Origin: Woeseiaceae bacterium
GTDB taxonomy: Bacteria; Pseudomonadota; Gammaproteobacteria; Steroidobacterales; Woeseiaceae
Length of the DNA stretch: 64,000 bases
NCBI GenBank assembly: GCA_024640345.1
Contig: JAHEFD010000001.1
Span: 18,288-82,287 of the forward strand
Direction of reading: 5' to 3'
Both the position numbers and the translations under genes were made by a program. Under the pieces are notes generated by a model. It did no database searches. It saw only the letters and a list, made by a program, of their open reading frames with translations, and was not told the origin of the DNA. Every line of letters starts with the position of its first letter. Positions within the stretch are counted from its first letter, which is position 1. Below are positions 1 through 64,000 of the stretch, piece after piece.

Positions 1-481
1 TGACGACTGTCGATCCACTCATGATGTGGTCGCCGGTAAACAACCACCGGCTCTCCTCGTGTCGATAGCAGAGATGATTCGATGCGTGCCCGGGTGTGTG
101 CACGGCGCGAAGCAGAAATTCCCCGGTTTCGAGCACGTCGCCATCGTGAAGAATACGATCAGGCTTGAAGGTTTTGTCCTGAACCCGTCCGGGTGGTGGC
201 GGCTGTCCCAGGAGTTCTGCGCCGGTGGCCGCTGCAAGTTTGCTCGCGCCGGGCGAGTGGTCCGGGTGTGTATGTGTGACCAGTATCCACCGGATCGGAC
301 CGGTCGCGCACTGCTGAATCGCATCAATATGTTTGCCGCTGGCCGGGCCCGGGTCCAGTACGGCGATTTCCGCGGTCCCGATCAAATACGTGTTCGTTCC
401 TGGCCCGGTCATCATGCCGGCATTCGGTGCGAGCAGTCGCACTATCCCGGCACCGATCTGTTCCGCAGCGCCCGTAATCAT
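1..481 (-). CDS. MBL-fold metallo-hydrolase, N-terminal part only (3' end runs off the window start)
   Basis: Manual reverse translation from ATG at 481 gives MITGAAEQIGAGIVRLLAPNAGMMTGPGTNTYLIGT...WILVTHTHPDHSPGAS...HTPGHASNH. It has the HxHxDH zinc motif. It is absent from the ORF track because it is open at the window edge. ATGA overlap with the upstream Nudix stop. Confidence 0.75.
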   Translation of the reverse strand, partial: MITGAAEQIGAGIVRLLAPNAGMMTGPGTNTYLIGTAEIAVLDPGPASGKHIDAIQQCATGPIRWILVTHTHPDHSPGASKLAAATGAELLGQPPPPGRVQDKTFKPDRILHDGDVLETGEFLLRAVHTPGHASNHLCYRHEESRWLFTGDHIMSGSTVV

Positions 482-1245
482 ATCGACAGGCCCCGCCGGG
501 TTAATCCGTCCAGCGAATCGAGACGATTCAGTCCAATTCCCGCTTCCTGCTCTTTCAGGGCCCAGGCGAACAGGTCGGGTATTGAGTCGAACCGTCGCAG
601 TCGCTCGAGTGTCTTTATTGTCGGGTAGGGCATTTCGATGTGACCGGCATTCACCTGCTCAAGCGCTTCTGCTGCGCTCAACCAGCGACTGTCGGTGGTT
701 TCGAAGCCGTCGTGGCAGGCGCTCTGGCCCTCCGGCAATTCAGCCGCAAAAAATCGCGTAGACCAGCGCTTTGGCAATTCGTGCGGCGTCTCCCAATGGG
801 CGAAGTAATGAAGCACGTCAAAAGACATACGCAATCCCTGGGTCTTCAGGAATTCGGACCACGGCAAGAGACCTTTATCGACTTTGTATCGAAGTGCTTC
901 GTACTCTGGTTTATCGCACGCCCATTCGCCAGTCTCGTTGCGCGCGAGAAGTACGCCGGTCTCTTCGAATAACTCCCGGATACCGGCGCTGAAATACTCG
1001 AGTGCACCGTGTGTGATTCCAAGCGCCCTGTTCGCCTGGTCGGACGTGGTTCCGATCGCATACTGGCGAGCAGCGACCTCGTCGGCGTCGACGACTCCTC
1101 CCGGGAAGGCATAGGTTTCCCCGAAAGCATCTCCGGCGCGTCGCTTGACCAGCAACATTTCAGGCTGCGGAACCGCGTTTCTCAATACGACAATCGTTGA
1201 CGAGGGCCTGGCGGGCGCTGCGCGTGACTTCCCGAGATTACTCAT
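478..1245 (-). CDS. NUDIX hydrolase
   Basis: Nudix-box-like GGVVDADE...IRELFEETGV. 4-nt ATGA overlaps with both the upstream (1242) and downstream (481) genes. Confidence 0.75.
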   Translation of the reverse strand: MSNLGKSRAAPARPSSTIVVLRNAVPQPEMLLVKRRAGDAFGETYAFPGGVVDADEVAARQYAIGTTSDQANRALGITHGALEYFSAGIRELFEETGVLLARNETGEWACDKPEYEALRYKVDKGLLPWSEFLKTQGLRMSFDVLHYFAHWETPHELPKRWSTRFFAAELPEGQSACHDGFETTDSRWLSAAEALEQVNAGHIEMPYPTIKTLERLRRFDSIPDLFAWALKEQEAGIGLNRLDSLDGLTRRGLSI

Positions 1246-3413
1246 CTGGGCAGCTCTTCATCTTTGAGCGGCGGCGTTGGCACGTAGTGTGCCGGCCTCG
1301 GGCCGCCGGATGCCACCCGGGCCTTTGCTTGGTCCGGGGTCTCGAGAAGTTCGGCCGCGGCGATCGCTTCCTTGCGATTCGGAAAGACCGGTATTCCGTA
1401 ACTGTTGGGTGGCGGCATTACGTTTGCGTTGTAGTAGGCAATTTTTTGCGTTGCGGGATCTATTTTTCGATCAAGGTCGAGATCGCGTTCGTTGACGCCT
1501 TTCCGCGGTGTCACGCAAATGCCATCGACGATTTCGAGATCCAGCCACCACTTTTTGGCGGGATTGCGCACGCCATGGCCCAACAGGTCGTCGAGCCGGG
1601 TCGCGACAGGGATCAGTAATGGCTTAAGCCACCGGGCATTGATGCCGAGCCAGCTTGCGACCTGTGTAGCGATCGGACCATCCCACGTGACGACCTTGTT
1701 CAACGGGCAGGTCTTCATGCAGCGGCCACAGGCCAGGCCGCGCTGATTGGTTATTCGGTAGCGCGCGCATCGCTCCGCGTCGAGCTTCCACATTTCATAA
1801 CCATTGAACATCACCTTGTCGCCCCAGGTGATCGCATCGCAGGGACACTCACGAGCGCACTTCAGGCAGCCCGAGCAAAACTCCTGCAGGCCGAAGTCAA
1901 TCGGCTTGTCGGGAACGAGGGGCATATCCGTTGTCAGCACAACCGATTTAAATCTCGGGCCGACGAAAGGGTTGAGGACGAGCTCTCCGATGCGGCTCAG
2001 TTCGCCAAGTCCCGCGAGCAGGATCAATGGCAATTGCAGAACCTCGGAATCGGCGTTCGTCTGTGGCCTGGAGTCAAATCCGAGAGCGCGAAGGTGTTCT
2101 GCCATAATGCCTGCGATTATGGCACCGCGCATGTAGGCTCGCATCGATTGCGCTCCCGATATGAAATCATCTCCCGACGCACCCTCCATCGTGTCGTATT
2201 CCTGGTCAATGAGCATGACGACGGCGTATTTGTGATGGCACTCGACGGGCCGGCCATTATCTACATGCGAATACCAGGCATAGTCCGGAATCTCGCAGAC
2301 GCCAGTGAGTTCCGCGCCGAGGAGATACGAAAGCGACTTCAGTGCTCGCGTGTTTTCCGCTGCATCAGAGCAGCTGGCGGAGCGATTTTCCGCGACAGGT
2401 CCATCCTGGTGCGGAACCATGGCGCCAATCTGGTTGGTCATTGCCTTTGCCAGCGGATGCTTGAATGAAAAGCGGGTTCGTTCGCGCTGTGCTTTGGGTC
2501 CGAGGTCTCCGTGAATCGGCCGCTCGAAAAAGGATGCTCGCTTCGGGACCCTCGGAACCTCGTCATCTATTATCAACGTAGTCGGTCGATCCACGCGTTC
2601 GACGGACTCCATGGCAAACTTGCTCATGTGTGTCGGGCGCTTTGACTGCCGCCAGCGCTCGAGGCCCGACGTTGCGCCGCCAACGCCCAGCCAGTAAGCC
2701 AGGTTCCTCGCGCCTGCCTCCACACCTCGCGCCAACGGCGTGTCGGTTTCGATGCCGTAATCGGTCGTCACAATCGCGAATTCGTAATGTTCCCCCAGGT
2801 AGGGATTCACTATCCTGTCGCCTTTCCGGACGCAGAGTCCGGACATGACAGAAAGACGATCTGCATCGACGTCACCGTGCAGCTCGTCATGTGCTACCGC
2901 TGAAAACCCCATCAGTTGAATATGATTCGCGACACTGATCGCTATTTCGTAAGCGCGAAAGGAAGCTGCCTGCGGTATACAGTCCTCGACCCACGAGTTG
3001 GCCAGTGAACCGTTTTCGGGTGAGCGGCCGTGTTCAACCAGGACAACGATAGCGTGACTATGCTGAAGTGGCGTGGTGTCGACGTACCAACACGATTCCC
3101 CGAGTGAGCATATACCTACCTGGCTTGCATTGAGAAAATAGGCGGAGCCCTTGATGTCGACCATGCGACGATGGAGGTCATCCGGAACGGGCGCTTTGAC
3201 CGCAACCGGCTCGTCATCGCGCAATGCATGAAAGATCCGGTGGTACTTATCGAGCGCGGCGGAAAATCCACTGGATGCAGGCGTAATTCGATTCGGTCGC
3301 GCACTGCGAGGCAATGCAGTTTCGCGCTCCAGCAGAGCGGCATCCCTGGCAAGCCTTTCCAGTGGGTAGGGGCCCAGGTAATAGGGTCGTGACTTGTTCG
3401 AAAAGAAGATCAT
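1242..3413 (-). CDS. Reductive dehalogenase-like protein (long soluble RdhA type) with two [4Fe-4S] motifs
   Basis: 723 aa with no Tat or signal peptide. C-terminal CSGCLKCARECPC (CxxCxxCxxxCP) plus CARY..x..CGRCMKTCP, the two-cluster pattern typical of RdhA. Size and architecture resemble the aerobic self-contained RdhA class. Confidence 0.55.
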   Translation of the reverse strand: MIFFSNKSRPYYLGPYPLERLARDAALLERETALPRSARPNRITPASSGFSAALDKYHRIFHALRDDEPVAVKAPVPDDLHRRMVDIKGSAYFLNASQVGICSLGESCWYVDTTPLQHSHAIVVLVEHGRSPENGSLANSWVEDCIPQAASFRAYEIAISVANHIQLMGFSAVAHDELHGDVDADRLSVMSGLCVRKGDRIVNPYLGEHYEFAIVTTDYGIETDTPLARGVEAGARNLAYWLGVGGATSGLERWRQSKRPTHMSKFAMESVERVDRPTTLIIDDEVPRVPKRASFFERPIHGDLGPKAQRERTRFSFKHPLAKAMTNQIGAMVPHQDGPVAENRSASCSDAAENTRALKSLSYLLGAELTGVCEIPDYAWYSHVDNGRPVECHHKYAVVMLIDQEYDTMEGASGDDFISGAQSMRAYMRGAIIAGIMAEHLRALGFDSRPQTNADSEVLQLPLILLAGLGELSRIGELVLNPFVGPRFKSVVLTTDMPLVPDKPIDFGLQEFCSGCLKCARECPCDAITWGDKVMFNGYEMWKLDAERCARYRITNQRGLACGRCMKTCPLNKVVTWDGPIATQVASWLGINARWLKPLLIPVATRLDDLLGHGVRNPAKKWWLDLEIVDGICVTPRKGVNERDLDLDRKIDPATQKIAYYNANVMPPPNSYGIPVFPNRKEAIAAAELLETPDQAKARVASGGPRPAHYVPTPPLKDEELPR

Positions 3414-3560
3414 GCAGGGTTTCCGGATTGTAGGGTCAGATCGTTACTCTACCGGAGCGATTGCTCGAGGCAATGTAATGTTTCGCTCGCTGTGCAAGGC
3501 TTCCGGCCCTGATGGATGGCAAAAATGGACTCGAGATCGCGGCATTCGGTTCCGCTCGCG

Positions 3561-4451
3561 TTATGGAGAGCGGCCCTGTTGTCCCCGGATAAACACAGCG
3601 ATGCTGCTGCCGGTCGTCATCCAGACGCCCTCGTGGCCTTTCATCCAGCCGATGAATTCGTCGAGCATTCGTAGCCTGGCCGGGCGCCCGATAATCTGCG
3701 GATGCATCGTCAGGTTCAGGTAGCCATTATTGTCGTAGGCCGCGCTAAATTCTTCCTGCCAGATGGCTTCGACCGATGCCGCCGAGTGAATCGTCTTGTT
3801 CCAGGAATCTTCGTCGAACCAGAAATAGGGTGCGTCGTCGAGTACCCAGGAAACCGGCAATTCGATAAGTCCCGGCGGATTGTCATGAACGTAGGGCTCG
3901 TCCGCATCCATTAGATTGCTTGAATAGAGAAAGCCTGACCTGGCGGCGAGCTTCAGTGTCTCATTGCTGAATGCCCAGGACGGGGCGCGGTATCCGACCG
4001 GCCGTTTGCCGCTGATTTGGCCCAGCACGCGTACGCTTTCTGCGAATGTCGCCGCTTCCTGTTCGCGGGTCAACTGCAGCGGTGAGATGTGTTTTACGCC
4101 ATGCGCACCGATTTCGTGGCCGGCACCGGCTATTTGGCGGACGGCACCCGGGTATTGTTCTGCGACCCAGGACGGAATGAAAAACGTCGCCCTGACATTG
4201 TGTTTTTCCAAAACGGCAAGGATTTTGGGCACTGCCACATTAGGCCCGTAACGTCCGTGTGAAATCGAACTCGGATTGCCGGTCATCGCATCGACATCGT
4301 TCCACCAGACGGTTTCGGCGTCCAGGTCAAACGTTAATGTCACCGCGATTTTCGCCCCGTCCGGCCACTCGGCGGTATTTGCGGCCAGCGGAAACAATCC
4401 GGCAAGCATAAAGAGCAGCCGCACAGGCCATTGGTGTATCCGGGCAGTCAT
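3561..4451 (-). CDS. Polysaccharide deacetylase (NodB/CE4 family), secreted
   Basis: Signal peptide MTARIHQWPVRLLFMLAGLFPLAANTA. TFDLD and HEIGAHGVKH motifs of the NodB domain. Confidence 0.8.
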   Translation of the reverse strand: MTARIHQWPVRLLFMLAGLFPLAANTAEWPDGAKIAVTLTFDLDAETVWWNDVDAMTGNPSSISHGRYGPNVAVPKILAVLEKHNVRATFFIPSWVAEQYPGAVRQIAGAGHEIGAHGVKHISPLQLTREQEAATFAESVRVLGQISGKRPVGYRAPSWAFSNETLKLAARSGFLYSSNLMDADEPYVHDNPPGLIELPVSWVLDDAPYFWFDEDSWNKTIHSAASVEAIWQEEFSAAYDNNGYLNLTMHPQIIGRPARLRMLDEFIGWMKGHEGVWMTTGSSIAVFIRGQQGRSP

Positions 4452-4580
4452 GATCGTTACGCCGCAGTTGACGGAGCTCCCAGTATATTCGCTCCGGTGG
4501 CAAACCGCATGCTTCGACGGACTGGCGCCAGACCTGGCGATCGACAGTGACGATTCTGCCGGGTCAAAAAACGGATAGGA

Positions 4581-4682
4581 TCAGACGGTTGCCCACGCCA
4601 CAAAAATGGCCACGCCCAGCGATGCGACAAATAACGCACCGCAGAATATTTCCAGTAAGTAGTCCTGATTATGGTCTTTCAT
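4581..4682 (-). CDS. Possible 33-aa single-TM membrane peptide
   Basis: Internal ATG of ORF 4581..4820 gives MKDHNQDYLLEIFCGALFVASLGVAIFVAWATV. Purine-rich AAGGGGG lies about 10 nt upstream. The longer 79-aa version is Arg/Gly-rich and looks non-coding. Confidence 0.3.
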   Translation of the reverse strand: MKDHNQDYLLEIFCGALFVASLGVAIFVAWATV

Positions 4683-5161
4683 GAACTTGAACCCCCTTCT
4701 TATTATTGTCAAACCGTGTTTCGCCGTTCGTTTGATACCGGTCGAGGTGACAGCTTGTTTTCTTATTGGCGCACCGCGTCGATAGCCACTTTGGTATGAC
4801 CCGCGCGTGGGGGCAACCATCGATCCGGGACAAAATGCGCCTCTATGTCTACTGACACGTTATTCCCCGCCCAATGGTTCCACTGCAGTCGCGGTCTTTG
4901 CCGGTAAATGACTGGTCAATCGAAGATGACCAGCGCAGGTTCGATCGTTCCGGGGATGTCGTCGGCCGGATTCGCAGCTGGCATCCGAAAAAAACGGATA
5001 CTTGTCCGAAGTATCGGCGCATCCTTCAGTTCATCAGAACAATATCGGTCAATTATCAGTTATTTCGCTCGCGCGGCTTGCAGAATCCGGTTTCGTAGAG
5101 AGCGCCGGCAGCTGTGACGGACATTTGCCAGGTTATCGGATTGACTGTAGGAGACGCGTAT

Positions 5162-5728
5162 ATGAAGAAGCTTACTCAATGGGCCCTGTTGGTCCCCCTG
5201 TTTTTCGGGCAGGCGTTTGCGGATGAGACGACCGAAAAGTCCGATCACTGGGCTATTACTTTTCAGTACCTGCCGAACAGCGACTATGAAACCGTTATCG
5301 GAATGGGCGTGTACACCTTCAAAAGGTTCTCGCCGGGCTTTTATTTCAGCGGGCAGGTAACCACGGCCACGACGTCCGAAAGAGGTGACTTTTACCAGAA
5401 TCTTTCGCCGGCAAGTTTTGGCCACGCCATCACGGACAAAATTTCAGACTTCGCAACCGTCAATGCAGGCGGGACGTACTTCCTTGGCGATCGCCTGGGC
5501 CTGTATCTCGGTATAGGTTATGCCTCGATTACCGGTTATGCCGAATTGTTTGACCCCCAGCGTATCCTGGACGGTGACGGTGACTACCTTGTACCTGATT
5601 CCGTTGTTGATGATGACGGCGTAAACCTGAACAGTGGACTGCTGATGTCATTTGGCAACCTGTCTGTCGAACTCGGGTATCACTCTTTCATCCAGCAAGG
5701 GTATGTCGGCATCGGCGTCAGTTTTTAG
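5162..5728 (+). CDS. Small outer-membrane beta-barrel-like protein (hypothetical)
   Basis: ATG at 5162 preceded by GGAG. Signal peptide MKKLTQWALLVPLFFGQAFA. Alternating Gly/aromatic strands and a C-terminal ...GYVGIGVSF ending in Phe, as in OMP barrels. Confidence 0.5.
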   Translation: MKKLTQWALLVPLFFGQAFADETTEKSDHWAITFQYLPNSDYETVIGMGVYTFKRFSPGFYFSGQVTTATTSERGDFYQNLSPASFGHAITDKISDFATVNAGGTYFLGDRLGLYLGIGYASITGYAELFDPQRILDGDGDYLVPDSVVDDDGVNLNSGLLMSFGNLSVELGYHSFIQQGYVGIGVSF

Positions 5729-5746
5729 CGGCTCCCGAAAAGAGTG

Positions 5747-5766
5747 GATCAGGGCCGGCCCTGATC
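5747..5766. terminator. Perfect 20-nt palindrome between convergent genes (putative bidirectional terminator or attenuating hairpin)
   Basis: GATCAGGGCCGGCCCTGATC lies between the stop at 5728 (+) and the stop at 5785 (-). There are no clear U-tracts. Confidence 0.35.
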
Positions 5767-5784
5767 TAGAAGCCTTTCCGCCCT

Positions 5785-8109
5785 CTAGTTGCGCAGCGGG
5801 GCGCCGAACGAGAGCATATGTTCGATGCGCGCTCTGGTTTGTGGTGTCCGGGCAAGCGTGGTAAATGCCAGGCGTTCGAGATCGAACAAATCCTGTTCGC
5901 TCATTTCGGTGCCGGCATCGACGTCTCCGCCGGTAACGATCATGGCGATCTGGCTACCCGTCGTCACGTCGTGCGGTGTCAGGTATCCCTTCGCATGAGC
6001 CCTCTCCAGCCACTCGATCATCTCCTTCCACACGGCTCTGCCTGCCATCTTCAGTGAGCCGCGCCTGGCCGAAGCGTACGCAGGCACCATCGCAAGCGCA
6101 GCATCAACTGCGGTTTGAAGGAGCCGGTCACGGTTCATGATGTACTCGTCGACGCCCTTACGGAACATACCCATCGGTTCAGCCTCGAGCGGAGATTTCG
6201 CGGTCTTGCCGTAGCCGATATTCATGAATGCCTCCCATGCTCCCCTGGTCGTGTCGCCATTAAGGTCAGACGCGCGGTACAGCATTTCCTTGACGCCACC
6301 ACCGCCAGGCACGACCCCGACCAGGGTTTCCACCAGGCCGGTAACCGAATTGGCATGAAAAATTACCTTGTCGGAATGCAGCACAACTTCGAAACCGCCG
6401 CCGAGCGAAAGGCCGGATGGCGCGGCGACAACCGGAATCGGTGCGTGTTTCAGGGATAAAACTGTCTGTTGAAAATGTGCGAGAAACTGGTCGACTCCAT
6501 CCATATCATCGCGAACAATAAACTCAAGCACGCTTTCAAGATTAACGCCGCAGGAAAAGTGCTGCGCGTCGTTGTGAATGATCAGCGCTTTGCAGTTATC
6601 GCTTGCGTGGATGACAGCTTCGGCGATCAGGTGCATCGATTCGCCATCCAGTGTGTTCGCCTTCGAATGAAATTCGACCAGGCCGACGTTGCTTTCCAGT
6701 ACGAAGTAGCTGGCAACGTCGTTTTCCAGCGTGGGCTTTAGCTTACGTCGTTCTTCGCTGAATCGAATGACGCCGGGCGCGCGCTTTAACTCTCGATAGC
6801 TTCCGTCAGGCTGTAAAAACTCAAGTCGGCCGTTGTCCACACGATAGAAAGTGACTCCCCTGGCTGTTTCGAGAAATACCGGTACTGTCCTGCCTTCACT
6901 TTCCAGGCGGGCAATAAACCGATCCACACCGATTGAATCGAGCATCTCGAAGGGGCCCTGGATCCAGTTGTAGCCAAGCTTCATCGCGTCATCAATGGCA
7001 ACAAGGGACTCATTGACCTCTGGAACCAGCCCTGCTGCATAACAAAGCGTGTTGGATACGATTTCCCAGGCGTACTGCCCCAGCTTCCCGCCGTCTTCCA
7101 GCAGTACGGTGAAATCTGCGGCAGCTTCGGCCCTGGCTGCAATTGCCGGCTTGTCGGAACTGTAATCCCTGTAGTCAAAACCGGAGAAATTGAGTGTCTG
7201 TCGGCTGGTGCTGTCTCCCGGGTCTTTCAGGCGGTAGAAACCGCCTTTCCTGCTCTTGTTGCCGGTGTAGCCTTCGTCGATCATTCGCGTCATCAGGGGG
7301 ATATCGGCAGAGACCCGGTGAAACGCATCGTTCTCCGGAAGTATGGAAACCAGGCTTCTCGCAACATCGCTCATCAGGTCGATGCCGATCAGGTCATAAA
7401 GGCCGAAAACGCCGGTCTTCGGAATTCCCATCGGCCTGCCGAAAACAGCATCGGCCTCCTCTGGCTTGAGTTCCAGTCGAAAGGCTGCGTGTAGTGCGGT
7501 TTGAATTGCGAATACGCCGACACGATTGCCGAGAAATCCCGGAGTATCGTTACAGAGCACGATGCCCTTGCCCATGCGCTCGTCATTAAACTTTTCAAGA
7601 CAGTCGATGACGTCCTGGCGAGTGTCCGTTCCCCGCACGATTTCCAGTAAACGCATGAAGCGGACCGGATTGAAGAAATGCGTTATCGCAAACTCGGCGC
7701 GAAAACTCGCGGGCATTTCTTCAACGAGCAGGGAAATAGGGATCGTCGATGTATTTGACGATACGATCGACCCACCTTTGCGCACGGCGTCGATTTTTTT
7801 GTACAACGCTTTCTTTATATCGAGTCGTTCTACAACAGCCTCGGCGATCCAGTCGGCACCGGCAAGTTTGTCCAGATCATCCTCGATGTTGCCGATCGTT
7901 ATGCGCTTCAAATAATCTTCATGAAGCAAGCCAGGCTGGTTGGGGTCAAGCAACCTTTCTATCGCTCGCTCACAGACCGCATTGCGGTTCTCGCCGTCCG
8001 ACGGCAGGTCAAGCAGGAGGACATCAACGCCGGCATTTGCAAGCTGGCCTGCGATGCCAAGCCCCATGGTGCCCGCGCCTATAACGGCGGCTTTATTAAT
8101 CTCGTACAT
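5785..8109 (-). CDS. 3-hydroxyacyl-CoA dehydrogenase / enoyl-CoA hydratase fusion (FadN-like domain order)
   Basis: N-terminal Rossmann motif VIGAGTMGLGIAGQLANAG plus HADH core. C-terminal crotonase-like region (APSGLSLGGGFEV). 774 aa. Confidence 0.85.
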   Translation of the reverse strand: MYEINKAAVIGAGTMGLGIAGQLANAGVDVLLLDLPSDGENRNAVCERAIERLLDPNQPGLLHEDYLKRITIGNIEDDLDKLAGADWIAEAVVERLDIKKALYKKIDAVRKGGSIVSSNTSTIPISLLVEEMPASFRAEFAITHFFNPVRFMRLLEIVRGTDTRQDVIDCLEKFNDERMGKGIVLCNDTPGFLGNRVGVFAIQTALHAAFRLELKPEEADAVFGRPMGIPKTGVFGLYDLIGIDLMSDVARSLVSILPENDAFHRVSADIPLMTRMIDEGYTGNKSRKGGFYRLKDPGDSTSRQTLNFSGFDYRDYSSDKPAIAARAEAAADFTVLLEDGGKLGQYAWEIVSNTLCYAAGLVPEVNESLVAIDDAMKLGYNWIQGPFEMLDSIGVDRFIARLESEGRTVPVFLETARGVTFYRVDNGRLEFLQPDGSYRELKRAPGVIRFSEERRKLKPTLENDVASYFVLESNVGLVEFHSKANTLDGESMHLIAEAVIHASDNCKALIIHNDAQHFSCGVNLESVLEFIVRDDMDGVDQFLAHFQQTVLSLKHAPIPVVAAPSGLSLGGGFEVVLHSDKVIFHANSVTGLVETLVGVVPGGGGVKEMLYRASDLNGDTTRGAWEAFMNIGYGKTAKSPLEAEPMGMFRKGVDEYIMNRDRLLQTAVDAALAMVPAYASARRGSLKMAGRAVWKEMIEWLERAHAKGYLTPHDVTTGSQIAMIVTGGDVDAGTEMSEQDLFDLERLAFTTLARTPQTRARIEHMLSFGAPLRN

Positions 8110-8113
8110 CAGG

Positions 8114-8923
8114 TCAGCCCGACGGGTTGTTACTGAAAATGAAATTCCTGAGCAGGAGGCGACTCTCGTCCGGTGCTTCCTGCGGGATCATGTGGCCGCT
8201 TTCCTGAATTATGTGCAGCTCCGGATTGTGCAGGTGCTCAACCAGTTCCATGCCTGCCTTGCGCGGAGCCATTCGATCCTTGCCGGCGAGAATGACCTGC
8301 ACCGGGCAGTCAATGGCGGCCGCCGCTGTTTTCCCGTTACTGTAGGCATTGCATGCCTTGAGGTCCGCGGCGAGCGCACCCGGCACATTGGAACGCATGA
8401 TCTTGCGCCCGGCGGCAACCATCGAGTTGCCTGGTACCGGACCCTGGTGCAGATGACCAGCGGAGCCGAAACCCCAACCGACCATCATTGCTATTGCCGC
8501 TTCAGGATTATTCTCTGCGGCATCAATCAGGGCGGAGTTGACCGGTGTTGCCAGGCCGCTGGCGACGAAGGAAACGCTTTTCACCCTGTCTTTGAAACGT
8601 GACGCGAACTCCAGCGCGACAAGGCATCCCTGCGAGTGTGCGACAATCGAAATGTCCCTGGCGCAAAGCGATTCAACTGCATCGTTCAACCAGTCGGCCA
8701 TCGATTCGATCGATGTCAGCGGGGGACCCTCCGAGTGGGTATGACCCGGAAAGTCCGGTACCAGCACGCTGTATTTTCTGAAAGCAAAAAACCGCGAATG
8801 CAGGCCCCAAAACGTGTGGTCCAGCCCGCTGCCGTGCAGGAAGATAACGGTCGGTAGTGAGTTATCGAACTTCTTACCGCCGGTCGTTGCGAAGATGCGC
8901 TTTCCGTTAACGTCGAAATACAT
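8114..8923 (-). CDS. Alpha/beta-fold hydrolase
   Basis: FLHGSGLDH oxyanion region and nucleophile elbow AHSQGC. 2-nt gap to metY upstream and 4-nt gap to the downstream gene. Confidence 0.75.
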   Translation of the reverse strand: MYFDVNGKRIFATTGGKKFDNSLPTVIFLHGSGLDHTFWGLHSRFFAFRKYSVLVPDFPGHTHSEGPPLTSIESMADWLNDAVESLCARDISIVAHSQGCLVALEFASRFKDRVKSVSFVASGLATPVNSALIDAAENNPEAAIAMMVGWGFGSAGHLHQGPVPGNSMVAAGRKIMRSNVPGALAADLKACNAYSNGKTAAAAIDCPVQVILAGKDRMAPRKAGMELVEHLHNPELHIIQESGHMIPQEAPDESRLLLRNFIFSNNPSG

Positions 8924-8925
8924 GA

Positions 8926-10224
8926 TTACTCGCCGGCAAATTTCCGGGCAGCACGGAAACCAGCCTCGAATCCGGACTGCAAATCCTTGATGTCCTCGAG
9001 CCCGACAGATAGTCGAATCATGTCCTCGGTGATCCCTGCCGCGACCAGCGCCTGCGCGTCGATGCGGGAGTGCGTCGTTGTTGCCGGGTGAATGATGAGC
9101 GTCTTGGCATCGCCGACGTTGGCAAGATGCGAAGCGAGCTCGACATTTTCGATAAATGCCTTACCGGCATCGCGGCCTCCTTTAACGCCAAAACTGACGA
9201 TGGAACCGGCGCCCTTTGGCAGGTACTTCTTCGCAAGTGCATGGCTCGAGTGCGATGGCAGGCTGGGGTGGCTGACCCAGGACACTTGTTTGTGATTCTG
9301 AAGGAAATCCAGCATTTTCATGGTGTTGGATAAATGCTTGTCCATTCTGAGAGACAGCGTTTCAATACCCTGCAGAAGCAGGAAGGCGTTCATGGGGCTC
9401 ATCGACGGACCAAAATCACGCATGGCCTCGGCCCGAATCCGGGTAGCAAATGCAGCAGGTCCAAATTCTTCCCACAGGTTGATACCCTGGAATGGCGCGT
9501 ACGGCTCGGAAATAGTCGGGTACTTGTCGGTTGCTCCCCAGTCGAAGTTGCCGCCGTCCACCACAACGCCACCGATCGCAGCGCCATGACCGCCCATCCA
9601 CTTGGTCACCGAATGCATCGTAATGTTGGCGCCGAAATCGAACGGTCTGCACAGATAGGGCGTGTTGAACGTTGCGTCCACCATAAAAGGTATGTGGTGT
9701 TGCGAGCCGATTTTCGCGATCGCCTCGAGATCAAGAATGTCGAGACCGGGATTGCCAATGAGTTCGCCGTAAATAAGTTTCGTATTGTCCTTGATAGCCT
9801 TGCCAAAGCCATCGATGTCAGTTGGGTCAACGAAGGTCGCGGTGATGCCGAAACGCGGCAGGGTGTTCTTCATCAGGCTGATGTTGCCGCCATACATCTG
9901 CGATGAAGCGACGATGTGGTCCCCCTGGCTGAGAATCGCCGTGATCGCGCAAAAAGTAGCGGCCATGCCGGATGCGGTGCAAACGGCTGCAGAACCGCCT
10001 TCAAGTGACGCGATTCTCTGTTCGAGCACACCGACAGTCGGATTGCTTATGCGTGAGTAGGCATGTCCGCCGCGTTCGAGATTGAAAATCGACGACGCCG
10101 TATCCGTGTCCGGGAAGACATACGACGTCGTCTGATATATTGGAGTCGCACGAGCGCCGAATTCTTTGTCGACGGTTTGCCCGGCGTGCAGGCTTAAAGT
10201 GTCAAATTCGTAAAAGTCCGACAT
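8926..10224 (-). CDS. metY: O-acetylhomoserine sulfhydrylase / aminocarboxypropyltransferase
   Basis: N-terminus FDTLSLHAGQ...TPIYQTTSYVF and PLP-lysine motif HSVTKWMGGHG. 432 aa, typical of MetY/MetZ-type enzymes. Confidence 0.85.
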   Translation of the reverse strand: MSDFYEFDTLSLHAGQTVDKEFGARATPIYQTTSYVFPDTDTASSIFNLERGGHAYSRISNPTVGVLEQRIASLEGGSAAVCTASGMAATFCAITAILSQGDHIVASSQMYGGNISLMKNTLPRFGITATFVDPTDIDGFGKAIKDNTKLIYGELIGNPGLDILDLEAIAKIGSQHHIPFMVDATFNTPYLCRPFDFGANITMHSVTKWMGGHGAAIGGVVVDGGNFDWGATDKYPTISEPYAPFQGINLWEEFGPAAFATRIRAEAMRDFGPSMSPMNAFLLLQGIETLSLRMDKHLSNTMKMLDFLQNHKQVSWVSHPSLPSHSSHALAKKYLPKGAGSIVSFGVKGGRDAGKAFIENVELASHLANVGDAKTLIIHPATTTHSRIDAQALVAAGITEDMIRLSVGLEDIKDLQSGFEAGFRAARKFAGE

Positions 10225-10242
10225 CGGCGACTCCTGTCTTGC

Positions 10243-11394
10243 TCAGACCTGTTTGAGTGCATTCTCCAGGGCGCCAATCAGGTCTTCCTTGTCTTCAAGA
10301 CCCACGGACAAACGAACCAATCCGTCGATGATGCCGACCCGTGCACGTTCTTTCGCCTCAACATCGGCATGTGTCATCGTAACCGGATGAGTGATCAGCG
10401 ACTCCACGGAGCCAAGGTTCTCTGCAAGGCTCCAGAGTTTAACGCTGTCCATCAGCTTCTTGCCCGCAGCCAGGCCGCCCTTGACCTCAAACCACAACAT
10501 GGCGCCGTAACCTGTCGCCTGCTGGCTGGACAGTTCGTGTTGAGCGAAAGACTTGAGGCCCGGGTAGCACACTTGTTCAACTTTCGGATGCGCTTCGAGG
10601 AACTCCGCGATGGCCATTGCGTTCGCCGATTGCTGCTCCATTCGCACTGACAAGGTCTTGCAGCCCTGTAACGTCAGCCACGCCACCATCGGCGACATGA
10701 TGCTGCCGGTACTGTTCTGGATAAACTTGACCTTTTCAGCCAGCTCCGCCGTCTTGCTGATAACGGCGCCGCCTACGGTTGCATTGTGACCGTCCATATA
10801 TTTTGTCGTGCTGTGGATCGAAAGGTCGGCTCCAAGTTCGAATGGGCGCTGGAAGTAGGGGGTCAGAAACGTGTTGTCTACCGCGTGAACGGCGCCCGCT
10901 TTTTTCGCGATCTTCGAAATCGCCGCGATGTCCGTGCACTTCATCGTGGGATTCGCCGGTGTCTCTGTCAGGATCAGTTTCGTGTTGTCCCGAACGGACG
11001 AGGCGACGTCATTTGGATCGGCCCCGTTGGCGAAAGTAAACTCGATGCCGAAACGGGTAAGCACCTTTGTGCAAAGACGGTAGGTGCCACCATATGCGAC
11101 ATCAGAAATGATCGCATGGTCGCCGGCGCTCAGGAACGCCAGCATGGTCGCTGTTACCGCACTCATGCCGGTGCCAAATGCTGCGCAGTCAGCACCGCCT
11201 TCGAGTTCCGCAAGCTTGTTTTCGAGTGCACGTACCGTCGGGTTGCCGGATCGTGAATACGAAAAGCCCTTGCTCAGGTATTCGTCGACCGAGGGCTGAA
11301 CATAAGTTGTCGTCTGATAAATCGGCGTCAAAATGGCGCCGGTGGTCGGGTCCGGCTTTACGCCTGCGTGTATCTGTTTGGTACTGAAGCCCAT
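10243..11394 (-). CDS. Cys/Met-metabolism PLP enzyme (cystathionine gamma-synthase / beta-lyase / gamma-lyase family)
   Basis: TKQIHAG...TPIYQTTTY and HSTTKYMDGH PLP-lysine motif. 383 aa. The exact reaction cannot be resolved by eye. Confidence 0.8.
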   Translation of the reverse strand: MGFSTKQIHAGVKPDPTTGAILTPIYQTTTYVQPSVDEYLSKGFSYSRSGNPTVRALENKLAELEGGADCAAFGTGMSAVTATMLAFLSAGDHAIISDVAYGGTYRLCTKVLTRFGIEFTFANGADPNDVASSVRDNTKLILTETPANPTMKCTDIAAISKIAKKAGAVHAVDNTFLTPYFQRPFELGADLSIHSTTKYMDGHNATVGGAVISKTAELAEKVKFIQNSTGSIMSPMVAWLTLQGCKTLSVRMEQQSANAMAIAEFLEAHPKVEQVCYPGLKSFAQHELSSQQATGYGAMLWFEVKGGLAAGKKLMDSVKLWSLAENLGSVESLITHPVTMTHADVEAKERARVGIIDGLVRLSVGLEDKEDLIGALENALKQV

Positions 11395-11495
11395 GAAATT
11401 ATTCCTTGAGAGCGTTGGTCACTACGTCGAAATTTGGGCTAGATCATACACGGAACGCGGTTGATCAGGGAACCGGATACCGGTCGAAAGACGTG

Positions 11496-12566
11496 TTACT
11501 GCCGAAGGCCAAGCGGATCGTCGGGGTTAACTCCCGGCATGAATTGTTGCCTGCGATCAAGGTTGGTGAGCTGGTAAACGAGGCCCAGCCAGTTGTTGAC
11601 GATGGCCCTGCCTGTATCGCCCCAGGTGTTGTCAACCAGCACAGTCAAAGCATCTTCCGGAAAATCGGGCAGTTCATCGCCACTCTGGATTGCATTTCGT
11701 GCCGCGGAAAAAAACCGCTTCATGATGTCTTCGGCTTCGGGAGGCAGGTAATTTTCCGGGTAGCGGGGGCCGGTTTCTCGCTCGCCGCAAAAATATCGCA
11801 GTACTTCGCGTTTGTATTCCTTCAGAATGCTCACGGCGTCGTATTCGGGATGCCCCTGGAAGTAAACCGTGCGAAACAGGTCAGGGCTTACGGCAAGGTG
11901 TACGCCGGCAGCATCACTCGCGGCAAGGACGGTGAGTCCCGCTCCCTCAAGTTGTTCCCTGGTTATATCGTTGTATCGGGAGTGCGGGACGTCGAAGCGA
12001 GTATTGATGTCCCGAAGTAACGGGTGCCCGGACGGGTTGATTCTGTGGCTGTAGATGCCCCATTGTTTCCTCGGTAATGGCTGCCTGTCGATCCCGTAGT
12101 GATGTTTTAGCAAAGCATGCGTCGCGAGGCAGGAGCAAAGAATGGATGCCACGTTCTTATCTGCCCAGCTGACTACTTCCATAAGCGGGCCCCAGAAAGC
12201 CTCCTGATCAAGAAAAGGATTCGCCACGTTTGCGCCGGTAATGATCAGTGCATCAAGCCCCTGCTCTTTCAGCTGCTCGAATCGAAAATAATGATTCGCA
12301 ATATGCGCCTCAGCTTCGGTGCCGCGATTTAGCGCCGGCAGTGAGAAAGGGTAGATGTAAAACTGGGCGATCGGGTTGGCGCTGCCGACCATGCGGATGA
12401 ACTGCTGCTCCGTAGCGGCAAGTGCCGCATCCGGCATCATATTCAGGAAGCCGATATGCAGCTCACGTATGTCCTGGTGCATTGCCCGATCAAGCGACAG
12501 TACTTCATGGCCACTTTCCTTAAGGCGCTGGAAGGTTGGCAAGCTGTTGTGTGCTACGAGAGGCAT
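11496..12566 (-). CDS. metA: Homoserine O-acyltransferase, MetA family
   Basis: MPLVAHNSLPTFQRLKESGHEVL...LHIGFLNMMPD matches the N-terminus and the LNLMP motif of MetA. The ATG at 12566 aligns with MetA N-termini and has AAGGAG upstream. An alternative GTG lies at 12602. Confidence 0.8.
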   Translation of the reverse strand: MPLVAHNSLPTFQRLKESGHEVLSLDRAMHQDIRELHIGFLNMMPDAALAATEQQFIRMVGSANPIAQFYIYPFSLPALNRGTEAEAHIANHYFRFEQLKEQGLDALIITGANVANPFLDQEAFWGPLMEVVSWADKNVASILCSCLATHALLKHHYGIDRQPLPRKQWGIYSHRINPSGHPLLRDINTRFDVPHSRYNDITREQLEGAGLTVLAASDAAGVHLAVSPDLFRTVYFQGHPEYDAVSILKEYKREVLRYFCGERETGPRYPENYLPPEAEDIMKRFFSAARNAIQSGDELPDFPEDALTVLVDNTWGDTGRAIVNNWLGLVYQLTNLDRRQQFMPGVNPDDPLGLRQ

Positions 12567-12658
12567 CGCAGTCGGTATCTCCTTTGATCTAACAATGGTC
12601 ACTCAATCCTGCAGCAGGCACAATAGTATTTCGTTCCAATACTTCACAGGACGTCGAC

Positions 12659-14434
12659 ATGTTCTGCACGAGAATAGGTGACAGCAAAGTGAGGCGCATT
12701 GCAGCGGCGGGCATTGTTTCGCTGTTGGTCTCGTGCGGTGGGGAGAGGTCGCAGGCACTCGTCCCGGACAAGATTCTGACCAACGCTAGAGTGGTAACAA
12801 TGGATCCGAATGAATCGATTGTCGGGGCGGTCGCGATTCAGGGCAATCGCATTGCGGCACTCGGCACGACGGCTGAAATCCTTGCACTTGCAGGACCTGG
12901 CACCGAAGTCTTCGATCTCGACGGAAAGACAGTTACACCGGGTCTGATTGACACGCACAATCACTTTGCATGGGGCGCGCTGGGTGAGATTTCTTCCCTG
13001 GACATCGAGTACCCGGCGGTGAACAGCATCGACGATATTCGCGAAAAAATCGCAGCGGCTGGCGCGGACCTGGAACCAGGCGACTGGATCGTGGGTTCGA
13101 ACTGGGATGCAGGCAAGTTATCCGATCAGCGCGATATCGTGGCAGCAGACCTGGACGACATTACACCGGAAAACCCGGTATGGCTTTTGCACACGTCCGC
13201 ACATTACGGGGTTGCCAATTCGCTGGCATTGAAACTTGCCGGAATCGACGTTAACACGCCGGATCCGGAGGGTGGCGTTATCGTCCGCGACTACGCCGGT
13301 AATCCGACAGGGATACTGGCTGACCAGGCGATGAGTCTCGTAGATTCGATTACACCCGCGATCACGGCAGAGGACTTCGTCGAGGCGATTACCGAGCGGG
13401 TAAGCGGGCTTGGTGCCGAGGGTATTACGACGATCAAGGATCCGGAGATCGATCAGCGCCAATGGGATGCCTACCAGGCAGTGAAACTGAATGGCGACCT
13501 CAGTGTTCGCGTGTTTACGCTGTGGCGGGTGCCCGACACGATGAGCGAGGCTCGGGAGTTGCTATTGCGCATCAAGTCATTTACCCATCCCGGCACCGAG
13601 GCGGCCGGCGCTGACCTTATTTCGGGTGGAGTTAAAATCTATGTCGATGGCAGTGGTACGGCACGGACTGCCTGGATGTACGACGACTGGAACGAGGATT
13701 TCAGAGGCATTGACGAGGGCAATACCGGGCTGACCTATCTTGCACCCGACCTGCTTCTCGACCAGATTCGTTTATTCCACGATGCTGGCATTCATATCGG
13801 CACGCATGCGATCGGGGACAGGGCCATCGACTTTACGCTGGATTCCTACGCAGAGGTCATTGCTGACAATCCGCTTGGCGGACTTCGCCACAGTATCATT
13901 CACTGCAACGTCCCAACCGAGCATGCGATGGACCTGATGGTGCATCTGCAAGGTGAATACGATGCCGGCTACCCGGAGATTCAGCCTGCATTCCTGTGGT
14001 GGATTGGCGATGCATACGCTGCCAACTTCGGGCCGGAAAGGAGCCCGCGTGTTCTCCCGCTGCGAACCTTCCGGGAGAAAGGCATTCGATGGGCCGGCAG
14101 CTCGGACTTCGATGTCTCCCCCTATGCGCCACGTTACGCAATCTGGGCCGCGGTTACCCGGGAAGCAATGCTCGGCACGCACGGATCGCATCCCTGGGGA
14201 ACGGACGAAACGATTTCGGCGCACGATGTTTTGAAGGCATACACCAATGTTTCTGCACGACAGGTTTTCATGGAAGACCGGATTGGTTCGATCGAGGTTG
14301 GAAAGCTCGCCGATATCGTTGCCTGGGATAGCGATCCTTACTCGATTCCGGCAGAGGAGCTTAAAGATATGAGGCCGGTAATGACGTTGATGAATGGAGA
14401 GGTGGTTTATCGTGCGACCAGTTACAGCGAATAA
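12659..14434 (+). CDS. Amidohydrolase-family (amidohydrolase-3 type) metallohydrolase, lipoprotein-like signal
   Basis: LLVSCGG lipobox-like. PGLIDTHNHF metal motif. Paralogous to 42390..44111. Confidence 0.75.
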   Translation: MFCTRIGDSKVRRIAAAGIVSLLVSCGGERSQALVPDKILTNARVVTMDPNESIVGAVAIQGNRIAALGTTAEILALAGPGTEVFDLDGKTVTPGLIDTHNHFAWGALGEISSLDIEYPAVNSIDDIREKIAAAGADLEPGDWIVGSNWDAGKLSDQRDIVAADLDDITPENPVWLLHTSAHYGVANSLALKLAGIDVNTPDPEGGVIVRDYAGNPTGILADQAMSLVDSITPAITAEDFVEAITERVSGLGAEGITTIKDPEIDQRQWDAYQAVKLNGDLSVRVFTLWRVPDTMSEARELLLRIKSFTHPGTEAAGADLISGGVKIYVDGSGTARTAWMYDDWNEDFRGIDEGNTGLTYLAPDLLLDQIRLFHDAGIHIGTHAIGDRAIDFTLDSYAEVIADNPLGGLRHSIIHCNVPTEHAMDLMVHLQGEYDAGYPEIQPAFLWWIGDAYAANFGPERSPRVLPLRTFREKGIRWAGSSDFDVSPYAPRYAIWAAVTREAMLGTHGSHPWGTDETISAHDVLKAYTNVSARQVFMEDRIGSIEVGKLADIVAWDSDPYSIPAEELKDMRPVMTLMNGEVVYRATSYSE

Positions 14435-14444
14435 ACTAATCGCA

Positions 14445-16511
14445 ATGCTGTTTTTCTCGTGCTGCGCCAGCTCTGCACACGAGTTCACCGGTCCGCACGG
14501 AACGGTAACACTGGACTGGGATGTGCCCAACGTCAGCAGGGTATTGTCTTCCGGCTATGGAGATTCATTCGGAATCGAGGCTGCCGTGAACCTCGGGTTT
14601 CCGGAGCCGGAGACGGTGGACGACAGAAGCTGCATCAATGGCAGTTATTTTATTTTCGATGTTGACGATGAGTTCGCTTTTGATATTGATGAGACCGTCA
14701 GCGTGGAAATCACCTTCGATGCCAGTCGTTCCACCGGTTTCTGGATCTCCTACGACCGAAACGCAATGTCGGAACCGTTGCAGGAGATAGAGCTTGAGCC
14801 GAGTGGCGAACGCTGGGTTACGCGCAAAATAGAACTGGAGCGTGCACGCTTTGCCAACCGTGGTGAATCGGGCACGGATATTGCGATTGCTGCTCCGAGT
14901 GCAATGTGGCCCGGAACGCCGGATGAGAATCACAGGATCGTGATCTGTGATCTTAAAATCGATCGTTCTTACAAAACGCCGTCGCGGACAGTATCCGGGC
15001 AACTTGACCTGGTTGTCAGAAACGAGACAGGACAGGCCACGCCAGCGCGCGTTGGCATCTACGATGCTTCCGGCCGCATGCCGTTACCAGCTGAATCCGC
15101 AGTAACCATCAGGAATTATGACGATCTCACAAAGCAGGTTTTTCTTCGTTCGACACATAGCGCGATCAGTCCCTGGCCTCACGACAATCGGCATTTCTTT
15201 TACGTTGACGGCGAATATGCAGCAACGTTGCCGGTAGGCAGCTATTCCCTGGTGATCAGCAAGGGACCCGAGTATGAACTCGTCACGACGGATTTCGAGA
15301 TTCTTAGCGACGCAAGCACCGATGTGAACGTCGACTTGAAGCGATGGACGAATATGCCCGGGAAGGGATGGTACTCGGGCGACGATCATGTGCACATGAT
15401 TCGCAGCGAAAAGGACAACGAATCAACAGGCGCCATCATGCAGGCAGAAGACGTTCACGTGACCAATGTCCTGCAAATGGGTAACCCGTTTGACACCCAC
15501 TTCTCACAATATGCATTCGGCATGCCAGGCAGGTACGTGGAAGGACGCTATGCGCTCGTGCCCGGGGTGGAGGATCCGCGAACGGCTGTGCGCGGACACA
15601 CGATTAGCCTCAATATCAGTGAAGTATATCGTCCCGCCAGCCAGTATCTTAATTATGACCGGATCTTTACAGCCTACCGGGAGCAGGGAGGCATGTCAGG
15701 TTATGCGCACGTTGCCGGTGAGCTATTCAATGTGCGCCGGGGGCTGGCGCTGGACGTACCGCTCGGCGCCGTCGACTTCGTCGAGGTTCTGCAGGACGGA
15801 ATACTGGCGACTGACCTGTGGTATGACTTTCTCAACCTGGGGTTCGCGCTGACGCCAACGGCGGGTTCCGATTTTCCTTACCTGAGTGCACCAGGCGGGG
15901 AGCGAAATTATGTTTTTGTCGGCGAGAATTTCAGCACCGATCAATGGTATGAGCAGCTAAAAGCCAACCAGACATTTGTTACCAATGGCCCCATGCTGGA
16001 GTTCACTGTCAATGGGAAGGGAATGGGTTCGAAAATCGAGTTATCGCCCGGTGATGCAATCAAAATCGTAGCTGCCGCATCGATGAAGCCTGACATAGAA
16101 GCATTGGACCGGCTTGAGTTGATTGCCCATGGTGAAATTATCGCTGTCGCAACGGAGGTGACGGAGGACAATTCATTGTCACTGAGCCACGAATTAACGG
16201 CGTCGGACGGCGTGTGGCTTGCCATCCGGGCTTATGGCCGAGAGCAGGCCCTTGCCCACTCGGCGCCTGTCTTCATAAGCGTTGGAGACGGTTTCGAAAA
16301 AACAGATGCTGTCGCCGGCATCGCCAGGAAGATGCTCGGCTATCTTGAGGAATTCGATACCGTGCAGGTTGACCCCGTCAGCGAACTGGAGGGGTGGTCC
16401 GTTGGCGGGTCACTTAAGACGATGCTCATCGAGCAGCGTCTTCAAATCATTGAGCGTGCCGATGCGGCAAGAAAAGTCTATGCGTCGATGCTGGATCGGC
16501 CTTTGCCCTGA
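14445..16511 (+). CDS. Secreted PHP/CehA-McbA-like metallohydrolase with N-terminal accessory domain
   Basis: GWYSGDDHVHMIRS motif (PHP-like His cluster). N-terminal hydrophobic MLFFSCCASSA. The start is uncertain (ORF opens at 14394, overlapping the upstream gene). Confidence 0.5.
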   Translation: MLFFSCCASSAHEFTGPHGTVTLDWDVPNVSRVLSSGYGDSFGIEAAVNLGFPEPETVDDRSCINGSYFIFDVDDEFAFDIDETVSVEITFDASRSTGFWISYDRNAMSEPLQEIELEPSGERWVTRKIELERARFANRGESGTDIAIAAPSAMWPGTPDENHRIVICDLKIDRSYKTPSRTVSGQLDLVVRNETGQATPARVGIYDASGRMPLPAESAVTIRNYDDLTKQVFLRSTHSAISPWPHDNRHFFYVDGEYAATLPVGSYSLVISKGPEYELVTTDFEILSDASTDVNVDLKRWTNMPGKGWYSGDDHVHMIRSEKDNESTGAIMQAEDVHVTNVLQMGNPFDTHFSQYAFGMPGRYVEGRYALVPGVEDPRTAVRGHTISLNISEVYRPASQYLNYDRIFTAYREQGGMSGYAHVAGELFNVRRGLALDVPLGAVDFVEVLQDGILATDLWYDFLNLGFALTPTAGSDFPYLSAPGGERNYVFVGENFSTDQWYEQLKANQTFVTNGPMLEFTVNGKGMGSKIELSPGDAIKIVAAASMKPDIEALDRLELIAHGEIIAVATEVTEDNSLSLSHELTASDGVWLAIRAYGREQALAHSAPVFISVGDGFEKTDAVAGIARKMLGYLEEFDTVQVDPVSELEGWSVGGSLKTMLIEQRLQIIERADAARKVYASMLDRPLP

Positions 16512-16540
16512 CGACAGGCTAATCTGCCGCTAACCGTCAA

Positions 16541-17125
16541 TCAGCCAGGCGATCGAACCAGCCACGCCGGCGTCTCATAGATGGTCACGACAACCTCGTC
16601 ACCGGCATTGATTACGCCGGCCGCTTCAACGACGCCAACAATCCCTCTTGTGAGCTTTGCGGCCTTCGAAAAGGAAGTCGCTGCCAGTGCCTTGCCGGAT
16701 CTGGTCGTATGCAGGTTTGCCATTATTTCGCCCATGTCTTTACACGGCGGGTTGTACTCCTCGACTGCCAGGGTACAGCCGGAAGGGAATGTCAGGCAGC
16801 TTCCCTTCGGTAGCCGGGAAAGCTGTCCTATGCCGCTGATGCAAAGGTTTGCGCCGAGACTGGCAGCGCTAACGGGATTCGCGAGGTCAAGTTCCTTTTG
16901 AAGATCGGCGAGTTCCTCAACGGATACGGCTGACCATTGCCGCTCGTTCCTCCTGACGGTTCCTTCCGGTTGTTTGTCCCCGGACCATGTCTTTCGTGTA
17001 TAGGATCGATGCCGGTCGCCGACGATTCCGTCAAGTTCGACCCGTATCGATGGATGTTCGTCCTTGCTGAGGTCTGAATTCGACCCGGAGTGGACGGAGA
17101 TTACCCTGCCGGTCAAGTCGGTCAT
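16541..17125 (-). CDS. MOSC domain protein
   Basis: GIVGDRH...GANLCISG...NPPCKDMG pattern typical of MOSC domains. 194 aa. Confidence 0.6.
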   Translation of the reverse strand: MTDLTGRVISVHSGSNSDLSKDEHPSIRVELDGIVGDRHRSYTRKTWSGDKQPEGTVRRNERQWSAVSVEELADLQKELDLANPVSAASLGANLCISGIGQLSRLPKGSCLTFPSGCTLAVEEYNPPCKDMGEIMANLHTTRSGKALAATSFSKAAKLTRGIVGVVEAAGVINAGDEVVVTIYETPAWLVRSPG

Positions 17126-17201
17126 CGTTGCAGCTTGTTGTATTGTGGATCTGCCAATCTAGCTGTATCTCTGCACCTCAATCAAGTCCTGCAGTCGAGA
17201 G

Positions 17202-18545
17202 TCAGTCGGTTGAGTTCGGAATGGTGACCACCATTCGCGTGCCACCGGTGTAATTCTCGTCAAGTGTGAGGCTGCCGCCATGTGCTTCCGCAACGAGCCT
17301 CGCCAGGTAAAGCCCGAGGCCGGTGCCGCCTGTGTTCCGTGTTCGCGACGGATCACCCCTGAAAAAAGGCTCTCCGATCCGTGATACTAATTCAGGCGGG
17401 AATCCCGGGCCTTCATCCTCGACCACGACTACCAGCTTCCCATCGGTCATTTTGACTTTTATTCGAACCTGTCCTTCGGTCTCTCTCGAGTAACGTAAGC
17501 CATTTCCGACAAGATTTTTTATCAAAAGAAGCAGTCGCGCATCGTCAACATTCGCCTCGACGCAGTCACCGACAACATCGAGAGAGATTCGATGTTTGTC
17601 GCGCTCAAAGTAAGTGTCGATGAGTTGTTCCACGAGTTCATCAACCTGTACGCTCGTGCGGTTCAGTGTTGAGTGCCGCGAGTTAAGTCGCTCGGCCTCC
17701 AGGAGCGTCGCGATGATTTGTTCCATCTCCGCTATTTCGATTCGAAGATCGGCCTTCTGTTCGCCGTCCGAGATAAATTCGAGTGCGAGTCGCAATCGTG
17801 AGAGCGGAGATCTGAGTTCGTGACTGATGCCCAGTAACAGCTGCCGTTTCGCATCGAGCATATCCCTGACATCGCCCGCCAGTTTGTTGATGTCCAGGGC
17901 CAGGTCGCCGAGCTGGTCCTGACGGAATTCCGTGATCCGGTAGTCGAGATCTCCCTTGCCAATTCGCGCAGCGCCTTTACGAATTCCGATAATCGGTCGA
18001 AACAACCAGCGGACGCAAAGGTAGGCTATAAAAAGCCAGATCAGGCCGATCGCGAGAATGATGGGCAGCAGGTCCGGCCCTCCCGCGCTGTCCGCGATTC
18101 TTGGCGACGAGACAATAATGCTGAAATCATCCTGGATTAATTTCAGAAACCGGTGCCCGTCGAAGACCGCGAACTCGACGTCATGCAGTTCCTTGAGCAG
18201 GGATCCGGGATCTTCGCTGAAGATATCGCTGGCACCGAAATCGAGCTCGTCGACAGACGGAAAATCCGGATCTGATGCCCAATCGATACTACTTCCGGAG
18301 ATCCGGATGTCTACCGGCACCTGCCTGGTTATTGCCAGCGCCCGATCGATTCTTGGTGGGTCGCCGATGTCGCGACGCACATAGTCAATGTGTAGTGAGA
18401 GGTGACCGCTTATCAAGTCCCGGAGGTCATCTTCGCTGTATACCCAACGAATGCCAACGGTCGCAAAATAGACAAAGGCGGCAGCGAGTATCAGGAATAT
18501 TGCAAGAAGCCGGAACGAAAGGGATCGTGTCAGTTTCTCAATCAT
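17202..18545 (-). CDS. Sensor histidine kinase (two TM segments, HAMP, HisKA, HATPase)
   Basis: H-box ISHELRSPLSRL and G-box GTGLGLYLARLVAEAHGG. 8-nt overlap with the response regulator gene. Confidence 0.85.
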   Translation of the reverse strand: MIEKLTRSLSFRLLAIFLILAAAFVYFATVGIRWVYSEDDLRDLISGHLSLHIDYVRRDIGDPPRIDRALAITRQVPVDIRISGSSIDWASDPDFPSVDELDFGASDIFSEDPGSLLKELHDVEFAVFDGHRFLKLIQDDFSIIVSSPRIADSAGGPDLLPIILAIGLIWLFIAYLCVRWLFRPIIGIRKGAARIGKGDLDYRITEFRQDQLGDLALDINKLAGDVRDMLDAKRQLLLGISHELRSPLSRLRLALEFISDGEQKADLRIEIAEMEQIIATLLEAERLNSRHSTLNRTSVQVDELVEQLIDTYFERDKHRISLDVVGDCVEANVDDARLLLLIKNLVGNGLRYSRETEGQVRIKVKMTDGKLVVVVEDEGPGFPPELVSRIGEPFFRGDPSRTRNTGGTGLGLYLARLVAEAHGGSLTLDENYTGGTRMVVTIPNSTD

Positions 18546-19233
18546 TCGGCAGTCGTCGTGCTACAAATGCATACCCGGTGCCCCAGATCGTCTGAATGAA
18601 GCGCGGCGGCTTAACCGAATCGCCGAGCTTCTGGCGTAGCCTGCTGACCATGATGTCAACTGCGCGCGTCAAGATGGCCGCGTCAATACCGCGCAGGTCA
18701 TTCAGAATCTCATCGCGTGAGACTTTCTTTCCGGCTCGTTTGGCCAGTATTGTCAACAGTCCGAATTCCATCGACGTAAGCTCGATGCGCTCCCCGTCAA
18801 CAAATACCTCCTTCGCTTCTTCGTCGATTTCGATCCCCTCGAACCGCATAACGGGATCCCGGCTCTCTGTTGCGGCCGATCTCCTGAGAATGGTCTGGAT
18901 TCTCGCAACCAGCTCTCGCGGCTCAAAGGGCTTGCCGATGTAATCGTCGGCGCCGATCTCGAGACCGGATACCCGGTCGACGACATCGCCTCTTGCAGTC
19001 AGCATGATGATCGGTATCTGGCTGTTGCGGCGAACTTCGCGGCAAATCTCAAAGCCGTCTTTACCGGGGAGCATGACATCCAGTAAAAGCAAATCCGGGT
19101 CCGTTCGCGACAGTTTGCGAAACCCTTCGCTCGCGTCTCCGGCGCAGTCAAGCGAAATACCGAATTGTTTCATGTAGTTACGCAGCAACTCGGAGTGCTT
19201 TTTATCGTCGTCAATGAGCAGGATCTTGATCAT
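18538..19233 (-). CDS. OmpR/PhoB-family response regulator
   Basis: KILLIDDD...DLLLLDVMLPGKDG receiver domain. C-terminal winged helix ...IQTIWGTGYAFV. Confidence 0.9.
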   Translation of the reverse strand: MIKILLIDDDKKHSELLRNYMKQFGISLDCAGDASEGFRKLSRTDPDLLLLDVMLPGKDGFEICREVRRNSQIPIIMLTARGDVVDRVSGLEIGADDYIGKPFEPRELVARIQTILRRSAATESRDPVMRFEGIEIDEEAKEVFVDGERIELTSMEFGLLTILAKRAGKKVSRDEILNDLRGIDAAILTRAVDIMVSRLRQKLGDSVKPPRFIQTIWGTGYAFVARRLPND

Positions 19234-19377
19234 GGATGAATCATAGCAGTCAAATCATGAGGCCAGCGAAGTCGCCAGGCGCGACGTTACAAACAGATAC
19301 AAATTGAGACTAATTTGAAACCATTTTCTTCCGTACCCCGGCCAGAATCAATCCTCGCAAACTCGGAGGACAACCGA

Positions 19378-20745
19378 ATGTACAAATTTCCCAAAATATT
19401 CTCGCTGGCTGCGATGCTCGCCCTCGCTGCTTGTAGCAGCGACGATGGCGTGGCCACGTCGCCACCAGTTCCGGCACCGGCACCGGAAAAGTTCAATATC
19501 CAGGTGTTGCATGCTTCTCCCGATGCGCCCGCTGTCAACGTTCTGGTTAACGGATCAACTGCGGTGCCCGGGCTCGAGTACAAGCAAGGTTCTGCGGCTA
19601 TTTCGCTTGCCGTTGGCAGTTACGACATCCAGGTCGACGGGAATACCCCGGGCGGCATGGTGACCGTAATCCCTTCAACAAACCTGACCTTTGTTGCAGA
19701 CACGCTTTACAGCGTTGTGGCTGTTGGTGACGTAGCAAACATTGAACCGGTCATACTTGAACAGCCCGATGGGGCGGTTACGGCCGGCAATGCACAAGTC
19801 AGGATTCTTCATGCTGCGCCGCTGGCGCCGCAAGTTACCGTTTACGCGACGGCGCCCGGGGCCGATCTGACGACAGAACCCGCGGTTGGCACTTTTTCGT
19901 TTAAGGAAGATCTGGGGCCGATCCAGGTCCCCGCTGGTGACTACCAGATCCGAGTTACCTTAGCGAATCAACCGGGCTCCGTCGTTTTTGATTCCGGCCC
20001 AATTACCCTGGGAGATGGCAACGACTTGCTGGTTGCAGCTGTTGAGAACACAACGGCTGGATCCTCAGCACCCATCAGCCTGGCCGTCCTGGATACGACC
20101 GGTTCTTCAGAGATTCTGGACATCGAAACCCTTGCAGATCTTCGTGTCGTGCACGCTTCACCAGACGCGCCTGCGGTTGATATCGTGGTCAACGATGATC
20201 TGGCCAATCCCCTGGTGCCCGGCATCGAGTTTCCGGATTTCACCGGGTTCGTCAGTGTCCCGGCCGATGACTACAATGTAAAAGTAGTTGAGCCTGTTTC
20301 CGGGCTAACGCCGATTGACGTGAACCTTAGCCTTGAGGCCGGCGTTACCTACACCGTTGTCGCGCTGGATACGCTGGCGGGCGGAAACATCACCGCGCTT
20401 GTCGCCGACGACGATCCGAGGCGAGTAGCCACGGAGGCGAAGGTTCGCCTGATTCATGCATCGCCGACGGCCGGCAATGTCGATATCTGGGTGACGGCTG
20501 AAGGCGCCGATATCACCGCAGTGCCGCCACTGCTTACTGATGTGCCGTTGGGCGCCAATACTGGATTTCTGTCGCTAGCGGAAGGAATCTATGATGTGAA
20601 TATTGCTCCGACAGGTACGACAGTCGCGGCAATAACGGCGACGATCAATATCGTTGGCGGGGGCATCTATACGGCTATCGCGCGTGATGCAGAAGGTGGT
20701 TTCGGCGGACTTCCGCTTGGACTGATTCTGATGGACGATTTTTGA
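19378..20745 (+). CDS. DUF4397-type repeat lipoprotein
   Basis: ATG at 19378 after GGAGGA. Lipobox LALAACSS. Four internal repeats start VLHASPDAPAVNV / ILHAAPLAPQVTV / VVHASPDAPAVDI / LIHASPTAGNVDI. Confidence 0.7.
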   Translation: MYKFPKIFSLAAMLALAACSSDDGVATSPPVPAPAPEKFNIQVLHASPDAPAVNVLVNGSTAVPGLEYKQGSAAISLAVGSYDIQVDGNTPGGMVTVIPSTNLTFVADTLYSVVAVGDVANIEPVILEQPDGAVTAGNAQVRILHAAPLAPQVTVYATAPGADLTTEPAVGTFSFKEDLGPIQVPAGDYQIRVTLANQPGSVVFDSGPITLGDGNDLLVAAVENTTAGSSAPISLAVLDTTGSSEILDIETLADLRVVHASPDAPAVDIVVNDDLANPLVPGIEFPDFTGFVSVPADDYNVKVVEPVSGLTPIDVNLSLEAGVTYTVVALDTLAGGNITALVADDDPRRVATEAKVRLIHASPTAGNVDIWVTAEGADITAVPPLLTDVPLGANTGFLSLAEGIYDVNIAPTGTTVAAITATINIVGGGIYTAIARDAEGGFGGLPLGLILMDDF

Positions 20746-20759
20746 TTTACCCTGTGACA

Positions 20760-21821
20760 ATGACTAACTTAGCCCAATTAGCAAATGAACTGGCCGAGTC
20801 CGGATATATTCCGGACTCGGTCATTCGTCGCGGTATTCGCCACCTGGTGGACCAAAGGAAATCCCAGGTCCGGTACATGAATGGCAAGGACCTTGATGCT
20901 TTCGTCGCTATGATGAAACACTCAGAGATCGCCCTGGTTCCGGACCTCGCCAATGAGCAGCATTACGAGGTACCAGCAGAATTCTTTTCTGCAACACTGG
21001 GCGAACACAGGAAGTACAGTTGCTGTTACTGGGGCGCTGGTGAATCCACCTTGGACCAGGCGGAAGCGGCAGCGCTTGAAATCACTTGCGCGCGCGCAGG
21101 TCTCACTGACGGACAGGACATCCTGGAGCTCGGATGTGGCTGGGGATCCCTGTCGCTGTGGATGGCCAGTAACTATCCTGCATCAAAAATCACCTCCGTT
21201 TCGAATTCCGCGTCGCAGAAAGAATATATCGATGCCCGGGCGGCTGAACGCGGATTGAAAAATATCCGTGTCATTACAGCAGACATGAACGACTTTGATA
21301 TCGGCCAAAAATTCGATCGGGTTGTATCCGTTGAAATGTTTGAGCACATGCGCAACTACGAAGTTCTGTTCAGGCGCATTGCCGGCTGGTTGAGAGACGA
21401 CGGCCTGTTCTTTATGCATATTTTCTGCCATCGCAGTGCCGCGTACGAATATATAGACCAGGGGCCGCAGGACTGGATGAGTCGGCACTTTTTTTCCGGC
21501 GGCATTATGCCAAGCGGAGATCTTCCTCTGCGGTTCCAGGAGCATCTCAAACTGGAAGAGCAGTGGCGCTGGAGTGGCAAGCAATATCAGCAGACCGCCG
21601 AGGCGTGGTTGCAAAACATGGATGCCAGAAAATCGGTTGCCTTTCCGGTGATCGAGAGAACCTACGGCGCCGAGGATGCCCGCCGCTGGTGGATGCGCTG
21701 GCGCATATTTTTTCTGGCCGTTAGCGAGATGTTTGGAACGGATGGCGGAAGGGAGTGGGGTGTTGGTCACTACCTTTTCAGATCCAGAGTGGGACAGAGT
21801 GCCCCGGGGAAAGAGCAATGA
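20760..21821 (+). CDS. CFA-synthase-like SAM-dependent methyltransferase
   Basis: SAM motif ILELGCGWGSLSLW and mycolic/cyclopropane synthase-like core (YSCCYW...). The start could also be GTG 20754 or TTG 20742. Confidence 0.8.
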   Translation: MTNLAQLANELAESGYIPDSVIRRGIRHLVDQRKSQVRYMNGKDLDAFVAMMKHSEIALVPDLANEQHYEVPAEFFSATLGEHRKYSCCYWGAGESTLDQAEAAALEITCARAGLTDGQDILELGCGWGSLSLWMASNYPASKITSVSNSASQKEYIDARAAERGLKNIRVITADMNDFDIGQKFDRVVSVEMFEHMRNYEVLFRRIAGWLRDDGLFFMHIFCHRSAAYEYIDQGPQDWMSRHFFSGGIMPSGDLPLRFQEHLKLEEQWRWSGKQYQQTAEAWLQNMDARKSVAFPVIERTYGAEDARRWWMRWRIFFLAVSEMFGTDGGREWGVGHYLFRSRVGQSAPGKEQ

Positions 21822-22354
21822 ACCTGTTAATTAACGTCGTCGCCTTCAAAATAGGCTGGGTTTCAGCGGTATTTGGTGGTGCCAACGAGATGGCGCTTGT
21901 TGGCACGGCTATCGTGCTCGTAGCGATCGGAATCCACCTTTTTGTGGTTGCCGAACCGTCCCGTGAATTCATGCTGATCGCGCTGGTTGGCCTGATTGGG
22001 CTTTCTGTGGACAGTATCCTGGTCGCCGCCGGCTGGCTCACCTATTCGAGCGGTACGATAGTTTCCGGACTGGCGCCATACTGGATCGTTGCCATTTGGA
22101 TGTTGTTCGCAACGACGCTCAATGTGGCATTTCGCTGGCTCCAGACCAGGCTGGTTCTTGCGGCGGCGATAGGGGCCATCTCGGGACCTGCTTCTTATTA
22201 TGCTGGTTCGAGAATCGGGGCAGTTGAATTCACCGAGTTTACCCCGGCAATTGTCGCGCTGGGTTTGTCCTGGATGATCCTTTTCCCCGCTTTCCTGATG
22301 CTGGCGAAATCGCTTGATGGCACCCAGGCTCCCGTTCTGCAAAGCAGGGTTTGA
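21818..22354 (+). CDS. DUF2878-like integral membrane protein
   Basis: MNLLINVVAFKIGWVSAVFGG..., about 5 TM segments. ATGA overlap with the upstream stop. Confidence 0.55.
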   Translation: MNLLINVVAFKIGWVSAVFGGANEMALVGTAIVLVAIGIHLFVVAEPSREFMLIALVGLIGLSVDSILVAAGWLTYSSGTIVSGLAPYWIVAIWMLFATTLNVAFRWLQTRLVLAAAIGAISGPASYYAGSRIGAVEFTEFTPAIVALGLSWMILFPAFLMLAKSLDGTQAPVLQSRV

Positions 22355-22356
22355 CC

Positions 22357-23154
22357 ATGGAACTCAATGCATTTGATATTCATAGCTGGCTAACTGCACT
22401 TTATGCACTGACCCTTTTTGCTCTGGCCGGGTGGCTTTACAGTATTTATCGTAAAGACGTAAGCATCGTCGACAGTATGTGGTCGTTAATGTTTCTCATC
22501 GCAACGGCGATATACGCGCTTAGCGCAGATTTGCCTGGCTCTCGATCATTGCTGGTAACGGTATTGGTCGCGGTCTGGGCTCTTCGCCTGGCAATTTATA
22601 TAACGTGGCGCAACTGGGGTGAGGCAGAGGACTACCGGTATCAGAAAATTCGCGAGAATAACTCTCCGAATTTCGAGTTCAAGAGCCTGTATATCGTTTT
22701 CGGGCTACAGGCTGTCCTCGCATGGTTCATCTCGATGCCATTGCTGATAGCTGTAAGTGGAGATATGCCGCTGGGGTATCTGGACGCTGCCGGTACCATA
22801 ATCTGGCTGACCGGTTTCATATTCGAGACCGTTGGCGACCTGCAACTTGCGAAGTTCAAATCTGATCCCCGCAACAAGGGGCGCGTCCTTGATTCCGGGC
22901 TTTGGCGTTTCACGCGACATCCTAACTACTTCGGCGAGTTTTGTATCTGGTGGGGCTTCTACCTGATCGCAGTCCCGGTTGGTGGCTGGTGGTCGATCGT
23001 GTCGCCTCTGTTGATGTCCTTCCTGTTGTTGCGCGTGTCCGGTGTGGCAATGCTTGAGAAAGACATCGGCAACAGGCGCCCGAAGTACGCCGAGTACATC
23101 GAAAGAACAAATACGTTCTTTCCGGGTCCCGCAAAGGGCAGGGCTTCGTCGTGA
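22357..23154 (+). CDS. DUF1295 / steroid-5-alpha-reductase-like membrane protein
   Basis: RFTRHPNYFGEFCIWWGFY signature, multi-TM. ATG lies 3 nt after the upstream stop. Confidence 0.7.
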   Translation: MELNAFDIHSWLTALYALTLFALAGWLYSIYRKDVSIVDSMWSLMFLIATAIYALSADLPGSRSLLVTVLVAVWALRLAIYITWRNWGEAEDYRYQKIRENNSPNFEFKSLYIVFGLQAVLAWFISMPLLIAVSGDMPLGYLDAAGTIIWLTGFIFETVGDLQLAKFKSDPRNKGRVLDSGLWRFTRHPNYFGEFCIWWGFYLIAVPVGGWWSIVSPLLMSFLLLRVSGVAMLEKDIGNRRPKYAEYIERTNTFFPGPAKGRASS

Positions 23155-23816
23155 AGAAAATTTCAAACCTGGCTTTTGGAGTAAGTGCAGTAGTCGTCAT
23201 GTTCGTCGCAACGGCTTCCGCGTGGGCGACTATTGATGCACCTGTAAACGAGCGAGAGTGGAAGTTCAACGTTTACCTCGATGATTCCAGAATTGGTCAT
23301 CATCATTTTTATCTTGCGAAGCATGACGATTCCTGGCTGATAACAACGGAGGCTGATTTCAAGGTAAATTTCCTTGTCTTCACGGCCTACCGTTATCAGC
23401 ATTCAAATCGGGAGGTCTGGCGGAATAACTGCCTGCAGCAGATTGATTCCACTACGAACGCGAACGGAACGCCGTTTTCCGTCAGTGGGTCAAGCAACGA
23501 CGAGGGTTTCACCGTAGAGACGAACCAGTTTCGTGACGATCTGGGCGAATGCGTGAAGACTTTTGCTTACTGGAATCCGGAGATCCTCCGCGAGTCCCGC
23601 TTGCTCAACTCTCAAACCGGAGAACTGTTGCCAGTCGCCGTAACCCGGGAAACCGAAGAAGCCCTGGTGGTTAAGGGAGAGAAAGTCCCGGCAATACGCT
23701 ATCACCTCGAGGCCAAGGATATGAAACTGGATATCTGGTATTCCACCGATCAGCGTTGGCTGGCACTCGAATCAACCGTCAAGGGCGGTCGCAAGCTTCG
23801 CTACGAACTGACCTAG
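23151..23816 (+). CDS. Secreted hypothetical protein of the lipid operon
   Basis: GTG start with GTGA overlap. Signal peptide MKKISNLAFGVSAVVVMFVATASAWA. Beta-rich sequence with no motif I can name confidently. Confidence 0.5.
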   Translation: MKKISNLAFGVSAVVVMFVATASAWATIDAPVNEREWKFNVYLDDSRIGHHHFYLAKHDDSWLITTEADFKVNFLVFTAYRYQHSNREVWRNNCLQQIDSTTNANGTPFSVSGSSNDEGFTVETNQFRDDLGECVKTFAYWNPEILRESRLLNSQTGELLPVAVTRETEEALVVKGEKVPAIRYHLEAKDMKLDIWYSTDQRWLALESTVKGGRKLRYELT

Positions 23817-23826
23817 GAGCATCACA

Positions 23827-24366
23827 TTGTCGAATCTAAAGAAAGTCTGTCGTTCGCTGCTGCCGTTAGTCGCAATTATCGGGGCGGGTGGCTGCGCGAA
23901 TAGCCAGCCGCCACTGGCAACGGTCGATTATGTCGACCTCGAGCGTTTCATGGGGGATTGGTATGTCATAGCCAATATTCCGACCTTTGTAGAAAAGGGC
24001 GCGCACAACGCCGTTGAGACGTATGCAATGAACGACGACGGAAGTATTGCGACAACTTTTGTATTCCGAAAAGATGGCTTTGATGGAAAAAGAAAAGAGC
24101 ACAATCCAAGGGGCTTTGTAACTGATACAGAGTCCAACGCTGTTTGGGGTATGCGTTTCATCTGGCCGATCAAGGCCGATTATCGAATCGTCTATCTCAC
24201 CGAAGACTACTCCAAAACTGTGATCGCAAGAAACAAGCGAGACTATGTCTGGATCATGGCCAGGGAGCCTGAGATCGACGCTGAGGAATATGCAGCGCTC
24301 GTGCGAATGATTGGCGACATGGGCTACGACGTCACGAAGATCAAAAAGGTCCCACAGCAATGGTAG
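23827..24366 (+). CDS. blc: Bacterial lipocalin (Blc-like outer-membrane lipoprotein)
   Basis: TTG start 8 nt after AGGAG. Lipobox IGAGGCAN. Lipocalin motif FMGDWYVIANIP. Confidence 0.8.
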   Translation: MSNLKKVCRSLLPLVAIIGAGGCANSQPPLATVDYVDLERFMGDWYVIANIPTFVEKGAHNAVETYAMNDDGSIATTFVFRKDGFDGKRKEHNPRGFVTDTESNAVWGMRFIWPIKADYRIVYLTEDYSKTVIARNKRDYVWIMAREPEIDAEEYAALVRMIGDMGYDVTKIKKVPQQW

Positions 24367-25649
24367 GGCGTCCGAAGATCGCAATTGTCGGAACCGGTAT
24401 TGCCGGAAACGTAGTCGCGAATAGACTAAACAAAGACAACGACATTACCGTCTACGAGTCGAGCGACTACATCGGCGGCCATACGAACACGGTTGAAGTG
24501 CCGGACGGTGGCAATGTGCTGGCGCTGGATACCGGCTTTATCGTGTTTAACGATCGGACCTATCCGAATTTCATCCGGTTACTCGATGAGCTTGGCGTTG
24601 ATTCCCAGGAAAGTGCAATGAGCTTCAGCGTACAGGCGGAGGAAGCCGCGCTCGAGTACAGCGGATCGACCCTGAATACCCTGTTCGCACAACGCCGTAA
24701 TATTTTCCGACCGTCGTTTCACCGCATGGTCAGGGATATCCTCCGGTTTAATCGCGAAGCCCGCGGCACGTTGCCGAACGGCGATCTGAATATGTCGCTG
24801 GCCGAGTTCCTCGCCCGCGGCCACTACTCCCGCGAATTTATTCAGCATTACCTCATACCGATGGGCGCAGCGATCTGGTCTGCCGAGCCCGAGATGATGG
24901 AGCGAATGCCTGCCAATTTCTTTATTCGGTTTTTCGAAAATCACGGTTTGCTGGATATTAAGAACCGGCCGGTCTGGCGGGTGATCAAAGGCGGCTCCAA
25001 ACAGTATGTCGATGAACTGGTCAAGGACCATCGGCAGCACATCAGGCTAAATTGCCCTGTCGAGCGGGTGGAGCGAAATCCGGATAACGTCATAGTCCAC
25101 GCAGCGGGGCGCAAATCAGAAACGTTCGATTACCTGTTCTTCGCTTGTCACAGCGACCAGGCTTTGAAGTTACTCGAAAGGCCCGACCGGGTGGAGCGCG
25201 ATATCCTCGGGGCAATTCCATACCAGCACAACGAAGCGATTCTGCATACCGATGAAAGCCTCATGCCAAAACGCCGACTGGCGTGGGCCGCGTGGAATTA
25301 TCACCTGCCATCGAATCTCAATGAGAGAGTAACGCTGACCTATCACCTGAATACGCTTCAGGGGCTGCAGACCCAAAGGCAATATTTCGTGACGCTGAAC
25401 AGTCGCGATTTGATCGATCCGAAAAAGATAATCAGGTCAATTGATTACGATCATCCGGTTTTCACGCTGCCCGGCGTCGCAGCGCAGCAGCGCCATGCAG
25501 AAATCGATGGGTTGAACCGGAGCTATTACTGCGGTGCTTACTGGCGTTACGGATTCCATGAGGATGGCGTGGTCAGCGCGCTGAATGCACTGAAACACTT
25601 CGATGCGAGGGACGAGGATGCACAGCAGTATTTTCAGCGGGCAGGTTAG
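24360..25649 (+). CDS. FAD-dependent oxidoreductase (amine-oxidase / desaturase-like)
   Basis: KIAIVGTGIAGNVVA dinucleotide motif. 429 aa. 7-nt overlap with the lipocalin gene. Confidence 0.8.
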   Translation: MVGRPKIAIVGTGIAGNVVANRLNKDNDITVYESSDYIGGHTNTVEVPDGGNVLALDTGFIVFNDRTYPNFIRLLDELGVDSQESAMSFSVQAEEAALEYSGSTLNTLFAQRRNIFRPSFHRMVRDILRFNREARGTLPNGDLNMSLAEFLARGHYSREFIQHYLIPMGAAIWSAEPEMMERMPANFFIRFFENHGLLDIKNRPVWRVIKGGSKQYVDELVKDHRQHIRLNCPVERVERNPDNVIVHAAGRKSETFDYLFFACHSDQALKLLERPDRVERDILGAIPYQHNEAILHTDESLMPKRRLAWAAWNYHLPSNLNERVTLTYHLNTLQGLQTQRQYFVTLNSRDLIDPKKIIRSIDYDHPVFTLPGVAAQQRHAEIDGLNRSYYCGAYWRYGFHEDGVVSALNALKHFDARDEDAQQYFQRAG

Positions 25650-26388
25650 TCATTGGCGAAAGTCGCCGGTCGGCCACTCGTTCAGATATCGTGTATTCAT
25701 GATGTACCTGGATCTTGATGAACTCGACCAGGTGTTCGCTGGCCGCTGGTTGTGGTCAACGCGCAGGCCGGCACTCGCACGGTTTCGTCGCGAAAAATAT
25801 TTTGGCAACCCGGCGGTTTCGTTGAAGGCATCCATCGCTGACCTGGTATATGAGCGCACAGGCGCTCGACCACCAGGTCCGATTCGGCTTCTTACTAATT
25901 TGAGTTACTTCGGCTATTGCTTCAACCCGTTGAGCATCTACTACTGCTTTGATGAAAACGATGAACGCGTAGAGGCAATTGTTGCCGAAGTCAGCAACAC
26001 CCCCTGGGGCGAGCGGTGCTGTTACGTTTTGTCTGGAGACATGGATACAGGTGACGGCGATACGCATCGATATAGATCCGATAAAGAAATGCACGTTTCC
26101 CCTTTCATGAGTATGGATATCACTTATGACTGGCTGCTGACGGAGCCGGGCAGGGGTCTGGTGGTAAGAATTGATAACTGGTCAGATGAAAATCGCTTGT
26201 TCGGCGCCTCCCTGAACCTCAGAAGAAATGAAATCACAGGGTTTTCGCTTGCGCGAGTTCTGACACGATTCCCGTTTATGACGCTGAAGATCATTGTCGG
26301 GATTCACTGGCAAGCACTTCGGCTGTGGCTGAAAGGTTGTCCCTTGGTTACTCACCCCGACAAAAAAGCACCGTTAGGAGCAAATTAA
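25618..26388 (+). CDS. DUF1365 protein
   Basis: HSFRYRVFMMYLDLDEL signature. The start overlaps the upstream gene by 32 nt. Confidence 0.75.
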   Translation: MHSSIFSGQVSHWRKSPVGHSFRYRVFMMYLDLDELDQVFAGRWLWSTRRPALARFRREKYFGNPAVSLKASIADLVYERTGARPPGPIRLLTNLSYFGYCFNPLSIYYCFDENDERVEAIVAEVSNTPWGERCCYVLSGDMDTGDGDTHRYRSDKEMHVSPFMSMDITYDWLLTEPGRGLVVRIDNWSDENRLFGASLNLRRNEITGFSLARVLTRFPFMTLKIIVGIHWQALRLWLKGCPLVTHPDKKAPLGAN

Positions 26389-27662
26389 TGAGTCACGTAT
26401 CAACGACAGGCACCCGCCGGGAAATTGGTCGGGCCAATTCGAAACCCGGGTTTCTCGACAACCTGTCTCGAAAGATGGTTCTTGCCCGATTGGATGGTTT
26501 GGAGATTGGGCGGCTGAAGATTACAGACGAAGGCGAGACCAGAACTTACGGTGTGGCTGGTGAGCTGACCGCAACCATTACCGTTTCGGATTCACGATTT
26601 TACAGTTCGCTGGCAACGGGTGGTGCACTGGGGGCGGCCGAGGCCTACATGCTTGGCTACTGGAACTGCGATGATTTGACTACCGTCGTGAGGATTCTCG
26701 TCCGGAACAGGCAGGTCCTTGAAAGCATAGAAAGCGGGTTGGCTCGCATTTCGGCGCCATTGGCAAAGTTCGCACACTGGTTCAATCGGAATTCCAGGAG
26801 AGGTAGTCGGCGCAATATCGCCGCCCATTACGACCTGGGTAACGATTTCTTCAAACTGTGGCTTGACGAGTCAATGATGTACTCGGCTGCCGTATTTGAG
26901 AAAGAGGGTATGACGCTGGAGGAGGCTTCGATCGCGAAGCTCGACAGGATTTGCAAGAAATTACAGTTATCTCCGGAGGATCATGTCCTGGAGATTGGTA
27001 CCGGATGGGGCGGCTTTGCCGTCTACGCTGCCGAGAATTATGGTTGCCGGGTAACGACGACGACCATTTCATCGGAGCAGTACGCCTATGCCAAAGAGAG
27101 AGTCAGGGCGGCAGGTCTTGAAGACAGAATCAGATTGCTACTCGAAGACTATCGTGATCTGGATGGCGCCTACGACAAGATAGTGTCTATTGAGATGGTA
27201 GAAGCGGTCGGCCAGGAGTTTCTCAATGACTACTTTGCACAGTGCAGCAAACTGCTCAAGTCAGATGGCATGATGCTCCTGCAGTCGATCACAATCGCCG
27301 ACCAGAGGTATCAGGCGGCACTCAGGTCCGTCGACTTCATCCAGCGATATATTTTTCCGGGCGGGTTCCTGCCGTCGGTGACGGCGATCACCGCCTCCCT
27401 GACTGCAGCGACTGACATGCGTGTCTATCATCTCGAAGACATAGGCGCCCACTACGCTGATACGCTCCGTCACTGGAGAGATCGTTTCTTTTCCAAATTC
27501 GACAAGATCTGGTCTATGGAGTACGGAGAAGAATTTCTGAGAATGTGGCAGTACTATTTTTGTTATTGCGAAGGCGCATTCATTGAGCGCGCCATCGGGA
27601 ACGTACAGGTATTGCTCGTGAAGCCGGACTGTCGGCGGAACCCGATCGTTCCGCCTCTTTAG
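26388..27662 (+). CDS. Cyclopropane-fatty-acyl-phospholipid-synthase family protein
   Basis: TAATG overlap start. SAM motif VLEIGTGWGGFAVYAA. C-terminal ...WQYYFCYCEGAF typical of the CFA synthase family. Confidence 0.85.
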   Translation: MSHVSTTGTRREIGRANSKPGFLDNLSRKMVLARLDGLEIGRLKITDEGETRTYGVAGELTATITVSDSRFYSSLATGGALGAAEAYMLGYWNCDDLTTVVRILVRNRQVLESIESGLARISAPLAKFAHWFNRNSRRGSRRNIAAHYDLGNDFFKLWLDESMMYSAAVFEKEGMTLEEASIAKLDRICKKLQLSPEDHVLEIGTGWGGFAVYAAENYGCRVTTTTISSEQYAYAKERVRAAGLEDRIRLLLEDYRDLDGAYDKIVSIEMVEAVGQEFLNDYFAQCSKLLKSDGMMLLQSITIADQRYQAALRSVDFIQRYIFPGGFLPSVTAITASLTAATDMRVYHLEDIGAHYADTLRHWRDRFFSKFDKIWSMEYGEEFLRMWQYYFCYCEGAFIERAIGNVQVLLVKPDCRRNPIVPPL

Positions 27663-27707
27663 CAGGCTCCAACCTGGCTGGCTAGCCAAAAAACGCCACG
27701 ATCGGCG

Positions 27708-28724
27708 TTACTTCCTGGCTGCCTCGTAACCGGCCTCCAGGTAAAGCTGGGCTGCTTCCATTGTGCAGGGTGCCTGGATGATTTCGCGATCGGCCAGTTT
27801 GCGCCAGTGGTGCGAGAACGTAACCGGTTCGGCAAGGTACACGGGATCCGTTACCGTAATTTCGGCCGCGAGATGCAGGCCACCATCCGACATCGTGAAT
27901 CTTTCCACCAGGTGCTTCTGCTCGCTTGAGCTGATGCCGGTGTGGATACCCCACTCATCTGCGATGAAATTGGTGGTCTCGACGACCAGCGTGTCACCCT
28001 CAAACCACCCGACAGAATGGCCCATCTTGGATGGTGCTCCGACTTCGTGATCGCGATCGAAGTGCACAACCCGAAGTTCTTCCATTAACTCGCGTTCCAT
28101 CACGAGCGTGTTGGCATCGGGCCTGGTAAAAACGACCGGGTAGGGAATGAGCATCGATTTCGGTGGGCCGGGATTACCGCAAGTCACCATCGGATTCTGG
28201 TCTTCGCTGAAGTTGTCGACCTGCGCCTGTCCAAGTTTTGACAAGGGCCAGCCAACCGGCGGCTTGTAGTGTGGCTTGAAACCGCCGGGATCGTCGCGCT
28301 TCCAAAGACCCGTGAAATCTGTAGAGGGCGTTATCTCTGCTGCGACATCCGTGGACGCACCAACGCGCGTGCCGTCGCCGGTTTCAGCCCATTGAAGGCC
28401 CGTGTAGTGTCGGTCCGAATCTTTATCGTGGGCGCCGTACCAGATAATTCTGTCGCCCGGTTTCCAGCTTGTCTTGCTCCAGCCCTTGGCAGCCATCGCC
28501 GGTGGATGTTCCATCTCGATCGTGTATTCGACTATCCGTCCCTTGTCGTCCGGCCCTTTAACCTTCAGGTAAACATGGGGCATGGTCCAGCCGTACTTGA
28601 CCACGACACCTTTGTAGGTGCGGACGTCGTCCATATTGAGCGAGGCATGAGAGTGATGAGCAAACCCGGCAACAGGAACAGCAAGCCAGGCGAACAGAGC
28701 GAGCAGATGTATACGCTTGATCAT
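27708..28724 (-). CDS. Secreted two-domain protein: N-terminal HHS (DUF6152-like) domain plus C-terminal WxGDTLVVET domain
   Basis: ATG at 28724. Signal peptide MIKRIHLLALFAWLAVPVAGFA is followed by HHSHAS, then WTMPH. The C-terminal half is similar to ORF 61773..62591. Confidence 0.7.
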   Translation of the reverse strand: MIKRIHLLALFAWLAVPVAGFAHHSHASLNMDDVRTYKGVVVKYGWTMPHVYLKVKGPDDKGRIVEYTIEMEHPPAMAAKGWSKTSWKPGDRIIWYGAHDKDSDRHYTGLQWAETGDGTRVGASTDVAAEITPSTDFTGLWKRDDPGGFKPHYKPPVGWPLSKLGQAQVDNFSEDQNPMVTCGNPGPPKSMLIPYPVVFTRPDANTLVMERELMEELRVVHFDRDHEVGAPSKMGHSVGWFEGDTLVVETTNFIADEWGIHTGISSSEQKHLVERFTMSDGGLHLAAEITVTDPVYLAEPVTFSHHWRKLADREIIQAPCTMEAAQLYLEAGYEAARK

Positions 28725-28728
28725 AGTC

Positions 28729-29952
28729 TTAGTTCCCCATACCAGGCAGTGCCCGATTATCCTCGGCGAGGCAATTCGCCTCCCTGACGTCGCCATGCAG
28801 CATGCGATCGCGGAACTTCGTGTGCCGCCATTCCCCGATCCAGTGCTCGGGGTCAGTCATGATGAAATCCATCTTCAACGTGTTGCCGTCATTGATCATC
28901 GAAATACGTTCAGTAATCTTGAGCTGGTTGCCCGTAAAGATGCCCTGCTGGATCAGGTGGTTCTCGTCTGTAAAACCCTCCGTTTCAACCACCAGTGTGT
29001 CGCCTTCCCAGTGGCCCAGTGACTCACCGTTCCAGTTGGGATCGCGCAGATTCGCCGGTTGACGCTCACGGCCATCGAGAAAAATCACGCGATACTCGTT
29101 GTTGAGCCTGGAGACCATGAAGATTGCTGTCGGGTACTGCAGCATCATCATGGATCCGAATCGTGTCATAAGTCTCGGCATGCCGGCCGGATAACAGAAA
29201 GCCGTTGGCTCGGCGTAGCGCTCTCCTTTGGTCGCATAACTGAGGTATTCGTCGTAGATCCGCTTTCCTTTCTCCGTGAATTCCGGGTGAGGTTTGAATT
29301 CGTAGCGACCATAATGCGGCTGCTCCGAGTCTTCACCCCGAAACGCCCAGGTGCCGGTAAGATCAAACGGTGGTTTTGGCCTGGGCTTGGCCAGGTTCTC
29401 GGCATCAAGGGCGCCGAGTACCGGATTCGCAGCCTTCGAGGGAATCGGCAGCTGCGGCGGCCGTGTTCGCGCTTCGCGCTTTTGCCATGTGTCACCAGCC
29501 GGTGGTGGAACATAGGGCGTCAGCGACGGGATTTGTTGCGGTACCTCTTCCGCTACGGTCGGGGTTTCCGCATATTCCATGCCGAACGTTTTGCCATTTG
29601 CGAGTGTCATTCCCTGCAATAGCCCGCCGGGTTTTCCCGACTTCAGTGGATTAATCAGAACCGTGATCTTGTCGCCTACGGACAGGGAATCGCGCGTAAA
29701 TCCATTCGTGACCATTTCTGTCGGGCTGCCACCCTCAATCAGCCACGGCTCCGACTTGCCATCTTTCTCGACGTCAATGGTGATGCTCAGGTGAGGGTTT
29801 CTCCAGACAAACTTCGCGACTGTACCGGATACAGTCGTCGTTTCGCTTCTGTCGAAAGCAACCGCAGAGTGGTGAGCCGGGGCGATCCGCGGCCAACTGA
29901 GGACCGACATCACGAGGATTGTTAGGAGCTTATTTTGGGCTGACAGGTGCAT
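28729..29952 (-). CDS. Secreted two-domain protein, paralog of 27708..28724
   Basis: ATG at 29952 (GTG alternative at 29982). Signal ...VLSWPRIAPA is followed by HHSAVAF, then WRNPH. C-terminal HWEGDTLVVETEGF. Confidence 0.7.
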   Translation of the reverse strand: MHLSAQNKLLTILVMSVLSWPRIAPAHHSAVAFDRSETTTVSGTVAKFVWRNPHLSITIDVEKDGKSEPWLIEGGSPTEMVTNGFTRDSLSVGDKITVLINPLKSGKPGGLLQGMTLANGKTFGMEYAETPTVAEEVPQQIPSLTPYVPPPAGDTWQKREARTRPPQLPIPSKAANPVLGALDAENLAKPRPKPPFDLTGTWAFRGEDSEQPHYGRYEFKPHPEFTEKGKRIYDEYLSYATKGERYAEPTAFCYPAGMPRLMTRFGSMMMLQYPTAIFMVSRLNNEYRVIFLDGRERQPANLRDPNWNGESLGHWEGDTLVVETEGFTDENHLIQQGIFTGNQLKITERISMINDGNTLKMDFIMTDPEHWIGEWRHTKFRDRMLHGDVREANCLAEDNRALPGMGN

Positions 29953-30163
29953 TTTCTCTTTCCCGCAAGGTTTTTGATACACGACAATGGATCGAGTATG
30001 TCACACAGATGCGCGACTTTCCGACGGTCCGTGCGTCGCTGTTGCACATTACAAAACACGCCGTTTTGACCGCATGCCCGGTATTTCGGTTCCTGCCCGT
30101 ATTGACGTGGATTGGCCAAAATAGGCTATCCTCGGCTCATCGATACCTAACCTGGTCATTTCA

Positions 30164-31393
30164 GTGAAAACCAATCGAAGACGTTTCCTTGCCGGATTAA
30201 GTGCGGTGGCACCGCTTGGCAGCATTATGTCGCAGAGCAGTATGGCAGCCGATGCGAGGGCAGCTGTAACACCCGACTATTTTGCCGACCTGGGGGTAAA
30301 GCCGTTTATCAATGCCATCGGCCCCTATTCATCGCTGGGCGGTAACGAAATGTGGCCGGAAGTCATCGAAGCGATGGATTACGCTATTCGAAACAAGGCA
30401 AAGATGACCGATCTTCATGATGCGGTCGGACTGCGTATCGCCGAACTGACCGGCGCGGATGCCGCTATGGTTTCCTCGGGCGCAACCGGCGCGATCATCC
30501 TGGGCACGGCAGCCTGTATGACAAAGGGCGACGAGGAAAAGATCGAACGCATTCCGGACACGTCGGGCATGCCCAACGAAGTGCTTATCCTGAAAAGTCA
30601 GCGTTACATGTACGACCGCTCGATAAAGGCACCCGGCGCGCTGCTCGTGGAAGTCGAAACTGAGGATGATATCCGCGATGCCATCAGCGACAAAACAGCA
30701 ATGATGTTCTACCTGCTGAATCGACCGGACGACCTCAAAATCGATGTCGACGATTACATCGCGCTGGGGAAGGAGTATGACATCCCGATCTTCTGCGATG
30801 CAGCGACCACGGTGCCGCCGGTCAGCGGCATCAGGTCGACCGTAGAAAAAGGTTTCGACCTCGTCTGCTATTCAGGCGGCAAAGGATTGCGAGGGCCATA
30901 CAGTGCGGGACTGTTACTCGGCAGGAAGGATCTTGTGCGATTCGCGCGCATGAATGGCTCACCGAATCATCGTGCCTATGGCAGGAGTATGAAAGTCGCA
31001 CCTGAGGAATACCTTGGCATGATGGTCGCTGTCGAAACGAGCCTGAAATTCGATGAAGAGGTCGAGTACGACCGCCAGTTGAAATCAGTCAATGCGATGG
31101 GCCGGGAACTCGTAAGACTACCCGGCGTTACCGTAGAGACCGCGGTGCCAAATGCTGAGGCACGTGAACCCTATATTGAAGTGCAATGGGATAAGCGTAT
31201 CTACGATGTCAGTGTTGCCGACCTGAAGCAGGCGCTGCGGGATGGTGAACCATCAATCGAGGTCAGGGCGCTGTTCCTGTCAAACAATCAACTGCACCTG
31301 ACAGCTGTTGCCTTAAAGAGTGGCGAGGCCGAAATCGTAACCAGGCGGGTCACGGAAATACTGAATTCCCGCCGTACCGGGGTGGAGGCGTAA
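30164..31393 (+). CDS. Tat-signal SelA-like (fold-type I) PLP-dependent enzyme
   Basis: GTG start. Twin-arginine motif NRRRFLAGLSAVAPLG...AADA. PLP-lysine region CYSGGKGLRGPYSAGLLLG resembles SGDKLLGGPQAG of the SelA/DgaE family. Confidence 0.7.
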   Translation: MKTNRRRFLAGLSAVAPLGSIMSQSSMAADARAAVTPDYFADLGVKPFINAIGPYSSLGGNEMWPEVIEAMDYAIRNKAKMTDLHDAVGLRIAELTGADAAMVSSGATGAIILGTAACMTKGDEEKIERIPDTSGMPNEVLILKSQRYMYDRSIKAPGALLVEVETEDDIRDAISDKTAMMFYLLNRPDDLKIDVDDYIALGKEYDIPIFCDAATTVPPVSGIRSTVEKGFDLVCYSGGKGLRGPYSAGLLLGRKDLVRFARMNGSPNHRAYGRSMKVAPEEYLGMMVAVETSLKFDEEVEYDRQLKSVNAMGRELVRLPGVTVETAVPNAEAREPYIEVQWDKRIYDVSVADLKQALRDGEPSIEVRALFLSNNQLHLTAVALKSGEAEIVTRRVTEILNSRRTGVEA

Positions 31394-32599
31394 ATGGCCA
31401 GGAGACGCACGGTTTTAAAATCCATTGCCGGGGCATTCTCGTTGCCCATGCTGGGTACAGCCGGTGCTGCGGCGACAATGAAGCCGGCGGCACGTGACTA
31501 TTTTCGTGAGCTTGGACTGACGCGCTTCATCAACGCGGCCGGCGCCTATTCTGCCTACGGAGGCGCAAGAATGCGCCCCGAAGTGGTCGAGGCCATGCGC
31601 TACGCCGCAAACAACAAAGTGAAGATGAAAGAGCTCCATGATGCAGTCGGTGAGCGCATTGCCGAACTTGTCGGGGCAGACGCGGCCATGGTGACGTCCG
31701 GAGCAACGGCATCGATCGTGCTCGGAACCGCGGCATGCATGACACTTGGAGACGAAGACCAGATGCGGCAGTTGCCTGACACGACGGGCATGAAGAATGA
31801 AATTATCATTCAGAAGAAGCACAGGTACACCTATGACCGGTCGCTGACGGTTGCCGGAGCGAAGCTTGTCGAAGTCGAGAATGAAAGCGATGTTCGTCGA
31901 AAGGTTTCTGACAGGACGGCGATGATGTTTTTCCTTCAACCGACGCAGGATGGCGATAACATTCCTGCGGCCAGTTACATCGAGCTCGCGCAGGAACTCG
32001 GCGTGCCTTCGTTTTGCGATGCTGCAACAACGACTCCGCCGGCCCGGAATGTCGTTGATGGTGTTAGCACCGGGTTCGACCTGATCTGTTATTCGGGCGG
32101 CAAGGGATTGCGCGGTCCGTACAGTGCCGGTTTGCTCCTTGGCAGGAAAGACCTGATCGGGTACGCACGTCGTCACTCCGCGCCGAACGATATATCGATC
32201 GGTCGTGGCATGAAGGTGTCCGCAGAGGAGTATCTCGGCATGCTTGTCGCCCTGGAGGCGGGACTGCGTGTTTCCGAGGCTGATGATTTTGCTTACAAGA
32301 ACGAACGCTTCCGCAGGATCATCGCAGAACTGGATGACGTGCCAGGAGTCCGCACGAAAGTGTTTGTATCAGAGGGGCACGCGAAGGAGCTCTATCTCGA
32401 TATCGATTGGGATACCGACATCATCGCCATGAGTCCACAGGATCTCGTCGAGGAATTACGTAACCACGATCCCTCTGTCGAAGTTCGGCTTTTTATTTTC
32501 TCCGGTGGCAGGATTCAGCTTTCAGCGACGGTCATGGATGAAGGCGAGGATGAACTCGTCGGACAGATTATTCGCGGGATATTGTTGTCGCATGCCTGA
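31394..32599 (+). CDS. Tat-signal SelA-like PLP-dependent enzyme, tandem paralog
   Basis: ATG directly after the upstream TAA. MARRRTVLKSIAG... twin-Arg motif. Same CYSGGKGLRGPYSAGLLLGRKDL motif and collinear similarity to 30164..31393. Confidence 0.7.
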   Translation: MARRRTVLKSIAGAFSLPMLGTAGAAATMKPAARDYFRELGLTRFINAAGAYSAYGGARMRPEVVEAMRYAANNKVKMKELHDAVGERIAELVGADAAMVTSGATASIVLGTAACMTLGDEDQMRQLPDTTGMKNEIIIQKKHRYTYDRSLTVAGAKLVEVENESDVRRKVSDRTAMMFFLQPTQDGDNIPAASYIELAQELGVPSFCDAATTTPPARNVVDGVSTGFDLICYSGGKGLRGPYSAGLLLGRKDLIGYARRHSAPNDISIGRGMKVSAEEYLGMLVALEAGLRVSEADDFAYKNERFRRIIAELDDVPGVRTKVFVSEGHAKELYLDIDWDTDIIAMSPQDLVEELRNHDPSVEVRLFIFSGGRIQLSATVMDEGEDELVGQIIRGILLSHA

Positions 32600-33680
32600 A
32601 GTGGAAGGCAAGGCAGCAACAAACGGCGACAGGATGCTGGCAGAGATCGTACTGCCGGGACGACCGCTAAAGGAGACGCTGGCGTTCTTTACGGAAGAAC
32701 TCGGCTTCCGGGTTGATTCAATCTATCCCGCAGACTCGCCCCGGGTGGCCGTGGTCTCAGCGCACGGCGTTCGTCTTCGCCTCGACACCGATGCCCAAAC
32801 CGACCCCGGCGTAGTCCGAATGGCTCGTGGCGATATGGTTGGCGGGGAGTATGTGGTTGCCCCGAATGGTACGAAAATAGACTTTTTTCCGGCAGAGCAA
32901 CCGCTCACGATACCGATTCCCCGCCCGTCCCTCGCTATTCTGAATCCGGGCGCTGGTGCCGGCTTCGGAGAGGGCCGCGCCGGGATGCAGTACCGCGACC
33001 TTATTCACGATCGTTTCGGCGGCAGTTTCATTGCATCGCACATACGTATAAAGGACGGTGGGCCGGTCGCCGATTATGTGCACCATCATCACATCCGTTT
33101 CCAGATGATATTCTGCGTGCGCGGCTGGGTGAGCGTGGTGTACGAAGACCAGGGACCACCGATCCTGCTTGAAGCGGGTGATTGCTTCCTCCAGCCGCCA
33201 CACATTCGACATCGCGTACTGGAGTCGTCAGACAACATGGAGGTTGTCGAGATTGCCTGCCCGGCTGAACATGAAACCTGCGTCGATCATGAAATGGAAC
33301 TGCCGACAGGCTCGGTGAATCCTGATCGCGATTTCGGTGGGCAGAAATTTGTATTTCACGATGCGAGTGAATCACCCTGGCTCTCATGGCACGTCCCCGG
33401 ATTCGAATACCAGGACACGGGTATCGATGAGGCGACAAACGGTATCGCTTCCGCAATTGTCATCAGGGCGAGCGGTGAGATAGCAACGTTACCGTTAGGT
33501 CATGATGCGGAGCTTCGATTTCTGTTTGTCCTTCAGGGCAAAGCGTCTTTCGTGCATAAGAAGCATGTTGACGCTCTCGGGCAGAACAGCTCATGTGCGA
33601 TCCCTGGCGATCTTGCCTGCGAGCTCACCGACATCTCGGCGGACTTCAGAATGCTTGAAGTATTTGTTTCCAGCCGATAA
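32592..33680 (+). CDS. Cupin-domain protein (VOC-like N-terminus plus two cupin-like modules)
   Basis: ATG at 32592 overlaps the upstream gene by 8 nt. HHHHIRFQMIFCVRGW...PPHIRHRV cupin-like His pattern. No signal peptide. Confidence 0.6.
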   Translation: MPEVEGKAATNGDRMLAEIVLPGRPLKETLAFFTEELGFRVDSIYPADSPRVAVVSAHGVRLRLDTDAQTDPGVVRMARGDMVGGEYVVAPNGTKIDFFPAEQPLTIPIPRPSLAILNPGAGAGFGEGRAGMQYRDLIHDRFGGSFIASHIRIKDGGPVADYVHHHHIRFQMIFCVRGWVSVVYEDQGPPILLEAGDCFLQPPHIRHRVLESSDNMEVVEIACPAEHETCVDHEMELPTGSVNPDRDFGGQKFVFHDASESPWLSWHVPGFEYQDTGIDEATNGIASAIVIRASGEIATLPLGHDAELRFLFVLQGKASFVHKKHVDALGQNSSCAIPGDLACELTDISADFRMLEVFVSSR

Positions 33681-35040
33681 CCAGGTCTATCAATACAATG
33701 ATAAGGGCCGTCGGTGCGAGATAGCGGTTCGTGATGCGCCAGTACGTCTTCCACCCGGCCGTGTCACCGCTGAATTCCTCGTCGATGACAATCTTGCGCA
33801 CAACCCAGCCCGCGAACAGTGCGATCAGGAGCGCATTGACCGGTGCCAGAACGTTGGCCACCGTGAAGTCGGCAATTCCAAAAAAGTTCTTGTCAACTCC
33901 GATGAAGGCGAGGGGTCGAAAATCTGCCAGGAAGCTGAATGAGAATACCGAGCCAAGCCCGAATACCCAGACAGCAGCGCCTGCGACCATCGCCATCTGC
34001 CGGCGTTTGCCGGGCCTTCGCTCTTCGAGCCAGGCGACAACCGGTTCGAGCATGCCAAGCGCCGACGTGTAGGCGGCGAACAGCAGCAAGATGAAGAAAA
34101 GGGTGCCAATGATATGCCCGCCGGGCATATTGCCGAAGGCAATCGGCAGCGTGACAAAAATCAGTCCGGGCCCTTCCGCGGGATCGAGCCCGCTCGCAAA
34201 TACGATCGGAAAGATGGCGAAGCCCGCGAGTATTGCGGCCAGCGTATCGCCGATGCAGACCACGGTTACCGATGTTCGAAGCGAGTAATCCCTTGGCATG
34301 TAGGACGCATAGGTAATCATCAGTCCGACGCCGATACCCAGCGAGAAAAGCGCCTGGCCCAATGCGACCAGGAAGGATTCGCCGGTGAGGGCGCTGAAAT
34401 CCGTGCTGAACAGGAATCTCGCGGCGGCGCCGAAGTCTGCACTGATCAGCCCATAAATGACGATCACGATAATCACGCCGAACAGTGCCGGCATCAGGAT
34501 CTTTGAAGCCTGCTCGATTCCCTTGTTGATTCCACGCGCAACAACCCACACGGTTGCCGCGACAAACAAGCCATGCAGCATCGCCTGGTAGGCTGGCCGG
34601 TCTATGCGGGTACCGAATGTACTCTGCGAGCTTGCCGCATCAAAGCCGCTGAACCCATTGCTTGCAGCGAGTCCCAGGTAGTCTATTGCCCAGGCAGCGA
34701 CTACGGCGTAATAACTGAGACCAATGAACGGTACGAGAAGGCTAAGCCATCCGATCGAGCGCCAGAACCCGTTGGCGTTCTCAGAACGAACGAGCGCAGC
34801 AATCGCGTTGACAGGACTGCGGTGTCCGCGGCGGCCGAGCATCATTTCACCGGCCATCAGCGGTACGCCGAGCAAAAATACAAATCCCAGGTAGATGATC
34901 ACGAAACCACCGCCGCCGTATTCGCCGGCGATATAAGGAAAACGCCAGAGATTTCCCAGCCCGACAGCGCCTCCGATGGCTGCTAACAGGAATGCCGGGC
35001 GACTCGACCAGGAATTGGTAGTTTCGTTCGCTATTGCCAT
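33646..35040 (-). CDS. Sodium-dependent transporter, NSS/SNF family
   Basis: GLGNLWRFPYIAGEYGGG signature, about 12 TM segments. Confidence 0.9.
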   Translation of the reverse strand: MAIANETTNSWSSRPAFLLAAIGGAVGLGNLWRFPYIAGEYGGGGFVIIYLGFVFLLGVPLMAGEMMLGRRGHRSPVNAIAALVRSENANGFWRSIGWLSLLVPFIGLSYYAVVAAWAIDYLGLAASNGFSGFDAASSQSTFGTRIDRPAYQAMLHGLFVAATVWVVARGINKGIEQASKILMPALFGVIIVIVIYGLISADFGAAARFLFSTDFSALTGESFLVALGQALFSLGIGVGLMITYASYMPRDYSLRTSVTVVCIGDTLAAILAGFAIFPIVFASGLDPAEGPGLIFVTLPIAFGNMPGGHIIGTLFFILLLFAAYTSALGMLEPVVAWLEERRPGKRRQMAMVAGAAVWVFGLGSVFSFSFLADFRPLAFIGVDKNFFGIADFTVANVLAPVNALLIALFAGWVVRKIVIDEEFSGDTAGWKTYWRITNRYLAPTALIIVLIDLVIGWKQILQAF

Positions 35041-35231
35041 CGGTCACTCCTCTGCTGCTGTATCGAATTTCAGTTTCGTCGTGACCGCACGGGTCGCAAA
35101 TGCCGGTACGCCAGGCGAATCCATGGCGATACCTTTCGTCAGGTTCATATAGTCTGGTCTTGCTCCGGACAAGTGTAGCCCCAGCAGATAGAATTAGTCA
35201 CTCTCTTAAAGTCGTGCCGTATGAGGAAGCA

Positions 35232-36833
35232 ATGAAAAGCAGGATAGTTACGCCAGGCATCGTGGTGCTTCTTATGCAGCTTACCGCCTGTGCGCCTCCA
35301 GCGGGCGAAACAGCTTCCGTGACGGTCGATACGCTTATTACCGGCGGCCTTGTCTACGATGGTTCGGGAGAATCACCTGGTTTGCTCGATATTGGTATCA
35401 GCGAAGGAAGGATTTCGTTCATCGGCGACGCAGTGGCGGCGGACATATCGTCGCCGGACGTTATCGATGCGAAGGGACTTTGGGTAACGCCGGGGTTCAT
35501 CGATGCACACAGTCATGCCGAGCTGGATGAGGACTACGGCAAGGATGCCCTGCCGTATCTCTACCAGGGAATCACGACCGTTGTGCTCGGCCTGGATGGT
35601 GATGGCACGAGTGACATTGGTGATCGACTGGCGTCCTGGGAAAAGAACGGCATTGGCGTAAATGGAATCGCCTTCGTCGGCCACGGCTTCATGCGCAGCG
35701 CGGTGATTGGTAGAGAAGATCGTGACGCTACGCCCGATGAACTTGAAGAAATGCGCGGGCACGTCAGGAAGGCGATGGAAGAGGGTGCGTTCGGGCTATC
35801 AACGGGTCTCTTTTATGTACCCGGGACCTATGCATCAACCGACGAAGTCATTGCACTGGCACAGGAAGCTGCCAAATTTTCAAATGCGATCTACGACACC
35901 CATGACAGGGACCTTGGAGCGGTCTACGAGGGAGTCGGCTACGACGCCTCGGTCGAGGAAGGGATCAGGATAACCGAGGAGTCCGGACTGCGCGGAATTT
36001 TCAGCCACTACAATCTCCAGGGTGCGCACAACTACGGGCGTGCCGATGTCGGTGCACGACTCCTGAATGATGCCCGCGATCGCGGAGTGGATATCTGGGC
36101 GGCACAACATCCGTATACTGCGACTCAAAGCAATCTGCGTTCTTACACAATTCCGGATTGGGCCTCAGCAGGCAGCCGCGAGGAAATGATCGCTCGATTC
36201 GACAATCCGGAAACGGCTGCGGAAATCATCGCTGCGACCAATGCAATGCTCGAGATACGTGGTGGAGCCGACAAGATTCTGTTCGCAGATCCTCGCCCGG
36301 ATCTGAACGGAAAGACGCTGGCGGATGTTGCAGCCGAGAGAGAGCTTTCGCCGGCCGAAACTGCGCAATGGATTCTTCGCGACAGCAACGCCGTCGTAAT
36401 GAACCTCGAGCTCTACGATCATAACAATACGCGGCTCCTGGCAAAGGAACCGTGGATGATGACCTGCACCGATGGCCGTACCCCGCGGCCAGATCAACCG
36501 ATAACACACCCTCGAACGTTTGGTGCATTTCCGAAAAAGATGCGTCATTTCGTTTTCGAAGAAAAGCTCCTGGCGCCTGAATTCGTGATTCGAAGTTTTT
36601 CCGGACTCGCTGCCGATTTTTACCGGCTTCCGGATCGTGGCTATCTTCGCGAAGGCTATGCGGCCGATATCGTGGTGCTGGACCCGGAAACGTACCGGGA
36701 CAAAGCGACGTTCGGAGAGCCGCAACAATATGCCACCGGCATCGAACAGTTATTCGTCAACGGGCAATCAGCTATCCGCGACGGAAAGTCGACAGGCGCG
36801 CTGGCCGGCGTGCCGATCAGGAGGCCGCGGTAA
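35232..36833 (+). CDS. N-acyl-D-amino-acid deacylase (D-aminoacylase) family amidohydrolase, lipoprotein-like
   Basis: ATG after AGGAAG. LMQLTACAPP. GGLVYDGSG...IDAKGLWVTPGFIDAHSHAE pattern. Confidence 0.75.
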   Translation: MKSRIVTPGIVVLLMQLTACAPPAGETASVTVDTLITGGLVYDGSGESPGLLDIGISEGRISFIGDAVAADISSPDVIDAKGLWVTPGFIDAHSHAELDEDYGKDALPYLYQGITTVVLGLDGDGTSDIGDRLASWEKNGIGVNGIAFVGHGFMRSAVIGREDRDATPDELEEMRGHVRKAMEEGAFGLSTGLFYVPGTYASTDEVIALAQEAAKFSNAIYDTHDRDLGAVYEGVGYDASVEEGIRITEESGLRGIFSHYNLQGAHNYGRADVGARLLNDARDRGVDIWAAQHPYTATQSNLRSYTIPDWASAGSREEMIARFDNPETAAEIIAATNAMLEIRGGADKILFADPRPDLNGKTLADVAAERELSPAETAQWILRDSNAVVMNLELYDHNNTRLLAKEPWMMTCTDGRTPRPDQPITHPRTFGAFPKKMRHFVFEEKLLAPEFVIRSFSGLAADFYRLPDRGYLREGYAADIVVLDPETYRDKATFGEPQQYATGIEQLFVNGQSAIRDGKSTGALAGVPIRRPR

Positions 36834-36847
36834 CAGTAATGGGCGTC

Positions 36848-37930
36848 TCAGTCAGTTCTTAGTACTTCGCTCTGTTGCTGCAGCAGCTGCGCGGGCGCTA
36901 TGACATGGTGCTCGAGAAGATCATAGAGATTTCGGATATGCGCTCGACGCCCGTCGCCCGGCAGGCTGCTGGATGTCGTTACAACCACGAGTGACAGCTC
37001 CGGCACAAGCAGGATGAACTGGCCGCCATAGCCCCACGCGAAACTTGTACGCAAGCCGGCCATCTCGCGTACCCACCAGCCGTAACCATAGAAACGGCCC
37101 TTTTCGCGAGCCGACTCGGCCAGCGGCTGAAGCGACGTTTGTATCCAGGATTCCGGGATGATCTGTCGTCCGTTGACCTGGCCGTTGTTGATATAGAGTT
37201 CGCCAAACGCAAGCATCTGGCGTGGCGTCAATTCCATGTTGTTGCCGCCGAAGTAGACACCCTTCGGGTCCTGCGGCCACGCAGCCAGGTGAAATCCCAT
37301 CGGGCGACCAAGAACCTCGCGGGCAAATGTCAGCGTGGACTTGCCCGTCGCCTCGGTCAGAATTGCCGACAGCAGGTGTGTGTTGCCGGTGCTGTATTGC
37401 AGTTTCGTTCCAGGCGTCGATAGAAGAGGCTGCTCGAGTGCGTAGCCGATCCAGTCGTTACTTAAGACCCATGCGCCGTAATTATAAAAGCTCGTCGTTT
37501 CCAGTCCCGCCTGCATCGATAGCAGGTTACCGATCGTGATGTTGTTTTTCCGGGTATCAGTACGGGTTGGCAATAACTCGCCGTAAAAATCGGAAATGGG
37601 CTGGTCAAGTCCGGCCACATAGCCTTTGTCGATCGCAATTCCCACGAGGGCTGACATGATCGACTTCGAAACTGACTTTACGTTGGTAGTTCGGTCTGCG
37701 GTGGAGCCGTTGAAATATTTTTCGACAGTCAGCTCGCCCTTGTAGCTAATGAGCAAGCTCCGCAAGCGAGGCATTTGCTCCGCGGTTCGCAGCGCTTCGG
37801 TGAATAACTGATCGTCAATCGATACGCGGTCGTCAGCAGAAGTGTTTTCCGCTGCCAGCGTAGCCGCAAGTAAAAACCATATCACGCTGAAAGTGCGTGA
37901 ACGACTTGCCGTCGAGAGGGGGTTTTTCAT
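36848..37930 (-). CDS. Beta-lactamase-fold serine hydrolase (class C / D-aminopeptidase-like), secreted
   Basis: Signal peptide. SxxK motif VKSVSKS and downstream YSTGN. Confidence 0.8.
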   Translation of the reverse strand: MKNPLSTASRSRTFSVIWFLLAATLAAENTSADDRVSIDDQLFTEALRTAEQMPRLRSLLISYKGELTVEKYFNGSTADRTTNVKSVSKSIMSALVGIAIDKGYVAGLDQPISDFYGELLPTRTDTRKNNITIGNLLSMQAGLETTSFYNYGAWVLSNDWIGYALEQPLLSTPGTKLQYSTGNTHLLSAILTEATGKSTLTFAREVLGRPMGFHLAAWPQDPKGVYFGGNNMELTPRQMLAFGELYINNGQVNGRQIIPESWIQTSLQPLAESAREKGRFYGYGWWVREMAGLRTSFAWGYGGQFILLVPELSLVVVTTSSSLPGDGRRAHIRNLYDLLEHHVIAPAQLLQQQSEVLRTD

Positions 37931-37970
37931 TGTTATGCCCCGGTGTCAGTTAGCAGGAGTTGGCAGCAGC

Positions 37971-38201
37971 TTAATTCGACTTCGGTTCCAGGATTTCTCT
38001 GAGATCGTCCATAGTCCCGCAGATGCAGCTTAGCTTCCTTCCCATGTATTCGGTACAGGTGGGCGCCGTGTTTGGCGGGCAAACTGATCGCTGAGCTGTG
38101 GGATCCGCGTACGCACCGCCTGGTGATGTGCAACCGCCCAGAAAGAGCGCCGCAAAAATCACGGACAATCCTTCTTGCTGAATCTTGCCGGGCATGATCA
38201 A
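37971..38201 (-). CDS. Mini Cys-rich lipoprotein A
   Basis: Lipobox FLGGCTS. Mature part of about 50 aa with C-x7-C-x9-C-x-C (VCPPNTAPTC...SCIC). Confidence 0.5.
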   Translation of the reverse strand: MIMPGKIQQEGLSVIFAALFLGGCTSPGGAYADPTAQRSVCPPNTAPTCTEYMGRKLSCICGTMDDLREILEPKSN

Positions 38202-38250
38202 ACCGCGCCTGTTTTGGGTGAAACAATCGCAAAGCCTTTGATTCGCACGC

Positions 38251-38490
38251 TCAGTTTCTGTGCCACTCCCGTCCCAACCAGAGAAATGCTCTCACATCTT
38301 CCCTGGAGCTACAGGAGCACCGTGACTTTTGACCTGGAGATTCCTCGCAGGTCAGCTTCAGGTGTGCCGGACAAACCGCCCCGGATGCCATTGCATCCTC
38401 GTTGACCTCGCCTGACGACGCACAACCGACCATCAGCAGAATCGCCGCGAGAGATGTGGCTAACCTCATTTGCTGCGGGAATTTGGACAT
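38251..38490 (-). CDS. Mini Cys-rich lipoprotein B (tandem paralog)
   Basis: Lipobox LMVGCAS. Same C-x7-C-x9-C-x-C spacing (VCPAHLKLTC...RCSC) and the shared D(L/V)R motif. Confidence 0.5.
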   Translation of the reverse strand: MSKFPQQMRLATSLAAILLMVGCASSGEVNEDAMASGAVCPAHLKLTCEESPGQKSRCSCSSREDVRAFLWLGREWHRN

Positions 38491-38523
38491 AGCTGCTTAG
38501 AGTCAGCCCGGCCTGAAAAATTC

Positions 38524-38554
38524 AAAAAAAACGCCTCACGACGATCGCAAGGCG
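38524..38554 (-). terminator. Rho-independent terminator after 38583..39167
   Basis: On the minus strand: CGCCUUGCG-AUCGU-CGUGAGGCG (9 bp including 2 G-U) followed by U8. On the plus strand the wobbles become mismatches, so it is oriented for the minus strand. Confidence 0.55.
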
Positions 38555-38582
38555 CCTTTTGGAGCGGGGTAAAAAAACGCGG

Positions 38583-39167
38583 CTATCTGAGGATTTCGAC
38601 CTTTTTCACCGTCATATGCCTGCCGCCGTCGCTGCCGTCTATGAAGATCACCTCTTCGTCATTTCCGGCGGAAATAAGAACCGAGCGAATACTCTCCTTG
38701 ACCGAATCATCCAGCGGCTTGCCCGAGATGATGGTTACGCCATCGGCATGGTGGGGCGCGCCCATTATCCGGACGTCAATATCCACAGGGTCTCCGGGTG
38801 CCAGGGGTTCGCCAGGCTCCATGGGATCACCGGGCGCACCGTGGAATGCCATATGAGGACCGTGTGGGCCCATGACGGGCATCGTGATCGTTTTGCCGTC
38901 GACATTGAAGCTGAACCCGTCTTCCTCGCGAGTGACAGTGACGGTCTTTCCGGACTCATTGTCGAGCGTTCGTGACTCGCCGACCGCCAGGTCTTCCATA
39001 TCGAAGCCAGTGTCGTCGCTGACCCAGTGCACCGAGGTGGCATCATCTCCACCATCGCCCGAGGTCATGATCCTGATTTCCACTTTTTTCTCGACAGCTA
39101 CGTCTTGTGCGGCGGCGGCGCCGAAGGTCATTAGTGCGGCCAGGGCCACCAGTTTAAGATTGTTCAT
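38583..39167 (-). CDS. Secreted hypothetical protein with Met/His/Pro-rich centre
   Basis: ATG at 39167. Signal MNNLKLVALAALMTFGAAAA. Central MPVMGPHGPHMAFHGAPGDPMEPGEPLAPGDP...GAPHHADG. Confidence 0.55.
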   Translation of the reverse strand: MNNLKLVALAALMTFGAAAAQDVAVEKKVEIRIMTSGDGGDDATSVHWVSDDTGFDMEDLAVGESRTLDNESGKTVTVTREEDGFSFNVDGKTITMPVMGPHGPHMAFHGAPGDPMEPGEPLAPGDPVDIDVRIMGAPHHADGVTIISGKPLDDSVKESIRSVLISAGNDEEVIFIDGSDGGRHMTVKKVEILR

Positions 39168-39246
39168 GAAAGCGCTTCCCCAAAATCGTGCCAATTGTTC
39201 CTGTAATGATGCGGCACAGCCTGAATTCGTCGCGACGAAATCTGCC

Positions 39247-40812
39247 TTATGGATTGCACGACGGGTGTTGGCGATCAATCACTTCGCCGGATAACGTACC
39301 GGTCAGTTTTCCGTCAGAAATCGCCGGCATACCGTTAACGATGAGGTAGGAAACGCCTGTTGCGAGCCTTGTCGGATTTTCGAAATCGGCGACCGGCTGG
39401 TACGTATCCAGGTCGATAATGGCAATGTCAGCCTTGCGACCCTCGGCCAGGTAGCCGCGGTCGCAAAGGTAAAAAGAATCTGCAACCAGGCCCGAGCTGC
39501 GATGGACGAATTTTTCCATCGACATGAGTGTGCTCTCGGCAACGAAGTCCCGATAGGCTTTCGGATAAGAGGCATACTTTCGCGGATGCCCCGTTGAGCC
39601 GTCCGAGCCGGTCATTACCCAGTCCTGGATCGCAATGGCATTAATGTCGGGCGGATCCATGTTGAACGAGGCAATAGAGGGGTCGCCTGCCCGAACGACC
39701 TCGACTGCTGCATCGACCGGCTCCATGTCCAGGTGTTCGGCAATTTCTCCGAGCGTCATGCCGCGCCACTCGCTTTCCCCCGTGACCAGCAAGGAGTCTT
39801 TTCCGCCCCGGCGAAAAAGATTGTCTTCCATTTCCTTCTGAATCTGGTCTTTGAGGTCAGGATTGTCCAGGCGCCCGAACATCGCTTCCTCGGAATCGGC
39901 CCTGACCCATCCGGGTATAAGCGCGCTGGCGAACCGCGTGCCCGAGGCCTGCCAGGGATACTGGTCTGCCGTGACCTCGACGCCCCTTTCCCGCGCCATT
40001 TCGACTAACGCGATGATGTCACCGCTTTGTCCCCAGACGTCGCGGCCAAGGGCTTTCAGATGCGCGGCGTGCACGGGAATTTCCGCTTCTTCGCCGATCT
40101 GTATGAGTTCCTTGATGGAGCCCAGTACCCCAATGTTGTAGGAGCTTTCGTCGCGCAGGTGAGAGTCATAGACGCCGCCGAACCGGGCGGCGACTTTCGC
40201 CAGCGCAACGACCTCTGCGGTGCTGGCAAAACTGCCCGGTGTATAAAAAAGTCCTGTCGACAAACCGAGCGCCCCGGCCCGCATTTCGTCCTCGACAAGT
40301 GCCTGCATCTGGCGCATTTCCTCATCGGACGGAGCCCGATTTTCCTCTCCCATCACTGATCTACGAACCTGGTTGTGGCCCGCGAAAAAACCGGCATTGG
40401 TTCCGATTCCCTGCTCGTACATTTTCCGGACATTGGCCGGGCGATCAGGAATTCCATCCCCGTCATTGCCGATAAATACGGTGGTAACACCCTGCGCCAG
40501 GTAGTTGGCATTCTCGTTATGGTCGGGGTCCAGCAGATCCTCGCGAGCGTGTGTATGCGGGTCGATAAACCCGGGCACGACGACGAGACCACGGGCCTGG
40601 ATAACCAGGTCGGCTTGCGCGTCCTCGGCAGCATTCATCGATACGATGCGGTCCCCCGTAACGCCGATATTGACCTGGCGCGCGGGAGATCCGGAGCCGT
40701 CGTACACCGTGCCGTTGACGATCAGAATATCAAATCGAGTTTCCTCATCAGCGGCTCCGCAGGCGGCGAGAAAGGAAGCCGCCAAAAACATGGGTACCAT
40801 TGTCCGGATCAT
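39247..40812 (-). CDS. N-acyl-D-amino-acid deacylase family amidohydrolase, lipoprotein-like
   Basis: FLAACGA. NGTVYDGSG...VVPGFIDPHTHA. Paralog of 35232..36833. Confidence 0.75.
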   Translation of the reverse strand: MIRTMVPMFLAASFLAACGAADEETRFDILIVNGTVYDGSGSPARQVNIGVTGDRIVSMNAAEDAQADLVIQARGLVVVPGFIDPHTHAREDLLDPDHNENANYLAQGVTTVFIGNDGDGIPDRPANVRKMYEQGIGTNAGFFAGHNQVRRSVMGEENRAPSDEEMRQMQALVEDEMRAGALGLSTGLFYTPGSFASTAEVVALAKVAARFGGVYDSHLRDESSYNIGVLGSIKELIQIGEEAEIPVHAAHLKALGRDVWGQSGDIIALVEMARERGVEVTADQYPWQASGTRFASALIPGWVRADSEEAMFGRLDNPDLKDQIQKEMEDNLFRRGGKDSLLVTGESEWRGMTLGEIAEHLDMEPVDAAVEVVRAGDPSIASFNMDPPDINAIAIQDWVMTGSDGSTGHPRKYASYPKAYRDFVAESTLMSMEKFVHRSSGLVADSFYLCDRGYLAEGRKADIAIIDLDTYQPVADFENPTRLATGVSYLIVNGMPAISDGKLTGTLSGEVIDRQHPSCNP

Positions 40813-40822
40813 GAATCTCTCC

Positions 40823-42205
40823 TCATATAGCCGCCAGGGCTCGTCGCGCGTCGGCGAGGCGCACAGTAAATCGCCAGTACATCAGGATATTGGAAAAAAG
40901 GACGCCTGCAATCAATCCCCACCATAACCCATCGGCACCGTAGCCTGCCGGAAAACACAGCCAGACGCCCGATCCCAGCCCTACGAACCAGTACCCGGCC
41001 ATCGAGATCCAGAGAGGTGAAGTCGTATCGCGCAGCCCGCGAATTGCATTGGCGACGACGATCAGGACGCCATCGAGCAGAATGAACAGGCCGGCATAGG
41101 TCGAGAGCCCGATTGAAATGCGCAGGACGAGTTCATTGTCGGGATTTTCTGTGTCCAGGAATATCCCCACCAGGCTGTCGGGAAATATCCATAGCACGAG
41201 TGCTGCGAAAGAAGTGGTTAGCCCGGCAAGCAGGAAAGAGATATTTGCCGACTGCCTGGACGCGTCGACAGCCCTTTGTCCGATGCCATAGGCAACGCGG
41301 ACCCTGACTGATTCACCGAGCGCCGCAGCCGCGCTTAGCGCCAGGTAGATCACGCTGTAAGCAATCTGCTGAGCGGCGAGCGTCGCGGCGCCGATTATTC
41401 CGACGACAACTGCTGCCACAGTAAACATTGCGCCGTTCAGGAACTGGGTAATCGAAATCGGTATTCCGAGTTTGAATATTTCCCGAAGCAGCTCGCTATC
41501 GAGTTTGCGTGGAATAATTCTTGGGCGATGAATGGCAAACTGTTTCGAATGGAAGACGTGAATGATGAGCGCGCCGGTCATTCCCCAGTTGACCAGCGTT
41601 GTGCCGATACCGGCCCCGACAACACCCATTGCCGGAAACCCGAATTTTCCGTAAACGAAGGTGTAGTTAAGAACGATATTGAGACCCAGCGCTGCAACCG
41701 TTATCCAGCCGATAGCTGCCGACTTGGACAGCGCTGTAACGTAATTGCGTAAGGTCACGAACCATAGTGCCGGCAACACGGCTCCGGTCAGCATTCGTGA
41801 GTAGCCCGTAATCAGTTGAACGATTTCCGGGTCCTGTTTTGCCAGGCCAAGCGCCGGGCCAAGATACCAGACGCCAAGCATGACCGGGATGCTGGTAATG
41901 GTGGCGGCGATGATCCCCTGTTCGCCGGCATCGATGACGCCTTGTCGATTACCTGCTCCGAGATTTTGCGCCGCGATAACACCAACGATAGAAATGACGC
42001 CCATGCCGATGAGCAGCAACACCCAGAACCAGTCGCCCGCCAGGCCAACGGCGGCGAGCTCATTGCTTCCCAGGCGACCGACGATGATCATGTCGGTAAT
42101 AACCATGCCCATTTCCGCGACAAAAGCGGCGGTCAATGGCAGGCTTATCCCGACAATCGTCCGGGTTTCCTGTCGCCAGCTTGGCTTGGATTTGTTTTCC
42201 CGCAA
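40823..42205 (-). CDS. MATE-family efflux transporter
   Basis: 12-TM profile. N-terminal ...LPLTAAFVAEMGMVITDMIIVGRLGSNELAAVGLA typical of MatE repeats. Confidence 0.85.
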   Translation of the reverse strand: MRENKSKPSWRQETRTIVGISLPLTAAFVAEMGMVITDMIIVGRLGSNELAAVGLAGDWFWVLLLIGMGVISIVGVIAAQNLGAGNRQGVIDAGEQGIIAATITSIPVMLGVWYLGPALGLAKQDPEIVQLITGYSRMLTGAVLPALWFVTLRNYVTALSKSAAIGWITVAALGLNIVLNYTFVYGKFGFPAMGVVGAGIGTTLVNWGMTGALIIHVFHSKQFAIHRPRIIPRKLDSELLREIFKLGIPISITQFLNGAMFTVAAVVVGIIGAATLAAQQIAYSVIYLALSAAAALGESVRVRVAYGIGQRAVDASRQSANISFLLAGLTTSFAALVLWIFPDSLVGIFLDTENPDNELVLRISIGLSTYAGLFILLDGVLIVVANAIRGLRDTTSPLWISMAGYWFVGLGSGVWLCFPAGYGADGLWWGLIAGVLFSNILMYWRFTVRLADARRALAAI

Positions 42206-42389
42206 AGAATGCGACCCCTTAATTTGTCACGCCCGGTCGCGAAGAATCCGTATTGTCGCGTTTCCCGAATGGTCATCCATCCTGATGTGCTGAACATCGC
42301 GACGAAATCCTGCATCAGGACCCCTGTTGCCAGGTGGCGGCAGTTTTTAAGCCCGTTGTGACCCGCCCCGGCAACAGCCGGATCGCAAT

Positions 42390-44111
42390 TTACAGTGCGG
42401 ACATCTCGCCGTAGACCGGTTCGCCGCCAAATAAAGTCAGGAGAACCTTCGTTTCTGAAATATCTTCCGGTTCCATCTCGAAGAGATTCTTGTCAATCAC
42501 GATAAGGTCCGCCAGCTTGCCGGTTTCGATCGATCCCGTTTCATCTTCGTGTTTGTTGACAAAAGCCGCGTTTATCGTAAAGGCGACGATTGCCGTTTCG
42601 AGGTCAATTCGCTCCTCGGGAATGAATACCGGGTAAGAATCGTCAATGGCACTTTTGCGCGTAATTGCCGTTTCCATCTGTGGGAACGGATTCGCGGTTG
42701 ATACCGACCAGTCGCTGCCAAAGGCAATGGTTGCACCTGTGTCCTGCACCGTCTTGATAGGGTACATCCAGCGAGCACGTTCCTCGCCGATGAAAGGGAT
42801 GGTCAGTTCCGTGACGTATTCGTCTGCATAGGCCCAGAGTGGCTGAAAATTGGCAACGACACCGAGTTCCGCAAAGCGAGGAATATCGGCGGGGTCCCAC
42901 ATCTGGATATGGGATATGTGGTGGCGGTTTCCGAGTTGGCCATTCTGGATCAGGGCTTCCTCAATTGCATCGAGTGCGTACCTGATCGCCGCATCGCCGA
43001 TGGAATGAAAGTGCACCTGGAAACCCGCCTTGTCGAGAATCGGAACCACCTGTTTCAGCACTTCCGGGGCAACCATCGGTATGCCGCGCGAACCGCTCGG
43101 TATCAGGTAGGGCTCGAGCATCGCGGCCGTGTAGTTCTCCATCACGCCGTCTTCCATGATCTTGACTGTGGTTGGCCGCAGGAGTCCGCCCTTGTTGAAT
43201 TCCTCTCTCAGCAAGAGAATGTCTTCGATTTGTTCCGGCCCGCGCTCCCGATCCCACCAGATCGATCCGACAACGCGTAAAGTGAGCTGCCCGGAGCGCT
43301 CCAGAGCGGCATAGGTTTCGAGCGCATCGCGATCAACAATCGCGTCCTGGATGGACGTGATGCCATAGCTGTGCAGCAAATTCTGAGCATAGATAAGGCC
43401 TTGCTGGCGAGTTTCCGCCGTGTCGCCTGGAACGAACTTGCTGACGAGACGGGCAGCTCCTTCCTGCAGGCTGCCTATGGGTTCACCGGTCTCCGGGTCA
43501 CGATCAATTCGCCCGTCGACCGGGTCCGGCGTGTCCTTGTTGATTCCGGCTATTTCAAGGGCGCGACTGTTTGCCCAGGCCGTGTGACCGTCCTGCGAGG
43601 TGAGGAATACCGGTCGATCCGGCACCAGTTCGTCAATTATCGTGCGGCTCGGCGCGCCCCCGGGTCCAAAGACGGACATGGACCACCCGCCGCCGGTGAT
43701 CCACTCGAGGTCAGGATTTGCCGCCGCATATTCACCGATGGTGGAACGATAGGCTGCGAGGTTATTGAGCCCGTTCAAATCGCAGGCTGATGCCTCGATG
43801 CCTGCGCCAATCGGGTGAATGTGACTGTCCTGGAATGCGGGCAGCATCATTCGGCCTTTCAGGTCGACGACGGTGGTGTTTGTGCCGACATAGCCGGCGG
43901 CACCGGTGCCGGAGCCAACAAATACGATCCGGCCGTCGGTCACTGCGACTGCTTCCGCCCAGGACCTGTCCGGATCAACTGTATAAACGCGACCGTTGGT
44001 GAATACCAGGTCGGCACCCGTCGTTTCCGCAGGGGTGTCGGTCTGGCCACAGGCACTGATTCCTACCGCTATCAGGGCCGCGAGAATCGGGGCGTTCAGT
44101 TGCTTGATCAT
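42390..44111 (-). CDS. Amidohydrolase-3-type metallohydrolase, lipoprotein-like
   Basis: GISACGQ. TNGRVYTVD...LPAFQDSHIHP. Paralog of 12659..14434. Confidence 0.75.
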   Translation of the reverse strand: MIKQLNAPILAALIAVGISACGQTDTPAETTGADLVFTNGRVYTVDPDRSWAEAVAVTDGRIVFVGSGTGAAGYVGTNTTVVDLKGRMMLPAFQDSHIHPIGAGIEASACDLNGLNNLAAYRSTIGEYAAANPDLEWITGGGWSMSVFGPGGAPSRTIIDELVPDRPVFLTSQDGHTAWANSRALEIAGINKDTPDPVDGRIDRDPETGEPIGSLQEGAARLVSKFVPGDTAETRQQGLIYAQNLLHSYGITSIQDAIVDRDALETYAALERSGQLTLRVVGSIWWDRERGPEQIEDILLLREEFNKGGLLRPTTVKIMEDGVMENYTAAMLEPYLIPSGSRGIPMVAPEVLKQVVPILDKAGFQVHFHSIGDAAIRYALDAIEEALIQNGQLGNRHHISHIQMWDPADIPRFAELGVVANFQPLWAYADEYVTELTIPFIGEERARWMYPIKTVQDTGATIAFGSDWSVSTANPFPQMETAITRKSAIDDSYPVFIPEERIDLETAIVAFTINAAFVNKHEDETGSIETGKLADLIVIDKNLFEMEPEDISETKVLLTLFGGEPVYGEMSAL

Positions 44112-44245
44112 ATTGTGAAATTCCGCTTACGGTTTTTGAAGTGACATTCGATTATGACCCGCCGCACCCTGCGGCAAAAGCGTTATTACCACATCCTGAG
44201 ATTGGCTCATCGAAACCGGCGACTGTGTTTTTCAAGGAACCCGGA

Positions 44246-45565
44246 ATGATTCATACTCCTGCCACAAGCCAGCCAGACAAAGAAATCATGCATTTCGCAG
44301 AAGAACACACCAGCTCATATTACGCAGCCACCGCAAACCGGCATTCCAGTTTTCCCCGGCTAAAGGGAGATATTCGCACGGACGTTTGTGTCATTGGCGC
44401 AGGGTTTACCGGGATTGCGACGGCGCTGACGCTTGCCGAGCGCAGTTTTAACGTCTGCGTGCTCGAGGCGAACCGTGTCGGCTGGGGGGCGTCCGGTCGT
44501 AACGGCGGGCAAATGATTGGCGGCATCAGCGGCGAACAAAAACTTCTCGATGCCAATCCGGCACAGGCCGATCTCATCTGGGATATGCATTGGCACGGGC
44601 ACGACATTATTCGCAGCCGGGTTGAGCGCTATGAGATCGATTGTGATCTCAAGCATGGTTATGTCGATGTTGCGATCAAGCCGCGCCACGTGAGGGATCT
44701 GGAAGCCGCAGAGCGGCTGCTGACGAGTCGAAATTTCCCGTTCGAGCACAAGCTGCTTGGCAGGGATGAAACGCGGGATATTCTTGGTACGGATGCGTAC
44801 ATTGGCGCGTTGCAGAATATGGGTAATGGCCACCTGCACCCATTGAACCTGTGTGTCGGCGAAGCCCAGGCGGCGGCCGAGCAGGGTGTGCAGATTTTCG
44901 AACAGTCGGCAGCATTGCGAGTTGATCACGGTGAAGCGGTTCGGATCTCAACCGCGGAAGGATCGGTCACGGCGGATTTCGTCGTCATGGCCGGCAATGC
45001 GTATCAGGTGCTGAACAAGTCAATTCGCGGCCGCTTCTTCCCGGTGAGAAGCTACATCATTGCGACAGAGCCGCTGTCAGAAGAGCAACTCGATACGGTC
45101 AATCCGCACGATTTCGCGATTTGCGACCCGAACTTCGTTCTGCAGTATTTTAGATTGAGTGCTGACAAGAGATTGTTGTTCGGTGGCCGCTGCAATTATT
45201 TCGGCGATGATCAGGAAGTAATCAAATCGAACCTGAGGCCGAGGATGCAAAAGATTTATCCACAACTGCAGGATGTCGGCATCGACTATGCCTGGGGTGG
45301 CACAATAGCAGTGCCAATGAACAGGGTGCCGCAGCTAGGGCGGATTGCTCCCAATGTTTTCTTTTCGAATGCCTATTCCGGGCATGGCGTTAATGTAACG
45401 CACGTCGCGGGTGAGATTATGGCGGATATCATCGGCGGTACCGCCGAGCGCTTCGACCTGTTTTCCAAATTACGTTCAACGAGAATTCCCGGCGTAAACC
45501 GGTTTGGCAATGCGATGGTCTCGCTTGGAATTGTTTACTACGGACTGAAGGACAAACTGTTGTGA
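44246..45565 (+). CDS. FAD-dependent oxidoreductase, gamma-glutamylputrescine oxidase (PuuB)-like
   Basis: EHTSSYYAATAN...DVCVIGAGFTGIATAL...GWGASGRNGGQ is closely collinear with my recollection of E. coli PuuB. Start is uncertain (ATG 44246 after AGGAA, or ATG 44288). Confidence 0.8.
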   Translation: MIHTPATSQPDKEIMHFAEEHTSSYYAATANRHSSFPRLKGDIRTDVCVIGAGFTGIATALTLAERSFNVCVLEANRVGWGASGRNGGQMIGGISGEQKLLDANPAQADLIWDMHWHGHDIIRSRVERYEIDCDLKHGYVDVAIKPRHVRDLEAAERLLTSRNFPFEHKLLGRDETRDILGTDAYIGALQNMGNGHLHPLNLCVGEAQAAAEQGVQIFEQSAALRVDHGEAVRISTAEGSVTADFVVMAGNAYQVLNKSIRGRFFPVRSYIIATEPLSEEQLDTVNPHDFAICDPNFVLQYFRLSADKRLLFGGRCNYFGDDQEVIKSNLRPRMQKIYPQLQDVGIDYAWGGTIAVPMNRVPQLGRIAPNVFFSNAYSGHGVNVTHVAGEIMADIIGGTAERFDLFSKLRSTRIPGVNRFGNAMVSLGIVYYGLKDKLL

Positions 45566-46494
45566 GTATCAAGTTGCCAACACTGATTGCGACGTCGGTT
45601 GTAAGGGGCAGCCAGCAGGGTGAGAGCCACGGTGGTGTCTACACGGTCGATTTCGAAAATCAGGATGGCCAGCAGCGCGTTGACTGGAATACCGGCGACA
45701 TCGACTGGGAGGGGCGAGGCGCTGACCGCGGTTTGCGGGGAATCGCCTTCGATGGTGACGAGATTTACATTGCGGCCAGCGATGAATTGTTCGTTTACGA
45801 TCGTGGTTTCAACAAGCTTCGGTCGTATAAAAGTCGTTATTTGAAGCACTGCCATGAAATATGCAGGGTGGATCGACGCCTGTTCCTGACCTCTACAGGC
45901 TTCGACAGCCTGCTGTCATTCAACCTTGATACCAGGCAGTTTGATTGGGGGTTCCATCTGCAGAAGGAATACGACAAGTGGGCTGGATACAGTTTTGAGC
46001 CGGGCTCTGAATATGGCCCAAGACCGGTTAATGACTTTCATATCAATATGGTTCACGTCGATACGGCGGGGATCTTCTTCTGCGGGTTGAAGCTCGATGC
46101 GCTTTTGCACCTGAACGACAGGATGGAAGTGACCCCGGTTTGTAACCTGCCGACGGGTACACACAATGCAAGGCCGTGGAACAACGGGGTGATTTTTAAC
46201 GATACGGCAAAAGACTGTGTTCGTTATGTGGGCAGGGATGGTACTGAAAAGGCATTCAAAATCGTTTCGTATGACGAATCGCTGATTGAGTTTGCCGGGA
46301 TCGACGATTCAAAGATTGCGCGCCAGGCATTTGCCCGTGGGCTTTGCCCGGTCGGCGACCGTTTCGTAGCCGTTGGTTCCTCTCCTTCAACCATCACGCT
46401 CTATGATGTGCAAACGAACCAGAGAGTGGGTTCCGTCAATCTGTCGATGGATATTCGGAATGCGATTCATGGGCTGGAGATCTGGCCGTATTAG
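45562..46494 (+). CDS. Hypothetical protein (possibly beta-propeller-like), translationally coupled to the oxidase
   Basis: GTG start in a GTGA overlap with the upstream stop. 310 aa with coding-like composition and no motif I can name. Confidence 0.5.
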   Translation: MSIKLPTLIATSVVRGSQQGESHGGVYTVDFENQDGQQRVDWNTGDIDWEGRGADRGLRGIAFDGDEIYIAASDELFVYDRGFNKLRSYKSRYLKHCHEICRVDRRLFLTSTGFDSLLSFNLDTRQFDWGFHLQKEYDKWAGYSFEPGSEYGPRPVNDFHINMVHVDTAGIFFCGLKLDALLHLNDRMEVTPVCNLPTGTHNARPWNNGVIFNDTAKDCVRYVGRDGTEKAFKIVSYDESLIEFAGIDDSKIARQAFARGLCPVGDRFVAVGSSPSTITLYDVQTNQRVGSVNLSMDIRNAIHGLEIWPY

Positions 46495-46498
46495 AAAA

Positions 46499-46574
46499 GG
46501 GGCCATATCCAGCTTCCACGAAAGTAAGCGTTATCTTTCGTGAGGCTAAGGAAACCGGATCGGACCCCTTTTTT
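46499..46574 (+). terminator. Long structured terminator after 45562..46494
   Basis: Outer stem GGGGCC...GGACCCC followed by T6. Inner perfect 8-bp stem CACGAAAG-N10-CTTTCGTG. Confidence 0.45.
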
Positions 46575-46580
46575 CAGACC

Positions 46581-46611
46581 AAAAAAAACCGGGCGTAAGC
46601 CCGGTTTTTTT
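46581..46611. terminator. Bidirectional rho-independent terminator (serves TBDR 46630..49269)
   Basis: AAAAAAAACCGGGC-GTAA-GCCCGGTTTTTTT. Confidence 0.7.
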
Positions 46612-46629
46612 GTGAGTTGCAATTAAGGC

Positions 46630-49269
46630 CTAGTCACCCCAACGCTTCATGTAGCGAATGCCGAATTCTCTCGGCCTGGCTGTATATTGCGTCTGGTGGT
46701 GATCGCGACCTTCTGCCTGCTGCGAGGCGGCCCATTCGAACAAGCCGGTCTGCAGTGTGTAAATTGCACGCTCATCGGTAACGTTGTTGACGAAGACATC
46801 CACTTCCCAGTCATCACCCACGAGTCCCATCCGAAGATCGCCGATCGTGTACGAAGCGCTCTTGGCCTGGGGATTGGGATCAGTCAGCGGCAGCGGCTCA
46901 AGGATGTTGAGGCTATCACCTGTGTAAGACCACTGTGTTCGAATGAAGAAGTCCTCACTGCCGAACAGGTTCGAGGGCATACGATACTCGACCCAGGCGG
47001 ATGCCTTGGAGCTTGGTACGAGCGGCAGTCGAAGACCTGCAACCAAATCCGGGATACCGTCGGTGTTCAGATCCTGCTCGGTGTCCGTCTCCGCTTCCAT
47101 CACTTCGTAGTTCATGCCCAGCAGCCAGTTGTCGCCTGCAGAGTAATCGACTTCGACGTTTACGCCATTGATGTGTGCATCGCCGGCATTCGCGATAAGT
47201 GCCTGCCAGGGCTGGCCACAAACGCCCGGAATTTCGAGGTCGAGGTCGATGTTTCCGGCACCGTCCGTGCAGTTCACACTAGATGGGTCAACGAGCTGAA
47301 GCTGGTAGTCGCTCCACTTCATGTTGTAGGCGGTGACGTTGAACCGGCCCCTGCCATCACCGAACGACGACTTGTAGCCCATCTCGTAGTTATCCATGAT
47401 GTCCGAATCGTAGCTATTCGGGAAGAACGGCTGGCCGCGGCTGCGGTTGACGCCGCCCTGGCGGAGTCCGCGAGTGTACAAGCCATAGATCATTTTGCTG
47501 TCATCGATGACATAACTCAGGCTGATCTTCGGGATGACCTGGTCTTCACTACCCTTGCGGCCCGGCGGACGGCCCTGATTGGCCAGGCGATAGGCGCGGT
47601 CGCCGGATGACGTATCCGGTTCGCCGGCGAAATTATCGCCGCCCGGGTGGTTGACGAAATAATATCCGGTGTTCGAGCGGTCGAAATATCGGCCGCCGAG
47701 GGTCAGCTCGAGCTCGTCACTGATGTGCCAGCTGACTTCACCGAAAATGGCAGACTGTTCCCAGTCAGTGTGGCTTTCCGAGCGCCAGTGTTCTGTCGCA
47801 TTCGGATAGGTTGTTGGCGTTCCATAGTAGTTCGAGAAGTACCACTCATGAAAATTCAGTGACATCGAGTCCTGATAAGTAGACGTTCTACCATCTCCAC
47901 CCGTCGTGGGTGACGCAAATGGGGACCTCCACGCGTCCTTACTTTCCTCGCGGTACAAGCCCAGGATCCAGTCGAACGTATCGCCCTCATGTGACAAGCG
48001 AACTTCTGCCGTCAGCTTGTCATCTCGGGAGGTTCCGAAATAGCTGTTAAAGAAATCGGCATCGACCTGAGGTCCGTGGCAGTAAACCGGCCACCAGACC
48101 ACGTAACCGGTGTCCGGGTTGGTCCAGTAATACGGAGCACCTGCAACGCCGCCGGGAGGGTTCGCCGCAGAATAATATGAGTCGTGACAATACTGCGCCG
48201 ACCAGTAATGGGCATAAGTCGTCAGGTCATCCAGCGAGCTGATGTTTCTCTCGTAATACGAAACTGCCGCGACCATCTGTGCGAAGCCAAGGTCGCCATC
48301 GACTTTGATGGAACCCATGTCGAAGGTTTCTTCGCGCCACTCGTTGTGAAAGCGCACAACTTCCAGATCGCCAACGTAGGGATCGAAGTAATTGCCTGCG
48401 CCGGAATTCGTTGTCTGGTGGTGATAGGAAACAGTGGTCGACCAACTGTCGTTCATCTCCCATAGCAGGTGAATGCGGCCGCCGTAGACATCGGCGTCAT
48501 TCCAGTTCTTCTCAACGGAAGCCGCGTTGTCGAGCGTGCCCCACTGCGCGGGTGCTTTGTTAACGCCGTCAAGCCCGTAAGTATCTGCAGTGTGACCATA
48601 GACGTTATCGACGAAACCACCGTCATGGTCGTTATAGGCTGCCACCCGCAGGGCCAGCTTGTCTTCAACCAGTGGCACATTGAATACCAGCGAACCGCGA
48701 TAGCTGGCATCACTCTCGCCACCGGCACGAACTTCACCGTCAAAAATGGCCTCGAAATTGTTCATCACCGGTTGATTGGTCAGGATGCGCATCGTGCCTG
48801 CCTGCGCATCGGAGCCATACAGCGTGCCCTGTGGGCCGGAAAGGGCCTCGACCCGGGCAATATCCACCGGCCGGATGTTGGGCTGGGAACCGGTTTGCGT
48901 CACCGAAATTTCGTCGAGGTAAACAGACGAGGTTGATTGGCCGATGTATCCTGCACCGGTGATCGCGCCGCGGAATACGACCGTGCTGGAGCCGGGACCG
49001 TAGGTCACAACGTTGATCGAGGGTACAAAGCGGGCGTAATCCTCCATTCCCTTCGCACCCATCGCGGCAAGGGATTCCTGGGAAATGGCCTGGATGGTTG
49101 CCGGAATATCCTGCAGCGACTCCGTACGCTTGCGGGCTGTTACAACAACTTCCTCAAGTGCGCGGCTGGCCGGCGCATCGTCCTGGGCGAGCGCTGCTGC
49201 CCCCGGATAGAGCGCCGCTGTGACTGCGGCGGTGACTGGCGTGATCGAAAACTTGGACGGTGCTTGCAT
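46630..49269 (-). CDS. TonB-dependent receptor (copy 1)
   Basis: Signal peptide. Plug region LEEVVVTARKRTESLQDIPATIQAISQESL. 879 aa with beta-barrel-like composition. Confidence 0.9.
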   Translation of the reverse strand: MQAPSKFSITPVTAAVTAALYPGAAALAQDDAPASRALEEVVVTARKRTESLQDIPATIQAISQESLAAMGAKGMEDYARFVPSINVVTYGPGSSTVVFRGAITGAGYIGQSTSSVYLDEISVTQTGSQPNIRPVDIARVEALSGPQGTLYGSDAQAGTMRILTNQPVMNNFEAIFDGEVRAGGESDASYRGSLVFNVPLVEDKLALRVAAYNDHDGGFVDNVYGHTADTYGLDGVNKAPAQWGTLDNAASVEKNWNDADVYGGRIHLLWEMNDSWSTTVSYHHQTTNSGAGNYFDPYVGDLEVVRFHNEWREETFDMGSIKVDGDLGFAQMVAAVSYYERNISSLDDLTTYAHYWSAQYCHDSYYSAANPPGGVAGAPYYWTNPDTGYVVWWPVYCHGPQVDADFFNSYFGTSRDDKLTAEVRLSHEGDTFDWILGLYREESKDAWRSPFASPTTGGDGRTSTYQDSMSLNFHEWYFSNYYGTPTTYPNATEHWRSESHTDWEQSAIFGEVSWHISDELELTLGGRYFDRSNTGYYFVNHPGGDNFAGEPDTSSGDRAYRLANQGRPPGRKGSEDQVIPKISLSYVIDDSKMIYGLYTRGLRQGGVNRSRGQPFFPNSYDSDIMDNYEMGYKSSFGDGRGRFNVTAYNMKWSDYQLQLVDPSSVNCTDGAGNIDLDLEIPGVCGQPWQALIANAGDAHINGVNVEVDYSAGDNWLLGMNYEVMEAETDTEQDLNTDGIPDLVAGLRLPLVPSSKASAWVEYRMPSNLFGSEDFFIRTQWSYTGDSLNILEPLPLTDPNPQAKSASYTIGDLRMGLVGDDWEVDVFVNNVTDERAIYTLQTGLFEWAASQQAEGRDHHQTQYTARPREFGIRYMKRWGD

Positions 49270-49336
49270 ATTTTATTCCCCCCGACGGAATTTCGCTTGA
49301 AGTAATCCGTATGATTACCTACTTCGCTATCTCCCG

Positions 49337-49365
49337 AATTTATTGCAGTTCGACAAATACTACAA
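49337..49365 (-). promoter_or_regulatory. Putative sigma70 promoter with embedded 7-9-7 near-palindrome upstream of TBDR copy 1
   Basis: Minus strand reads TTGTAG-17nt-TAAATT. TTGTAGT-N9-ACTGCAA is an inverted repeat with 1 mismatch. The same element lies at the same distance upstream of copy 2. Confidence 0.4.
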
Positions 49366-49587
49366 GCGAATGCTCCATATCATGGGTCATGCCGCCTGTT
49401 TGTGGCCTTTTCACCACAGGACCAGGCGATCGACCGGGAGCAGAGGCGAAATCGCCGGATTTGCCAGTCCGCCTTAAATCCTGGCGATCTTCAGGAACAA
49501 GGACGAATCCGACCACGGTGCGGGGGCCCGCGCCGGGTGTTTTCCGGGGCTGGATCTCGGTGGAGTGACAATCGGGCAGCACATTCC

Positions 49588-49620
49588 AAAAAAAAAACCG
49601 GGCATTTGCCCGGTTTTTTT
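49588..49620 (-). terminator. Rho-independent (bidirectional-looking) terminator after TBDR copy 2
   Basis: A10-CCGGGC-ATTT-GCCCGG-T7. Near-duplicate of 46581..46611. Confidence 0.7.
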
Positions 49621-49641
49621 GCTTTCTGCCTTGTTTAACGC

Positions 49642-52332
49642 CTAGTCACCCCAGCGTTTCATAAAGCGAATACCGACTTCTCTCGGCCGCGACACATATT
49701 GTGTCTTGTGATGCGGTCGCCCGTCCTGGGTCTGCGCAGCGGCCCACTCCATATTCTGGGTCAGCACGGTGTACACCGCTCGCTCGTCGGTTACGTTGTT
49801 AACAAATACGTCAACCTGCCAGTCTGCACCCACGATGCCCATTCGAACGTCGCCTATTGTGTAACTCGCGCTCTTGGTCTGCGGGTTTGGCGTATCGTCG
49901 CCGTAGGGTTCCAGCCGGTTGAGGCTGTCGCCTGTGTATGACCACTGTGTGCGGATGAAGAACTCGTCACTGCCGAACAAGGTGGCTGGCTGGCGATATT
50001 CGGCCCAGCCGGACGCTTTCGCAGTCGGAACCAGCGGCAATCGCAAGCCGGCAACCAGGTCCAGGTCACCATCTCCGTCCAGGTCAAGCGACGTATCGGT
50101 CTCGGCTTCCATCACCTCGTAGTTGCCACCGAACAGCCAGTTGTCACCAGCCGCATACTCGAGCTCGACGTTGAAACCGTTGATGTGTGCATCGCCGGCA
50201 TTGGTAATCAGCACCTGGTAGGGCTGACCGCATACGCCGGGAATCTTCAGGTCGAGGTCAATGACACCGTTGCTGTCAACGCAAGGCGGGTCGGTCGGAT
50301 CGACCAGCTCAAGCTGGTAATCGCTCCAGTCCATTTTGTAGGCGGTGATATTGAATTTGCCGCGACCTTCGCCGAACGTCGATTTATAACCGAGCTCGTA
50401 GTTGTCCATGATGTCGGAGTCGTAACTGTTCGGGAAGAACGGATCGCCGCGACTCCTGTTGACGCCGCCCTGCCTCAGGCCACGAGTGTACAGGCCATAA
50501 AGCATCTTGCCGTCGTCCAGCGCGTAGCTGAGAGAGATCTTCGGAATGATCTGGTCTTCCTTACCGCTTCGACCCTCCGGCCTGCCACCGTTCGCAAGAC
50601 GGTAGTCGCGGTCACCCGAGGTCGTATCCGGTTCGCCGTCCGTCAGATTGGGACCGCCGGGATGGTTAACGAAGTAGTAACCGGTATTCTGTCTTTCGAA
50701 ATAACGACCGCCAATCGTCAGGTCCATTTCGTCGTTGATGTGCCAGGTCGCCTCACCAAAAATGGCAGTCTGTTCCCAGTCGGTATGGCTCTCGGAATGC
50801 CAATGCTCCTCGGCTGTCGGGTAGGTAACCGGGGTACCGTAATAGTTGGAGAAGTACCACTCGTGGAAATTCAGTGACATCGAGTTCTGGTAGGTAAGGG
50901 TGGATGCATCACCACCCGTGGTCGGCGAGCCAAAAGGCGACTTCCAGGAATCTGAACTTTCTTCGCGATAAAGGCCGACAATCCAGTCAAACGTGTCACC
51001 GGAGCTCGACAGGCGAAGCTCCGCCGTCAACTTATCGTCCCGCGATGATCCGCGGTAGCTGTTGAAGAAGTCAGAGTCGACCTGTGGGCCATGGCAATAA
51101 ACCGGCCACCAGACGATGTAACCGGTATCCGGGTTGGTCCAGTAGTAAGGCGCGCCGGCATTCGTGTAGTAGGCGCCCGGATCGCCCTGCAGCGGAGGAT
51201 TGGCCCTGGTGTAATAGGAGTCATGACAATACTGCGCCGACCAGTAATGCGCGTAGGTCGTGATGTCCAGGAGCTCATTAATCTCGCGCTCGTAGAAGGA
51301 GACCGCGCCGACCAGCTGGGCGAATCCGAGGTCGCCCTCGATCTTCAACGAACCCATGTTGAAATCTTCTTTTCGCCACTCATCGTGGAAACGAACGACC
51401 TGGAGGTCGCCGACATAGGGGTCGAAGTAATCGCCGGCGCCCGAATCGGTGGTCTGGTTATGATAGGAAAGCGTCGCGTTCCAGCTGTCATTCATTTCCC
51501 AGAGCAGGTGTATGCGCCCGCCGTAGACGTCGGCGTCATTCCAGTTCTTTTCCACGGACGCGGTGTTGTCGAGCGTGCCCCACTGCGCCGGTGCCTTGTT
51601 GGATTGAATGACTCCTTCACCATCGGGGAATCCGTCGCCGTATGAATCGGCGGTGTGGCCAAAGACGTTGTCAACAAAGCCACCGTCGCGATCGTTGTAA
51701 GCGGCGACACGCAGCGCCAGTTTGTCCTCGATCAGGGGCACGTTGAAGACGAGAGAGCCGCGATAACTCGCGTCACTTTCTCCACCGCCGCGAACTTCGC
51801 CGTCAAATACCGCTTCGAATGAATTCATGACCGGCTGGTTCGTGAGAATACGCATCGTGCCAGCCTGGGCGTCCGAGCCATAAAGCGTGCCCTGCGGCCC
51901 GGAAAGCGCTTCAACGCGCGCGATGTCCACCGGCCGTATGTTCGGCTGCGACCCTGTCTGCGTAACCGAAATTTCATCGAGGTACACTGACGACGTCGAC
52001 TGACCGAGGTAGCCGGCGCCCGTGATGGCTCCGCGGAATACGACGGTACTCGAACCCGGGCCATAGGTAACGACATTGACCGATGGAACGAACCGGGCAT
52101 AGTCTTCCATGCCTTTGGCGCCCATTGCTGCGAGTGATTCCTGCGAGATCGCCTGGATCGTGGCCGGAATATCCTGGACCGATTCAGAGCGCTTGCGTGC
52201 GGTTACAACGATTTCCTCGAGACCCCGTTGCTCGGCAGCAGGTTCTTGCGCCATGGTTGCGGCGCCCGGATAAAGTGCCGCTGTGACGGCGGCAGCTACT
52301 GGTGTGATTGAATATTTGGACGGTGCTTGCAT
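49642..52332 (-). CDS. TonB-dependent receptor (copy 2)
   Basis: 896 aa, collinear with copy 1. The N-terminal ~200 aa are nearly identical (MQAPSKYSITPVAAAVTAALYPGAA...). Confidence 0.9.
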   Translation of the reverse strand: MQAPSKYSITPVAAAVTAALYPGAATMAQEPAAEQRGLEEIVVTARKRSESVQDIPATIQAISQESLAAMGAKGMEDYARFVPSVNVVTYGPGSSTVVFRGAITGAGYLGQSTSSVYLDEISVTQTGSQPNIRPVDIARVEALSGPQGTLYGSDAQAGTMRILTNQPVMNSFEAVFDGEVRGGGESDASYRGSLVFNVPLIEDKLALRVAAYNDRDGGFVDNVFGHTADSYGDGFPDGEGVIQSNKAPAQWGTLDNTASVEKNWNDADVYGGRIHLLWEMNDSWNATLSYHNQTTDSGAGDYFDPYVGDLQVVRFHDEWRKEDFNMGSLKIEGDLGFAQLVGAVSFYEREINELLDITTYAHYWSAQYCHDSYYTRANPPLQGDPGAYYTNAGAPYYWTNPDTGYIVWWPVYCHGPQVDSDFFNSYRGSSRDDKLTAELRLSSSGDTFDWIVGLYREESSDSWKSPFGSPTTGGDASTLTYQNSMSLNFHEWYFSNYYGTPVTYPTAEEHWHSESHTDWEQTAIFGEATWHINDEMDLTIGGRYFERQNTGYYFVNHPGGPNLTDGEPDTTSGDRDYRLANGGRPEGRSGKEDQIIPKISLSYALDDGKMLYGLYTRGLRQGGVNRSRGDPFFPNSYDSDIMDNYELGYKSTFGEGRGKFNITAYKMDWSDYQLELVDPTDPPCVDSNGVIDLDLKIPGVCGQPYQVLITNAGDAHINGFNVELEYAAGDNWLFGGNYEVMEAETDTSLDLDGDGDLDLVAGLRLPLVPTAKASGWAEYRQPATLFGSDEFFIRTQWSYTGDSLNRLEPYGDDTPNPQTKSASYTIGDVRMGIVGADWQVDVFVNNVTDERAVYTVLTQNMEWAAAQTQDGRPHHKTQYVSRPREVGIRFMKRWGD

Positions 52333-52396
52333 TTCTTATTCCCCCGACGGAATTTGGATGGCGTCATCGGTACAAATACGCGTTACAGAACCTATC

Positions 52397-52425
52397 AATT
52401 TATTGTAGTTCACTACTCACTACAA
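52397..52425 (-). promoter_or_regulatory. Putative sigma70 promoter with perfect 7-9-7 palindrome upstream of TBDR copy 2
   Basis: Minus strand reads TTGTAG-17nt-TAAATT. TTGTAGT-N9-ACTACAA is a perfect inverted repeat. Confidence 0.4.
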
Positions 52426-52571
52426 GGCGTCTGAACAGTTAATTGGTTGGGCGGTTCCTCTGTATCGGAAAGGCCACAGATTACGCGGAGCCCGATGCCG
52501 GGATGCGTACTGGATATCTTAGACCGTGTTGTGCAGTTGCCCGATTACCGAATAAATTCAATGAGTTGAAA

Positions 52572-54584
52572 TTATGTCGAATGCTTGCCCGCCATGCTCG
52601 CCGGCAAGTCGGCATCGGGAAGTTGCCTGAGAACTGGTTCCAGAATATGAACCAGCTCGTCGAGATGCGCTTCGTAGTTGCGCCAAAGGTTGACTGAGCT
52701 CGAGTAAATCGGTCGCCGTACCTGTTCGGAACTGGCCGTCTTGACCGCTCGCTCGGTTTCATGGAAACGGAGACACTGCTCCTCGAAGGGCAGCCCGCAG
52801 TAGTCGAGAATACGCTGCACTGCCGAATCGAGATCGGCGACAACCGCTTCGTACTGGACATCCAGGATGAATCCCGGCATCACTTCGTGCCAGTGATCCA
52901 ACAGGTGGACATATTGCAGGTAATACTCGCCGAGCTCCGTCATATCGTAAGTAAACGGCTGGCCGCTGGCGAATAACTGCTTGAATGAGCCGAAACAACT
53001 GTCCAGCGGATGCCGCCTGGCGTTGATGATTTTGCAGTTTGGCAGCGCGAGCTTTAAAACACCGGCGTAAATGAAGTTGTTGGGATTCTTGTCGACAAAG
53101 TAAGGTGCCCCACTGCGAAAGATTTCCGTACGTCGCAGGTACTCCTCGCCGATACTTCGCCATTCATCGTTATTGAGGTTGGTCAGAGCCTCAGGGAATC
53201 GCGAGTGCTTTCGCGAGCGCCGGCGTACGGACTGAACCGCGCGGGACAGATCCCCCAGCTCATGCGTGCCGTCTACCTGGCTGTGGCTTGCCAGGATTTG
53301 TTCGATCAGTGTAGATCCTGATCGCGGCAGGCCCACGACAAAAATTGGCGTGACTGGCGACGGGGCGACACCTGCGTTTCGATTGATAAATTCAGCGTTA
53401 AATAAATCGATGATTCGATTCTGGGTGCTCTCGGTTTCCACCGGATCGTACGACTCCAGTTTTCGCCGCACCTGGTTACAGCTGTCAAAATTCTCAAATG
53501 CCTGTGCGTAGTCCTTGCGGCCTTCATATTCGAGGCCCAGGGCGTTATGGACCTGGCTCCTCGCCTCATCCGAAAGATCGTCCGATTTTAGCAACTCATG
53601 CATCGCGTCGACCTCGGCATCCGTGAAACGAAAGGTCTTGAGGTTGGCCAGGCTCCAGTACGCCTCCGCGTGATCGGGTTTGAATGCGATCGCCTGGCGG
53701 TAGCTGTTGATGGCTTCGTCCTGTTGCCCGATGGTTTTCTGGTGGTGCGCCATTCCGCAAAACACGCCAGCCCGCTGGGGAGCGTACTCAAGCGCGCGCT
53801 GGTAGGCGGCGATGGCGCCTTCATGATCGCCCGCCATACCGATTGCGCTGGCATAAACCATATGCGATTCAGGACTTTCGGGCGCGAGCTGCAGCACTCG
53901 TGATGCGCTTTCAATCGCTTCATTGAATTTGTCGAGTTCGCGTTGGACATTGGTGAGATCAACCCAGGCGCGCGTGTAATCAGGCGCCAGTTCAACGACC
54001 CGCAACAGGAAGATTTCCGCCTCGCGAAATCTCTTGTGTGTTGCAGCGATACTGGCAAGCAGGCGTGCCGCCTCGACATGCCTGGGATCTTTTTTAAGGA
54101 TATCCCGGTAAATCATTTCGGCCGTCTGGGGGTCGCCGCTGCGCTCATGTTCAAGGGCCCGGGCAATCTCGGCGTCGAAGGGCATTTTCGGTCGATCTGA
54201 ACGATCCGGTCCGGATCCCTCGGCCGCTGGTGCCGCTTTGGCTCGTTCGATCTTGTCGTGAATAACGGGGCGCGTCGGATCAAGCCGCATCGCGTGCTCG
54301 TATGCCCTGAGACCCGCGGCGGACTGCCCCTGGATCATCATCAGGTCGCCGTAGGTCTCGTGTGCCAGCGCAAATTCCGGGTACAGGCGAATAGCCTCGT
54401 CCACGCGCTGCCTGGCGATCGCAAAATTTTTCATGGCGAGGTTTGCCATCGCCGCGAGGCACAGAAAATTGGCGTCTCCCGGGTGGGTTTTCAGTATCCG
54501 GTCACATATTTCGGCCGCCATCCTGGTGTTGCCGGCCCGAAGGTGCGCCTGTGCGTTTGCAAATTGTTCTTCACGTTTCACCAT
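52572..54584 (-). CDS. TPR-repeat sulfotransferase-family protein
   Basis: N-terminal TPR-like repeats. C-terminal PAPS 5'-PSB motif GLPRSGSTLIEQILASH and RRHPLDSCFG region. Confidence 0.8.
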   Translation of the reverse strand: MVKREEQFANAQAHLRAGNTRMAAEICDRILKTHPGDANFLCLAAMANLAMKNFAIARQRVDEAIRLYPEFALAHETYGDLMMIQGQSAAGLRAYEHAMRLDPTRPVIHDKIERAKAAPAAEGSGPDRSDRPKMPFDAEIARALEHERSGDPQTAEMIYRDILKKDPRHVEAARLLASIAATHKRFREAEIFLLRVVELAPDYTRAWVDLTNVQRELDKFNEAIESASRVLQLAPESPESHMVYASAIGMAGDHEGAIAAYQRALEYAPQRAGVFCGMAHHQKTIGQQDEAINSYRQAIAFKPDHAEAYWSLANLKTFRFTDAEVDAMHELLKSDDLSDEARSQVHNALGLEYEGRKDYAQAFENFDSCNQVRRKLESYDPVETESTQNRIIDLFNAEFINRNAGVAPSPVTPIFVVGLPRSGSTLIEQILASHSQVDGTHELGDLSRAVQSVRRRSRKHSRFPEALTNLNNDEWRSIGEEYLRRTEIFRSGAPYFVDKNPNNFIYAGVLKLALPNCKIINARRHPLDSCFGSFKQLFASGQPFTYDMTELGEYYLQYVHLLDHWHEVMPGFILDVQYEAVVADLDSAVQRILDYCGLPFEEQCLRFHETERAVKTASSEQVRRPIYSSSVNLWRNYEAHLDELVHILEPVLRQLPDADLPASMAGKHST

Positions 54585-54689
54585 GCAAGTTCACCACAGC
54601 CATACGGTCAGCGCCAGACTATCCTTGTGCGAGATTTGTGAACCCATTACCTTTGCTTACCTGATTTAATCCTGGTTGCCGGAAATTCG

Positions 54690-55568
54690 TTGAAAACGTT
54701 CAGAGACGCCGTTCGAAACAGCGATTTCGCTGTGTCAGCAGAGATATATCTTCGCGCAGAAACAGATGCGGACTCGATTCGCGAGCAGGCTGGGGTTCTG
54801 AAAGATCATGTTGATGGCATTTTGCTTACGGACAATCAGTACGGACAGCTGCACATATCGACAATTGCGGCTGCGAGCATATTGCTTGATTGCGGGGTTG
54901 ATCCGATTGTCCAGTTGACCAGCCGCAACCGTAACCGGATTGCGCTGGTAAGCGACTTGCTCGGTGCCGGCGCGCTGGGGATTACCAGCCTGCTGCTCGT
55001 TGCCGGTGAGCGCGCGCCAAAGGAATTCAAGCCCAGGCCAAAACCGGTACTCGACCTCAGCGCGACAGAACTTATCAGGACAGCTACGACAATCAAAATG
55101 GACGAAAAATTGCGGACAAACCCCGATTTTTTCATCGGAGGCGTGGTGACGCCTGTGGCACCTGGCCCCCACTGGAGACCCAGGAAATTACTGGAAAAAA
55201 TAGAAGCGGGCGCGCAGTTCATACAGACTCATACGTGCATGGATATCGATCTGCTGCGTCGTTACCTGAAGCACCTGGTGCGGGAAAAACTGATCCAGCG
55301 AACAAGCGTAATTGTCTCGCTTGCCGTGCTTTCCTCGGCAGAAGATGCCCAGTGGCTCAGAGATAACCGGCCCAACGTCATGCTTCCTGACGCCGTCGTA
55401 ACGCGACTTGAGATGGCGGATGATCCGGAACAGGAGGGTATTCGTATCTGTGCCGAGATTATAGAGGCATTGAAGAAAATCCCCGGAGTCGATGGTGTCA
55501 GTATCATGGCGACTCGTGACCTGGCGGTTATCCCGAAAGTGATTAGCGCCGCCGGTCTGTCTTCCTGA
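54690..55568 (+). CDS. Methylenetetrahydrofolate reductase (MetF/PF02219)-like protein
   Basis: TTG start. ...VQLTSRNRNRIALVSDLLGAGALGITSLLLVAGE resembles the TCRDRNR...LGI.N.L.L.GD core of MTHFR-like proteins. Confidence 0.6.
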   Translation: MKTFRDAVRNSDFAVSAEIYLRAETDADSIREQAGVLKDHVDGILLTDNQYGQLHISTIAAASILLDCGVDPIVQLTSRNRNRIALVSDLLGAGALGITSLLLVAGERAPKEFKPRPKPVLDLSATELIRTATTIKMDEKLRTNPDFFIGGVVTPVAPGPHWRPRKLLEKIEAGAQFIQTHTCMDIDLLRRYLKHLVREKLIQRTSVIVSLAVLSSAEDAQWLRDNRPNVMLPDAVVTRLEMADDPEQEGIRICAEIIEALKKIPGVDGVSIMATRDLAVIPKVISAAGLSS

Positions 55569-55582
55569 CGGGCGAGAAGAAG

Positions 55583-57562
55583 ATGACTGGCGATTCCCTG
55601 CAAGCGGTTGAAGAGGTAGTGCGGTGTATAGGCGAGGGCAATCTGGAGGCCGGATTGTCGATGTGCCGGTCGAAGTTGCAGGACAATCCGGATGACGTAA
55701 ATCTCACCGCGTTGCTCGGGGCGATCCTGTTGAAGGCAGGTCACGCTGATGATGCCCTGCAGTATTTACAGCGCGCTATTTTACTTGAGCCCGAATTTGC
55801 CAAGCCGTACGAGGATCTCGGTACCTTGTACCTTGAACGAGATAACGCGGAGCTCGCGGCAGGTTCGTTCAAAAAAGCCATCGAGCTGGGAGGACCGCAG
55901 CCCTCGGCCCTGAAGGGCCTGGTGGTCGCCCTTTATCGCTCCGGCCGTACCGAAGAGGCCGAGTCGCTCCGTTCACAATACTTCCCTGAATCGGCAGGCT
56001 CCCCGTTTTCTCCCGCGCTTGCCGAGGCTCATAAATTGCGCTCATCCGGCGACCTGCGTGGTGCAGAAAAGCTCTGTCGCGAGCTTCTTGAGAAAGAACC
56101 GGAGAATATTCCTGCGTTGCGATTGCGGGCATTCATCGCGACGGACGAAAAGAGTTATGGCAGCGCCGAGCAGCTGCTGCGCCGCGTACTGAGCATGACA
56201 CCGGACAGCGCCTCTGCCGTACTCGACCTGGCTCAGTTACTGGGAGATCGCGGCCGTTACCCGGAAGCGATGGAATTACTTGAACAGGTTTCGGACGGCG
56301 CGAGGGAATATCCCGACGCCCGGCGCTCACTTGGCGACATGCTGGCGATTGTCGGTCGATCGGCCGAGGCACAGCAGGCATACGAAGACTGCCTTCAGGT
56401 CCGGCCAAATGACCCGCACGCAATCCTGGGTCTCGCGCATATGCAGCGTATCGAGGGTCACAGCGAGGAGGCGGTCCGGTCGTATCGTCAATGTATCGCT
56501 GTCCGGCCGGATATGGGTGATGCCTGGTGGAATCTCGCGACTATGCGGGGATACGTTGCCACTGACGACGATGTGAACGCCATGCTGCAGCTGGTCGAGT
56601 CAGGCACTCTCGTGTCCGGTGCCGAAATCCCGTTTCGATTTGCCCTTGCGCGCGCATTTGAAGAGCGCAATGACTACGAACGCGCCTGGGAGCAGTATGT
56701 AGTCGCTAACTCGGCCAAGCGTGCGTTGGTTAAATACGATCCGGTAGAGATCGAATCCCAGAATCGCCTGATCAAGGAAGTATTTGACGCGACACAAGAC
56801 GCTGGAAAAAAGGCATCGATACCGAGCGATGTCACACCCATTTTCGTGTTGGGCGTTCCGCGTTCCGGTTCAACGCTTATCGAGCAGATACTGGCCAGTC
56901 ACAGTTCAGTTGCCGGGTGTGGAGAGCTGCCCTACGTAATCATGTTGTCGACTTCCGCAGCGGCTGGCAGCGCGGGCGGCCTGGTATACCCGAGGATCCT
57001 GAACGAGTTGACTGACGCGCAGTTGACCGGGCTTGGTCGAAGCTATCTGTACTACGCTTCATCACACAACGTGGATGGGAAGCCGTTCATTACAGACAAG
57101 ATGCCGGCCAATTTCTCGCATGTCGGTTTTATCAGTCGGATTCTGCCACACGCGAAAATCATCGATGCTCGCCGAAACCCGATGGCTACCTGCATTGCGA
57201 ATTACCGCCAGCTGTTCGCGCAGGGCAAGAATCAATCCTACGACCTTACAGAGCTCGGCGAGTATTATTTGCAGTATGTCGACATGATGAGTCACTGGGA
57301 CAAAATTCTGCCTGGCGCTGTTTTGCGCGTTCAATACGAAGACGTCGTCGCTGATATTGAAGGGCAGGTGCGGCGCCTGCTTGACTACTGTGAGCTTCCA
57401 TTCGAGGAAGGCTGCGTTGATTTTTACAAAAGTACGAGAGCCGTTAACACGGCAAGCTCAGAGCAGGTGCGGCAGCCGCTTTATAGTTCCGCTGTCGACT
57501 TCTGGAAAAACTATGAACCTTACCTGGATGAGCTGAGAGAAGTTCTCGCACCGATTCTGTAA
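55583..57562 (+). CDS. TPR-repeat sulfotransferase-family protein (paralog)
   Basis: TPR repeats. GVPRSGSTLIEQILASH and RRNPMATCIANYRQLF. 14 nt downstream of the MTHFR-like gene. Confidence 0.8.
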   Translation: MTGDSLQAVEEVVRCIGEGNLEAGLSMCRSKLQDNPDDVNLTALLGAILLKAGHADDALQYLQRAILLEPEFAKPYEDLGTLYLERDNAELAAGSFKKAIELGGPQPSALKGLVVALYRSGRTEEAESLRSQYFPESAGSPFSPALAEAHKLRSSGDLRGAEKLCRELLEKEPENIPALRLRAFIATDEKSYGSAEQLLRRVLSMTPDSASAVLDLAQLLGDRGRYPEAMELLEQVSDGAREYPDARRSLGDMLAIVGRSAEAQQAYEDCLQVRPNDPHAILGLAHMQRIEGHSEEAVRSYRQCIAVRPDMGDAWWNLATMRGYVATDDDVNAMLQLVESGTLVSGAEIPFRFALARAFEERNDYERAWEQYVVANSAKRALVKYDPVEIESQNRLIKEVFDATQDAGKKASIPSDVTPIFVLGVPRSGSTLIEQILASHSSVAGCGELPYVIMLSTSAAAGSAGGLVYPRILNELTDAQLTGLGRSYLYYASSHNVDGKPFITDKMPANFSHVGFISRILPHAKIIDARRNPMATCIANYRQLFAQGKNQSYDLTELGEYYLQYVDMMSHWDKILPGAVLRVQYEDVVADIEGQVRRLLDYCELPFEEGCVDFYKSTRAVNTASSEQVRQPLYSSAVDFWKNYEPYLDELREVLAPIL

Positions 57563-57651
57563 CGCAGCGCTATAGACCTGACAGGGGGTCGATACACGAG
57601 CGCACTCCTGAGTCTTTGCGATATGGGTCCGCCTCAGGGGGCGAGGGTGCG

Positions 57652-58221
57652 CTAGTTCGCGCCGAGTGCGGCAATCTGGTCGGCGGGCACGTAGTCGAAA
57701 ATGAAAGTGATGCGATCCTCTGTTCCCTTGTTCATTACAGAGTGGTTTTTCTGGTTGTTGATCTCGTACGCTTCACCGACTTTGAACTGGTATGGTCGAC
57801 CATCGATCATGAACCGCACTCGCGGATTTGTCGTGATCGGGACGTGAATCCGGTGGCCGACGTGAAACGACGGGTGCTTGTCGACGTGCGGATTGATGAT
57901 GCCCCCGGCAAGCAGCTTTGCCGCCATTGCCCTGATTACCGTTCCGCCCGGCGGATAATGTTTCGAAATAATCTCGTTCATCAGTGGCAGCGCAACGTCA
58001 GCCAGCCGGGGCCAGCCAGGCTCCTGGGTGACGGCAATCTCCGGCCAGCGATCGAGGTCCACGAACAGTACGACAATGGATTCGGTTGCATGGTGCACCT
58101 CGAATTCTTCCTGCCGGTACTTGTCTTCTTTCCAGGCGATGTCGTCCTGCGCAAGAATTGCGTCACTAAGTGCGCTTGAGTCTATGGGACCAAGGTCCCG
58201 AAGTGGCGTGTCTATGTTCAT
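57652..58221 (-). CDS. Aspartyl/asparaginyl beta-hydroxylase-family (2OG/Fe oxygenase-like) protein
   Basis: INPHVDKHP...RIHVPITTN...NNQKNHSVMNKGTEDRITFIFDY pattern of the Asp_Arg_Hydrox family. Confidence 0.6.
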   Translation of the reverse strand: MNIDTPLRDLGPIDSSALSDAILAQDDIAWKEDKYRQEEFEVHHATESIVVLFVDLDRWPEIAVTQEPGWPRLADVALPLMNEIISKHYPPGGTVIRAMAAKLLAGGIINPHVDKHPSFHVGHRIHVPITTNPRVRFMIDGRPYQFKVGEAYEINNQKNHSVMNKGTEDRITFIFDYVPADQIAALGAN

Positions 58222-58237
58222 GGGTTCGAATTATAGA

Positions 58238-60298
58238 TTACTGTTCTGCCCGAATCTCTTCGGAAAGTGAAAGTACAAAATTCCTGATCGCCTCGGCTTC
58301 CCGGACCTCGAGTTTGAATGGCGGCATTCCGTTTGATACGCGCGCCCCGCCAATCACAATGCCGTTCCAGGTTGCGTGGGTCGTTTCGTCGGCGTATCGA
58401 AGATCCGGCACGGAGCCGCCAAACCGGGCTTCGCCATCGACGCCGTGGCAACCTTTGCAGTAGCCTGCATACAACGCCTTGCCCATGCCTATCATCTCAG
58501 GCGTGGCATCGAGCGCGGGCTGATCCGGCAAAGGTGGATGGGTATCGCCCGAATCCGGTATAGCCGTGTTTGCGCCAAGCGAGAATGCCATCAACCGGGT
58601 TGGCCCTCTCGCATTGTCTGTCGCATGCATCTTCGGGTAGTAAAACTGCACACCTCCGCCCGCACCGACAGGAATCACGACGAATTGTTGCTCGCCGAGC
58701 AAATAACTGGCGGGCGCCGCGTTGATCGCCGAACCAGTGGTTACTGACCACAGTTCGTCGCCGGAATCGGCGGCGTAGGCGACAAACCGGCCTTCCGCAT
58801 TACCCTGGAAGACGAGGTTACCCGCCGTCGCCATGACGCCTCCGTTGTACGGCAAAGGATGATCGACTGTCCAGCGGACGCTCTGTGAAACCGGGTCGAA
58901 TGCGACCAGCTTGCCAGGGCTGAATTGCTTTCCATCGACTTCGGTGAACACGACCGTGTCGTCTTTGAATGTTCCGTCGCCGCGGGCTTCGAGAACGCTC
59001 GGCGCATCGACCACCGGGATATAGGACAGGCCCAGGCCCGGGTGGAAAGCCATCGGGTTCCAGCTGTGCGATCCCCACATGTTCGGCCAGACAACCGTCG
59101 TCTCGCCGCCCTTGATGTTCCAGTACTCGCCGGCCGGGTCGTAAACGGGCCGGCCGGTTTCCATGTTGATGTGGGTAGCCCAGTTTGCCTTGGCAAATTT
59201 GCCGGCTGTCAACAGTTCACCCGTATGCCGGTCCAGCGCATAGTGGAATCCGTTTTTTGGCGCGATCAGTACCGTTTCCCGATCTTCTCCATCGATATTC
59301 AGATCGGCCAGGATGATGTTCATCGTTGCATTGAAATCCCAGCTGTCCTGATCGACCGTCTGGTAGTGCCATGCATATTCGCCGGTTTCGGCGTTCACCG
59401 CGACAATGGATGACAGGAAGAGGTTGTCGCCGCCGCCGGGGCTTCTGTCCTTGTAAACGTATGGGTACGAACCGGATGTGCCGAAGAACAGCTGGTTGGA
59501 TTCCGGGTCGTAAGTCATTTCGTTCCAGCTGTGACCGCCGCCGCCATGCTTGGCCAGCGTGTCGCCTGACCATGTTTTTGCCGCCATTTTCATCGCCGGG
59601 GTGTCGTTCTCGTCGTCATTCGCGCTGGGAACGATGTAGAACCTCCAAAGCAATTCGCCGCTCTTGTGGTCGAAAGCGGAGACATAGCCGCGATCTCCGT
59701 CCGGTGATTCTGATCCCGCATTACCCACAAAGACCTTGTTGCCGCCGACATACGGAGAATCTGAAATCGAGTAGCCGGCACCGTTATCGCAGGTCTTTTT
59801 TGACCAGTTTACTTTGCCAGTCGCCGCGTCCAGGGAAATAAGCCGGCAATCGGCCGTGGTAGCAAAAACGCTCCCGTCCCACACGGCGACGCCGCGATTG
59901 ACTCGCGAGATCCACGACAGCCCGGGACTCTCGGCGAAGGATTTACGCACTTCCGGGTCGAACGACCAGAGGACCTCGCCATTGGAAGCATCGAGCGCGT
60001 AAACCACGGAATAAGCGCCGGACAGGTAGATGACGCCATCGACAACAATCGGGGTTGCCGAGATGCCGTCGGGAATCGGCAGGTTCGCCGACCATGCAAG
60101 GCCGAGCTCGTCGACATTTGCGTCGGTCACCTGTGATAAAGGAGAGTAGTGCGTGCCGCGAAAGTCACCGCCTTTCAGAAACCAGTTCGCGCCGCTCGCA
60201 GACTCGGCCAGCACCCGCTCGTTCGTTACCTTGCCTGCGCCTGGCACGGCAGTCGCCACAAACAGGAAACAGGTAAATGCAACAATTCGGTAATTCAT
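58238..60298 (-). CDS. PQQ-dependent dehydrogenase, quinohemoprotein (alcohol dehydrogenase type II-like)
   Basis: Signal peptide. VTNERVLAESASGANWF...HYSPLSQV propeller start. C-terminal cytochrome c motif CKGCHG. Confidence 0.85.
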   Translation of the reverse strand: MNYRIVAFTCFLFVATAVPGAGKVTNERVLAESASGANWFLKGGDFRGTHYSPLSQVTDANVDELGLAWSANLPIPDGISATPIVVDGVIYLSGAYSVVYALDASNGEVLWSFDPEVRKSFAESPGLSWISRVNRGVAVWDGSVFATTADCRLISLDAATGKVNWSKKTCDNGAGYSISDSPYVGGNKVFVGNAGSESPDGDRGYVSAFDHKSGELLWRFYIVPSANDDENDTPAMKMAAKTWSGDTLAKHGGGGHSWNEMTYDPESNQLFFGTSGSYPYVYKDRSPGGGDNLFLSSIVAVNAETGEYAWHYQTVDQDSWDFNATMNIILADLNIDGEDRETVLIAPKNGFHYALDRHTGELLTAGKFAKANWATHINMETGRPVYDPAGEYWNIKGGETTVVWPNMWGSHSWNPMAFHPGLGLSYIPVVDAPSVLEARGDGTFKDDTVVFTEVDGKQFSPGKLVAFDPVSQSVRWTVDHPLPYNGGVMATAGNLVFQGNAEGRFVAYAADSGDELWSVTTGSAINAAPASYLLGEQQFVVIPVGAGGGVQFYYPKMHATDNARGPTRLMAFSLGANTAIPDSGDTHPPLPDQPALDATPEMIGMGKALYAGYCKGCHGVDGEARFGGSVPDLRYADETTHATWNGIVIGGARVSNGMPPFKLEVREAEAIRNFVLSLSEEIRAEQ

Positions 60299-60457
60299 TG
60301 GCAGCTCCAGTCCAGGGTGCGGTTCTCAATATCGCTCCCGATCATAGGTGATCGCGCCCACGGGAAACAGCCCGGCACCACGTTGTGCCCCGTTCGAAAG
60401 GCGCCTGGACCCGATTTCCGGAGAAAATTACATTCTTATTCGATTGACGCTCCCCGT

Positions 60458-60487
60458 CGCGGCGCCTGGAGCCGCCGCGTCGTTTTT
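60458..60487. terminator. GC-rich hairpin immediately after the FAH-family stop codon (orientation ambiguous)
   Basis: CGCGGCG-N8-CGCCGCG then TCGTTTTT on the plus strand. On the minus (gene) strand there is no U-tract. Confidence 0.3.
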
Positions 60488-61622
60488 ACAGCGGGTCGCG
60501 ATAGGTGTCGACCGGTGGCAACTCCGCGCCCGACAGCCCGGCAGGTTTTTCTTCGCCAACGACCGGCAGTTTCAGCGTACCAATGCCCTCAATCGTCGCG
60601 GTGACCTCTTCGCCGGGCTGCAGGAACCTTTGTGCTCCTCGAACGGCCGTTCCCATTCCGGTGCCGCCGGATGTTCCGTTGTTGATGACGTCGCCGGGAT
60701 ATAGCGTGATGATCGAGGAGCCGTATTCGATCAGCTCCCACAATGAATGAATCATGTCGCCGGCAGTTGCTTCCTGCATCTGTTCATCGCCCACACTCAG
60801 TGACTGGCGCAGGATCTCCATGGGATTGCCATAGAACTCCTTGGGAACGATCCACGGTCCTTGTGGCGCAAACGTGTCATGACCCTTGCCAACAAACCAG
60901 TCGCTGGTGAAGCGAGCACCGCCGGGTGGTCGCCCGCCGCGATCGGAAATGTCCATCGTCACCATGTAGCCAAAGACATAGTCCTGGGCATCGTTGGCTG
61001 AAACGTATTTCGCGGTCTTTCCGATAACTGTACCCAACTCTACTTCCCAGTCGGTTCGGTTCCTGCCATAAGGAATAACGATCGGTGTCCGGTTACCGAC
61101 AACGGCCCCCCGGCTGGGTTTCAGGAACAGGTAGGGTACGCCGCGCTCTTCCCGTCGCAGGCGTGCGGCTTCACGACGTTCTTCTGGTGTACCTGACTCG
61201 TCGACGTGGCTGTAGAAATTGACGGCCGCATTCAGAATCTTGCCGGGATACATGATCGGTGGAAGCGTGCTGACGTCGTCAACATCGTGGATATACGCCG
61301 GCCTGGCAGCGCCGAGCATATTATTGGCGACGAGGTCATTGACGATTTCGTAGAGGCGGCGTTTAACGCCGTAGTCGTAACGTTCGATCAGCCCGATCAT
61401 GTCATCCGGGACAGGGAGGGCGGGGTAACCTGCATTTCTTTCGAGCGCTGCATTGGCCGCGTCGAGTTCAACGACCAGCTTGTCGCGGAGAACGATACCA
61501 ACCCATGGAGATCCGCCGGTATCGAATGTGCCGACTTTGAACGGTTCTGCAATTTCCTGCGCCGAACCGAACACTGGAATGAGCAGAAAAAGCGAAACAA
61601 CAGCAACAGAAACAGCGCGCAT
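60486..61622 (-). CDS. Fumarylacetoacetate hydrolase (FAH)-family protein with N-terminal signal peptide
   Basis: MRAVSVAVVSLFLLIPVFGSAQE. C-terminal FAH core ...YPGDVINNGTSGGTG...TATIEGIGTLKLPV. Confidence 0.75.
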   Translation of the reverse strand: MRAVSVAVVSLFLLIPVFGSAQEIAEPFKVGTFDTGGSPWVGIVLRDKLVVELDAANAALERNAGYPALPVPDDMIGLIERYDYGVKRRLYEIVNDLVANNMLGAARPAYIHDVDDVSTLPPIMYPGKILNAAVNFYSHVDESGTPEERREAARLRREERGVPYLFLKPSRGAVVGNRTPIVIPYGRNRTDWEVELGTVIGKTAKYVSANDAQDYVFGYMVTMDISDRGGRPPGGARFTSDWFVGKGHDTFAPQGPWIVPKEFYGNPMEILRQSLSVGDEQMQEATAGDMIHSLWELIEYGSSIITLYPGDVINNGTSGGTGMGTAVRGAQRFLQPGEEVTATIEGIGTLKLPVVGEEKPAGLSGAELPPVDTYRDPL

Positions 61623-61772
61623 GGTAATCCCCCGGAATCTCGTTGATCTTATGGAAAGCTATCCGGTTGTACTGCGGGTACCCGGTACTGTCAAGAAGCG
61701 ACGATTCCCAAATCGCGCATTGATCGAATTCCGGCACGGTTCTACTATCAACAGTCCTTCCATCGCCTGGCA

Positions 61773-62591
61773 ATGCAAATGCGACTCATACCGATTTACC
61801 TGTTGCTGGTTTTTCAGTGGGCCAGTTTCGCCAATGCGGCGGAATTGCCGGACTGGAGCGGAGTGTGGCAACGCTATGAAGGCAATGGCGGAATATTCGA
61901 TCCCTCGACCGTTGAGCCGCGAGACGGTCGCGCCGGGAGCCCCGGTGTCCGGCAATATCCGCCACTGACCAAAGCCTGGGAAGCCAGGTACGTGGCGACC
62001 CTTGCCCTGGTGGCAATGGATCGAGTTCCGGACCCGATATCGATCTGTGGCACGCCCGCAGGTTATCCGCGATTGCTGGCTTTGCCGGATGTTTACGAAT
62101 TTATAGTCCGGCCGGAAGCAACATGGATCATCACGGAGAACGGGCCGAACATCATGCGCATCTATACGGATGGCAGCGAACATCCGCCCGAGGACGAGCG
62201 CTGGCCGACCTTTACCGGCAATTCGGTCGGACGCTGGAACGACCAGGTTCTGGAGTTCACGACAGTAAGCATGATTGGTGAAAAGCACACCATTCTCGAT
62301 CGCAGTGGTTTGACGCTAAGTGACCAGGCCACGGTTGCGACTCGAATGTACCTGACCGATGAAGGGCTGCTGCGGGCCGAGCTGGTCATAGAGGATCCAC
62401 TCGCGCTGCGCGAACCCTGGCATGTTACCCGCCACTTTCGCCGGATGCCTGCCGGAACCCGCGCTTATGACTATGCCTGTGCCGAGAACAATCGAAATCC
62501 GATAACAGACTCCGGTCAGACACTCACGCTCGATACTGACGGCAACGTTATTGACAAGGTGATAGAGGGAGAGGTGATTGACAATGAATAA
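61773..62591 (+). CDS. Secreted protein homologous to the C-terminal domain of 27708..28724 and 28729..29952
   Basis: Signal MQMRLIPIYLLLVFQWASFANA. Shared landmarks are GVW.., C..PAGYPRL, GRWNDQVLEFTT (compare WEGDTLVVET), DP...EPW and CAENN. Confidence 0.65.
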   Translation: MQMRLIPIYLLLVFQWASFANAAELPDWSGVWQRYEGNGGIFDPSTVEPRDGRAGSPGVRQYPPLTKAWEARYVATLALVAMDRVPDPISICGTPAGYPRLLALPDVYEFIVRPEATWIITENGPNIMRIYTDGSEHPPEDERWPTFTGNSVGRWNDQVLEFTTVSMIGEKHTILDRSGLTLSDQATVATRMYLTDEGLLRAELVIEDPLALREPWHVTRHFRRMPAGTRAYDYACAENNRNPITDSGQTLTLDTDGNVIDKVIEGEVIDNE

Positions 62592-62952
62592 ACTCATGTC
62601 CGCTGTGGTCTTTGTACTTCTCTCCTCAACTCTGGCGATGGCGCATCACTCGAGTGCCATGTTCAACAAATCCGTGGTACGTGAGGAAACGGTTACGGTC
62701 AGGGAATTTCAATGGTCCAATCCGCATGTGTGGATTCAGATTGTCCTTACGAACGAAGAAGGCGAGGAGGTCGAATGGAGTATCGAAGGACTGGGACCCA
62801 ACAGCCTTTTCAGAAGTGGCTGGCGACCGAATTCATTCAAGCCTGGAGACGTCATAGAGATTCGATTCAACCCGATGCACGATGGTTCGAATGCCGGCGG
62901 GTTTATTGGTGCGAAATTTGCTGACGGGCACACACTGGGTACGTGGAAATAA
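62584..62952 (+). CDS. Stand-alone HHS (DUF6152-like) secreted protein
   Basis: ATG at 62584 after GAGGGAGAGG, with an 8-nt overlap with the upstream gene. Signal ...LLSSTLAMA is followed by HHSSAMF, then WSNPH and KPGDVIEIRFNP. Confidence 0.7.
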   Translation: MNKLMSAVVFVLLSSTLAMAHHSSAMFNKSVVREETVTVREFQWSNPHVWIQIVLTNEEGEEVEWSIEGLGPNSLFRSGWRPNSFKPGDVIEIRFNPMHDGSNAGGFIGAKFADGHTLGTWK

Positions 62953-62953
62953 C

Positions 62954-64000
62954 ATGATAAGAATCGCCCTGATCGTTTTGGCAGTTTTCTTGCCGGGCTT
63001 GCAGGCCGTCGCCCAGGATGGCGCGATTCTGCTACGTCCCGAACGGGTATTCGACGGTGAGCGAATGCACGAGAACTGGGTCGTTATCACGAGGGGCGAG
63101 CAGATCGTCTACGCCGGAGAAGCGGACGGCGCTGACGAATCAGGCATCGAGCGCAACATTGATTTGCGGGGAGCGACGCTGCTCCCGGGGCTGATCGAGG
63201 GTCACTCTCACATACTTCTGCACCCATACAATGAAACGAACTGGAACGACCAGGTGTTGAAGGAATCCCCGGCGGAACGGGTCGCACGGGCTGTAAACCA
63301 CGCGCGAAATTCCCTGATGGCAGGCGTTACGACGATGCGTGATCTTGGCTCGGAAGGCGCGGGTTACGCCGATGTCGGGATTCGCGATTCGATCAACAAG
63401 GGAATTATTCCCGGGCCGCGCTTATTGGTGGCCGGAAAGGCAATAGTCGCGACCGGAAGCTATGGTCCCAAAGGGTTTCACGAAGGTGTCGACGTGCCGT
63501 TGGGGGCGGAAACGGCTGACGGTTACGATGAACTCGTCAGGGTCGTTCGAAGCCAGATAGGGCAGAACGTCGATTTCATCAAGGTGTATGCGGATTACCG
63601 CTGGGGTCCAGACGGGACAGCCCAGCCCTCATTCACTCAGAACGAGCTGCAAACCATAGTTGAGGTTACCCGGAGCAGTGGTCGTCCTGTCGTCGTTCAC
63701 GCGGCAACGGCGGAAGGCATGAAGCGGGCAATTCTTGCGGGTGTTGAAACAATCGAACACGGAGACGGTGCAACGCGGGAAACCTACAAGCTCATGCGGG
63801 AACACAATGTTGCCTTGTGCCCGACGCTGGCGGCGGGTGATGCCATCGCGCAGTATGGTGGCTGGAGAAAAGGGGTCGATCCCGAGCCGCCCCGAATCGC
63901 CGCGAAGAGAAAAAGTTTCCGGGAAGCGCTCGATGCCGGTGTAAAGATCTGCTTCGGCGGAGATGTCGGCGTTTATCCGCATGGCGACAACGTTCGAGAG
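62954..64000 (+). CDS. Amidohydrolase-family protein, secreted (3' end beyond the window)
   Basis: Manual translation gives MIRIALIVLAVFLPGLQAVAQDG...LLPGLIEGHSHILLHPY...VVVHAATAEG...IEHGD. It starts 2 nt after the upstream stop and is open to the window end, so it is not in the ORF track. Confidence 0.75.
   Translation, partial: MIRIALIVLAVFLPGLQAVAQDGAILLRPERVFDGERMHENWVVITRGEQIVYAGEADGADESGIERNIDLRGATLLPGLIEGHSHILLHPYNETNWNDQVLKESPAERVARAVNHARNSLMAGVTTMRDLGSEGAGYADVGIRDSINKGIIPGPRLLVAGKAIVATGSYGPKGFHEGVDVPLGAETADGYDELVRVVRSQIGQNVDFIKVYADYRWGPDGTAQPSFTQNELQTIVEVTRSSGRPVVVHAATAEGMKRAILAGVETIEHGDGATRETYKLMREHNVALCPTLAAGDAIAQYGGWRKGVDPEPPRIAAKRKSFREALDAGVKICFGGDVGVYPHGDNVRE

Follow-up and report, generated by a model that had tools for sequence, protein, structure and literature searches.

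An exported OB-fold family with an invariant His-His at its predicted mature N-terminus (DUF6152) and its constant partner domain: a strong candidate for a new kind of two-part metal-binding module

A free N-terminal histidine acting as a metal ligand characterizes a small, important class of proteins that includes the LPMOs, CopC, PmoB and recently described Ni- and Zn-binding DUF families. CopC and YcnI combine an N-terminal His with nearby His, Glu and Trp residues and with a constant partner that is adjacent or fused. CusF, a periplasmic Cu(I)/Ag(I) metallochaperone, is an OB-fold with an internal site made of His, Met, Met and Trp, and TIMPs are OB-folds in which residue 1 chelates the protease zinc. 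His is residue 1 in 2.6% of the cleaved proteins of the SignalP 6.0 training set (PMC12537917), and four bacterial families other than the one described here, identified by a His directly behind the signal peptide, have all turned out to bind metal through His1 (PMC12537917). The metals bound by other, recently characterised N-terminal-His families are Ni, Co or Zn (PMC12537917, PMC12663993): in DUF4198, IsDUF4198 binds Ni and Neisseria Zcp binds Zn (PMC12537917, PMC12663993), and for DUF6702 a model places His1, His28 and His32 in a tri-histidine site (PMC12537917). His1 is conserved in 79% of DUF4198 and 65% of DUF6702 (PMC12537917). The roles ascribed to DUF4198, DUF6702 and Ang-1/2 are binding or transport, with no clear catalytic activity (PMC12537917, PMC12663993).

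The window analysed here, i.e. the whole 64-kb stretch of DNA, encodes three proteins of the DUF6152 family, two of them with 338 and 407 residues and the third free-standing. The Pfam profile PF19649 (DUF6152) matches them at 58.1, 92.6 and 91.3 bits, respectively (E 1e-15, 1.6e-26 and 4e-26; gathering cut-off 27 bits, whole-protein HMM score), so that the first-pass annotation, which had guessed at a DUF6152-type family, was right. Pfam gave no match other than PF19649 in these proteins at E ≤ 0.1, an NCBIfam search of the window proteins gave none at all, and in ten longer DUF6152 representatives PF19649 was alone above its cut-off, with no other fused domain. The family comprises 12,553 clusters at 50% identity, its carriers being Proteobacteria and Acidobacteria of soil, freshwater and marine sediment. 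We found no paper on this family and no mention of DUF6152 or PF19649 in the literature, in agreement with the earlier statement that it has no assigned function; neither does it appear in the signal-strapping paper PMC12537917 or its supplements.

The two longer genes are in tandem on the minus strand, 4 nt separating the stop codon of the 407-aa gene from the ATG of the 338-aa gene. The 407-aa protein (ORF 28729..29952; MHLSAQNKLLTILVMSVLSWPRIAPA/HHSAVAFD...VWRNPHLSI, the slash marking the predicted cleavage site) consists of (i) a 26-aa signal peptide ending in ...RIAPA/HH (29875..29952, from the translation and the family-wide -3/-1 rule); (ii) a DUF6152 domain (29572..29874, delimited by the hmmsearch envelope and the invariant alignment columns) with His1-His2 at 29869-29874, Asn-Pro-His28 at 29791-29799 and the conserved Glu at position 47; (iii) a structured Pro-rich linker; and (iv) a beta-rich module, hereafter the partner or C module (28732..29382, C-module HMM envelope). 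The 338-aa protein (ORF 27708..28724, minus strand, ATG at 28724; MIKRIHLLALFAWLAVPVAGFA/HHSHASLN...GWTMPHVYL) has a 22-aa signal peptide ending in ...VAGFA/HH (28659..28724), a DUF6152 domain (28350..28658, HMM envelope) with a mature HHSH start, His1-His2 at 28653-28658 and Met-Pro-His28 at 28575-28583 within W-T-M-P-H, and a C module (27720..28337, HMM envelope). The third gene is on the plus strand (ORF 62578/62584..62952; MNKLMSAVVFVLLSSTLAMA/HHSSAMFN...QWSNPHVWI). ATG 62584, which the first-pass annotation had also taken, is its likelier start, judging from the sequence, because a GGAGAGG Shine-Dalgarno-like stretch lies upstream; the 122-aa product would then comprise a signal peptide (62584-62643) and a mature protein of 102 aa with only 2 Met (62644-62949), in which His1-His2 is encoded at 62644-62649 and Asn-Pro-His28 at 62719-62727, and which carries Glu48. 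The codons of the two fused DUF6152 domains and of all six motifs were checked. The DUF6152 domains of the three proteins are 31-35% identical to one another; the 338-aa protein is the most divergent paralog, with a full-length identity of 23% to the 407-aa protein. Relatives of the 407-aa protein number 1966 at E ≤ 1e-3, and the best 120 of these 1966 are about 400 aa long (384-456).

The first-pass annotation had drawn attention to an HHS directly behind the signal peptide and to a later (N/M)-P-H in these three proteins. Both features are confirmed, the latter occupying mature residues 26-28 in 3/3 window proteins, with His as residue 28 throughout, and the Sec signal peptide obeying the -3/-1 rule directly before HH holds for the window proteins (A-x-A/HH or G-x-A/HH) as well as for the family. 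The invariance of the three histidines, proposed earlier as a check on homologues, was assessed on 150 representatives, mutually less than 50% identical, drawn from the 12,553 clusters: His1 and His2 are each invariant (150/150), as is Pro27-His28 (153/153), and these are followed by Glu48 (150/153), Ser3 (144/150) and Asp8 (135/151). HH is likewise kept in 113/113 DUF6152 ORFs from an independent set of 79 loci of other genomes. By sequence comparison, the shared HHS pattern is not a chance resemblance, because the three proteins are homologous and HH is invariant in the 150 representatives directly after a canonical signal peptide. The domain contains no Cys, and there is no Met among its columns conserved at 60% or more. 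Note that a single protein with two DUF6152 domains in tandem was seen (P0252), and that its internal repeat lacks HHS but retains P-H and E.

Roughly two thirds of 27708-29952 are taken up by the coding sequence of another conserved domain, some 200-250 aa long, which the first-pass annotation did not describe. The ORF just upstream of the third DUF6152 gene (61773..62591, plus strand), which overlaps ATG 62584 by 8 nt, is a free-standing copy of this partner domain: its 272-aa product has its own signal peptide (...SFANA/AELPDW), a mature part encoded by 61839-62588, and homology to the C-terminal portion of each fusion protein (BLASTP E 7e-16 with the 407-aa protein and 6e-12 with the 338-aa protein). 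It has 1208 relatives at E ≤ 1e-3; the best 120 of these 1208 contain no Pfam domain and are named only 'hypothetical protein'. Neither Pfam nor NCBIfam matched the partner domain in the window at E ≤ 0.1, nine diverse partner proteins had no Pfam match at E ≤ 1, and the best hit of a partner profile against PDB sequences had an E-value of 0.18. The near-invariant polar residues of the domain are Arg, Glu, Asp and two Cys, the latter lying at mature residues 227 and 368 in the 407-aa protein, 160 and 298 in the 338-aa protein and 70 and 214 in the free-standing copy; the domain probably carries a disulfide. Its alignment contains no invariant His, so that the domain is not an obvious source of further ligands to complete a metal site.

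The association of the two domains extends well beyond the window. Among 119 DUF6152 genes in 79 loci of other species, 9 are fused to the partner and 87 have it next to them (no more than 150 bp away, on the same strand), in Gamma- and Alphaproteobacteria as well as Acidobacteriota; the remaining 23 have no same-strand partner within 150 bp, some of them being at contig ends or having a partner on the opposite strand. DUF6152 comes first in 131/131 two-domain proteins, most of which belong to one orthologous group, and the reverse order was never seen (0 cases), whereas a separate partner gene lies upstream of DUF6152 40 times and downstream 47 times. This arrangement, always first when fused and on either side when split, would be expected if the N-terminus of DUF6152 has to be free. 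The two domains have also diversified together: their pairwise distances co-vary (Mantel r 0.62, null maximum 0.15), and in 57/95 cases the three closest partners include that of the nearest DUF6152, versus about 3 expected by chance. The partner is a constant associate of DUF6152, which makes the pair a two-part module and not merely a 'small metal-binding domain'.

In the AF2 model of the free-standing DUF6152 protein (pLDDT 92.7), the chain forms an OB-fold barrel. The mature 407-aa protein was modelled with a pLDDT of 85.4 and a pTM of 0.82, the latter suggesting a defined two-domain arrangement. The first ten mature residues are the least confident part of the two models (mean pLDDT 77 and 70). 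Foldseek searches of the PDB with the single-domain model returned generic OB-fold matches only, the best being SSB/Rim1, PriB and the LysRS anticodon-binding domain (E about 2e-3, TM 0.5-0.6); with the fused model, the matches were again OB-folds, with none for the partner domain. Single-sequence and profile searches of PDB sequences found no relative of either domain.

This fold sets DUF6152 apart from the proteins that it most resembles at its N-terminus. The LPMOs (AA9-AA17), PmoB and X325 likewise combine an N-terminal His created by signal-peptide cleavage with a conserved distal His, and in DUF6152 the invariant His2 and His28 are, from the alignment, candidates for the second His of a histidine brace, which would complete a T-shaped site of three nitrogens with the amine and imidazole of His1. 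However, these proteins are immunoglobulin- or fibronectin-like sandwiches, whereas DUF6152 is modelled as an OB-fold barrel of about 100 residues, and its loci lack the carbohydrate-active context of LPMOs; the modelled OB-fold topology speaks against an immunoglobulin- or cupredoxin-like beta-sandwich, and the Pfam result against sequence membership of those families. On this model, DUF6152 therefore has no structural kinship with LPMOs, CopC and PmoB, the analogues cited in the first-pass annotation. CopC and YcnI resemble DUF6152 in being small secreted beta-proteins with a conserved His as residue 1, further conserved His, Glu and Trp close by, and a constant partner adjoining or fused, but they are beta-sandwiches without sequence relation to DUF6152 (only PF19649 matched), their partner is a membrane transporter instead of a soluble secreted domain or lipoprotein, the invariant His-His doublet is a feature of DUF6152, and no regulator of the cop/ycn type lies near it. 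CusF, like DUF6152, is a small periplasmic OB-fold, and binds metal; its internal His/Met/Met/Trp site has no counterpart in DUF6152, which lacks conserved Met, and a relationship was rejected on an hhalign probability of 1.5% against a CusF sequence and on the absence of CusF from the 50 best Foldseek matches. The likeness to DUF4198, DUF6702 and the Ang-1/Ang-2 'anglerases', which are bacterial DUF families also marked by a signal peptide followed by His and found in TonB-receptor or permease neighbourhoods, is functional and not familial: there is no Pfam match beyond PF19649, those families are beta-sandwiches without an obligate soluble partner domain, and the 100% conservation of His1 in DUF6152 (150/150) exceeds that reported for DUF4198 and DUF6702.

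On balance, we consider it probable that DUF6152 is an exported OB-fold module whose N-terminal His-His forms a metal site working together with the partner domain. The protein would be exported through Sec and cut by signal peptidase I directly before His-His, leaving a mature domain of about 100 residues that starts at His1. The alpha-amino group and imidazole of His1, His2, and His28 in the W-x-N-P-H turn would make up a mononuclear transition-metal site, to which the near-invariant Glu48 and Asp8 probably contribute. DUF6152 would be half of a conserved periplasmic module of two parts, the other half being the unnamed beta-rich domain of about 200-250 aa, which is fused behind it in the two genes of 27708-29952 and which, for the third gene, is the product of the neighbouring ORF 61773-62591; we infer that the two associate physically and that the metal site of this complex may serve the partner by catalysis or by metal delivery. 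Candidate metals for these residues would be Cu, Ni, Co and Zn. Hence the earlier reading of a periplasmic metal module stands as regards DUF6152, the signal peptide and the invariant His, and lacks support as regards the LPMO/CopC/PmoB analogy and copper specifically, nothing favouring Cu over Ni, Co or Zn. A lanthanide link by way of the PQQ dehydrogenases described below was set aside, because a nitrogen-rich His site should be a poor lanthanide ligand set.

The same evidence on His1, His2 and His28 would fit a stand-alone periplasmic metal buffer or chaperone like CopC, YcnI or Zcp (DUF4198), passing metal to transporters or apo-enzymes, with the neighbouring domain as a frequent client or an independent protein. 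The binding and transport roles ascribed to DUF4198, DUF6702 and Ang-1/2 speak for such a function, as do occasional operons with membrane proteins: in one locus (L079), the DUF6152 gene lies directly downstream, on the same strand, of a HupE/UreJ_2 permease whose mature protein starts with HTRSE after the signal peptide, as in the Ang-1 type (PMC12537917), and tandem 4-TM DUF6644 proteins follow the DUF6152-partner pair in three others (L035, L075 and L066). TonB-dependent receptors, present in about 19/79 loci and sharing the operon in 7, point the same way, but these are raw counts in taxa that carry very many such receptors. A contig nearly identical to the split-pair locus of the window (L001) extends beyond the window end and encodes, downstream, a nitrile hydratase with a cobalt-type VCTLCSC motif; together with the L079 permease, it provides weak contextual hints in favour of the metal site preferred above. 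In the window, however, the Pfam scan of ORFs, which covered the genes on either side of the fused pair and those upstream of the split pair, revealed no gene for a metal sensor, an efflux pump or a metal chaperone, and thus no metal regulator or transporter beside these copies. Strict pairing, fusion and co-diversification with one domain are unexpected for a general buffer, and so are the many paralogs per genome: the 64-kb window contains three copies and a 16-kb locus as many as four, and one locus (L067, order D C C C C) has several partner genes for a single DUF6152 gene, a multiplicity unusual for a metal-trafficking protein. The lack of metal genes and this multiplicity also weigh against the metal site preferred above, as do the partner's want of an invariant His and the 23 DUF6152 genes with no same-strand partner nearby. 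We therefore hold a stand-alone buffer or chaperone to be unlikely.

The neighbourhoods, which are catabolic and differ between loci, lend themselves to another reading, in which His, Glu and Asp bind or process a non-metal ligand, or ligate the Fe or Co of a tetrapyrrole, and the pair is a substrate accessory of periplasmic catabolism or uptake. The neighbours in the window are catabolic or unrelated (a CFA synthase, SelA-like PLP enzymes, an FAA hydrolase, a PQQ dehydrogenase and amidohydrolases), and the loci from other species, besides the TonB-dependent receptors, include PQQ quinohaemoprotein dehydrogenases (14/79), amidohydrolases (9/79), SMP-30-like proteins and FAD enzymes; these are raw counts, not corrected for gene abundance, and several of them stem from one syntenic Woeseiaceae lineage. 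The numerous paralog pairs, with 142 partner versus 122 DUF6152 ORFs, look like a diversification of substrate specificity, and the OB-fold is a classic ligand-binding fold. Against this, the invariance of residues 1-2 and the exclusively N-terminal placement in fusions point to the alpha-amino group, which is typical of metal chelation and not of organic-ligand binding. Moreover, no third gene is universal across the 79 loci, TonB-dependent receptors, PQQ dehydrogenases, amidohydrolases, DUF6644 and HupE/UreJ_2 each being found in a minority. Such a ligand-binding role strikes us as rather improbable. We attach an equally low probability to the most specific form of the metal-site proposal, in which the pair would be a hitherto unrecognised, very widespread two-component periplasmic metalloenzyme, the OB-fold 'cap' holding a metal at a histidine-brace-like His-His site, the partner supplying the substrate pocket, and the paralog pairs having diversified for small-molecule substrates in catabolic clusters; if true, this would put a site resembling the histidine brace on a scaffold not previously known to carry one, and we found no literature pairing 'histidine brace' with 'OB-fold'.

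By analogy with TIMPs or the serralysin inhibitor, the OB-fold, the critical residue 1 and the obligate partner might also suggest an N-terminal plug, His1-His2 reaching into the partner or another enzyme at its active site or metal centre and regulating it, but this is very unlikely, as the partner lacks an invariant metal-ligand set, DUF6152 has 0 Cys and hence neither the Cys1 nor the disulfides of TIMPs (which rules out membership of the TIMP/NTR module despite the shared OB-fold), and no peptidase is consistently linked, a single M28 peptidase cluster occurring in 4 loci. That HH is instead an internal motif, with cleavage elsewhere or the hydrophobic segment kept as a membrane anchor, would accord with a cleavage position derived in silico from the -3/-1 rule and conservation and with annotated presequences longer than 45 aa in 12/146 cases, yet has hardly any likelihood given Ala at -1 in 134/146 presequences, A/V/S at -3 in 127/146, a median of 25 aa for their length, an n-region that is basic in 144/146, a core that is hydrophobic in 140/146, and a signal-peptide-like segment directly before HH even in the 12 long presequences, which suggests that their starts are miscalled. 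None of the 146 presequences has Cys at -1, i.e. there is no lipobox Cys before HH.

In conclusion, DUF6152 and its partner make, from their sequences, a strong candidate pair for a metal-binding module of a new, two-part kind. To the proteins that use a free N-terminal His as a metal ligand, DUF6152 would add a very large family, built on an OB-fold, with an invariant His-His and an obligate partner that has no name, and a single genome offers three natural variants, two fused and one split, with the exact residues defined. Should the predicted metal binding be borne out, two uncharacterised families would gain an annotation at once, and the chemistry of the N-terminal His would be independent of beta-sandwich scaffolds.

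The window encodes three DUF6152 proteins: a 407-aa and a 338-aa protein in which DUF6152 is fused to a second, partner module (ORFs 28729–29952 and 27708–28724, both on the minus strand, the second beginning 4 nt after the 407-aa gene), and, 33 kb from this pair, a 122/124-aa protein (ORF 62584 or 62578 to 62952, plus strand). Translation of the three ORFs revealed, as the first-pass annotation had described, a signal peptide followed by His-His-Ser (HHS): each leader has a basic n-region, then a hydrophobic core, and ends in a small-x-Ala site directly preceding HHS. The W-x-(N/M)-P-H motif that it had pointed out occupies mature residues 24–28 in all three proteins, and its tentative family assignment was borne out, all three matching PF19649 (DUF6152) well over the Pfam cut-off; an NCBIfam search of the same proteins gave no match.

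A profile built from the window domains and five homologues, searched against 1.84 billion cluster representatives, found 12,553 matches at E ≤ 1e-3, of which 5,467 reached E ≤ 1e-10. We aligned the 150 best of the 12,553 matches, mutually less than 50% identical, adding the three window proteins for some columns (n = 153). The three His residues singled out in the first-pass annotation are invariant: His1 and His2 are each found in 150/150 sequences covering the position, and Pro27-His28 in 153/153. Ser3 is present in 144/150 sequences, the Glu of a W-x-I-E motif in 150/153 and the Asp of an F-D motif in 135/151, and several Trp and Gly columns are nearly invariant. Among the representatives, the median distance from the annotated start to the HH doublet is 25 residues. 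The doublet is preceded at position −1 by Ala in 134/146 cases (otherwise Gly, Ser, Pro, Thr or Val, never Cys) and at position −3 by Ala, Val or Ser in 127/146, with a strongly hydrophobic core in 140/146 presequences and a basic n-region in 144/146; in the 12 long presequences, a signal-peptide-like segment still lies directly before HH. An independent sample of 79 loci from species-representative genomes gave HH after a leader in 113/113 DUF6152 ORFs counted. For comparison, only 2.6% of the cleaved proteins in the SignalP training set have His as residue 1 (PMC12537917). Because HH and Pro-His are invariant and the leader before HH is canonical, the proposal of a mature N-terminal His stands wherever it can be checked in silico; the export signal and the predicted cleavage position are shown at that level.

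The mature 102-aa protein was modelled with AlphaFold2 on a 77-sequence alignment (mean pLDDT 92.7, pTM 0.84); the chain begins with a short helix, and two sets of three strands follow, separated by a second helix. A Foldseek search of the PDB with this model returned only OB-fold proteins (E ~2e-3, TM 0.5–0.6, sequence identity 5–19%), namely mitochondrial and bacterial SSB, PriB and the anticodon-binding domain of lysyl-tRNA synthetase, and sequence and profile searches brought up no solved relative. DUF6152 is therefore structurally unrelated to LPMO, CopC and PmoB, the analogues put forward earlier. Kinship with CusF, a known periplasmic OB-fold copper chaperone, was also considered and rejected: hhalign (1.5%) detected no relation, and the Met ligands of CusF are absent from DUF6152.

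DUF6152 covers just the first ~125 residues of each long window protein. Their C-terminal parts (28732–29382 in the 407-aa gene, 27720–28337 in the 338-aa gene) are homologous to each other and to a free-standing ORF (61773–62591; E 7e-16 and 6e-12) that begins with a separate signal peptide and extends across the start of the small DUF6152 gene; thus, the window contains three copies of the two-part unit, two of them fused and one split. The partner, a secreted domain of ~200–250 aa, matched no Pfam or NCBIfam model and, as a profile, no PDB sequence. It has at least 1208 homologues at E ≤ 1e-3; among the 120 matches listed, none carries a Pfam domain and 'hypothetical protein' is the sole name given. 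An alignment of 39 members from the window and other genomes delineates the motifs P-D-x-S-G-x-W, C-x-P-x-G-x-P-R, R-x-I-Y-x-D-G-R-x-H-P, G-x-S-x-G-x-W-E-G-D-T-L-V-V-x-T, E-R, D-P...P-W and C-x-E-N. Each window copy has exactly two Cys, both at nearly invariant positions, and these likely form a disulfide. In the fused-protein model (pLDDT 85.4, pTM 0.82), a helical segment is followed by about ten strands, and Foldseek found no analogue for the partner part of this model. Note that some members in other genomes have lipoprotein-like leaders (e.g. L020:13166–13918, L078:8351–9115). The partner deserves a family definition of its own.

The linkage of both modules is not peculiar to the window. 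In the 79 loci, obtained by scanning one genome per GTDB species and stemming from Woeseiaceae, Steroidobacteraceae, Nevskiaceae, Sphingomonadaceae, Caulobacteraceae, Xanthobacteraceae, Micropepsaceae and Acidobacteriota, 9 of the 119 DUF6152 ORFs are fused to the partner and 87 have a partner gene within 150 bp on the same strand (upstream in 40, downstream in 47); the remaining 23 ORFs show neither arrangement. DUF6152 distances track partner distances (Mantel r 0.62; maximum of 500 permutations, 0.15), and the partner of the nearest DUF6152 from another locus ranks within the three nearest partners in 57/95 cases (~3 expected). DUF6152 comes first in 131/131 proteins holding both domains, most of which fall into a single orthologous group, with two independent representatives. 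Only one tandem DUF6152–DUF6152 protein was seen, P0252; its second repeat starts at the first strand, has lost the HHS...FD segment and retains W-x-D-P-H and the Glu. Domain order and HHS loss in the internal repeat both fit a need for a free N-terminus. Operons with one DUF6152 and three or four partner genes also occur, so that one DUF6152 may serve several partners; among L067, L056 and L063, the arrays are one DUF6152 followed by four or three partners, or three partners alone.

On balance, we favor, with some reserve, a reading in which DUF6152 is one half of a conserved two-part periplasmic module: the mature His-His would bind a metal together with His28 on the OB-fold, Glu48 and Asp8 probably being part of the site, and DUF6152 would form a physical complex with the partner. 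Copper is not favored over Ni, Co or Zn; characterized N-terminal-His DUF families prefer Ni or Zn (PMC12537917; PMC12663993). A metal buffer or chaperone acting alone appears unlikely. DUF6152 could also be a ligand- or tetrapyrrole-binding accessory of catabolic or uptake pathways, an idea we consider somewhat less probable still. A TIMP-like N-terminal plug and a mistaken cleavage site are each very improbable.

No gene is universally linked to the pair as a third member in the 79 loci. In raw counts, which are not normalized for gene abundance and in several cases come from one syntenic Woeseiaceae lineage, TonB-dependent receptors occur at ~19/79 loci (common operon in 7), PQQ dehydrogenases at 14/79, amidohydrolases at 9/79 and tandem 4-TM DUF6644 proteins at 5/79; an SMP-30-like protein, among others, also recurs. 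The DUF6644 proteins (L035 9401–10531, L075 9318–10300, L066 7073–7576, L071 2324–3432, L023 2396–2863) are ~160 aa long and have four hydrophobic segments, the first of which contains an invariant His. They often form a tandem pair directly after the DUF6152/partner pair and, in some lineages, may provide the system with a membrane component. At locus L079, a cytochrome c gene and a HupE/UreJ_2 permease gene lie upstream of DUF6152, the permease directly so. This permease (826–2037) and one at L035 (1369–2556) start SP|HTRSE, which predicts a mature N-terminal His and is the architecture of the Ang-1 'anglerase' type (PMC12537917); its position beside DUF6152 at L079 is a weak metal hint. Another is provided by contig L001, near-identical to the window and reaching past its 3' end (in the window, the ORF would begin near 62880). 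At 1568–5128, following the split pair, this contig encodes a secreted amidohydrolase, a nitrile hydratase whose beta subunit is split and whose alpha subunit has a cobalt-type VCTLCSC motif, and a polysaccharide deacetylase that is also secreted; proteins of secreted and of apparently cytoplasmic type are thus mixed on one strand.

In the window itself, a Pfam scan of the fused-pair flanks, the split-pair upstream flank and other large ORFs detected no metal-homeostasis gene. The split pair is preceded by two genes divergent from it, for a PQQ dehydrogenase with a C-terminal cytochrome c domain (58238–60298) and an FAA-hydrolase-family protein with a signal-peptide-like N-terminus (60486–61622), a synteny kept in Woeseiaceae L004, L005, L008 and L009. 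Divergent from the fused pair are tandem paralogs with weak SelA/PLP-enzyme similarity (30164–31393, 31394–32599), whose N-termini (MKTNRRRFLAGLSAVAPLG..., MARRRTVLKSIAGAFSLPMLG...) resemble export leaders, possibly of Tat type. Convergent with the 338-aa gene ends a cluster (19315–27662) encoding DUF4397, a CMAS-like methyltransferase, DUF1295, a Blc-type lipocalin, an amine-oxidase-like flavoprotein, DUF1365 and a cyclopropane-fatty-acid-synthase-like protein. Four Amidohydro_3 paralogs lie within 32 kb (12659–14434, 35100–36833, 39247–40812, 42390–44111), and amidohydrolases adjoin DUF6152 pairs in other genomes too. The window further contains two tandem TonB-dependent receptor genes (46630–49269 and 49642–52332, minus strand; 879 and 896 aa) and two divergent paralogs with TPR repeats and a Sulfotransfer_3 domain (52572–54584, minus; 55583–57562, plus) flanking an MTHFR-like gene (54690–55568); ORFs 14394–16511 (705 aa), 45562–46494 (310 aa) and 57616–58179 (187 aa) had no Pfam match at E ≤ 1e-5.

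The sequence family already has a catalogue entry as a DUF. Our literature searches found no paper on DUF6152, no N-terminal His-His site on an OB-fold, no obligate unnamed partner domain and no such fused/split arrangement, and DUF6152 is absent from the one systematic search for N-terminal-His metalloproteins (PMC12537917). If experiments confirm the metal site, DUF6152 would take its place among the secreted N-terminal-His metal proteins.

Follow-up and report, generated by a model that had tools for sequence, protein, structure and literature searches.

A six-gene locus combining Tat-signal DgaE-like PLP enzymes, DUF6152 proteins and a bicupin–symporter pair as three separable modules in a Woeseiaceae bacterium

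Six genes lie between positions 27708 and 35040 of the window, the whole stretch of 64,000 nucleotides from a Woeseiaceae bacterium analysed here. The same six are obtained from the list of open reading frames and from an independent gene call on the identical public contigs L001/L002; they are genuine genes, each from a family that is uncharacterised. A look-up found no names or accessions on record for the proteins of the window. On the minus strand, the genes for DUF6152_A (27708-28724, 338 aa) and DUF6152_B (28729-29952, 407 aa) are 4 nt apart, as the first-pass annotation had described for this pair under the name of HHS proteins. A terminator-like hairpin followed by a T-run lies just past the stop codon of DUF6152_A (27692..27709, minus strand), although it is a weak candidate from a consensus scan that gives 12 sites vs 7.1 expected. 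On the plus strand, the genes for two Tat-signal DgaE/SelA-like PLP enzymes, type 1 (SelA-like 1, 30164-31393, 409 aa) and type 2 (SelA-like 2, 31394-32599, 401 aa), directly abut at 31393/31394, and the latter overlaps by 8 nt the gene for a cytoplasmic bicupin (32592-33680, 362 aa). The bicupin gene converges on and overlaps by 35 nt (33646-33680) the minus-strand gene for an NSS-family Na+ symporter (33646-35040, 464 aa), which is nearest to the hydrophobic amino-acid transporter MhsT. This layout, with its operon-like coupling, is as annotated at first, and profile scores uphold the assignments to DUF6152, SelA/DgaE-like, Cupin_2 and SNF families. The four export signals are also confirmed, Sec-type on both DUF6152 proteins and twin-arginine on both PLP enzymes, and the cupin has no signal peptide. 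Four products are thus predicted to be periplasmic, and the symporter is predicted to be an inner-membrane protein. The earlier statement that no known pathway can be named also holds, in that no family includes a characterised protein near enough for this.

The region between the divergent units had been given as 181 nt on the presumption of a GTG start at 29982. The ATG at 29952 is favoured for DUF6152_B, because it is the choice of the gene caller and gives a signal peptide of the same length as in homologues, so that the region extends over 211 nt (29953..30163). Alignments with L003, L004 and L088 reveal three conserved boxes in it: box 1 AGTATGTCACACAG at 29995-30008, box 2 GCTGTTGCACAT at 30038-30049 and box 3 GCTATCCTCGG at 30125-30135. 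The boxes are kept even in L088, where the PLP pair is absent and the cupin gene is directly downstream of them. No consensus sigma-70 site is found in the divergent region, whole-region counts being at shuffle level, and an E-value scan of 27400-35400 gives no Rfam match to a riboswitch or known RNA. A sigma-54 site at the conserved TTGCA box was ruled out by eye, its -24 element not being conserved.

Beyond the symporter gene, an amidohydrolase (Amidohydro_3) with a lipoprotein-like signal (LTAC) is encoded at 35232..36833 on the plus strand, as a neighbour rather than part of the core. In L004, L009, L084, L088 and L168 a periplasmic VOC-domain protein takes its place, and such a protein also flanks the PLP pair alone in an alphaproteobacterium (L010). 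There follow, all on the minus strand, an exported serine hydrolase of the beta-lactamase fold (36848..37930), syntenic in L009 and L168, then an exported protein without any recognised domain (38583-39278) and another amidohydrolase paralogue (39247-40812). The last two form a gene pair (38583..40812) that is syntenic in L003, L009, L084, L088 and L168.

The six genes fall into three separable modules, each of which comes and goes independently of the others at a single chromosomal site. These are the convergent cytoplasmic bicupin and MhsT-like Na+ symporter, the tandem of two Tat-signal DgaE-like PLP enzymes with type 1 always before type 2, an order fixed in gamma- and alphaproteobacterial loci, and the pair of DUF6152 proteins. 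One backbone carries all four combinations: the cupin/NSS pair without either accessory module (L162), with the DUF6152 pair only (L088), with the PLP pair only (L092), and the full block (the window). The full block is also present in L003, L004, L084 and L168. The arrangement is therefore not a one-off, recurring on at least four further distinct contigs (L003, L004, L084-86, L168), with a cfa cluster as left flank in the window, L004 and L168, and MOSC/HTS in L003 and L084. The DUF6152 pair without the PLP pair also accompanies cupin/NSS in L098, and wherever the DUF6152 pair of this clade has a specific partner, that partner is cupin/NSS, not the PLP enzymes (L088, L098). Adjacency of SelA-like 2 and cupin recurs in L029, L089, L090, L092 and L095. 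The PLP pair is found without the other modules in five loci (L005-L008, L010), and so is the DUF6152 pair (L083, L087, L169-171); in four of its contexts the DUF6152 pair comes after a TPP enzyme, and in L087 it has no such neighbour. Even within the core, the cupin gene converges with an NSS gene at 13 of the 56 testable cupin loci, and the other 43 have no NSS. No RidA, regulator or obvious substrate-defining gene is present in the block, and the window contains no RidA, GSDH, RraA, CBM9, TPP enzyme, Nramp or cytochrome c.

The idea of one compact pathway thus survives in part. The block is kept in several relatives with different flanks and the motifs of its control region are conserved, but it is not an obligate unit, since each module occurs alone; what the neighbourhood comparison identifies as the core is cupin plus NSS, with the DUF6152 and PLP pairs independently present or absent just upstream of the cupin gene. 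Much of the conservation of the block is explained by common descent, because the full-block genomes are close relatives (with 75% identity or more in SelA-like 1) whose synteny extends beyond the block. It is quite possible that the genes are neighbours by descent only, that is, three unrelated modules at a site upstream of the cupin gene where the syntenic backbone tolerates insertions and deletions. Such an origin would fit the four combinations on one backbone, the restriction of the full block to close relatives, and the occurrence of DUF6152 elsewhere with TPP enzyme, cytochrome c or Nramp and of the PLP pair in other contexts. It accounts less well for L098, where a second, unrelated backbone combines the DUF6152 pair with cupin/NSS in another orientation (the sister locus L103 has no such pair), for the periplasmic VOC-domain protein that flanks both NSS and the lone PLP pair, for the 8-nt overlap of SelA-like 2 and cupin, and for the conserved control region. 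We tentatively favour, with confidence approaching but not reaching an even chance, a flexible scavenging locus, in which three modules at one site share one divergent control region and a symporter/bicupin core is served by two periplasmic accessory modules.

In the core, the bicupin scores 35.2 bits for Cupin_2 (cut-off 27.2) and carries the invariant motif H164-x-H166-x4-Q171 ... H207, with Gln171 in place of Glu. Its AF2 model (pLDDT 92) gives the two-cupin fold with confidence, preceded by an N-terminal VOC-like half-domain, and in the fold search it comes closest to quercetin 2,3-dioxygenase, YlbA and oxalate decarboxylase (Foldseek E 3e-13, TM 0.5-0.56). The symporter matches SNF PF00209 with 156 bits (cut-off 27) and NF037979 with 101.3 (cut-off 50), and it aligns over its full length with the MhsT structure 4us3 at E = 1e-79, as compared with E 1e-36 for LeuT.

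The DUF6152 proteins exceed the gathering threshold of PF19649 (27 bits) with 58.1 and 92.6 bits, although the match is confined to ~95 residues at the N-terminal end. It is followed by a C-terminal domain of ~200 aa without annotation, and DUF6152_B has in addition a proline-rich linker of ~100 aa; the two proteins are 23% identical across both domains. In each, a Sec-type signal ends in A-x-A directly before an invariant H-H-S, and the mature protein is predicted from its sequence to begin with His-His; P53-H54 is invariant as well. The AF2 model of DUF6152_B has a pLDDT of 75, with N-terminal residues below 50, and a fold search with it yields weak OB-like and FABP/calycin-like matches, none at E <= 1e-3. 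An OB-like domain followed by a calycin-like barrel is predicted from this model, the weak matches being a hint rather than a classification. The sequence of DUF6152_B has no match in the PDB, a literature search found nothing on DUF6152, and the C-terminal domain (6649 representative relatives) and its stand-alone relatives have no Pfam family. DUF6152 pairs elsewhere adjoin a TPP enzyme, cytochrome c, Nramp, HupE/UreJ, a FixI-type P-type ATPase and DsbD_2. These neighbours in other genomes and the invariant histidines are all that speaks for the 'metal/redox' role proposed earlier, which is not upheld.

The two PLP enzymes are 50% identical to each other. Their N-termini are of the Tat type, NRRRFLAGL...SMA|AD in type 1 (RRRFL) and RRRTVLKSI...GAAA|T in type 2 (RRTVL), with R5/R6 invariant in the alignment, a weak similarity to the TAT-target model (E 0.003) and a twin-arginine motif in 80 of 86 full-length relatives across phyla, and export to the periplasm via Tat is predicted. 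The PLP lysine and the arginine for the alpha-carboxylate are kept as K240/R254 in type 1 and K237/R251 in type 2, aligned to the YSGAK lysine and R226 of 7LC0, and are invariant in alignment A1; the lysine is numbered Lys-217 in the DGL paper (PMC9529869), whereas the aligned lysine is at chain position 213. It might be supposed that these are DgaE (DGL) or SelA proper, as their best NCBIfam matches are TIGR01437 and NF047797, and several sources name homologues 'L-seryl-tRNA(Ser) selenium transferase'. This identity is very improbable: the scores are 140.6 and 141.0 bits vs a cut-off of 600, and 156.0 and 169.2 vs 385.3, and the SelA model TIGR00474 gives 28.8 and 25.4 vs 267.9, aligning only ~70-105 residues around the PLP site. 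At the positions of His-162 and His-163, strictly conserved in all DGL sequences (PMC9529869), type 1 has R187-P188 and type 2 has T-Q. In the Arg-301/332/346 cluster, which binds the 6-phosphate in DGL (PMC9529869), only Arg-332 is kept (R368 in type 1, R365 in type 2), positions 301/346 being Y337/V382 and Y334/T379, respectively. Judged from their sequences, the PLP enzymes are not DgaE, because their scores are far under the cut-offs, they keep neither the His-His pair nor more than one of the three phosphate-binding arginines, and a twin-arginine signal is conserved. A seemingly natural SelA1-SelA2 fusion (P0002, 710 aa) is most likely a gene-call artefact, in which type 1 is read through into type 2; its second half has its own Met and Tat signal, and there is a frameshift at the end. 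It was therefore rejected as support for a heteromer.

The family of these PLP enzymes comprises thousands of proteins in at least five phyla. Their distant members adjoin a Tat-signal RidA in 29 of 70 loci, and some are found in utilisation loci of the SusC/D-LacI type; in Bacteroidota, genes for an amidohydrolase, a GSDH-cytochrome c fusion and an RraA-like aldolase belong to the operon as well. The Tat-signal RidA, amidohydrolases and PQQ sugar dehydrogenase that adjoin the family in other phyla suggest periplasmic ammonia-lyase chemistry. DGL without His-163 releases an enamine (PMC9529869), which would explain a need for RidA.

In the scavenging locus that we favour, an MhsT-like Na+/amino-acid symporter would bring in an amino-acid-like compound, and the bicupin, as a cytoplasmic 3-His(+Gln) metalloenzyme, would convert it. 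The type 1 and type 2 PLP enzymes, probably forming a hetero-oligomer, would be loaded with PLP in the cytoplasm, exported in a folded state and then catalyse DgaE-type alpha,beta-elimination (ammonia-lyase) in the periplasm to give a 2-oxo acid and ammonia. Their substrate would be non-phosphorylated, probably a D-configured or beta-hydroxy amino acid or an amino-aldonate. As the second accessory module, the two DUF6152 proteins, with His-His exposed at the mature N-terminus, may act in the periplasm as binders of a metal or a small ligand. The first-pass annotation had the symporter take up a small product of the periplasmic pathway; that it imports the product of the PLP enzymes is not supported, and any passage of compounds from the two periplasmic modules to symporter and cupin would be a putative part of the scheme. 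Going further, and in our view rather doubtfully, the PLP genes might stand for a large and so far overlooked class of DgaE-like ammonia-lyases, Tat-exported and periplasmic, of Proteobacteria, Acidobacteriota, Bacteroidota, Gemmatimonadota and Planctomycetota, which would deaminate D-configured or sugar-derived amino acids with an exported RidA as partner in most phyla. In this proteobacterial lineage, they would be an obligate heteromer without RidA and would form a single scavenging pathway with the new His-His OB/calycin pair, a dedicated symporter and the bicupin.

It is improbable that the locus tailors or matures a secreted metabolite or metallophore in the periplasm, although the only characterised Tat-exported PLP enzymes, PvdN and PtaA, are tailoring enzymes (PMC6206403). 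In that case, modification of an amino-acid moiety would fall to the PLP enzymes and handling of the metal to the His-rich DUF6152 proteins, as the Nramp, HupE/UreJ, FixI-type P-type ATPase and DsbD_2 genes near DUF6152 pairs in other genomes might indicate. However, neither the block nor its syntenic counterparts in relatives contain biosynthetic genes (NRPS/PKS) or exporters, partners such as an uptake symporter and hydrolases fit catabolism better, and distant relatives reside in the utilisation loci mentioned above.

The most interesting unit of the locus is the pair of presumably exported vitamin-B6 enzymes from a large, unstudied family of putative periplasmic enzymes. To our knowledge, periplasmic PLP chemistry is known from a few cases only, namely PvdN, PtaA and some racemases. 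If the proposal is true, thousands of Tat-exported DgaE-like enzymes, often beside exported RidA and PQQ sugar dehydrogenase, would point to a widespread extracytoplasmic deamination route. Bacteria of sediments and soils might use it on D-amino acids or amino-sugar acids, with a bearing on how nitrogen from peptidoglycan and chitin is turned over. In addition, the locus offers a testable context for three other orphan families: DUF6152, its unmodelled C-terminal domain (>6600 representative clusters) and the bicupin family (>5000 members). If the modules are unrelated neighbours, the finding shrinks to four separate families without assigned function.

Among known systems, CusF is a periplasmic OB-fold metal binder, and the LPMO, CopC and PmoB types are copper proteins with an N-terminal histidine ('histidine brace'), the fold of LPMO and CopC being Ig/cupredoxin-like. 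The DUF6152 domain resembles them as a small exported beta-barrel domain with invariant histidines and a His predicted right after signal cleavage. It has no sequence or significant fold match to them, and it differs from the histidine-brace proteins in its predicted OB-like fold fused to a calycin-like domain and in that metal binding is putative, and it is not classed among them. The bicupin shares the two-cupin architecture and H-x-H ... H motifs with the quercetin 2,3-dioxygenase YxaG, YlbA (ureidoglycine aminohydrolase) and oxalate decarboxylase, but is only 12-15% identical to them, has Gln for the usual Glu ligand and an extra VOC-like half-domain, and its second barrel is without a conserved metal motif. 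The symporter is a full-length homologue of MhsT of Bacillus halodurans (PDB 4US3) in a family of Na+-coupled amino-acid symporters; its gene differs in forming a convergent pair with the bicupin gene, and its amino-acid specificity is putative.

The closest solved sequence relative of the PLP enzymes is PDB 8T7J (E 4e-39 and 1e-34), an uncharacterised structure labelled 'putative selenocysteine synthase', which therefore gives no clue to function. The literature library searched has no publication on it, nor any on a selenocysteine synthase with twin-arginine and pyridoxal. The nearest characterised relative is DGL, a D-amino-acid ammonia-lyase of the fold-type I SelA-like family that aligns over the full length (E 1e-31 and 4e-29) and shares the lysine in the YSG-x-K segment and Arg-226; by analogy, alpha,beta-elimination is the likely chemistry of the pair. 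In contrast to DGL, the PLP enzymes of the window lack the His-162/163 proton-donor loop, Arg-301 and Arg-346, have Tat signals and hence a predicted periplasmic location, form a fixed paralogue tandem instead of one gene, and have no PTS genes or DgaF-type aldolase nearby. PvdN and PtaA of Pseudomonas belong to other PLP subfamilies, act on a siderophore side chain (pyoverdine tailoring) and have no paralogue tandem or link to RidA, cupin or NSS. Nevertheless, they are loaded with PLP in the cytoplasm, exported folded by Tat and active in the periplasm (PMC6206403), thus providing a precedent for the Tat export of PLP-loaded enzymes.

The HHS-protein pair lies on the minus strand (DUF6152_A, 27708-28724; DUF6152_B, 28729-29952) with 4 nt between its members, and diverges from a plus-strand trio in which the gene for SelA-like 1 (type 1; 30164-31393) directly abuts that for SelA-like 2 (type 2; 31394-32599), which in turn overlaps the cupin gene (32592-33680) by 8 nt. 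The cupin gene converges on the minus-strand NSS transporter gene (33646-35040) and overlaps it by 35 nt. This arrangement, as described in the first-pass annotation, is the same in the ORF list and when genes are called independently on L001 and L002, two public contigs whose sequence is identical to that of the window. The 181 nt assigned to the divergent intergenic region hold with an upstream GTG start of DUF6152_B, while the gene caller's ATG gives 211 nt. Pfam and NCBIfam searches agree with the family assignments of the six products, and base composition is uniform along the window, giving no sign of recent foreign insertion. Alignments of the divergent region reveal conserved boxes (AGTATGnCA, CTGTTGCACA and GCTATCCTC; 29995-30008, 30038-30049 and 30125-30135), which are kept in three other loci (L003, L004 and L088) whether the SelA-like 1 or the cupin gene comes next. 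They may serve as an operator for some regulator; no regulator gene is present within the six-gene block. A TGT..CACA core is common to two of the three boxes.

Four of the six products had been read as carrying export signals, two Sec-type and two twin-arginine, and these motifs are indeed present and conserved in relatives. On inspection, the Sec-type signal of each DUF6152 protein ends in A-x-A directly before H-H-S, and H27, H28, S29, P53-H54, E73, C253 and C394 are invariant in an alignment of 48 sequences covering both paralogues. Both SelA-like proteins begin with a twin-arginine motif, and close relatives keep its R5 and R6 without exception; of 86 full-length relatives drawn from all sampled phyla, 80 have an RR motif, and those without it are mis-called starts or signal-less paralogues. 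Judged from these motifs, the DUF6152 proteins and the PLP enzymes are probably exported.

The full six-gene block recurs in L003, L004, L084-L086 and L168, where its left flank is either a cfa/DUF1365/amine-oxidase cluster or MOSC/HTS genes. The neighbourhood is thus conserved in relatives, although its modules are separable. The PLP pair occurs without the other modules in L005-L008 and L010, and a cupin-anchored metagenome scan of 80 loci shows all combinations upstream of the cupin: nothing (L162: cfa, cupin, NSS), the DUF6152 pair only (L088: cfa, A and B, cupin, NSS), the PLP pair only (L092: MOSC, type 1, type 2, cupin, NSS), or both, as in the window and its closest relatives. The convergent cupin/NSS pair, found in 13 of the 56 cupin loci whose downstream sequence is long enough (19 of 80 overall), is the stable core of the block. 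A predicted periplasmic VOC-domain protein adjoins the NSS gene in L004 (9713-10528), L009 (4612-5871), L084 (1786-2994), L088 and L168 (2664-3878), and the PLP pair alone in L010 (1589-2467); in the window it is absent and an amidohydrolase holds its slot beside NSS. The VOC protein is predicted to be exported, has about 400 aa and a C-terminal VOC/glyoxalase domain, and the L010 contig belongs to Kordiimonadaceae.

The reading of the six genes as one compact pathway survives in part: the modules associate repeatedly, but none of them is obligatory, and common descent accounts for much of the conservation of the block. The main rival explanation, a serious if somewhat doubtful one, is that the modules are unrelated neighbours; against it stands their repeated association, including once on an independent backbone, where DUF6152 A and B share a strand with the cupin (L098) while a sister locus has neither (L103). 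We tentatively favour a flexible scavenging locus, in which the cupin/NSS core is joined by two optional periplasmic modules, one of them a probable heteromeric periplasmic ammonia-lyase.

The cupin belongs to a family of more than 5000 relatives, all without a name. Its confident model (pLDDT 92) is a bicupin with an N-terminal VOC-like half-domain, resembling quercetin 2,3-dioxygenase, YlbA, oxalate decarboxylase and salicylate dioxygenase (best fold matches; TM about 0.5-0.56, identity 12-15%), and the invariant H164-x-H166-x4-Q171 and H207 point to a likely catalytic metal site. The NSS transporter is a full-length homologue (E 1e-79) of MhsT, an NSS protein for hydrophobic amino acids. 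The window is also unusually rich in predicted exported amidohydrolases, with five Amidohydro_1/3 genes (12659-14434, 35232-36833, 39247-40812, 42390-44111 and 62882-64000), and encodes a beta-lactamase-fold serine hydrolase (36848-37930) and a DAO-family FAD oxidoreductase (44141-45565), a set that would suit breakdown of D-amino-acid or N-acyl-amino-acid compounds. Two adjacent paralogous minus-strand ORFs (46630-49269 and 49642-52332), each some 880-900 aa long and nearly the same at the N-terminus, look like outer-membrane receptor genes.

DUF6152 orthologues with 60-64% identity elsewhere retain the B-then-A order behind a TPP-dependent enzyme. In L083 (5611-7566) and L170 (5610-7571) this enzyme, of about 650 aa, has a clear Tat signal of its own (GLTRREFLG...), with a cytochrome c gene and the B-A pair after it; if it is indeed exported, that alone would be unusual for a TPP enzyme. 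In L169 and L171 it is cytoplasmic, preceded by MFS and Nramp genes, with FixI/FixS/FixG and DsbD_2 close by, and at L087 the pair has no neighbours of the TPP-enzyme type. These varied contexts indicate an autonomous unit with several partners. The AF2 model of DUF6152_B (pLDDT 75) has no strong PDB match; its N-terminal domain is OB-like and its C-terminal domain resembles FABP/CRABP calycin barrels, both weakly (E about 2-3e-3). No Pfam model exists for the C-terminal domain; its representative relatives at E <= 1e-3 number 6649, most of them stand-alone proteins 230-290 aa long. This domain is also found split from DUF6152 as an adjacent gene in L083, L169, L170 and the window, where a 272-aa homologue (61773-62591) is followed on the plus strand by a stand-alone 124-aa DUF6152 protein with AMAHHS (62578-62952), which speaks for joint action of the two domains. 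The split locus in the window adjoins minus-strand genes (58238-60298 and 60486-61622) for a PQQ dehydrogenase that includes a cytochrome c domain and for a member of the FAA-hydrolase family.

The SelA-like family is large, with 3015 clusters at E <= 1e-10 among 8000 candidates scored. Its genome loci number at least 572 and come from Woeseiaceae and other Gammaproteobacteria, Kordiimonadaceae, Longimicrobiales, Acidobacteriota, Bacteroidota and Planctomycetota. The gene is usually single outside Proteobacteria. Of 70 loci, 29 have a RidA-family ORF (Pfam checked) no more than 4 kb away, and 30 of the 36 ORFs of this kind have an RR motif of their own. RidA was found in 0 of 10 proteobacterial loci, and neither it nor a GSDH, RraA or CBM9 partner was found in the window. 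In Bacteroidota the operon encodes, in order, LacI, an RraA-like aldolase, an amidohydrolase, a GSDH-type PQQ sugar dehydrogenase-cytochrome c fusion, Tat-RidA, one or two Tat-SelA-like proteins and a CBM9-like protein, and adjoins SusC/SusD (L040, 4348-13232; L045, 5365-11203); the set resembles a complete oxidative route for an amino sugar in the periplasm. RidA clears enamine or imine products of PLP eliminases. The H163A mutant of the D-amino-acid ammonia-lyase DGL, of the DgaE type, releases the enamine (PMC9529869). Taken with the RidA neighbours and the Bacteroidota operon, this suggests, as the most plausible chemistry of the family, periplasmic alpha,beta-elimination of an amino acid that is D-configured or derived from a sugar.

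In Proteobacteria the two genes form a fixed tandem, type 1 first and type 2 second (L003-L010, including one alphaproteobacterium); the products in the window share 50% identity, and the tandem would stem from an ancient duplication whose products persist as a hetero-oligomer. On a Woeseia contig (L007, 7402-9726), FAA-hydrolase-like and homogentisate-dioxygenase-like ORFs follow the PLP pair, and an amino-acid permease-like ORF precedes it, all judged by N-terminal sequence only, as does a Cys/Met-type PLP enzyme assigned by clustering with Pfam-annotated homologues; an aromatic amino-acid context may be hinted at.

No description of a Tat-exported DgaE-like family, of RidA coupling or of the paired form was found, which is weak evidence since literature coverage was incomplete. 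Tat export of PLP enzymes is not new in principle, being precedented by PvdN and PtaA (PMC6206403). A PvdN mutated at the corresponding PLP lysine remains trapped in the membrane. The best family matches of both PLP enzymes are to DgaE (141-169 bits, with cut-offs at 385 and 600), SelA proper giving 25-29 bits against 268, and the nearest solved structures are the uncharacterised 8T7J and DGL (7LC0). DGL binds the substrate carboxylate by Arg-226 and the 6-phosphate by Arg-301, Arg-332 and Arg-346 (PMC9529869). Like DGL, both enzymes keep the PLP lysine and Arg-226 in alignments; unlike DGL, they have R-P (type 1) or T-Q (type 2) in place of the His-His pair and retain only Arg-332 of the phosphate cluster. 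These losses and the sub-cut-off scores rule out DgaE itself and leave the enzymes as its relatives, whose predicted periplasmic location would agree with a non-phosphorylated substrate.

Follow-up and report, generated by a model that had tools for sequence, protein, structure and literature searches.

PLP enzymology is, to our knowledge, almost always treated as cytoplasmic, and the only well-studied PLP enzymes that leave the cytoplasm through the Tat system are the two pyoverdine-tailoring enzymes PvdN and PtaA. PvdN is class V-like and PtaA is an aminotransferase of the class I/II type, which places them in PLP families other than that of the proteins described here. Both are fold-type-I enzymes of fluorescent pseudomonads that bind PLP in the cytoplasm and are exported by Tat in the folded state (PMC6206403, PMC13673990). 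Tat export of PLP enzymes is thus already known. The best match to the present proteins by sequence and by structure is Cap15, a cytoplasmic, signal-less, O2- and PLP-dependent monooxygenase-decarboxylase of capuramycin biosynthesis encoded in a Streptomyces antibiotic gene cluster, followed by DgaE, an equally signal-less cytoplasmic enzyme linked to a PTS operon that performs an elimination on a D-configured beta-hydroxy alpha-amino acid. According to its structure paper DgaE is reportedly a homo-octamer. These two characterised relatives have in common that they use beta-hydroxy alpha-amino acids (PMC9529869, PMC7497351). A functional rather than a structural parallel is the cytoplasmic OngB/OngC route (GlcNAc1A to GlcN1A to KDG and NH3), in which a deacylase of the D-aminoacylase family is paired with a PLP-dependent deaminase for D-amino acids and amino-aldonates; OngC has fold-type III and is unrelated to the proteins of this study. 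Together the two enzymes convert GlcNAc1A to KDG and ammonia, and the deaminase also accepts D-Ser and D-Thr (PMC9537276).

The tandem genes and their PLP-enzyme family

The window, the whole stretch of 64,000 nucleotides from a Woeseiaceae bacterium that was analysed, contains two adjacent paralogous genes, here called A and B (Table 1). The stop codon of A (TAA, 31391-31393) directly abuts the ATG of B. Inspection of the sequence before the GTG start of A revealed no obvious Shine-Dalgarno site; the A orthologues have the same start position (M/V-K-T-N-R-R). The N-termini read MKTNRRRFLAGLSAVAPLGSIMSQSSMAADA for A and MARRRTVLKSIAGAFSLPMLGTAGAAAT for B, and A and B show 50% identity across 395 residues (E 5e-137), including a stretch of 23 identical residues, CYSGGKGLRGPYSAGLLLGRKDL. 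No riboswitch around the pair was matched in Rfam, and promoter and terminator consensus sites around A-B were no commoner than in shuffled sequence. A 710-aa protein (P0002) was considered as a natural A-B fusion and rejected as a frameshift artefact, since the reading leaves the frame beyond residue 370 and then re-enters B, which has its own signal.

Table 1. Positions of the tandem genes, their predicted functional sites and neighbouring genes in the window
Feature	Position	Strand	Remarks
Gene A	30164..31393	+	409 aa, GTG start; DgaE/Cap15/SelA-like fold-type-I PLP enzyme with N-terminal putative Tat signal
Putative Tat signal of A	30164..30262	+	About residues 1-28 to 1-33; T-N-R-R-R-F-L-A, uncharged h-region; read from sequence
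Codon of Lys240 of A (S-G-G-K)	30881..30883	+	Predicted PLP Schiff-base lysine; aligns with K213 of DgaE (7lc0) and K230 of Cap15
Shine-Dalgarno GGAGG for gene B	31384..31388	+	Within the last codons of A, 5 nt upstream of the ATG; from sequence
Gene B	31394..32599	+	401 aa, ATG start; paralogue of A with its own putative Tat signal
Putative Tat signal of B	31394..31474	+	About residues 1-27; R-R-R-T-V-L-K, candidate cleavage site AAA/T
Codon of Lys237 of B (S-G-G-K)	32102..32104	+	Predicted PLP Schiff-base lysine; from PDB alignment and family alignment
Cupin-domain protein, no signal	32505..33680	+	3' of B in a subset of related loci
Sodium-coupled transporter, SNF/NSS family	33646..35040	-	Convergent with cupin gene; adjacency kept in related loci
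Amidohydrolase, D-aminoacylase/OngB family	35100..36833	+	Lipoprotein-type signal (MKSRIVTPGIVVLLMQLTAC within ORF)
Secreted serine hydrolase, beta-lactamase fold	36848..37930	-	
Second lipoprotein, Amidohydro_3/PRK09061 kind	39247..40812	-	Resembles the 35100-36833 gene by profile match
Two secreted DUF6152 proteins	27708..29982	-	Divergent from gene A; adjacent to A-B in some Woeseiaceae-like loci only

Both proteins align with the full length of the DgaE family model TIGR01437 (E 1e-45 for A and 1e-49 for B), and with 156 and 169 bits both remain below its curated cut-off of 385. The same holds for the DgaE equivalog NF047797 (140.6 and 141 bits, cut-off 600), and the scores with the SelA model TIGR00474 are far below the cut-off of 267.9 (28.8 bits for A, 25.4 for B). 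The Pfam SelA model PF03841, by which the initial annotation had proposed to confirm the family, recognises A with 26.8 bits, above the cut-off of 22.8, and just misses B with 22.3. With other PLP families, such as Cys_Met_Meta_PP and methionine gamma-lyase, A and B gave no more than weak matches below threshold, and the families of PvdN and PtaA were not among them. The best PDB sequence matches were 8t7j (E 1e-34, 28% identity), identified as Cap15 from its Foldseek description, and then DgaE (7lc0; E 4e-29, 24% identity). An AlphaFold2 model of B (mean pLDDT 83.8, pTM 0.78), with low confidence or disorder limited to residues 1-31, retrieved Cap15, DgaE and then SelA as the top Foldseek matches with a probability of 1.00 and TM values of 0.6-0.86 (0.85, target-normalised, for Cap15; 0.79-0.86 for DgaE, which has the same fold). 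Homology to SelA, the selenocysteine synthase, is distant and confined to the PLP domain (E ~5e-4, ~17-18% identity); the lysine motif is similar, but A and B lack the N-terminal tRNA-binding domain and SelA structures can be aligned over the PLP core alone. A tRNA-dependent reaction of the SelA type in the periplasm is implausible.

The predicted Schiff-base lysine (Lys240 of A) is found in each of the 120 rows that make up the two groups counted in the family alignment. Together with the aspartate that pairs with the pyridine nitrogen (D212 in A, D209 in B) it is kept in 98-100% of the family alignment, R274/R271 and K277/K274 belong to the same (near-)invariant set, and both paralogues retain all of these residues. 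In common with DgaE, A and B have the S-G-x-K lysine, the PLP-binding Asp and an equivalent of the carboxylate-binding Arg226 (R254 in A, R251 in B). In the 6-phosphate cluster of DgaE (Arg301, Arg332 and Arg346), however, only the Arg332 equivalent is retained (R368/R365); A and B have Tyr in place of R301, and Thr or Ser in place of R346. The strictly conserved His162-His163 loop of DgaE, which provides the proton donor, is also missing, its place being taken by N186-R187-P188 in A and P183-T184-Q185 in B (PMC9529869); the clade consensus at this position is N-R-P for A and P-T-x for B. The scores far below the curated cut-offs, the absent His-His loop and the replacement of two of the three phosphate arginines all indicate that A and B are not orthologues of SelA or DgaE. 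At the superfamily level their assignment as SelA/DgaE/Cap15-like fold-type-I PLP enzymes is confirmed by the sequence comparisons, and the full-length TIGR01437 alignment and the matches to 8t7j and 7lc0 bear out the earlier description of SelA/DgaE-like enzymes with a common lysine motif.

Twin-arginine signals and the RR-bearing branch

That both reading frames start with Tat-like motifs had been noticed before, and the N-termini are as then written. They fit an S/T-R-R-x-F-L-K-type motif followed by an uncharged h-region and a small-x-small c-region (candidate cleavage sites in A: SMA/A and ADA/R), with the consensus (T/S)-(N/S)-R-R-x-F-L-A in A and x-R-R-(T/S)-(I/F)-L-K in B. About 90% of 240 orthologues retain the RR motif (108 of 120 for A, 106 of 120 for B), also in distant lineages and other phyla, and one variable and two hydrophobic residues follow it in 107 of the 108 RR-bearing A orthologues. 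Most orthologues without it are shorter, their starts falling within or beyond the signal region; one, P0186, has full length and no RR motif. In about 50 loci all six arginine codons are in use at both RR positions, with switching between CGN and AGR from locus to locus. This diversity indicates selection at the protein level and translation of the region, and it disposes of a true start downstream of the motif, the objection that the initial annotation had raised against itself. A lipobox-like L-x-G-C follows the h-region in 17 of 106 B orthologues, and the N-terminal extension of 30-36 residues is absent from signal-less relatives. TatC (PF00902) is encoded in the genome (223.7 bits, contig C177). 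A simple motif filter found 63 RR N-termini in this genome, of which on reading a minority resemble real Tat signals; the same filter returned four further aminotransferase-fold proteins. The earlier remark that exported PLP enzymes are uncommon holds as to their rarity, yet they have precedents in PvdN and PtaA (PMC6206403, PMC13673990) and possible company in these four proteins. Against the export reading stand the lack of a match to the short Pfam model TAT_signal (PF10518, 21 positions), which scored two other RR proteins of the genome and gave no score on the N-termini of A and B, the absence of either N-terminus from the TIGR01409 (NCBIfam) matches at E <= 0.01, and the GTG start of gene A with no clear Shine-Dalgarno site. 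On balance, the signals make it very probable that A and B are exported.

A tree was calculated from mature-domain columns only, the signal columns being left out. RR signals occur in 49 of the 128 nearest cluster representatives (~40%), behind which stand thousands of metagenomic sequences, and all 49 fall inside one set of 62 rows with a support of 96. DgaE, Cap15 and the signal-less forms are found in the other half of 67 rows, where no RR signals occur. Within the RR-bearing branch, A and B are sister clades (support 100), and a Bryobacteraceae clade contains members encoded as single genes. The RR-bearing proteins thus form one large branch of the SelA/DgaE/Cap15 family that is apparently exported, with members from marine Woeseiaceae, soil Acidobacteria, Planctomycetota and other groups. 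The view that members of this family are cytoplasmic applies to the characterised members only; RR signals are present in ~40% of the nearest representatives.

Pairing of A and B and their gene neighbourhood

A is followed by B in every locus whose contig continues, in Woeseiaceae, Marinacidobacterales and Emcibacteraceae/Kordiimonadaceae alike, and among the loci inspected no A without B was seen. At 23 positions A and B have each fixed a different residue, and one of these lies in the loop that in DgaE bears the catalytic His162-His163. The duplicated pair pointed out in the initial annotation is thus a conserved unit, which fits either a heteromer or two linked reactions. We consider a heteromer of A and B probable, and with slightly less assurance we favour the view that A and B are a two-gene operon for the paralogous subunits of a periplasmic PLP enzyme.

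Neighbouring genes were clustered over 36 loci, and five further places were labelled with Pfam; in this set no universally conserved neighbour was found beyond A-B. The block of cupin, SNF, VOC, D-aminoacylase and beta-lactamase genes is present in only a subset of loci, other lineages have sulfatase or carbohydrate-active neighbours beside the pair, and in one locus (L039) the cupin/SNF/D-aminoacylase block occurs without A-B. Operon partners were dropped as a guide to the substrate because of this variable context. In the window, the longest reading frame of the cupin gene overlaps the end of B, and its true start may be further downstream. The amidohydrolase at 35100-36833 matches D-aminoacylase (1m7j, E 7e-57) and PpOngB (E 5e-46) in the PDB. 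In this genome, five of seven paralogues of RidA, an enamine/imine deaminase, have signal peptides, a further hint to the substrate.

Proposed reaction and alternatives

We assume that each protein folds in the cytoplasm and binds PLP there at its S-G-G-K lysine, and that TatABC, directed by the twin-arginine signal of each, would carry the folded holo-protein across the inner membrane, by the same biogenesis route as PvdN and PtaA. The A-B heteromer would most likely be assembled before Tat transport; thereafter the signal would be cleaved, some B orthologues presumably being lipid-anchored instead. In the periplasm the A-B enzyme would act on an alpha-amino acid and require no diffusible co-substrate. 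The reaction that we would guess first is an alpha,beta-elimination as in DgaE, i.e. an ammonia-lyase (dehydratase) activity, on beta-hydroxy D-alpha-amino acids such as D-Ser and D-Thr or on non-phosphorylated 2-amino-2-deoxy-aldonates of the glucosaminate type. The loss of two of the three 6-phosphate arginines fits a non-phosphorylated amino acid, and the adjoining D-aminoacylase/OngB-family gene gives a hint to the substrate, since OngB partners a PLP deaminase (PMC9537276). In this genome the adjoining exported amidohydrolases of that family could release the substrates, and the products, a 2-oxo acid and ammonium, would be taken up through inner-membrane carriers. This assignment of reaction and substrate is tentative. 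The variable gene context speaks against it, with the D-aminoacylase, cupin and SNF neighbours, and hence the parallel to OngB/OngC, restricted to a subset of loci; so does Cap15, which is the nearest relative with a solved structure and works as an O2-dependent monooxygenase-decarboxylase rather than as a lyase.

It is very improbable that the RR stretches are non-functional or the starts mis-called, and that A and B are cytoplasmic orthologues of SelA or DgaE as in public annotations. The silent TAT_signal model would agree with this, but the RR motif shows protein-level conservation while all six arginine codons are in use, cytoplasmic relatives lack the extension, the RR-bearing proteins fall into one branch and some orthologues have lipobox variants. 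Orthology itself is contradicted by the scores (25-29 bits against 268 for TIGR00474, 141 against 600 for NF047797) and by what A and B lack: the N-terminal domain of SelA, the His-His motif of DgaE and the greater part of its phosphate-binding cluster. In classical Tat heteromers the signal is often present on one subunit only. As both A and B have a complete signal, two homomers might be exported independently, and A and B could be separate homo-oligomeric enzymes with different substrate or stereo-specificities that catalyse parallel or consecutive periplasmic steps. All family-invariant catalytic residues are present in both proteins, single-gene members exist in the exported branch, as in Bryobacteraceae, and the characterised relatives are homo-oligomeric, DgaE reportedly as an octamer. 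This arrangement is conceivable, but we consider it the less likely one, given that A was never observed without B, that the genes are coupled stop to start and that both clades are retained together across phyla. PvdN and PtaA, in contrast to this paralogous pair, are single genes tied to pyoverdine tailoring.

As to the chemistry, the relation to Cap15, the top match by sequence and structure, would also allow for an exported PLP-binding pair with O2-dependent, Cap15/PvdN-like chemistry, in which the pair, as an oxidase or oxidative decarboxylase, would turn an amino acid, or the amino-acid part of a larger molecule, into an amide, an aldehyde or a keto compound under the oxidising conditions of the periplasm. 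The Tat-exported PvdN performs the same type of decarboxylating oxygenation (PMC6206403, PMC7497351), and such a reaction requires O2 alone and, as with a lyase, no recycled co-substrate. We nevertheless regard it as unlikely: Cap15 shares only 28% identity with the pair, in the tree it groups with DgaE on the signal-less side, a long way from A and B, and no biosynthetic cluster (NRPS, nucleoside or siderophore genes) lies beside the pair in any inspected locus. More unlikely still is a periplasmic transaminase or racemase/epimerase that would, for example, turn D-amino acids into their L-forms, which the SNF transporter would then import. PtaA is a Tat-exported periplasmic transaminase (PMC6206403), an amino-acid-type Na+ symporter is encoded nearby and the reaction type changes easily among fold-type-I enzymes; however, neither activity is known among characterised members of the SelA/DgaE/Cap15 group, transamination requires a periplasmic keto-acid partner, and only some of the loci have the SNF neighbour. 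The reading of an exported A-B enzyme can be extended to an obligate heteromer that is the best-conserved representative of a large, wholly uncharacterised Tat-exported branch and deaminates or oxidatively decarboxylates D-amino acids and amino-sugar acids from necromass; in this full form we hold it to be doubtful.

In many bacteria of sediments and soils, PLP chemistry of this family probably proceeds outside the cytoplasm. The public labels of the RR-bearing branch (selenocysteine synthase, DgaE) are mistaken. If the branch is exported and active, this widespread annotation error would be corrected, A-B would be a tractable two-subunit model for the handling by Tat of cofactor-loaded hetero-oligomers with signals on both subunits, and the periplasm would be a new compartment for the catabolism of amino acids and amino-sugar acids in abundant sediment and soil bacteria. 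Should the proposed deamination be true, part of the ammonium release in sediments and soils would be periplasmic, alongside exported RidA proteins and aminotransferases.

Twin-arginine signals of the paralogues A and B

Genes A and B, which encode two paralogous PLP enzymes (coordinates are listed in the table), follow each other without spacing: the TAA stop of A directly abuts the ATG of B, and B possesses a GGAGG Shine-Dalgarno site within the final codons of A. No obvious Shine-Dalgarno site was found upstream of A by inspection of the sequence. The two proteins share 50% identity across 395 residues, with the stretch CYSGGKGLRGPYSAGLLLGRKDL being identical in both. The initial annotation had described the open reading frames, the N-termini and the common lysine stretch correctly in every detail, and its reading of twin-arginine signals on both proteins is supported by their homologues. 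A twin-arginine (RR) motif lies near the N-terminus in 108 of the 120 best A-type homologues, 107 of these having RR-x-hydrophobic-hydrophobic (commonest form M-K-T-N-R-R-H-F-L-A), and in 106 of 120 B-type homologues, mostly as a textbook R-R-(T/S)-(I/F)-L-K. Most homologues without RR are shorter, starting within or past the signal region, which suggests start mis-calls or contig truncation. The region after the motif is uncharged and moderately hydrophobic (mean Kyte-Doolittle about 1.4-1.5). This stretch leads into a small-x-small site, and the c-region often contains a basic residue. The conserved mature domain begins ~36 residues from the N-terminus, equivalent to position 2 of the family HMM; the signal segment is wholly missing in relatives without N-terminal extension. 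In 17 B orthologues a lipobox-like L-x-G-C is present after the h-region, which makes sense for an exported protein only.

The concern that the true starts might lie downstream of RR is answered by codon usage: across ~50 loci every one of the six Arg codons occurs at the two Arg positions, with switches between CGN and AGR, and the amino acids are fixed, which indicates that the signal segment is translated and under selection. TatC is encoded in the genome. A simple motif filter returned 63 RR N-termini in the genome, a minority of which resemble real Tat signals when read. Evidence against Tat signals is that neither N-terminus of A and B was reported by the short Pfam TAT_signal model or TIGR01409. 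The existence of a signal-bearing PLP pair is confirmed; A and B appear to carry Tat-type signals, and export itself is predicted.

Family membership and the predicted exported branch

The proposed SelA/DgaE-type family proved to be right. TIGR01437 (DgaE-family PLP ammonia-lyases) aligns end to end with both A and B (E 1e-45 and 1e-49) at 156-169 bits, far under its curated cut-off of 385, and the DgaE equivalog model NF047797 gives about E 5e-41 and 141 bits, far under its cut-off of 600. Pfam SelA, suggested initially as a check of the family, is marginal, with A above (26.8 bits) and B just below (22.3 bits) the cut-off of 22.8, and the true SelA model TIGR00474 reaches just 25-29 bits against a cut-off of 268. 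Among solved structures, Cap15 (8t7j, E 1e-34) is nearest by sequence, followed by DgaE (7lc0, E 4e-29); the match to SelA structures is limited to the PLP core (about E 5e-4). An AlphaFold2 model of B built from 95 homologues (pLDDT 83.8, pTM 0.78) is confident save for residues 1-31, and its best Foldseek matches are, in order, Cap15, DgaE and SelA. Residues invariant or nearly so throughout the family are kept in both paralogues, namely the S-G-G-K lysine (K240 in A/K237 in B), the PLP-binding Asp, R274/R271 and K277/K274, so that both look catalytically competent.

In DgaE, a His162-His163 loop is strictly conserved with His163 as proton donor, the Arg301/332/346 cluster binds the 6-phosphate of the substrate and Arg226 its carboxylate (PMC9529869). 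The His-His positions are N-R-P in A and P-T-Q in B, Tyr stands at the R301 position and Thr or Ser at that of R346, and of the four arginines R332 and R226 only have equivalents; the N-terminal tRNA-binding domain of SelA is absent. Judged by these residues and domains, A and B are neither DgaE nor SelA. Because the phosphate-site arginines are mostly replaced, the pair fits an amino acid substrate other than a sugar 6-phosphate, which would be sensible for the periplasm since PTS products do not occur there.

Searching 1.84 billion cluster representatives yielded 628 relatives at E <= 1e-30. The tree comprised 128 near-full-length sequences (~117 representatives among the matches listed, A and B, seven A/B-clade sequences of other loci, DgaE and Cap15), its alignment being trimmed back to the start of the mature domain. 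The 49 sequences bearing an RR extension all fell on one side, within a 62-row set (support 96); the other side held DgaE, Cap15, 62 sequences without extension and three with an RR-less extension. A handful of RR-less sequences in the exported half may have mis-called or truncated starts. The earlier description of the family as cytoplasmic is thus too strong. The exported branch contains a very large single-gene clade in Bryobacteraceae and Solibacter-type Acidobacteria. In public records the branch proteins are named selenocysteine synthase, L-seryl-tRNA selenium transferase, DgaE or hypothetical, and we found no sign of prior recognition of this branch.

Conservation and surroundings of the pair

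In the tree, A and B form sister clades (support 100), each with Woeseiaceae, Marinacidobacterales and Emcibacteraceae/Kordiimonadaceae versions. Wherever the contig continues (36 related loci; 121 same-family genomes), B directly follows A on the same strand, in agreement with the initial pairing; the spacing in related loci is a gap of up to ~45 nt or an overlap of a few bases. The pair is accessory (20/121 family genomes, 7/16 genera), and versions about 70% identical occur in other phyla, suggesting that both genes were transferred together. P0002, a 710-residue homologue from ENA metagenome data, resembles a natural A-B fusion; its frame is lost after residue 370, B's own MIVRRSFLK signal follows, and the apparent fusion is an artefact of frameshift or assembly.

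The active sites of this fold sit at the dimer interface. In the alignment, 23 positions have different fixed residues in A and B, for example the DgaE His-His loop (N186-R187 in A, P183-T184 in B), H269/D266, W64/R61 and Q146/H143. Two separate homomers are possible, as all catalytic residues are kept in both subunits and each has its own signal; however, the strict gene linkage, the coupling of translation signals and fixed differences that complement each other lead us to favour a predicted A-B heteromer with non-equivalent active sites.

Beyond A-B the neighbourhood is widely variable. In the window and a subset of related loci (L004, L014, L025, L041) the pair shares a block with genes for a cupin protein, an SNF-type Na+ symporter, a VOC-domain protein, exported amidohydrolases and a secreted beta-lactamase-fold hydrolase. 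One amidohydrolase (35100-36833) clearly belongs to the D-aminoacylase family (1m7j, E 7e-57; N-acyl-D-glutamate deacylase, E 2e-47; OngB, E 5e-46). The longest cupin ORF shares 95 nt with the 3' end of B, read in a different frame; in relatives, similarity by tblastn reaches into the overlap, which may merely reflect constraint from B, and the true cupin start may lie further downstream. At one locus (L039) the same block is present without the pair, which is therefore dispensable for it; just a weak match of 33%, covering the C-terminal third and seemingly a deletion remnant, lies between DUF6152 and cupin gene. An unnamed secreted/lipoprotein family, absent from the window, is the commonest recurring neighbour after the cupin gene; in Woeseiaceae it adjoins the SNF gene and carries a fused VOC/glyoxalase-like domain at its C-terminus, and in Emcibacteraceae and Kordiimonadaceae it stands directly upstream of A. 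Sulfatases, one of them with an N-sulfoglucosamine sulfohydrolase C-terminal domain, adjoin or lie near exported-branch members, a weak hint at a link to amino-sugar breakdown.

Coordinates of features in the window, on other contigs of the same genome (C) and at related loci on other contigs (L)
Feature	Position	Strand	Remarks	Basis
Gene A	30164-31393	+	409 aa, GTG start	ORF call
Gene B	31394-32599	+	401 aa, ATG start	ORF call
Shine-Dalgarno site of B	5 nt upstream of B			sequence
Cupin/B overlap	32505-32599
Amidohydrolase	35100-36833
RidA paralogues with signal	C24:20259-20582, C125:15841-16167, C72:20790-21125, C126:18093-18452, C156:44848-45123
RR aminotransferase-fold gene	C103:131957-133054	-		motif filter
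RR aminotransferase-fold gene	C161:4373-5524	+		motif filter
RR aminotransferase-fold gene	C185:12306-13451	-		motif filter
RR aminotransferase-fold gene	C22:998-2353	-		motif filter
Block without A-B	L039:6469-15458		uncultured Gammaproteobacteria contig CAWKOQ010000021.1; two DUF6152 genes, cupin, secreted protein, beta-lactamase-fold gene, amidohydrolase
Unnamed secreted/lipoprotein family (neighbour cluster 2)	L005:9710-10507, L014:13906-15114, L025:4609-5871, L026:7941-8930, others
Sulfatases (cluster 23)	L043:7181-8566; L026, L027, L030		Acidobacteria contig; Emcibacteraceae loci

Predicted chemistry and meaning for the family

OngB and the PLP deaminase OngC convert the oxidised chitin monomer GlcNAc1A via glucosaminate to KDG and ammonia, a pathway likened by its authors to the catabolism of D-amino acids; D-Ser and D-Thr are likewise deaminated by OngC (PMC9537276). 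With glucosaminate 6-phosphate as substrate, DgaE carries out the same elimination, and the substrate of Cap15 is likewise a beta-hydroxy alpha-amino acid (PMC7497351). Cap15 itself is an O2- and PLP-dependent monooxygenase-decarboxylase, and O2-dependent decarboxylating oxygenation of the Cap15/PvdN type is the main chemical rival for A and B. In an eliminating lyase PLP is regenerated each turnover and no co-substrate is required, which suits the periplasm. For this reason, and in view of the reactions of OngB/OngC and DgaE and of the Cap15 substrate, we tentatively favour, as a rather doubtful prediction, an ammonia-lyase that would act in the periplasm on beta-hydroxy D-amino acids or on non-phosphorylated amino-aldonates.

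In the genome, five of seven RidA (PF01042) paralogues begin with a signal peptide of Sec or lipoprotein type. RidA proteins quench enamines that such lyases release, and exported enamine/imine deaminases would be sensible if PLP lyases are active in the periplasm. The genome also encodes four proteins of class I/II aminotransferase fold (PF00155, E 2e-35 to 2e-47) with an N-terminal RR followed by hydrophobic stretches. Pfam TAT_signal scores on two of them, and the organism may possess an entire suite of periplasmic PLP enzymes like the Tat-exported PtaA. Both observations fit periplasmic PLP chemistry in a circumstantial manner.

Experiments have demonstrated Tat export of PLP holo-enzymes in the case of PvdN and PtaA (PMC6206403, PMC13673990); the principle itself is thus not new, and the rarity initially ascribed to exported PLP enzymes was overstated. 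New are the SelA/DgaE/Cap15-like family as a source of predicted exported PLP enzymes, the size and breadth of this branch, and a conserved two-paralogue module with signals on both subunits.
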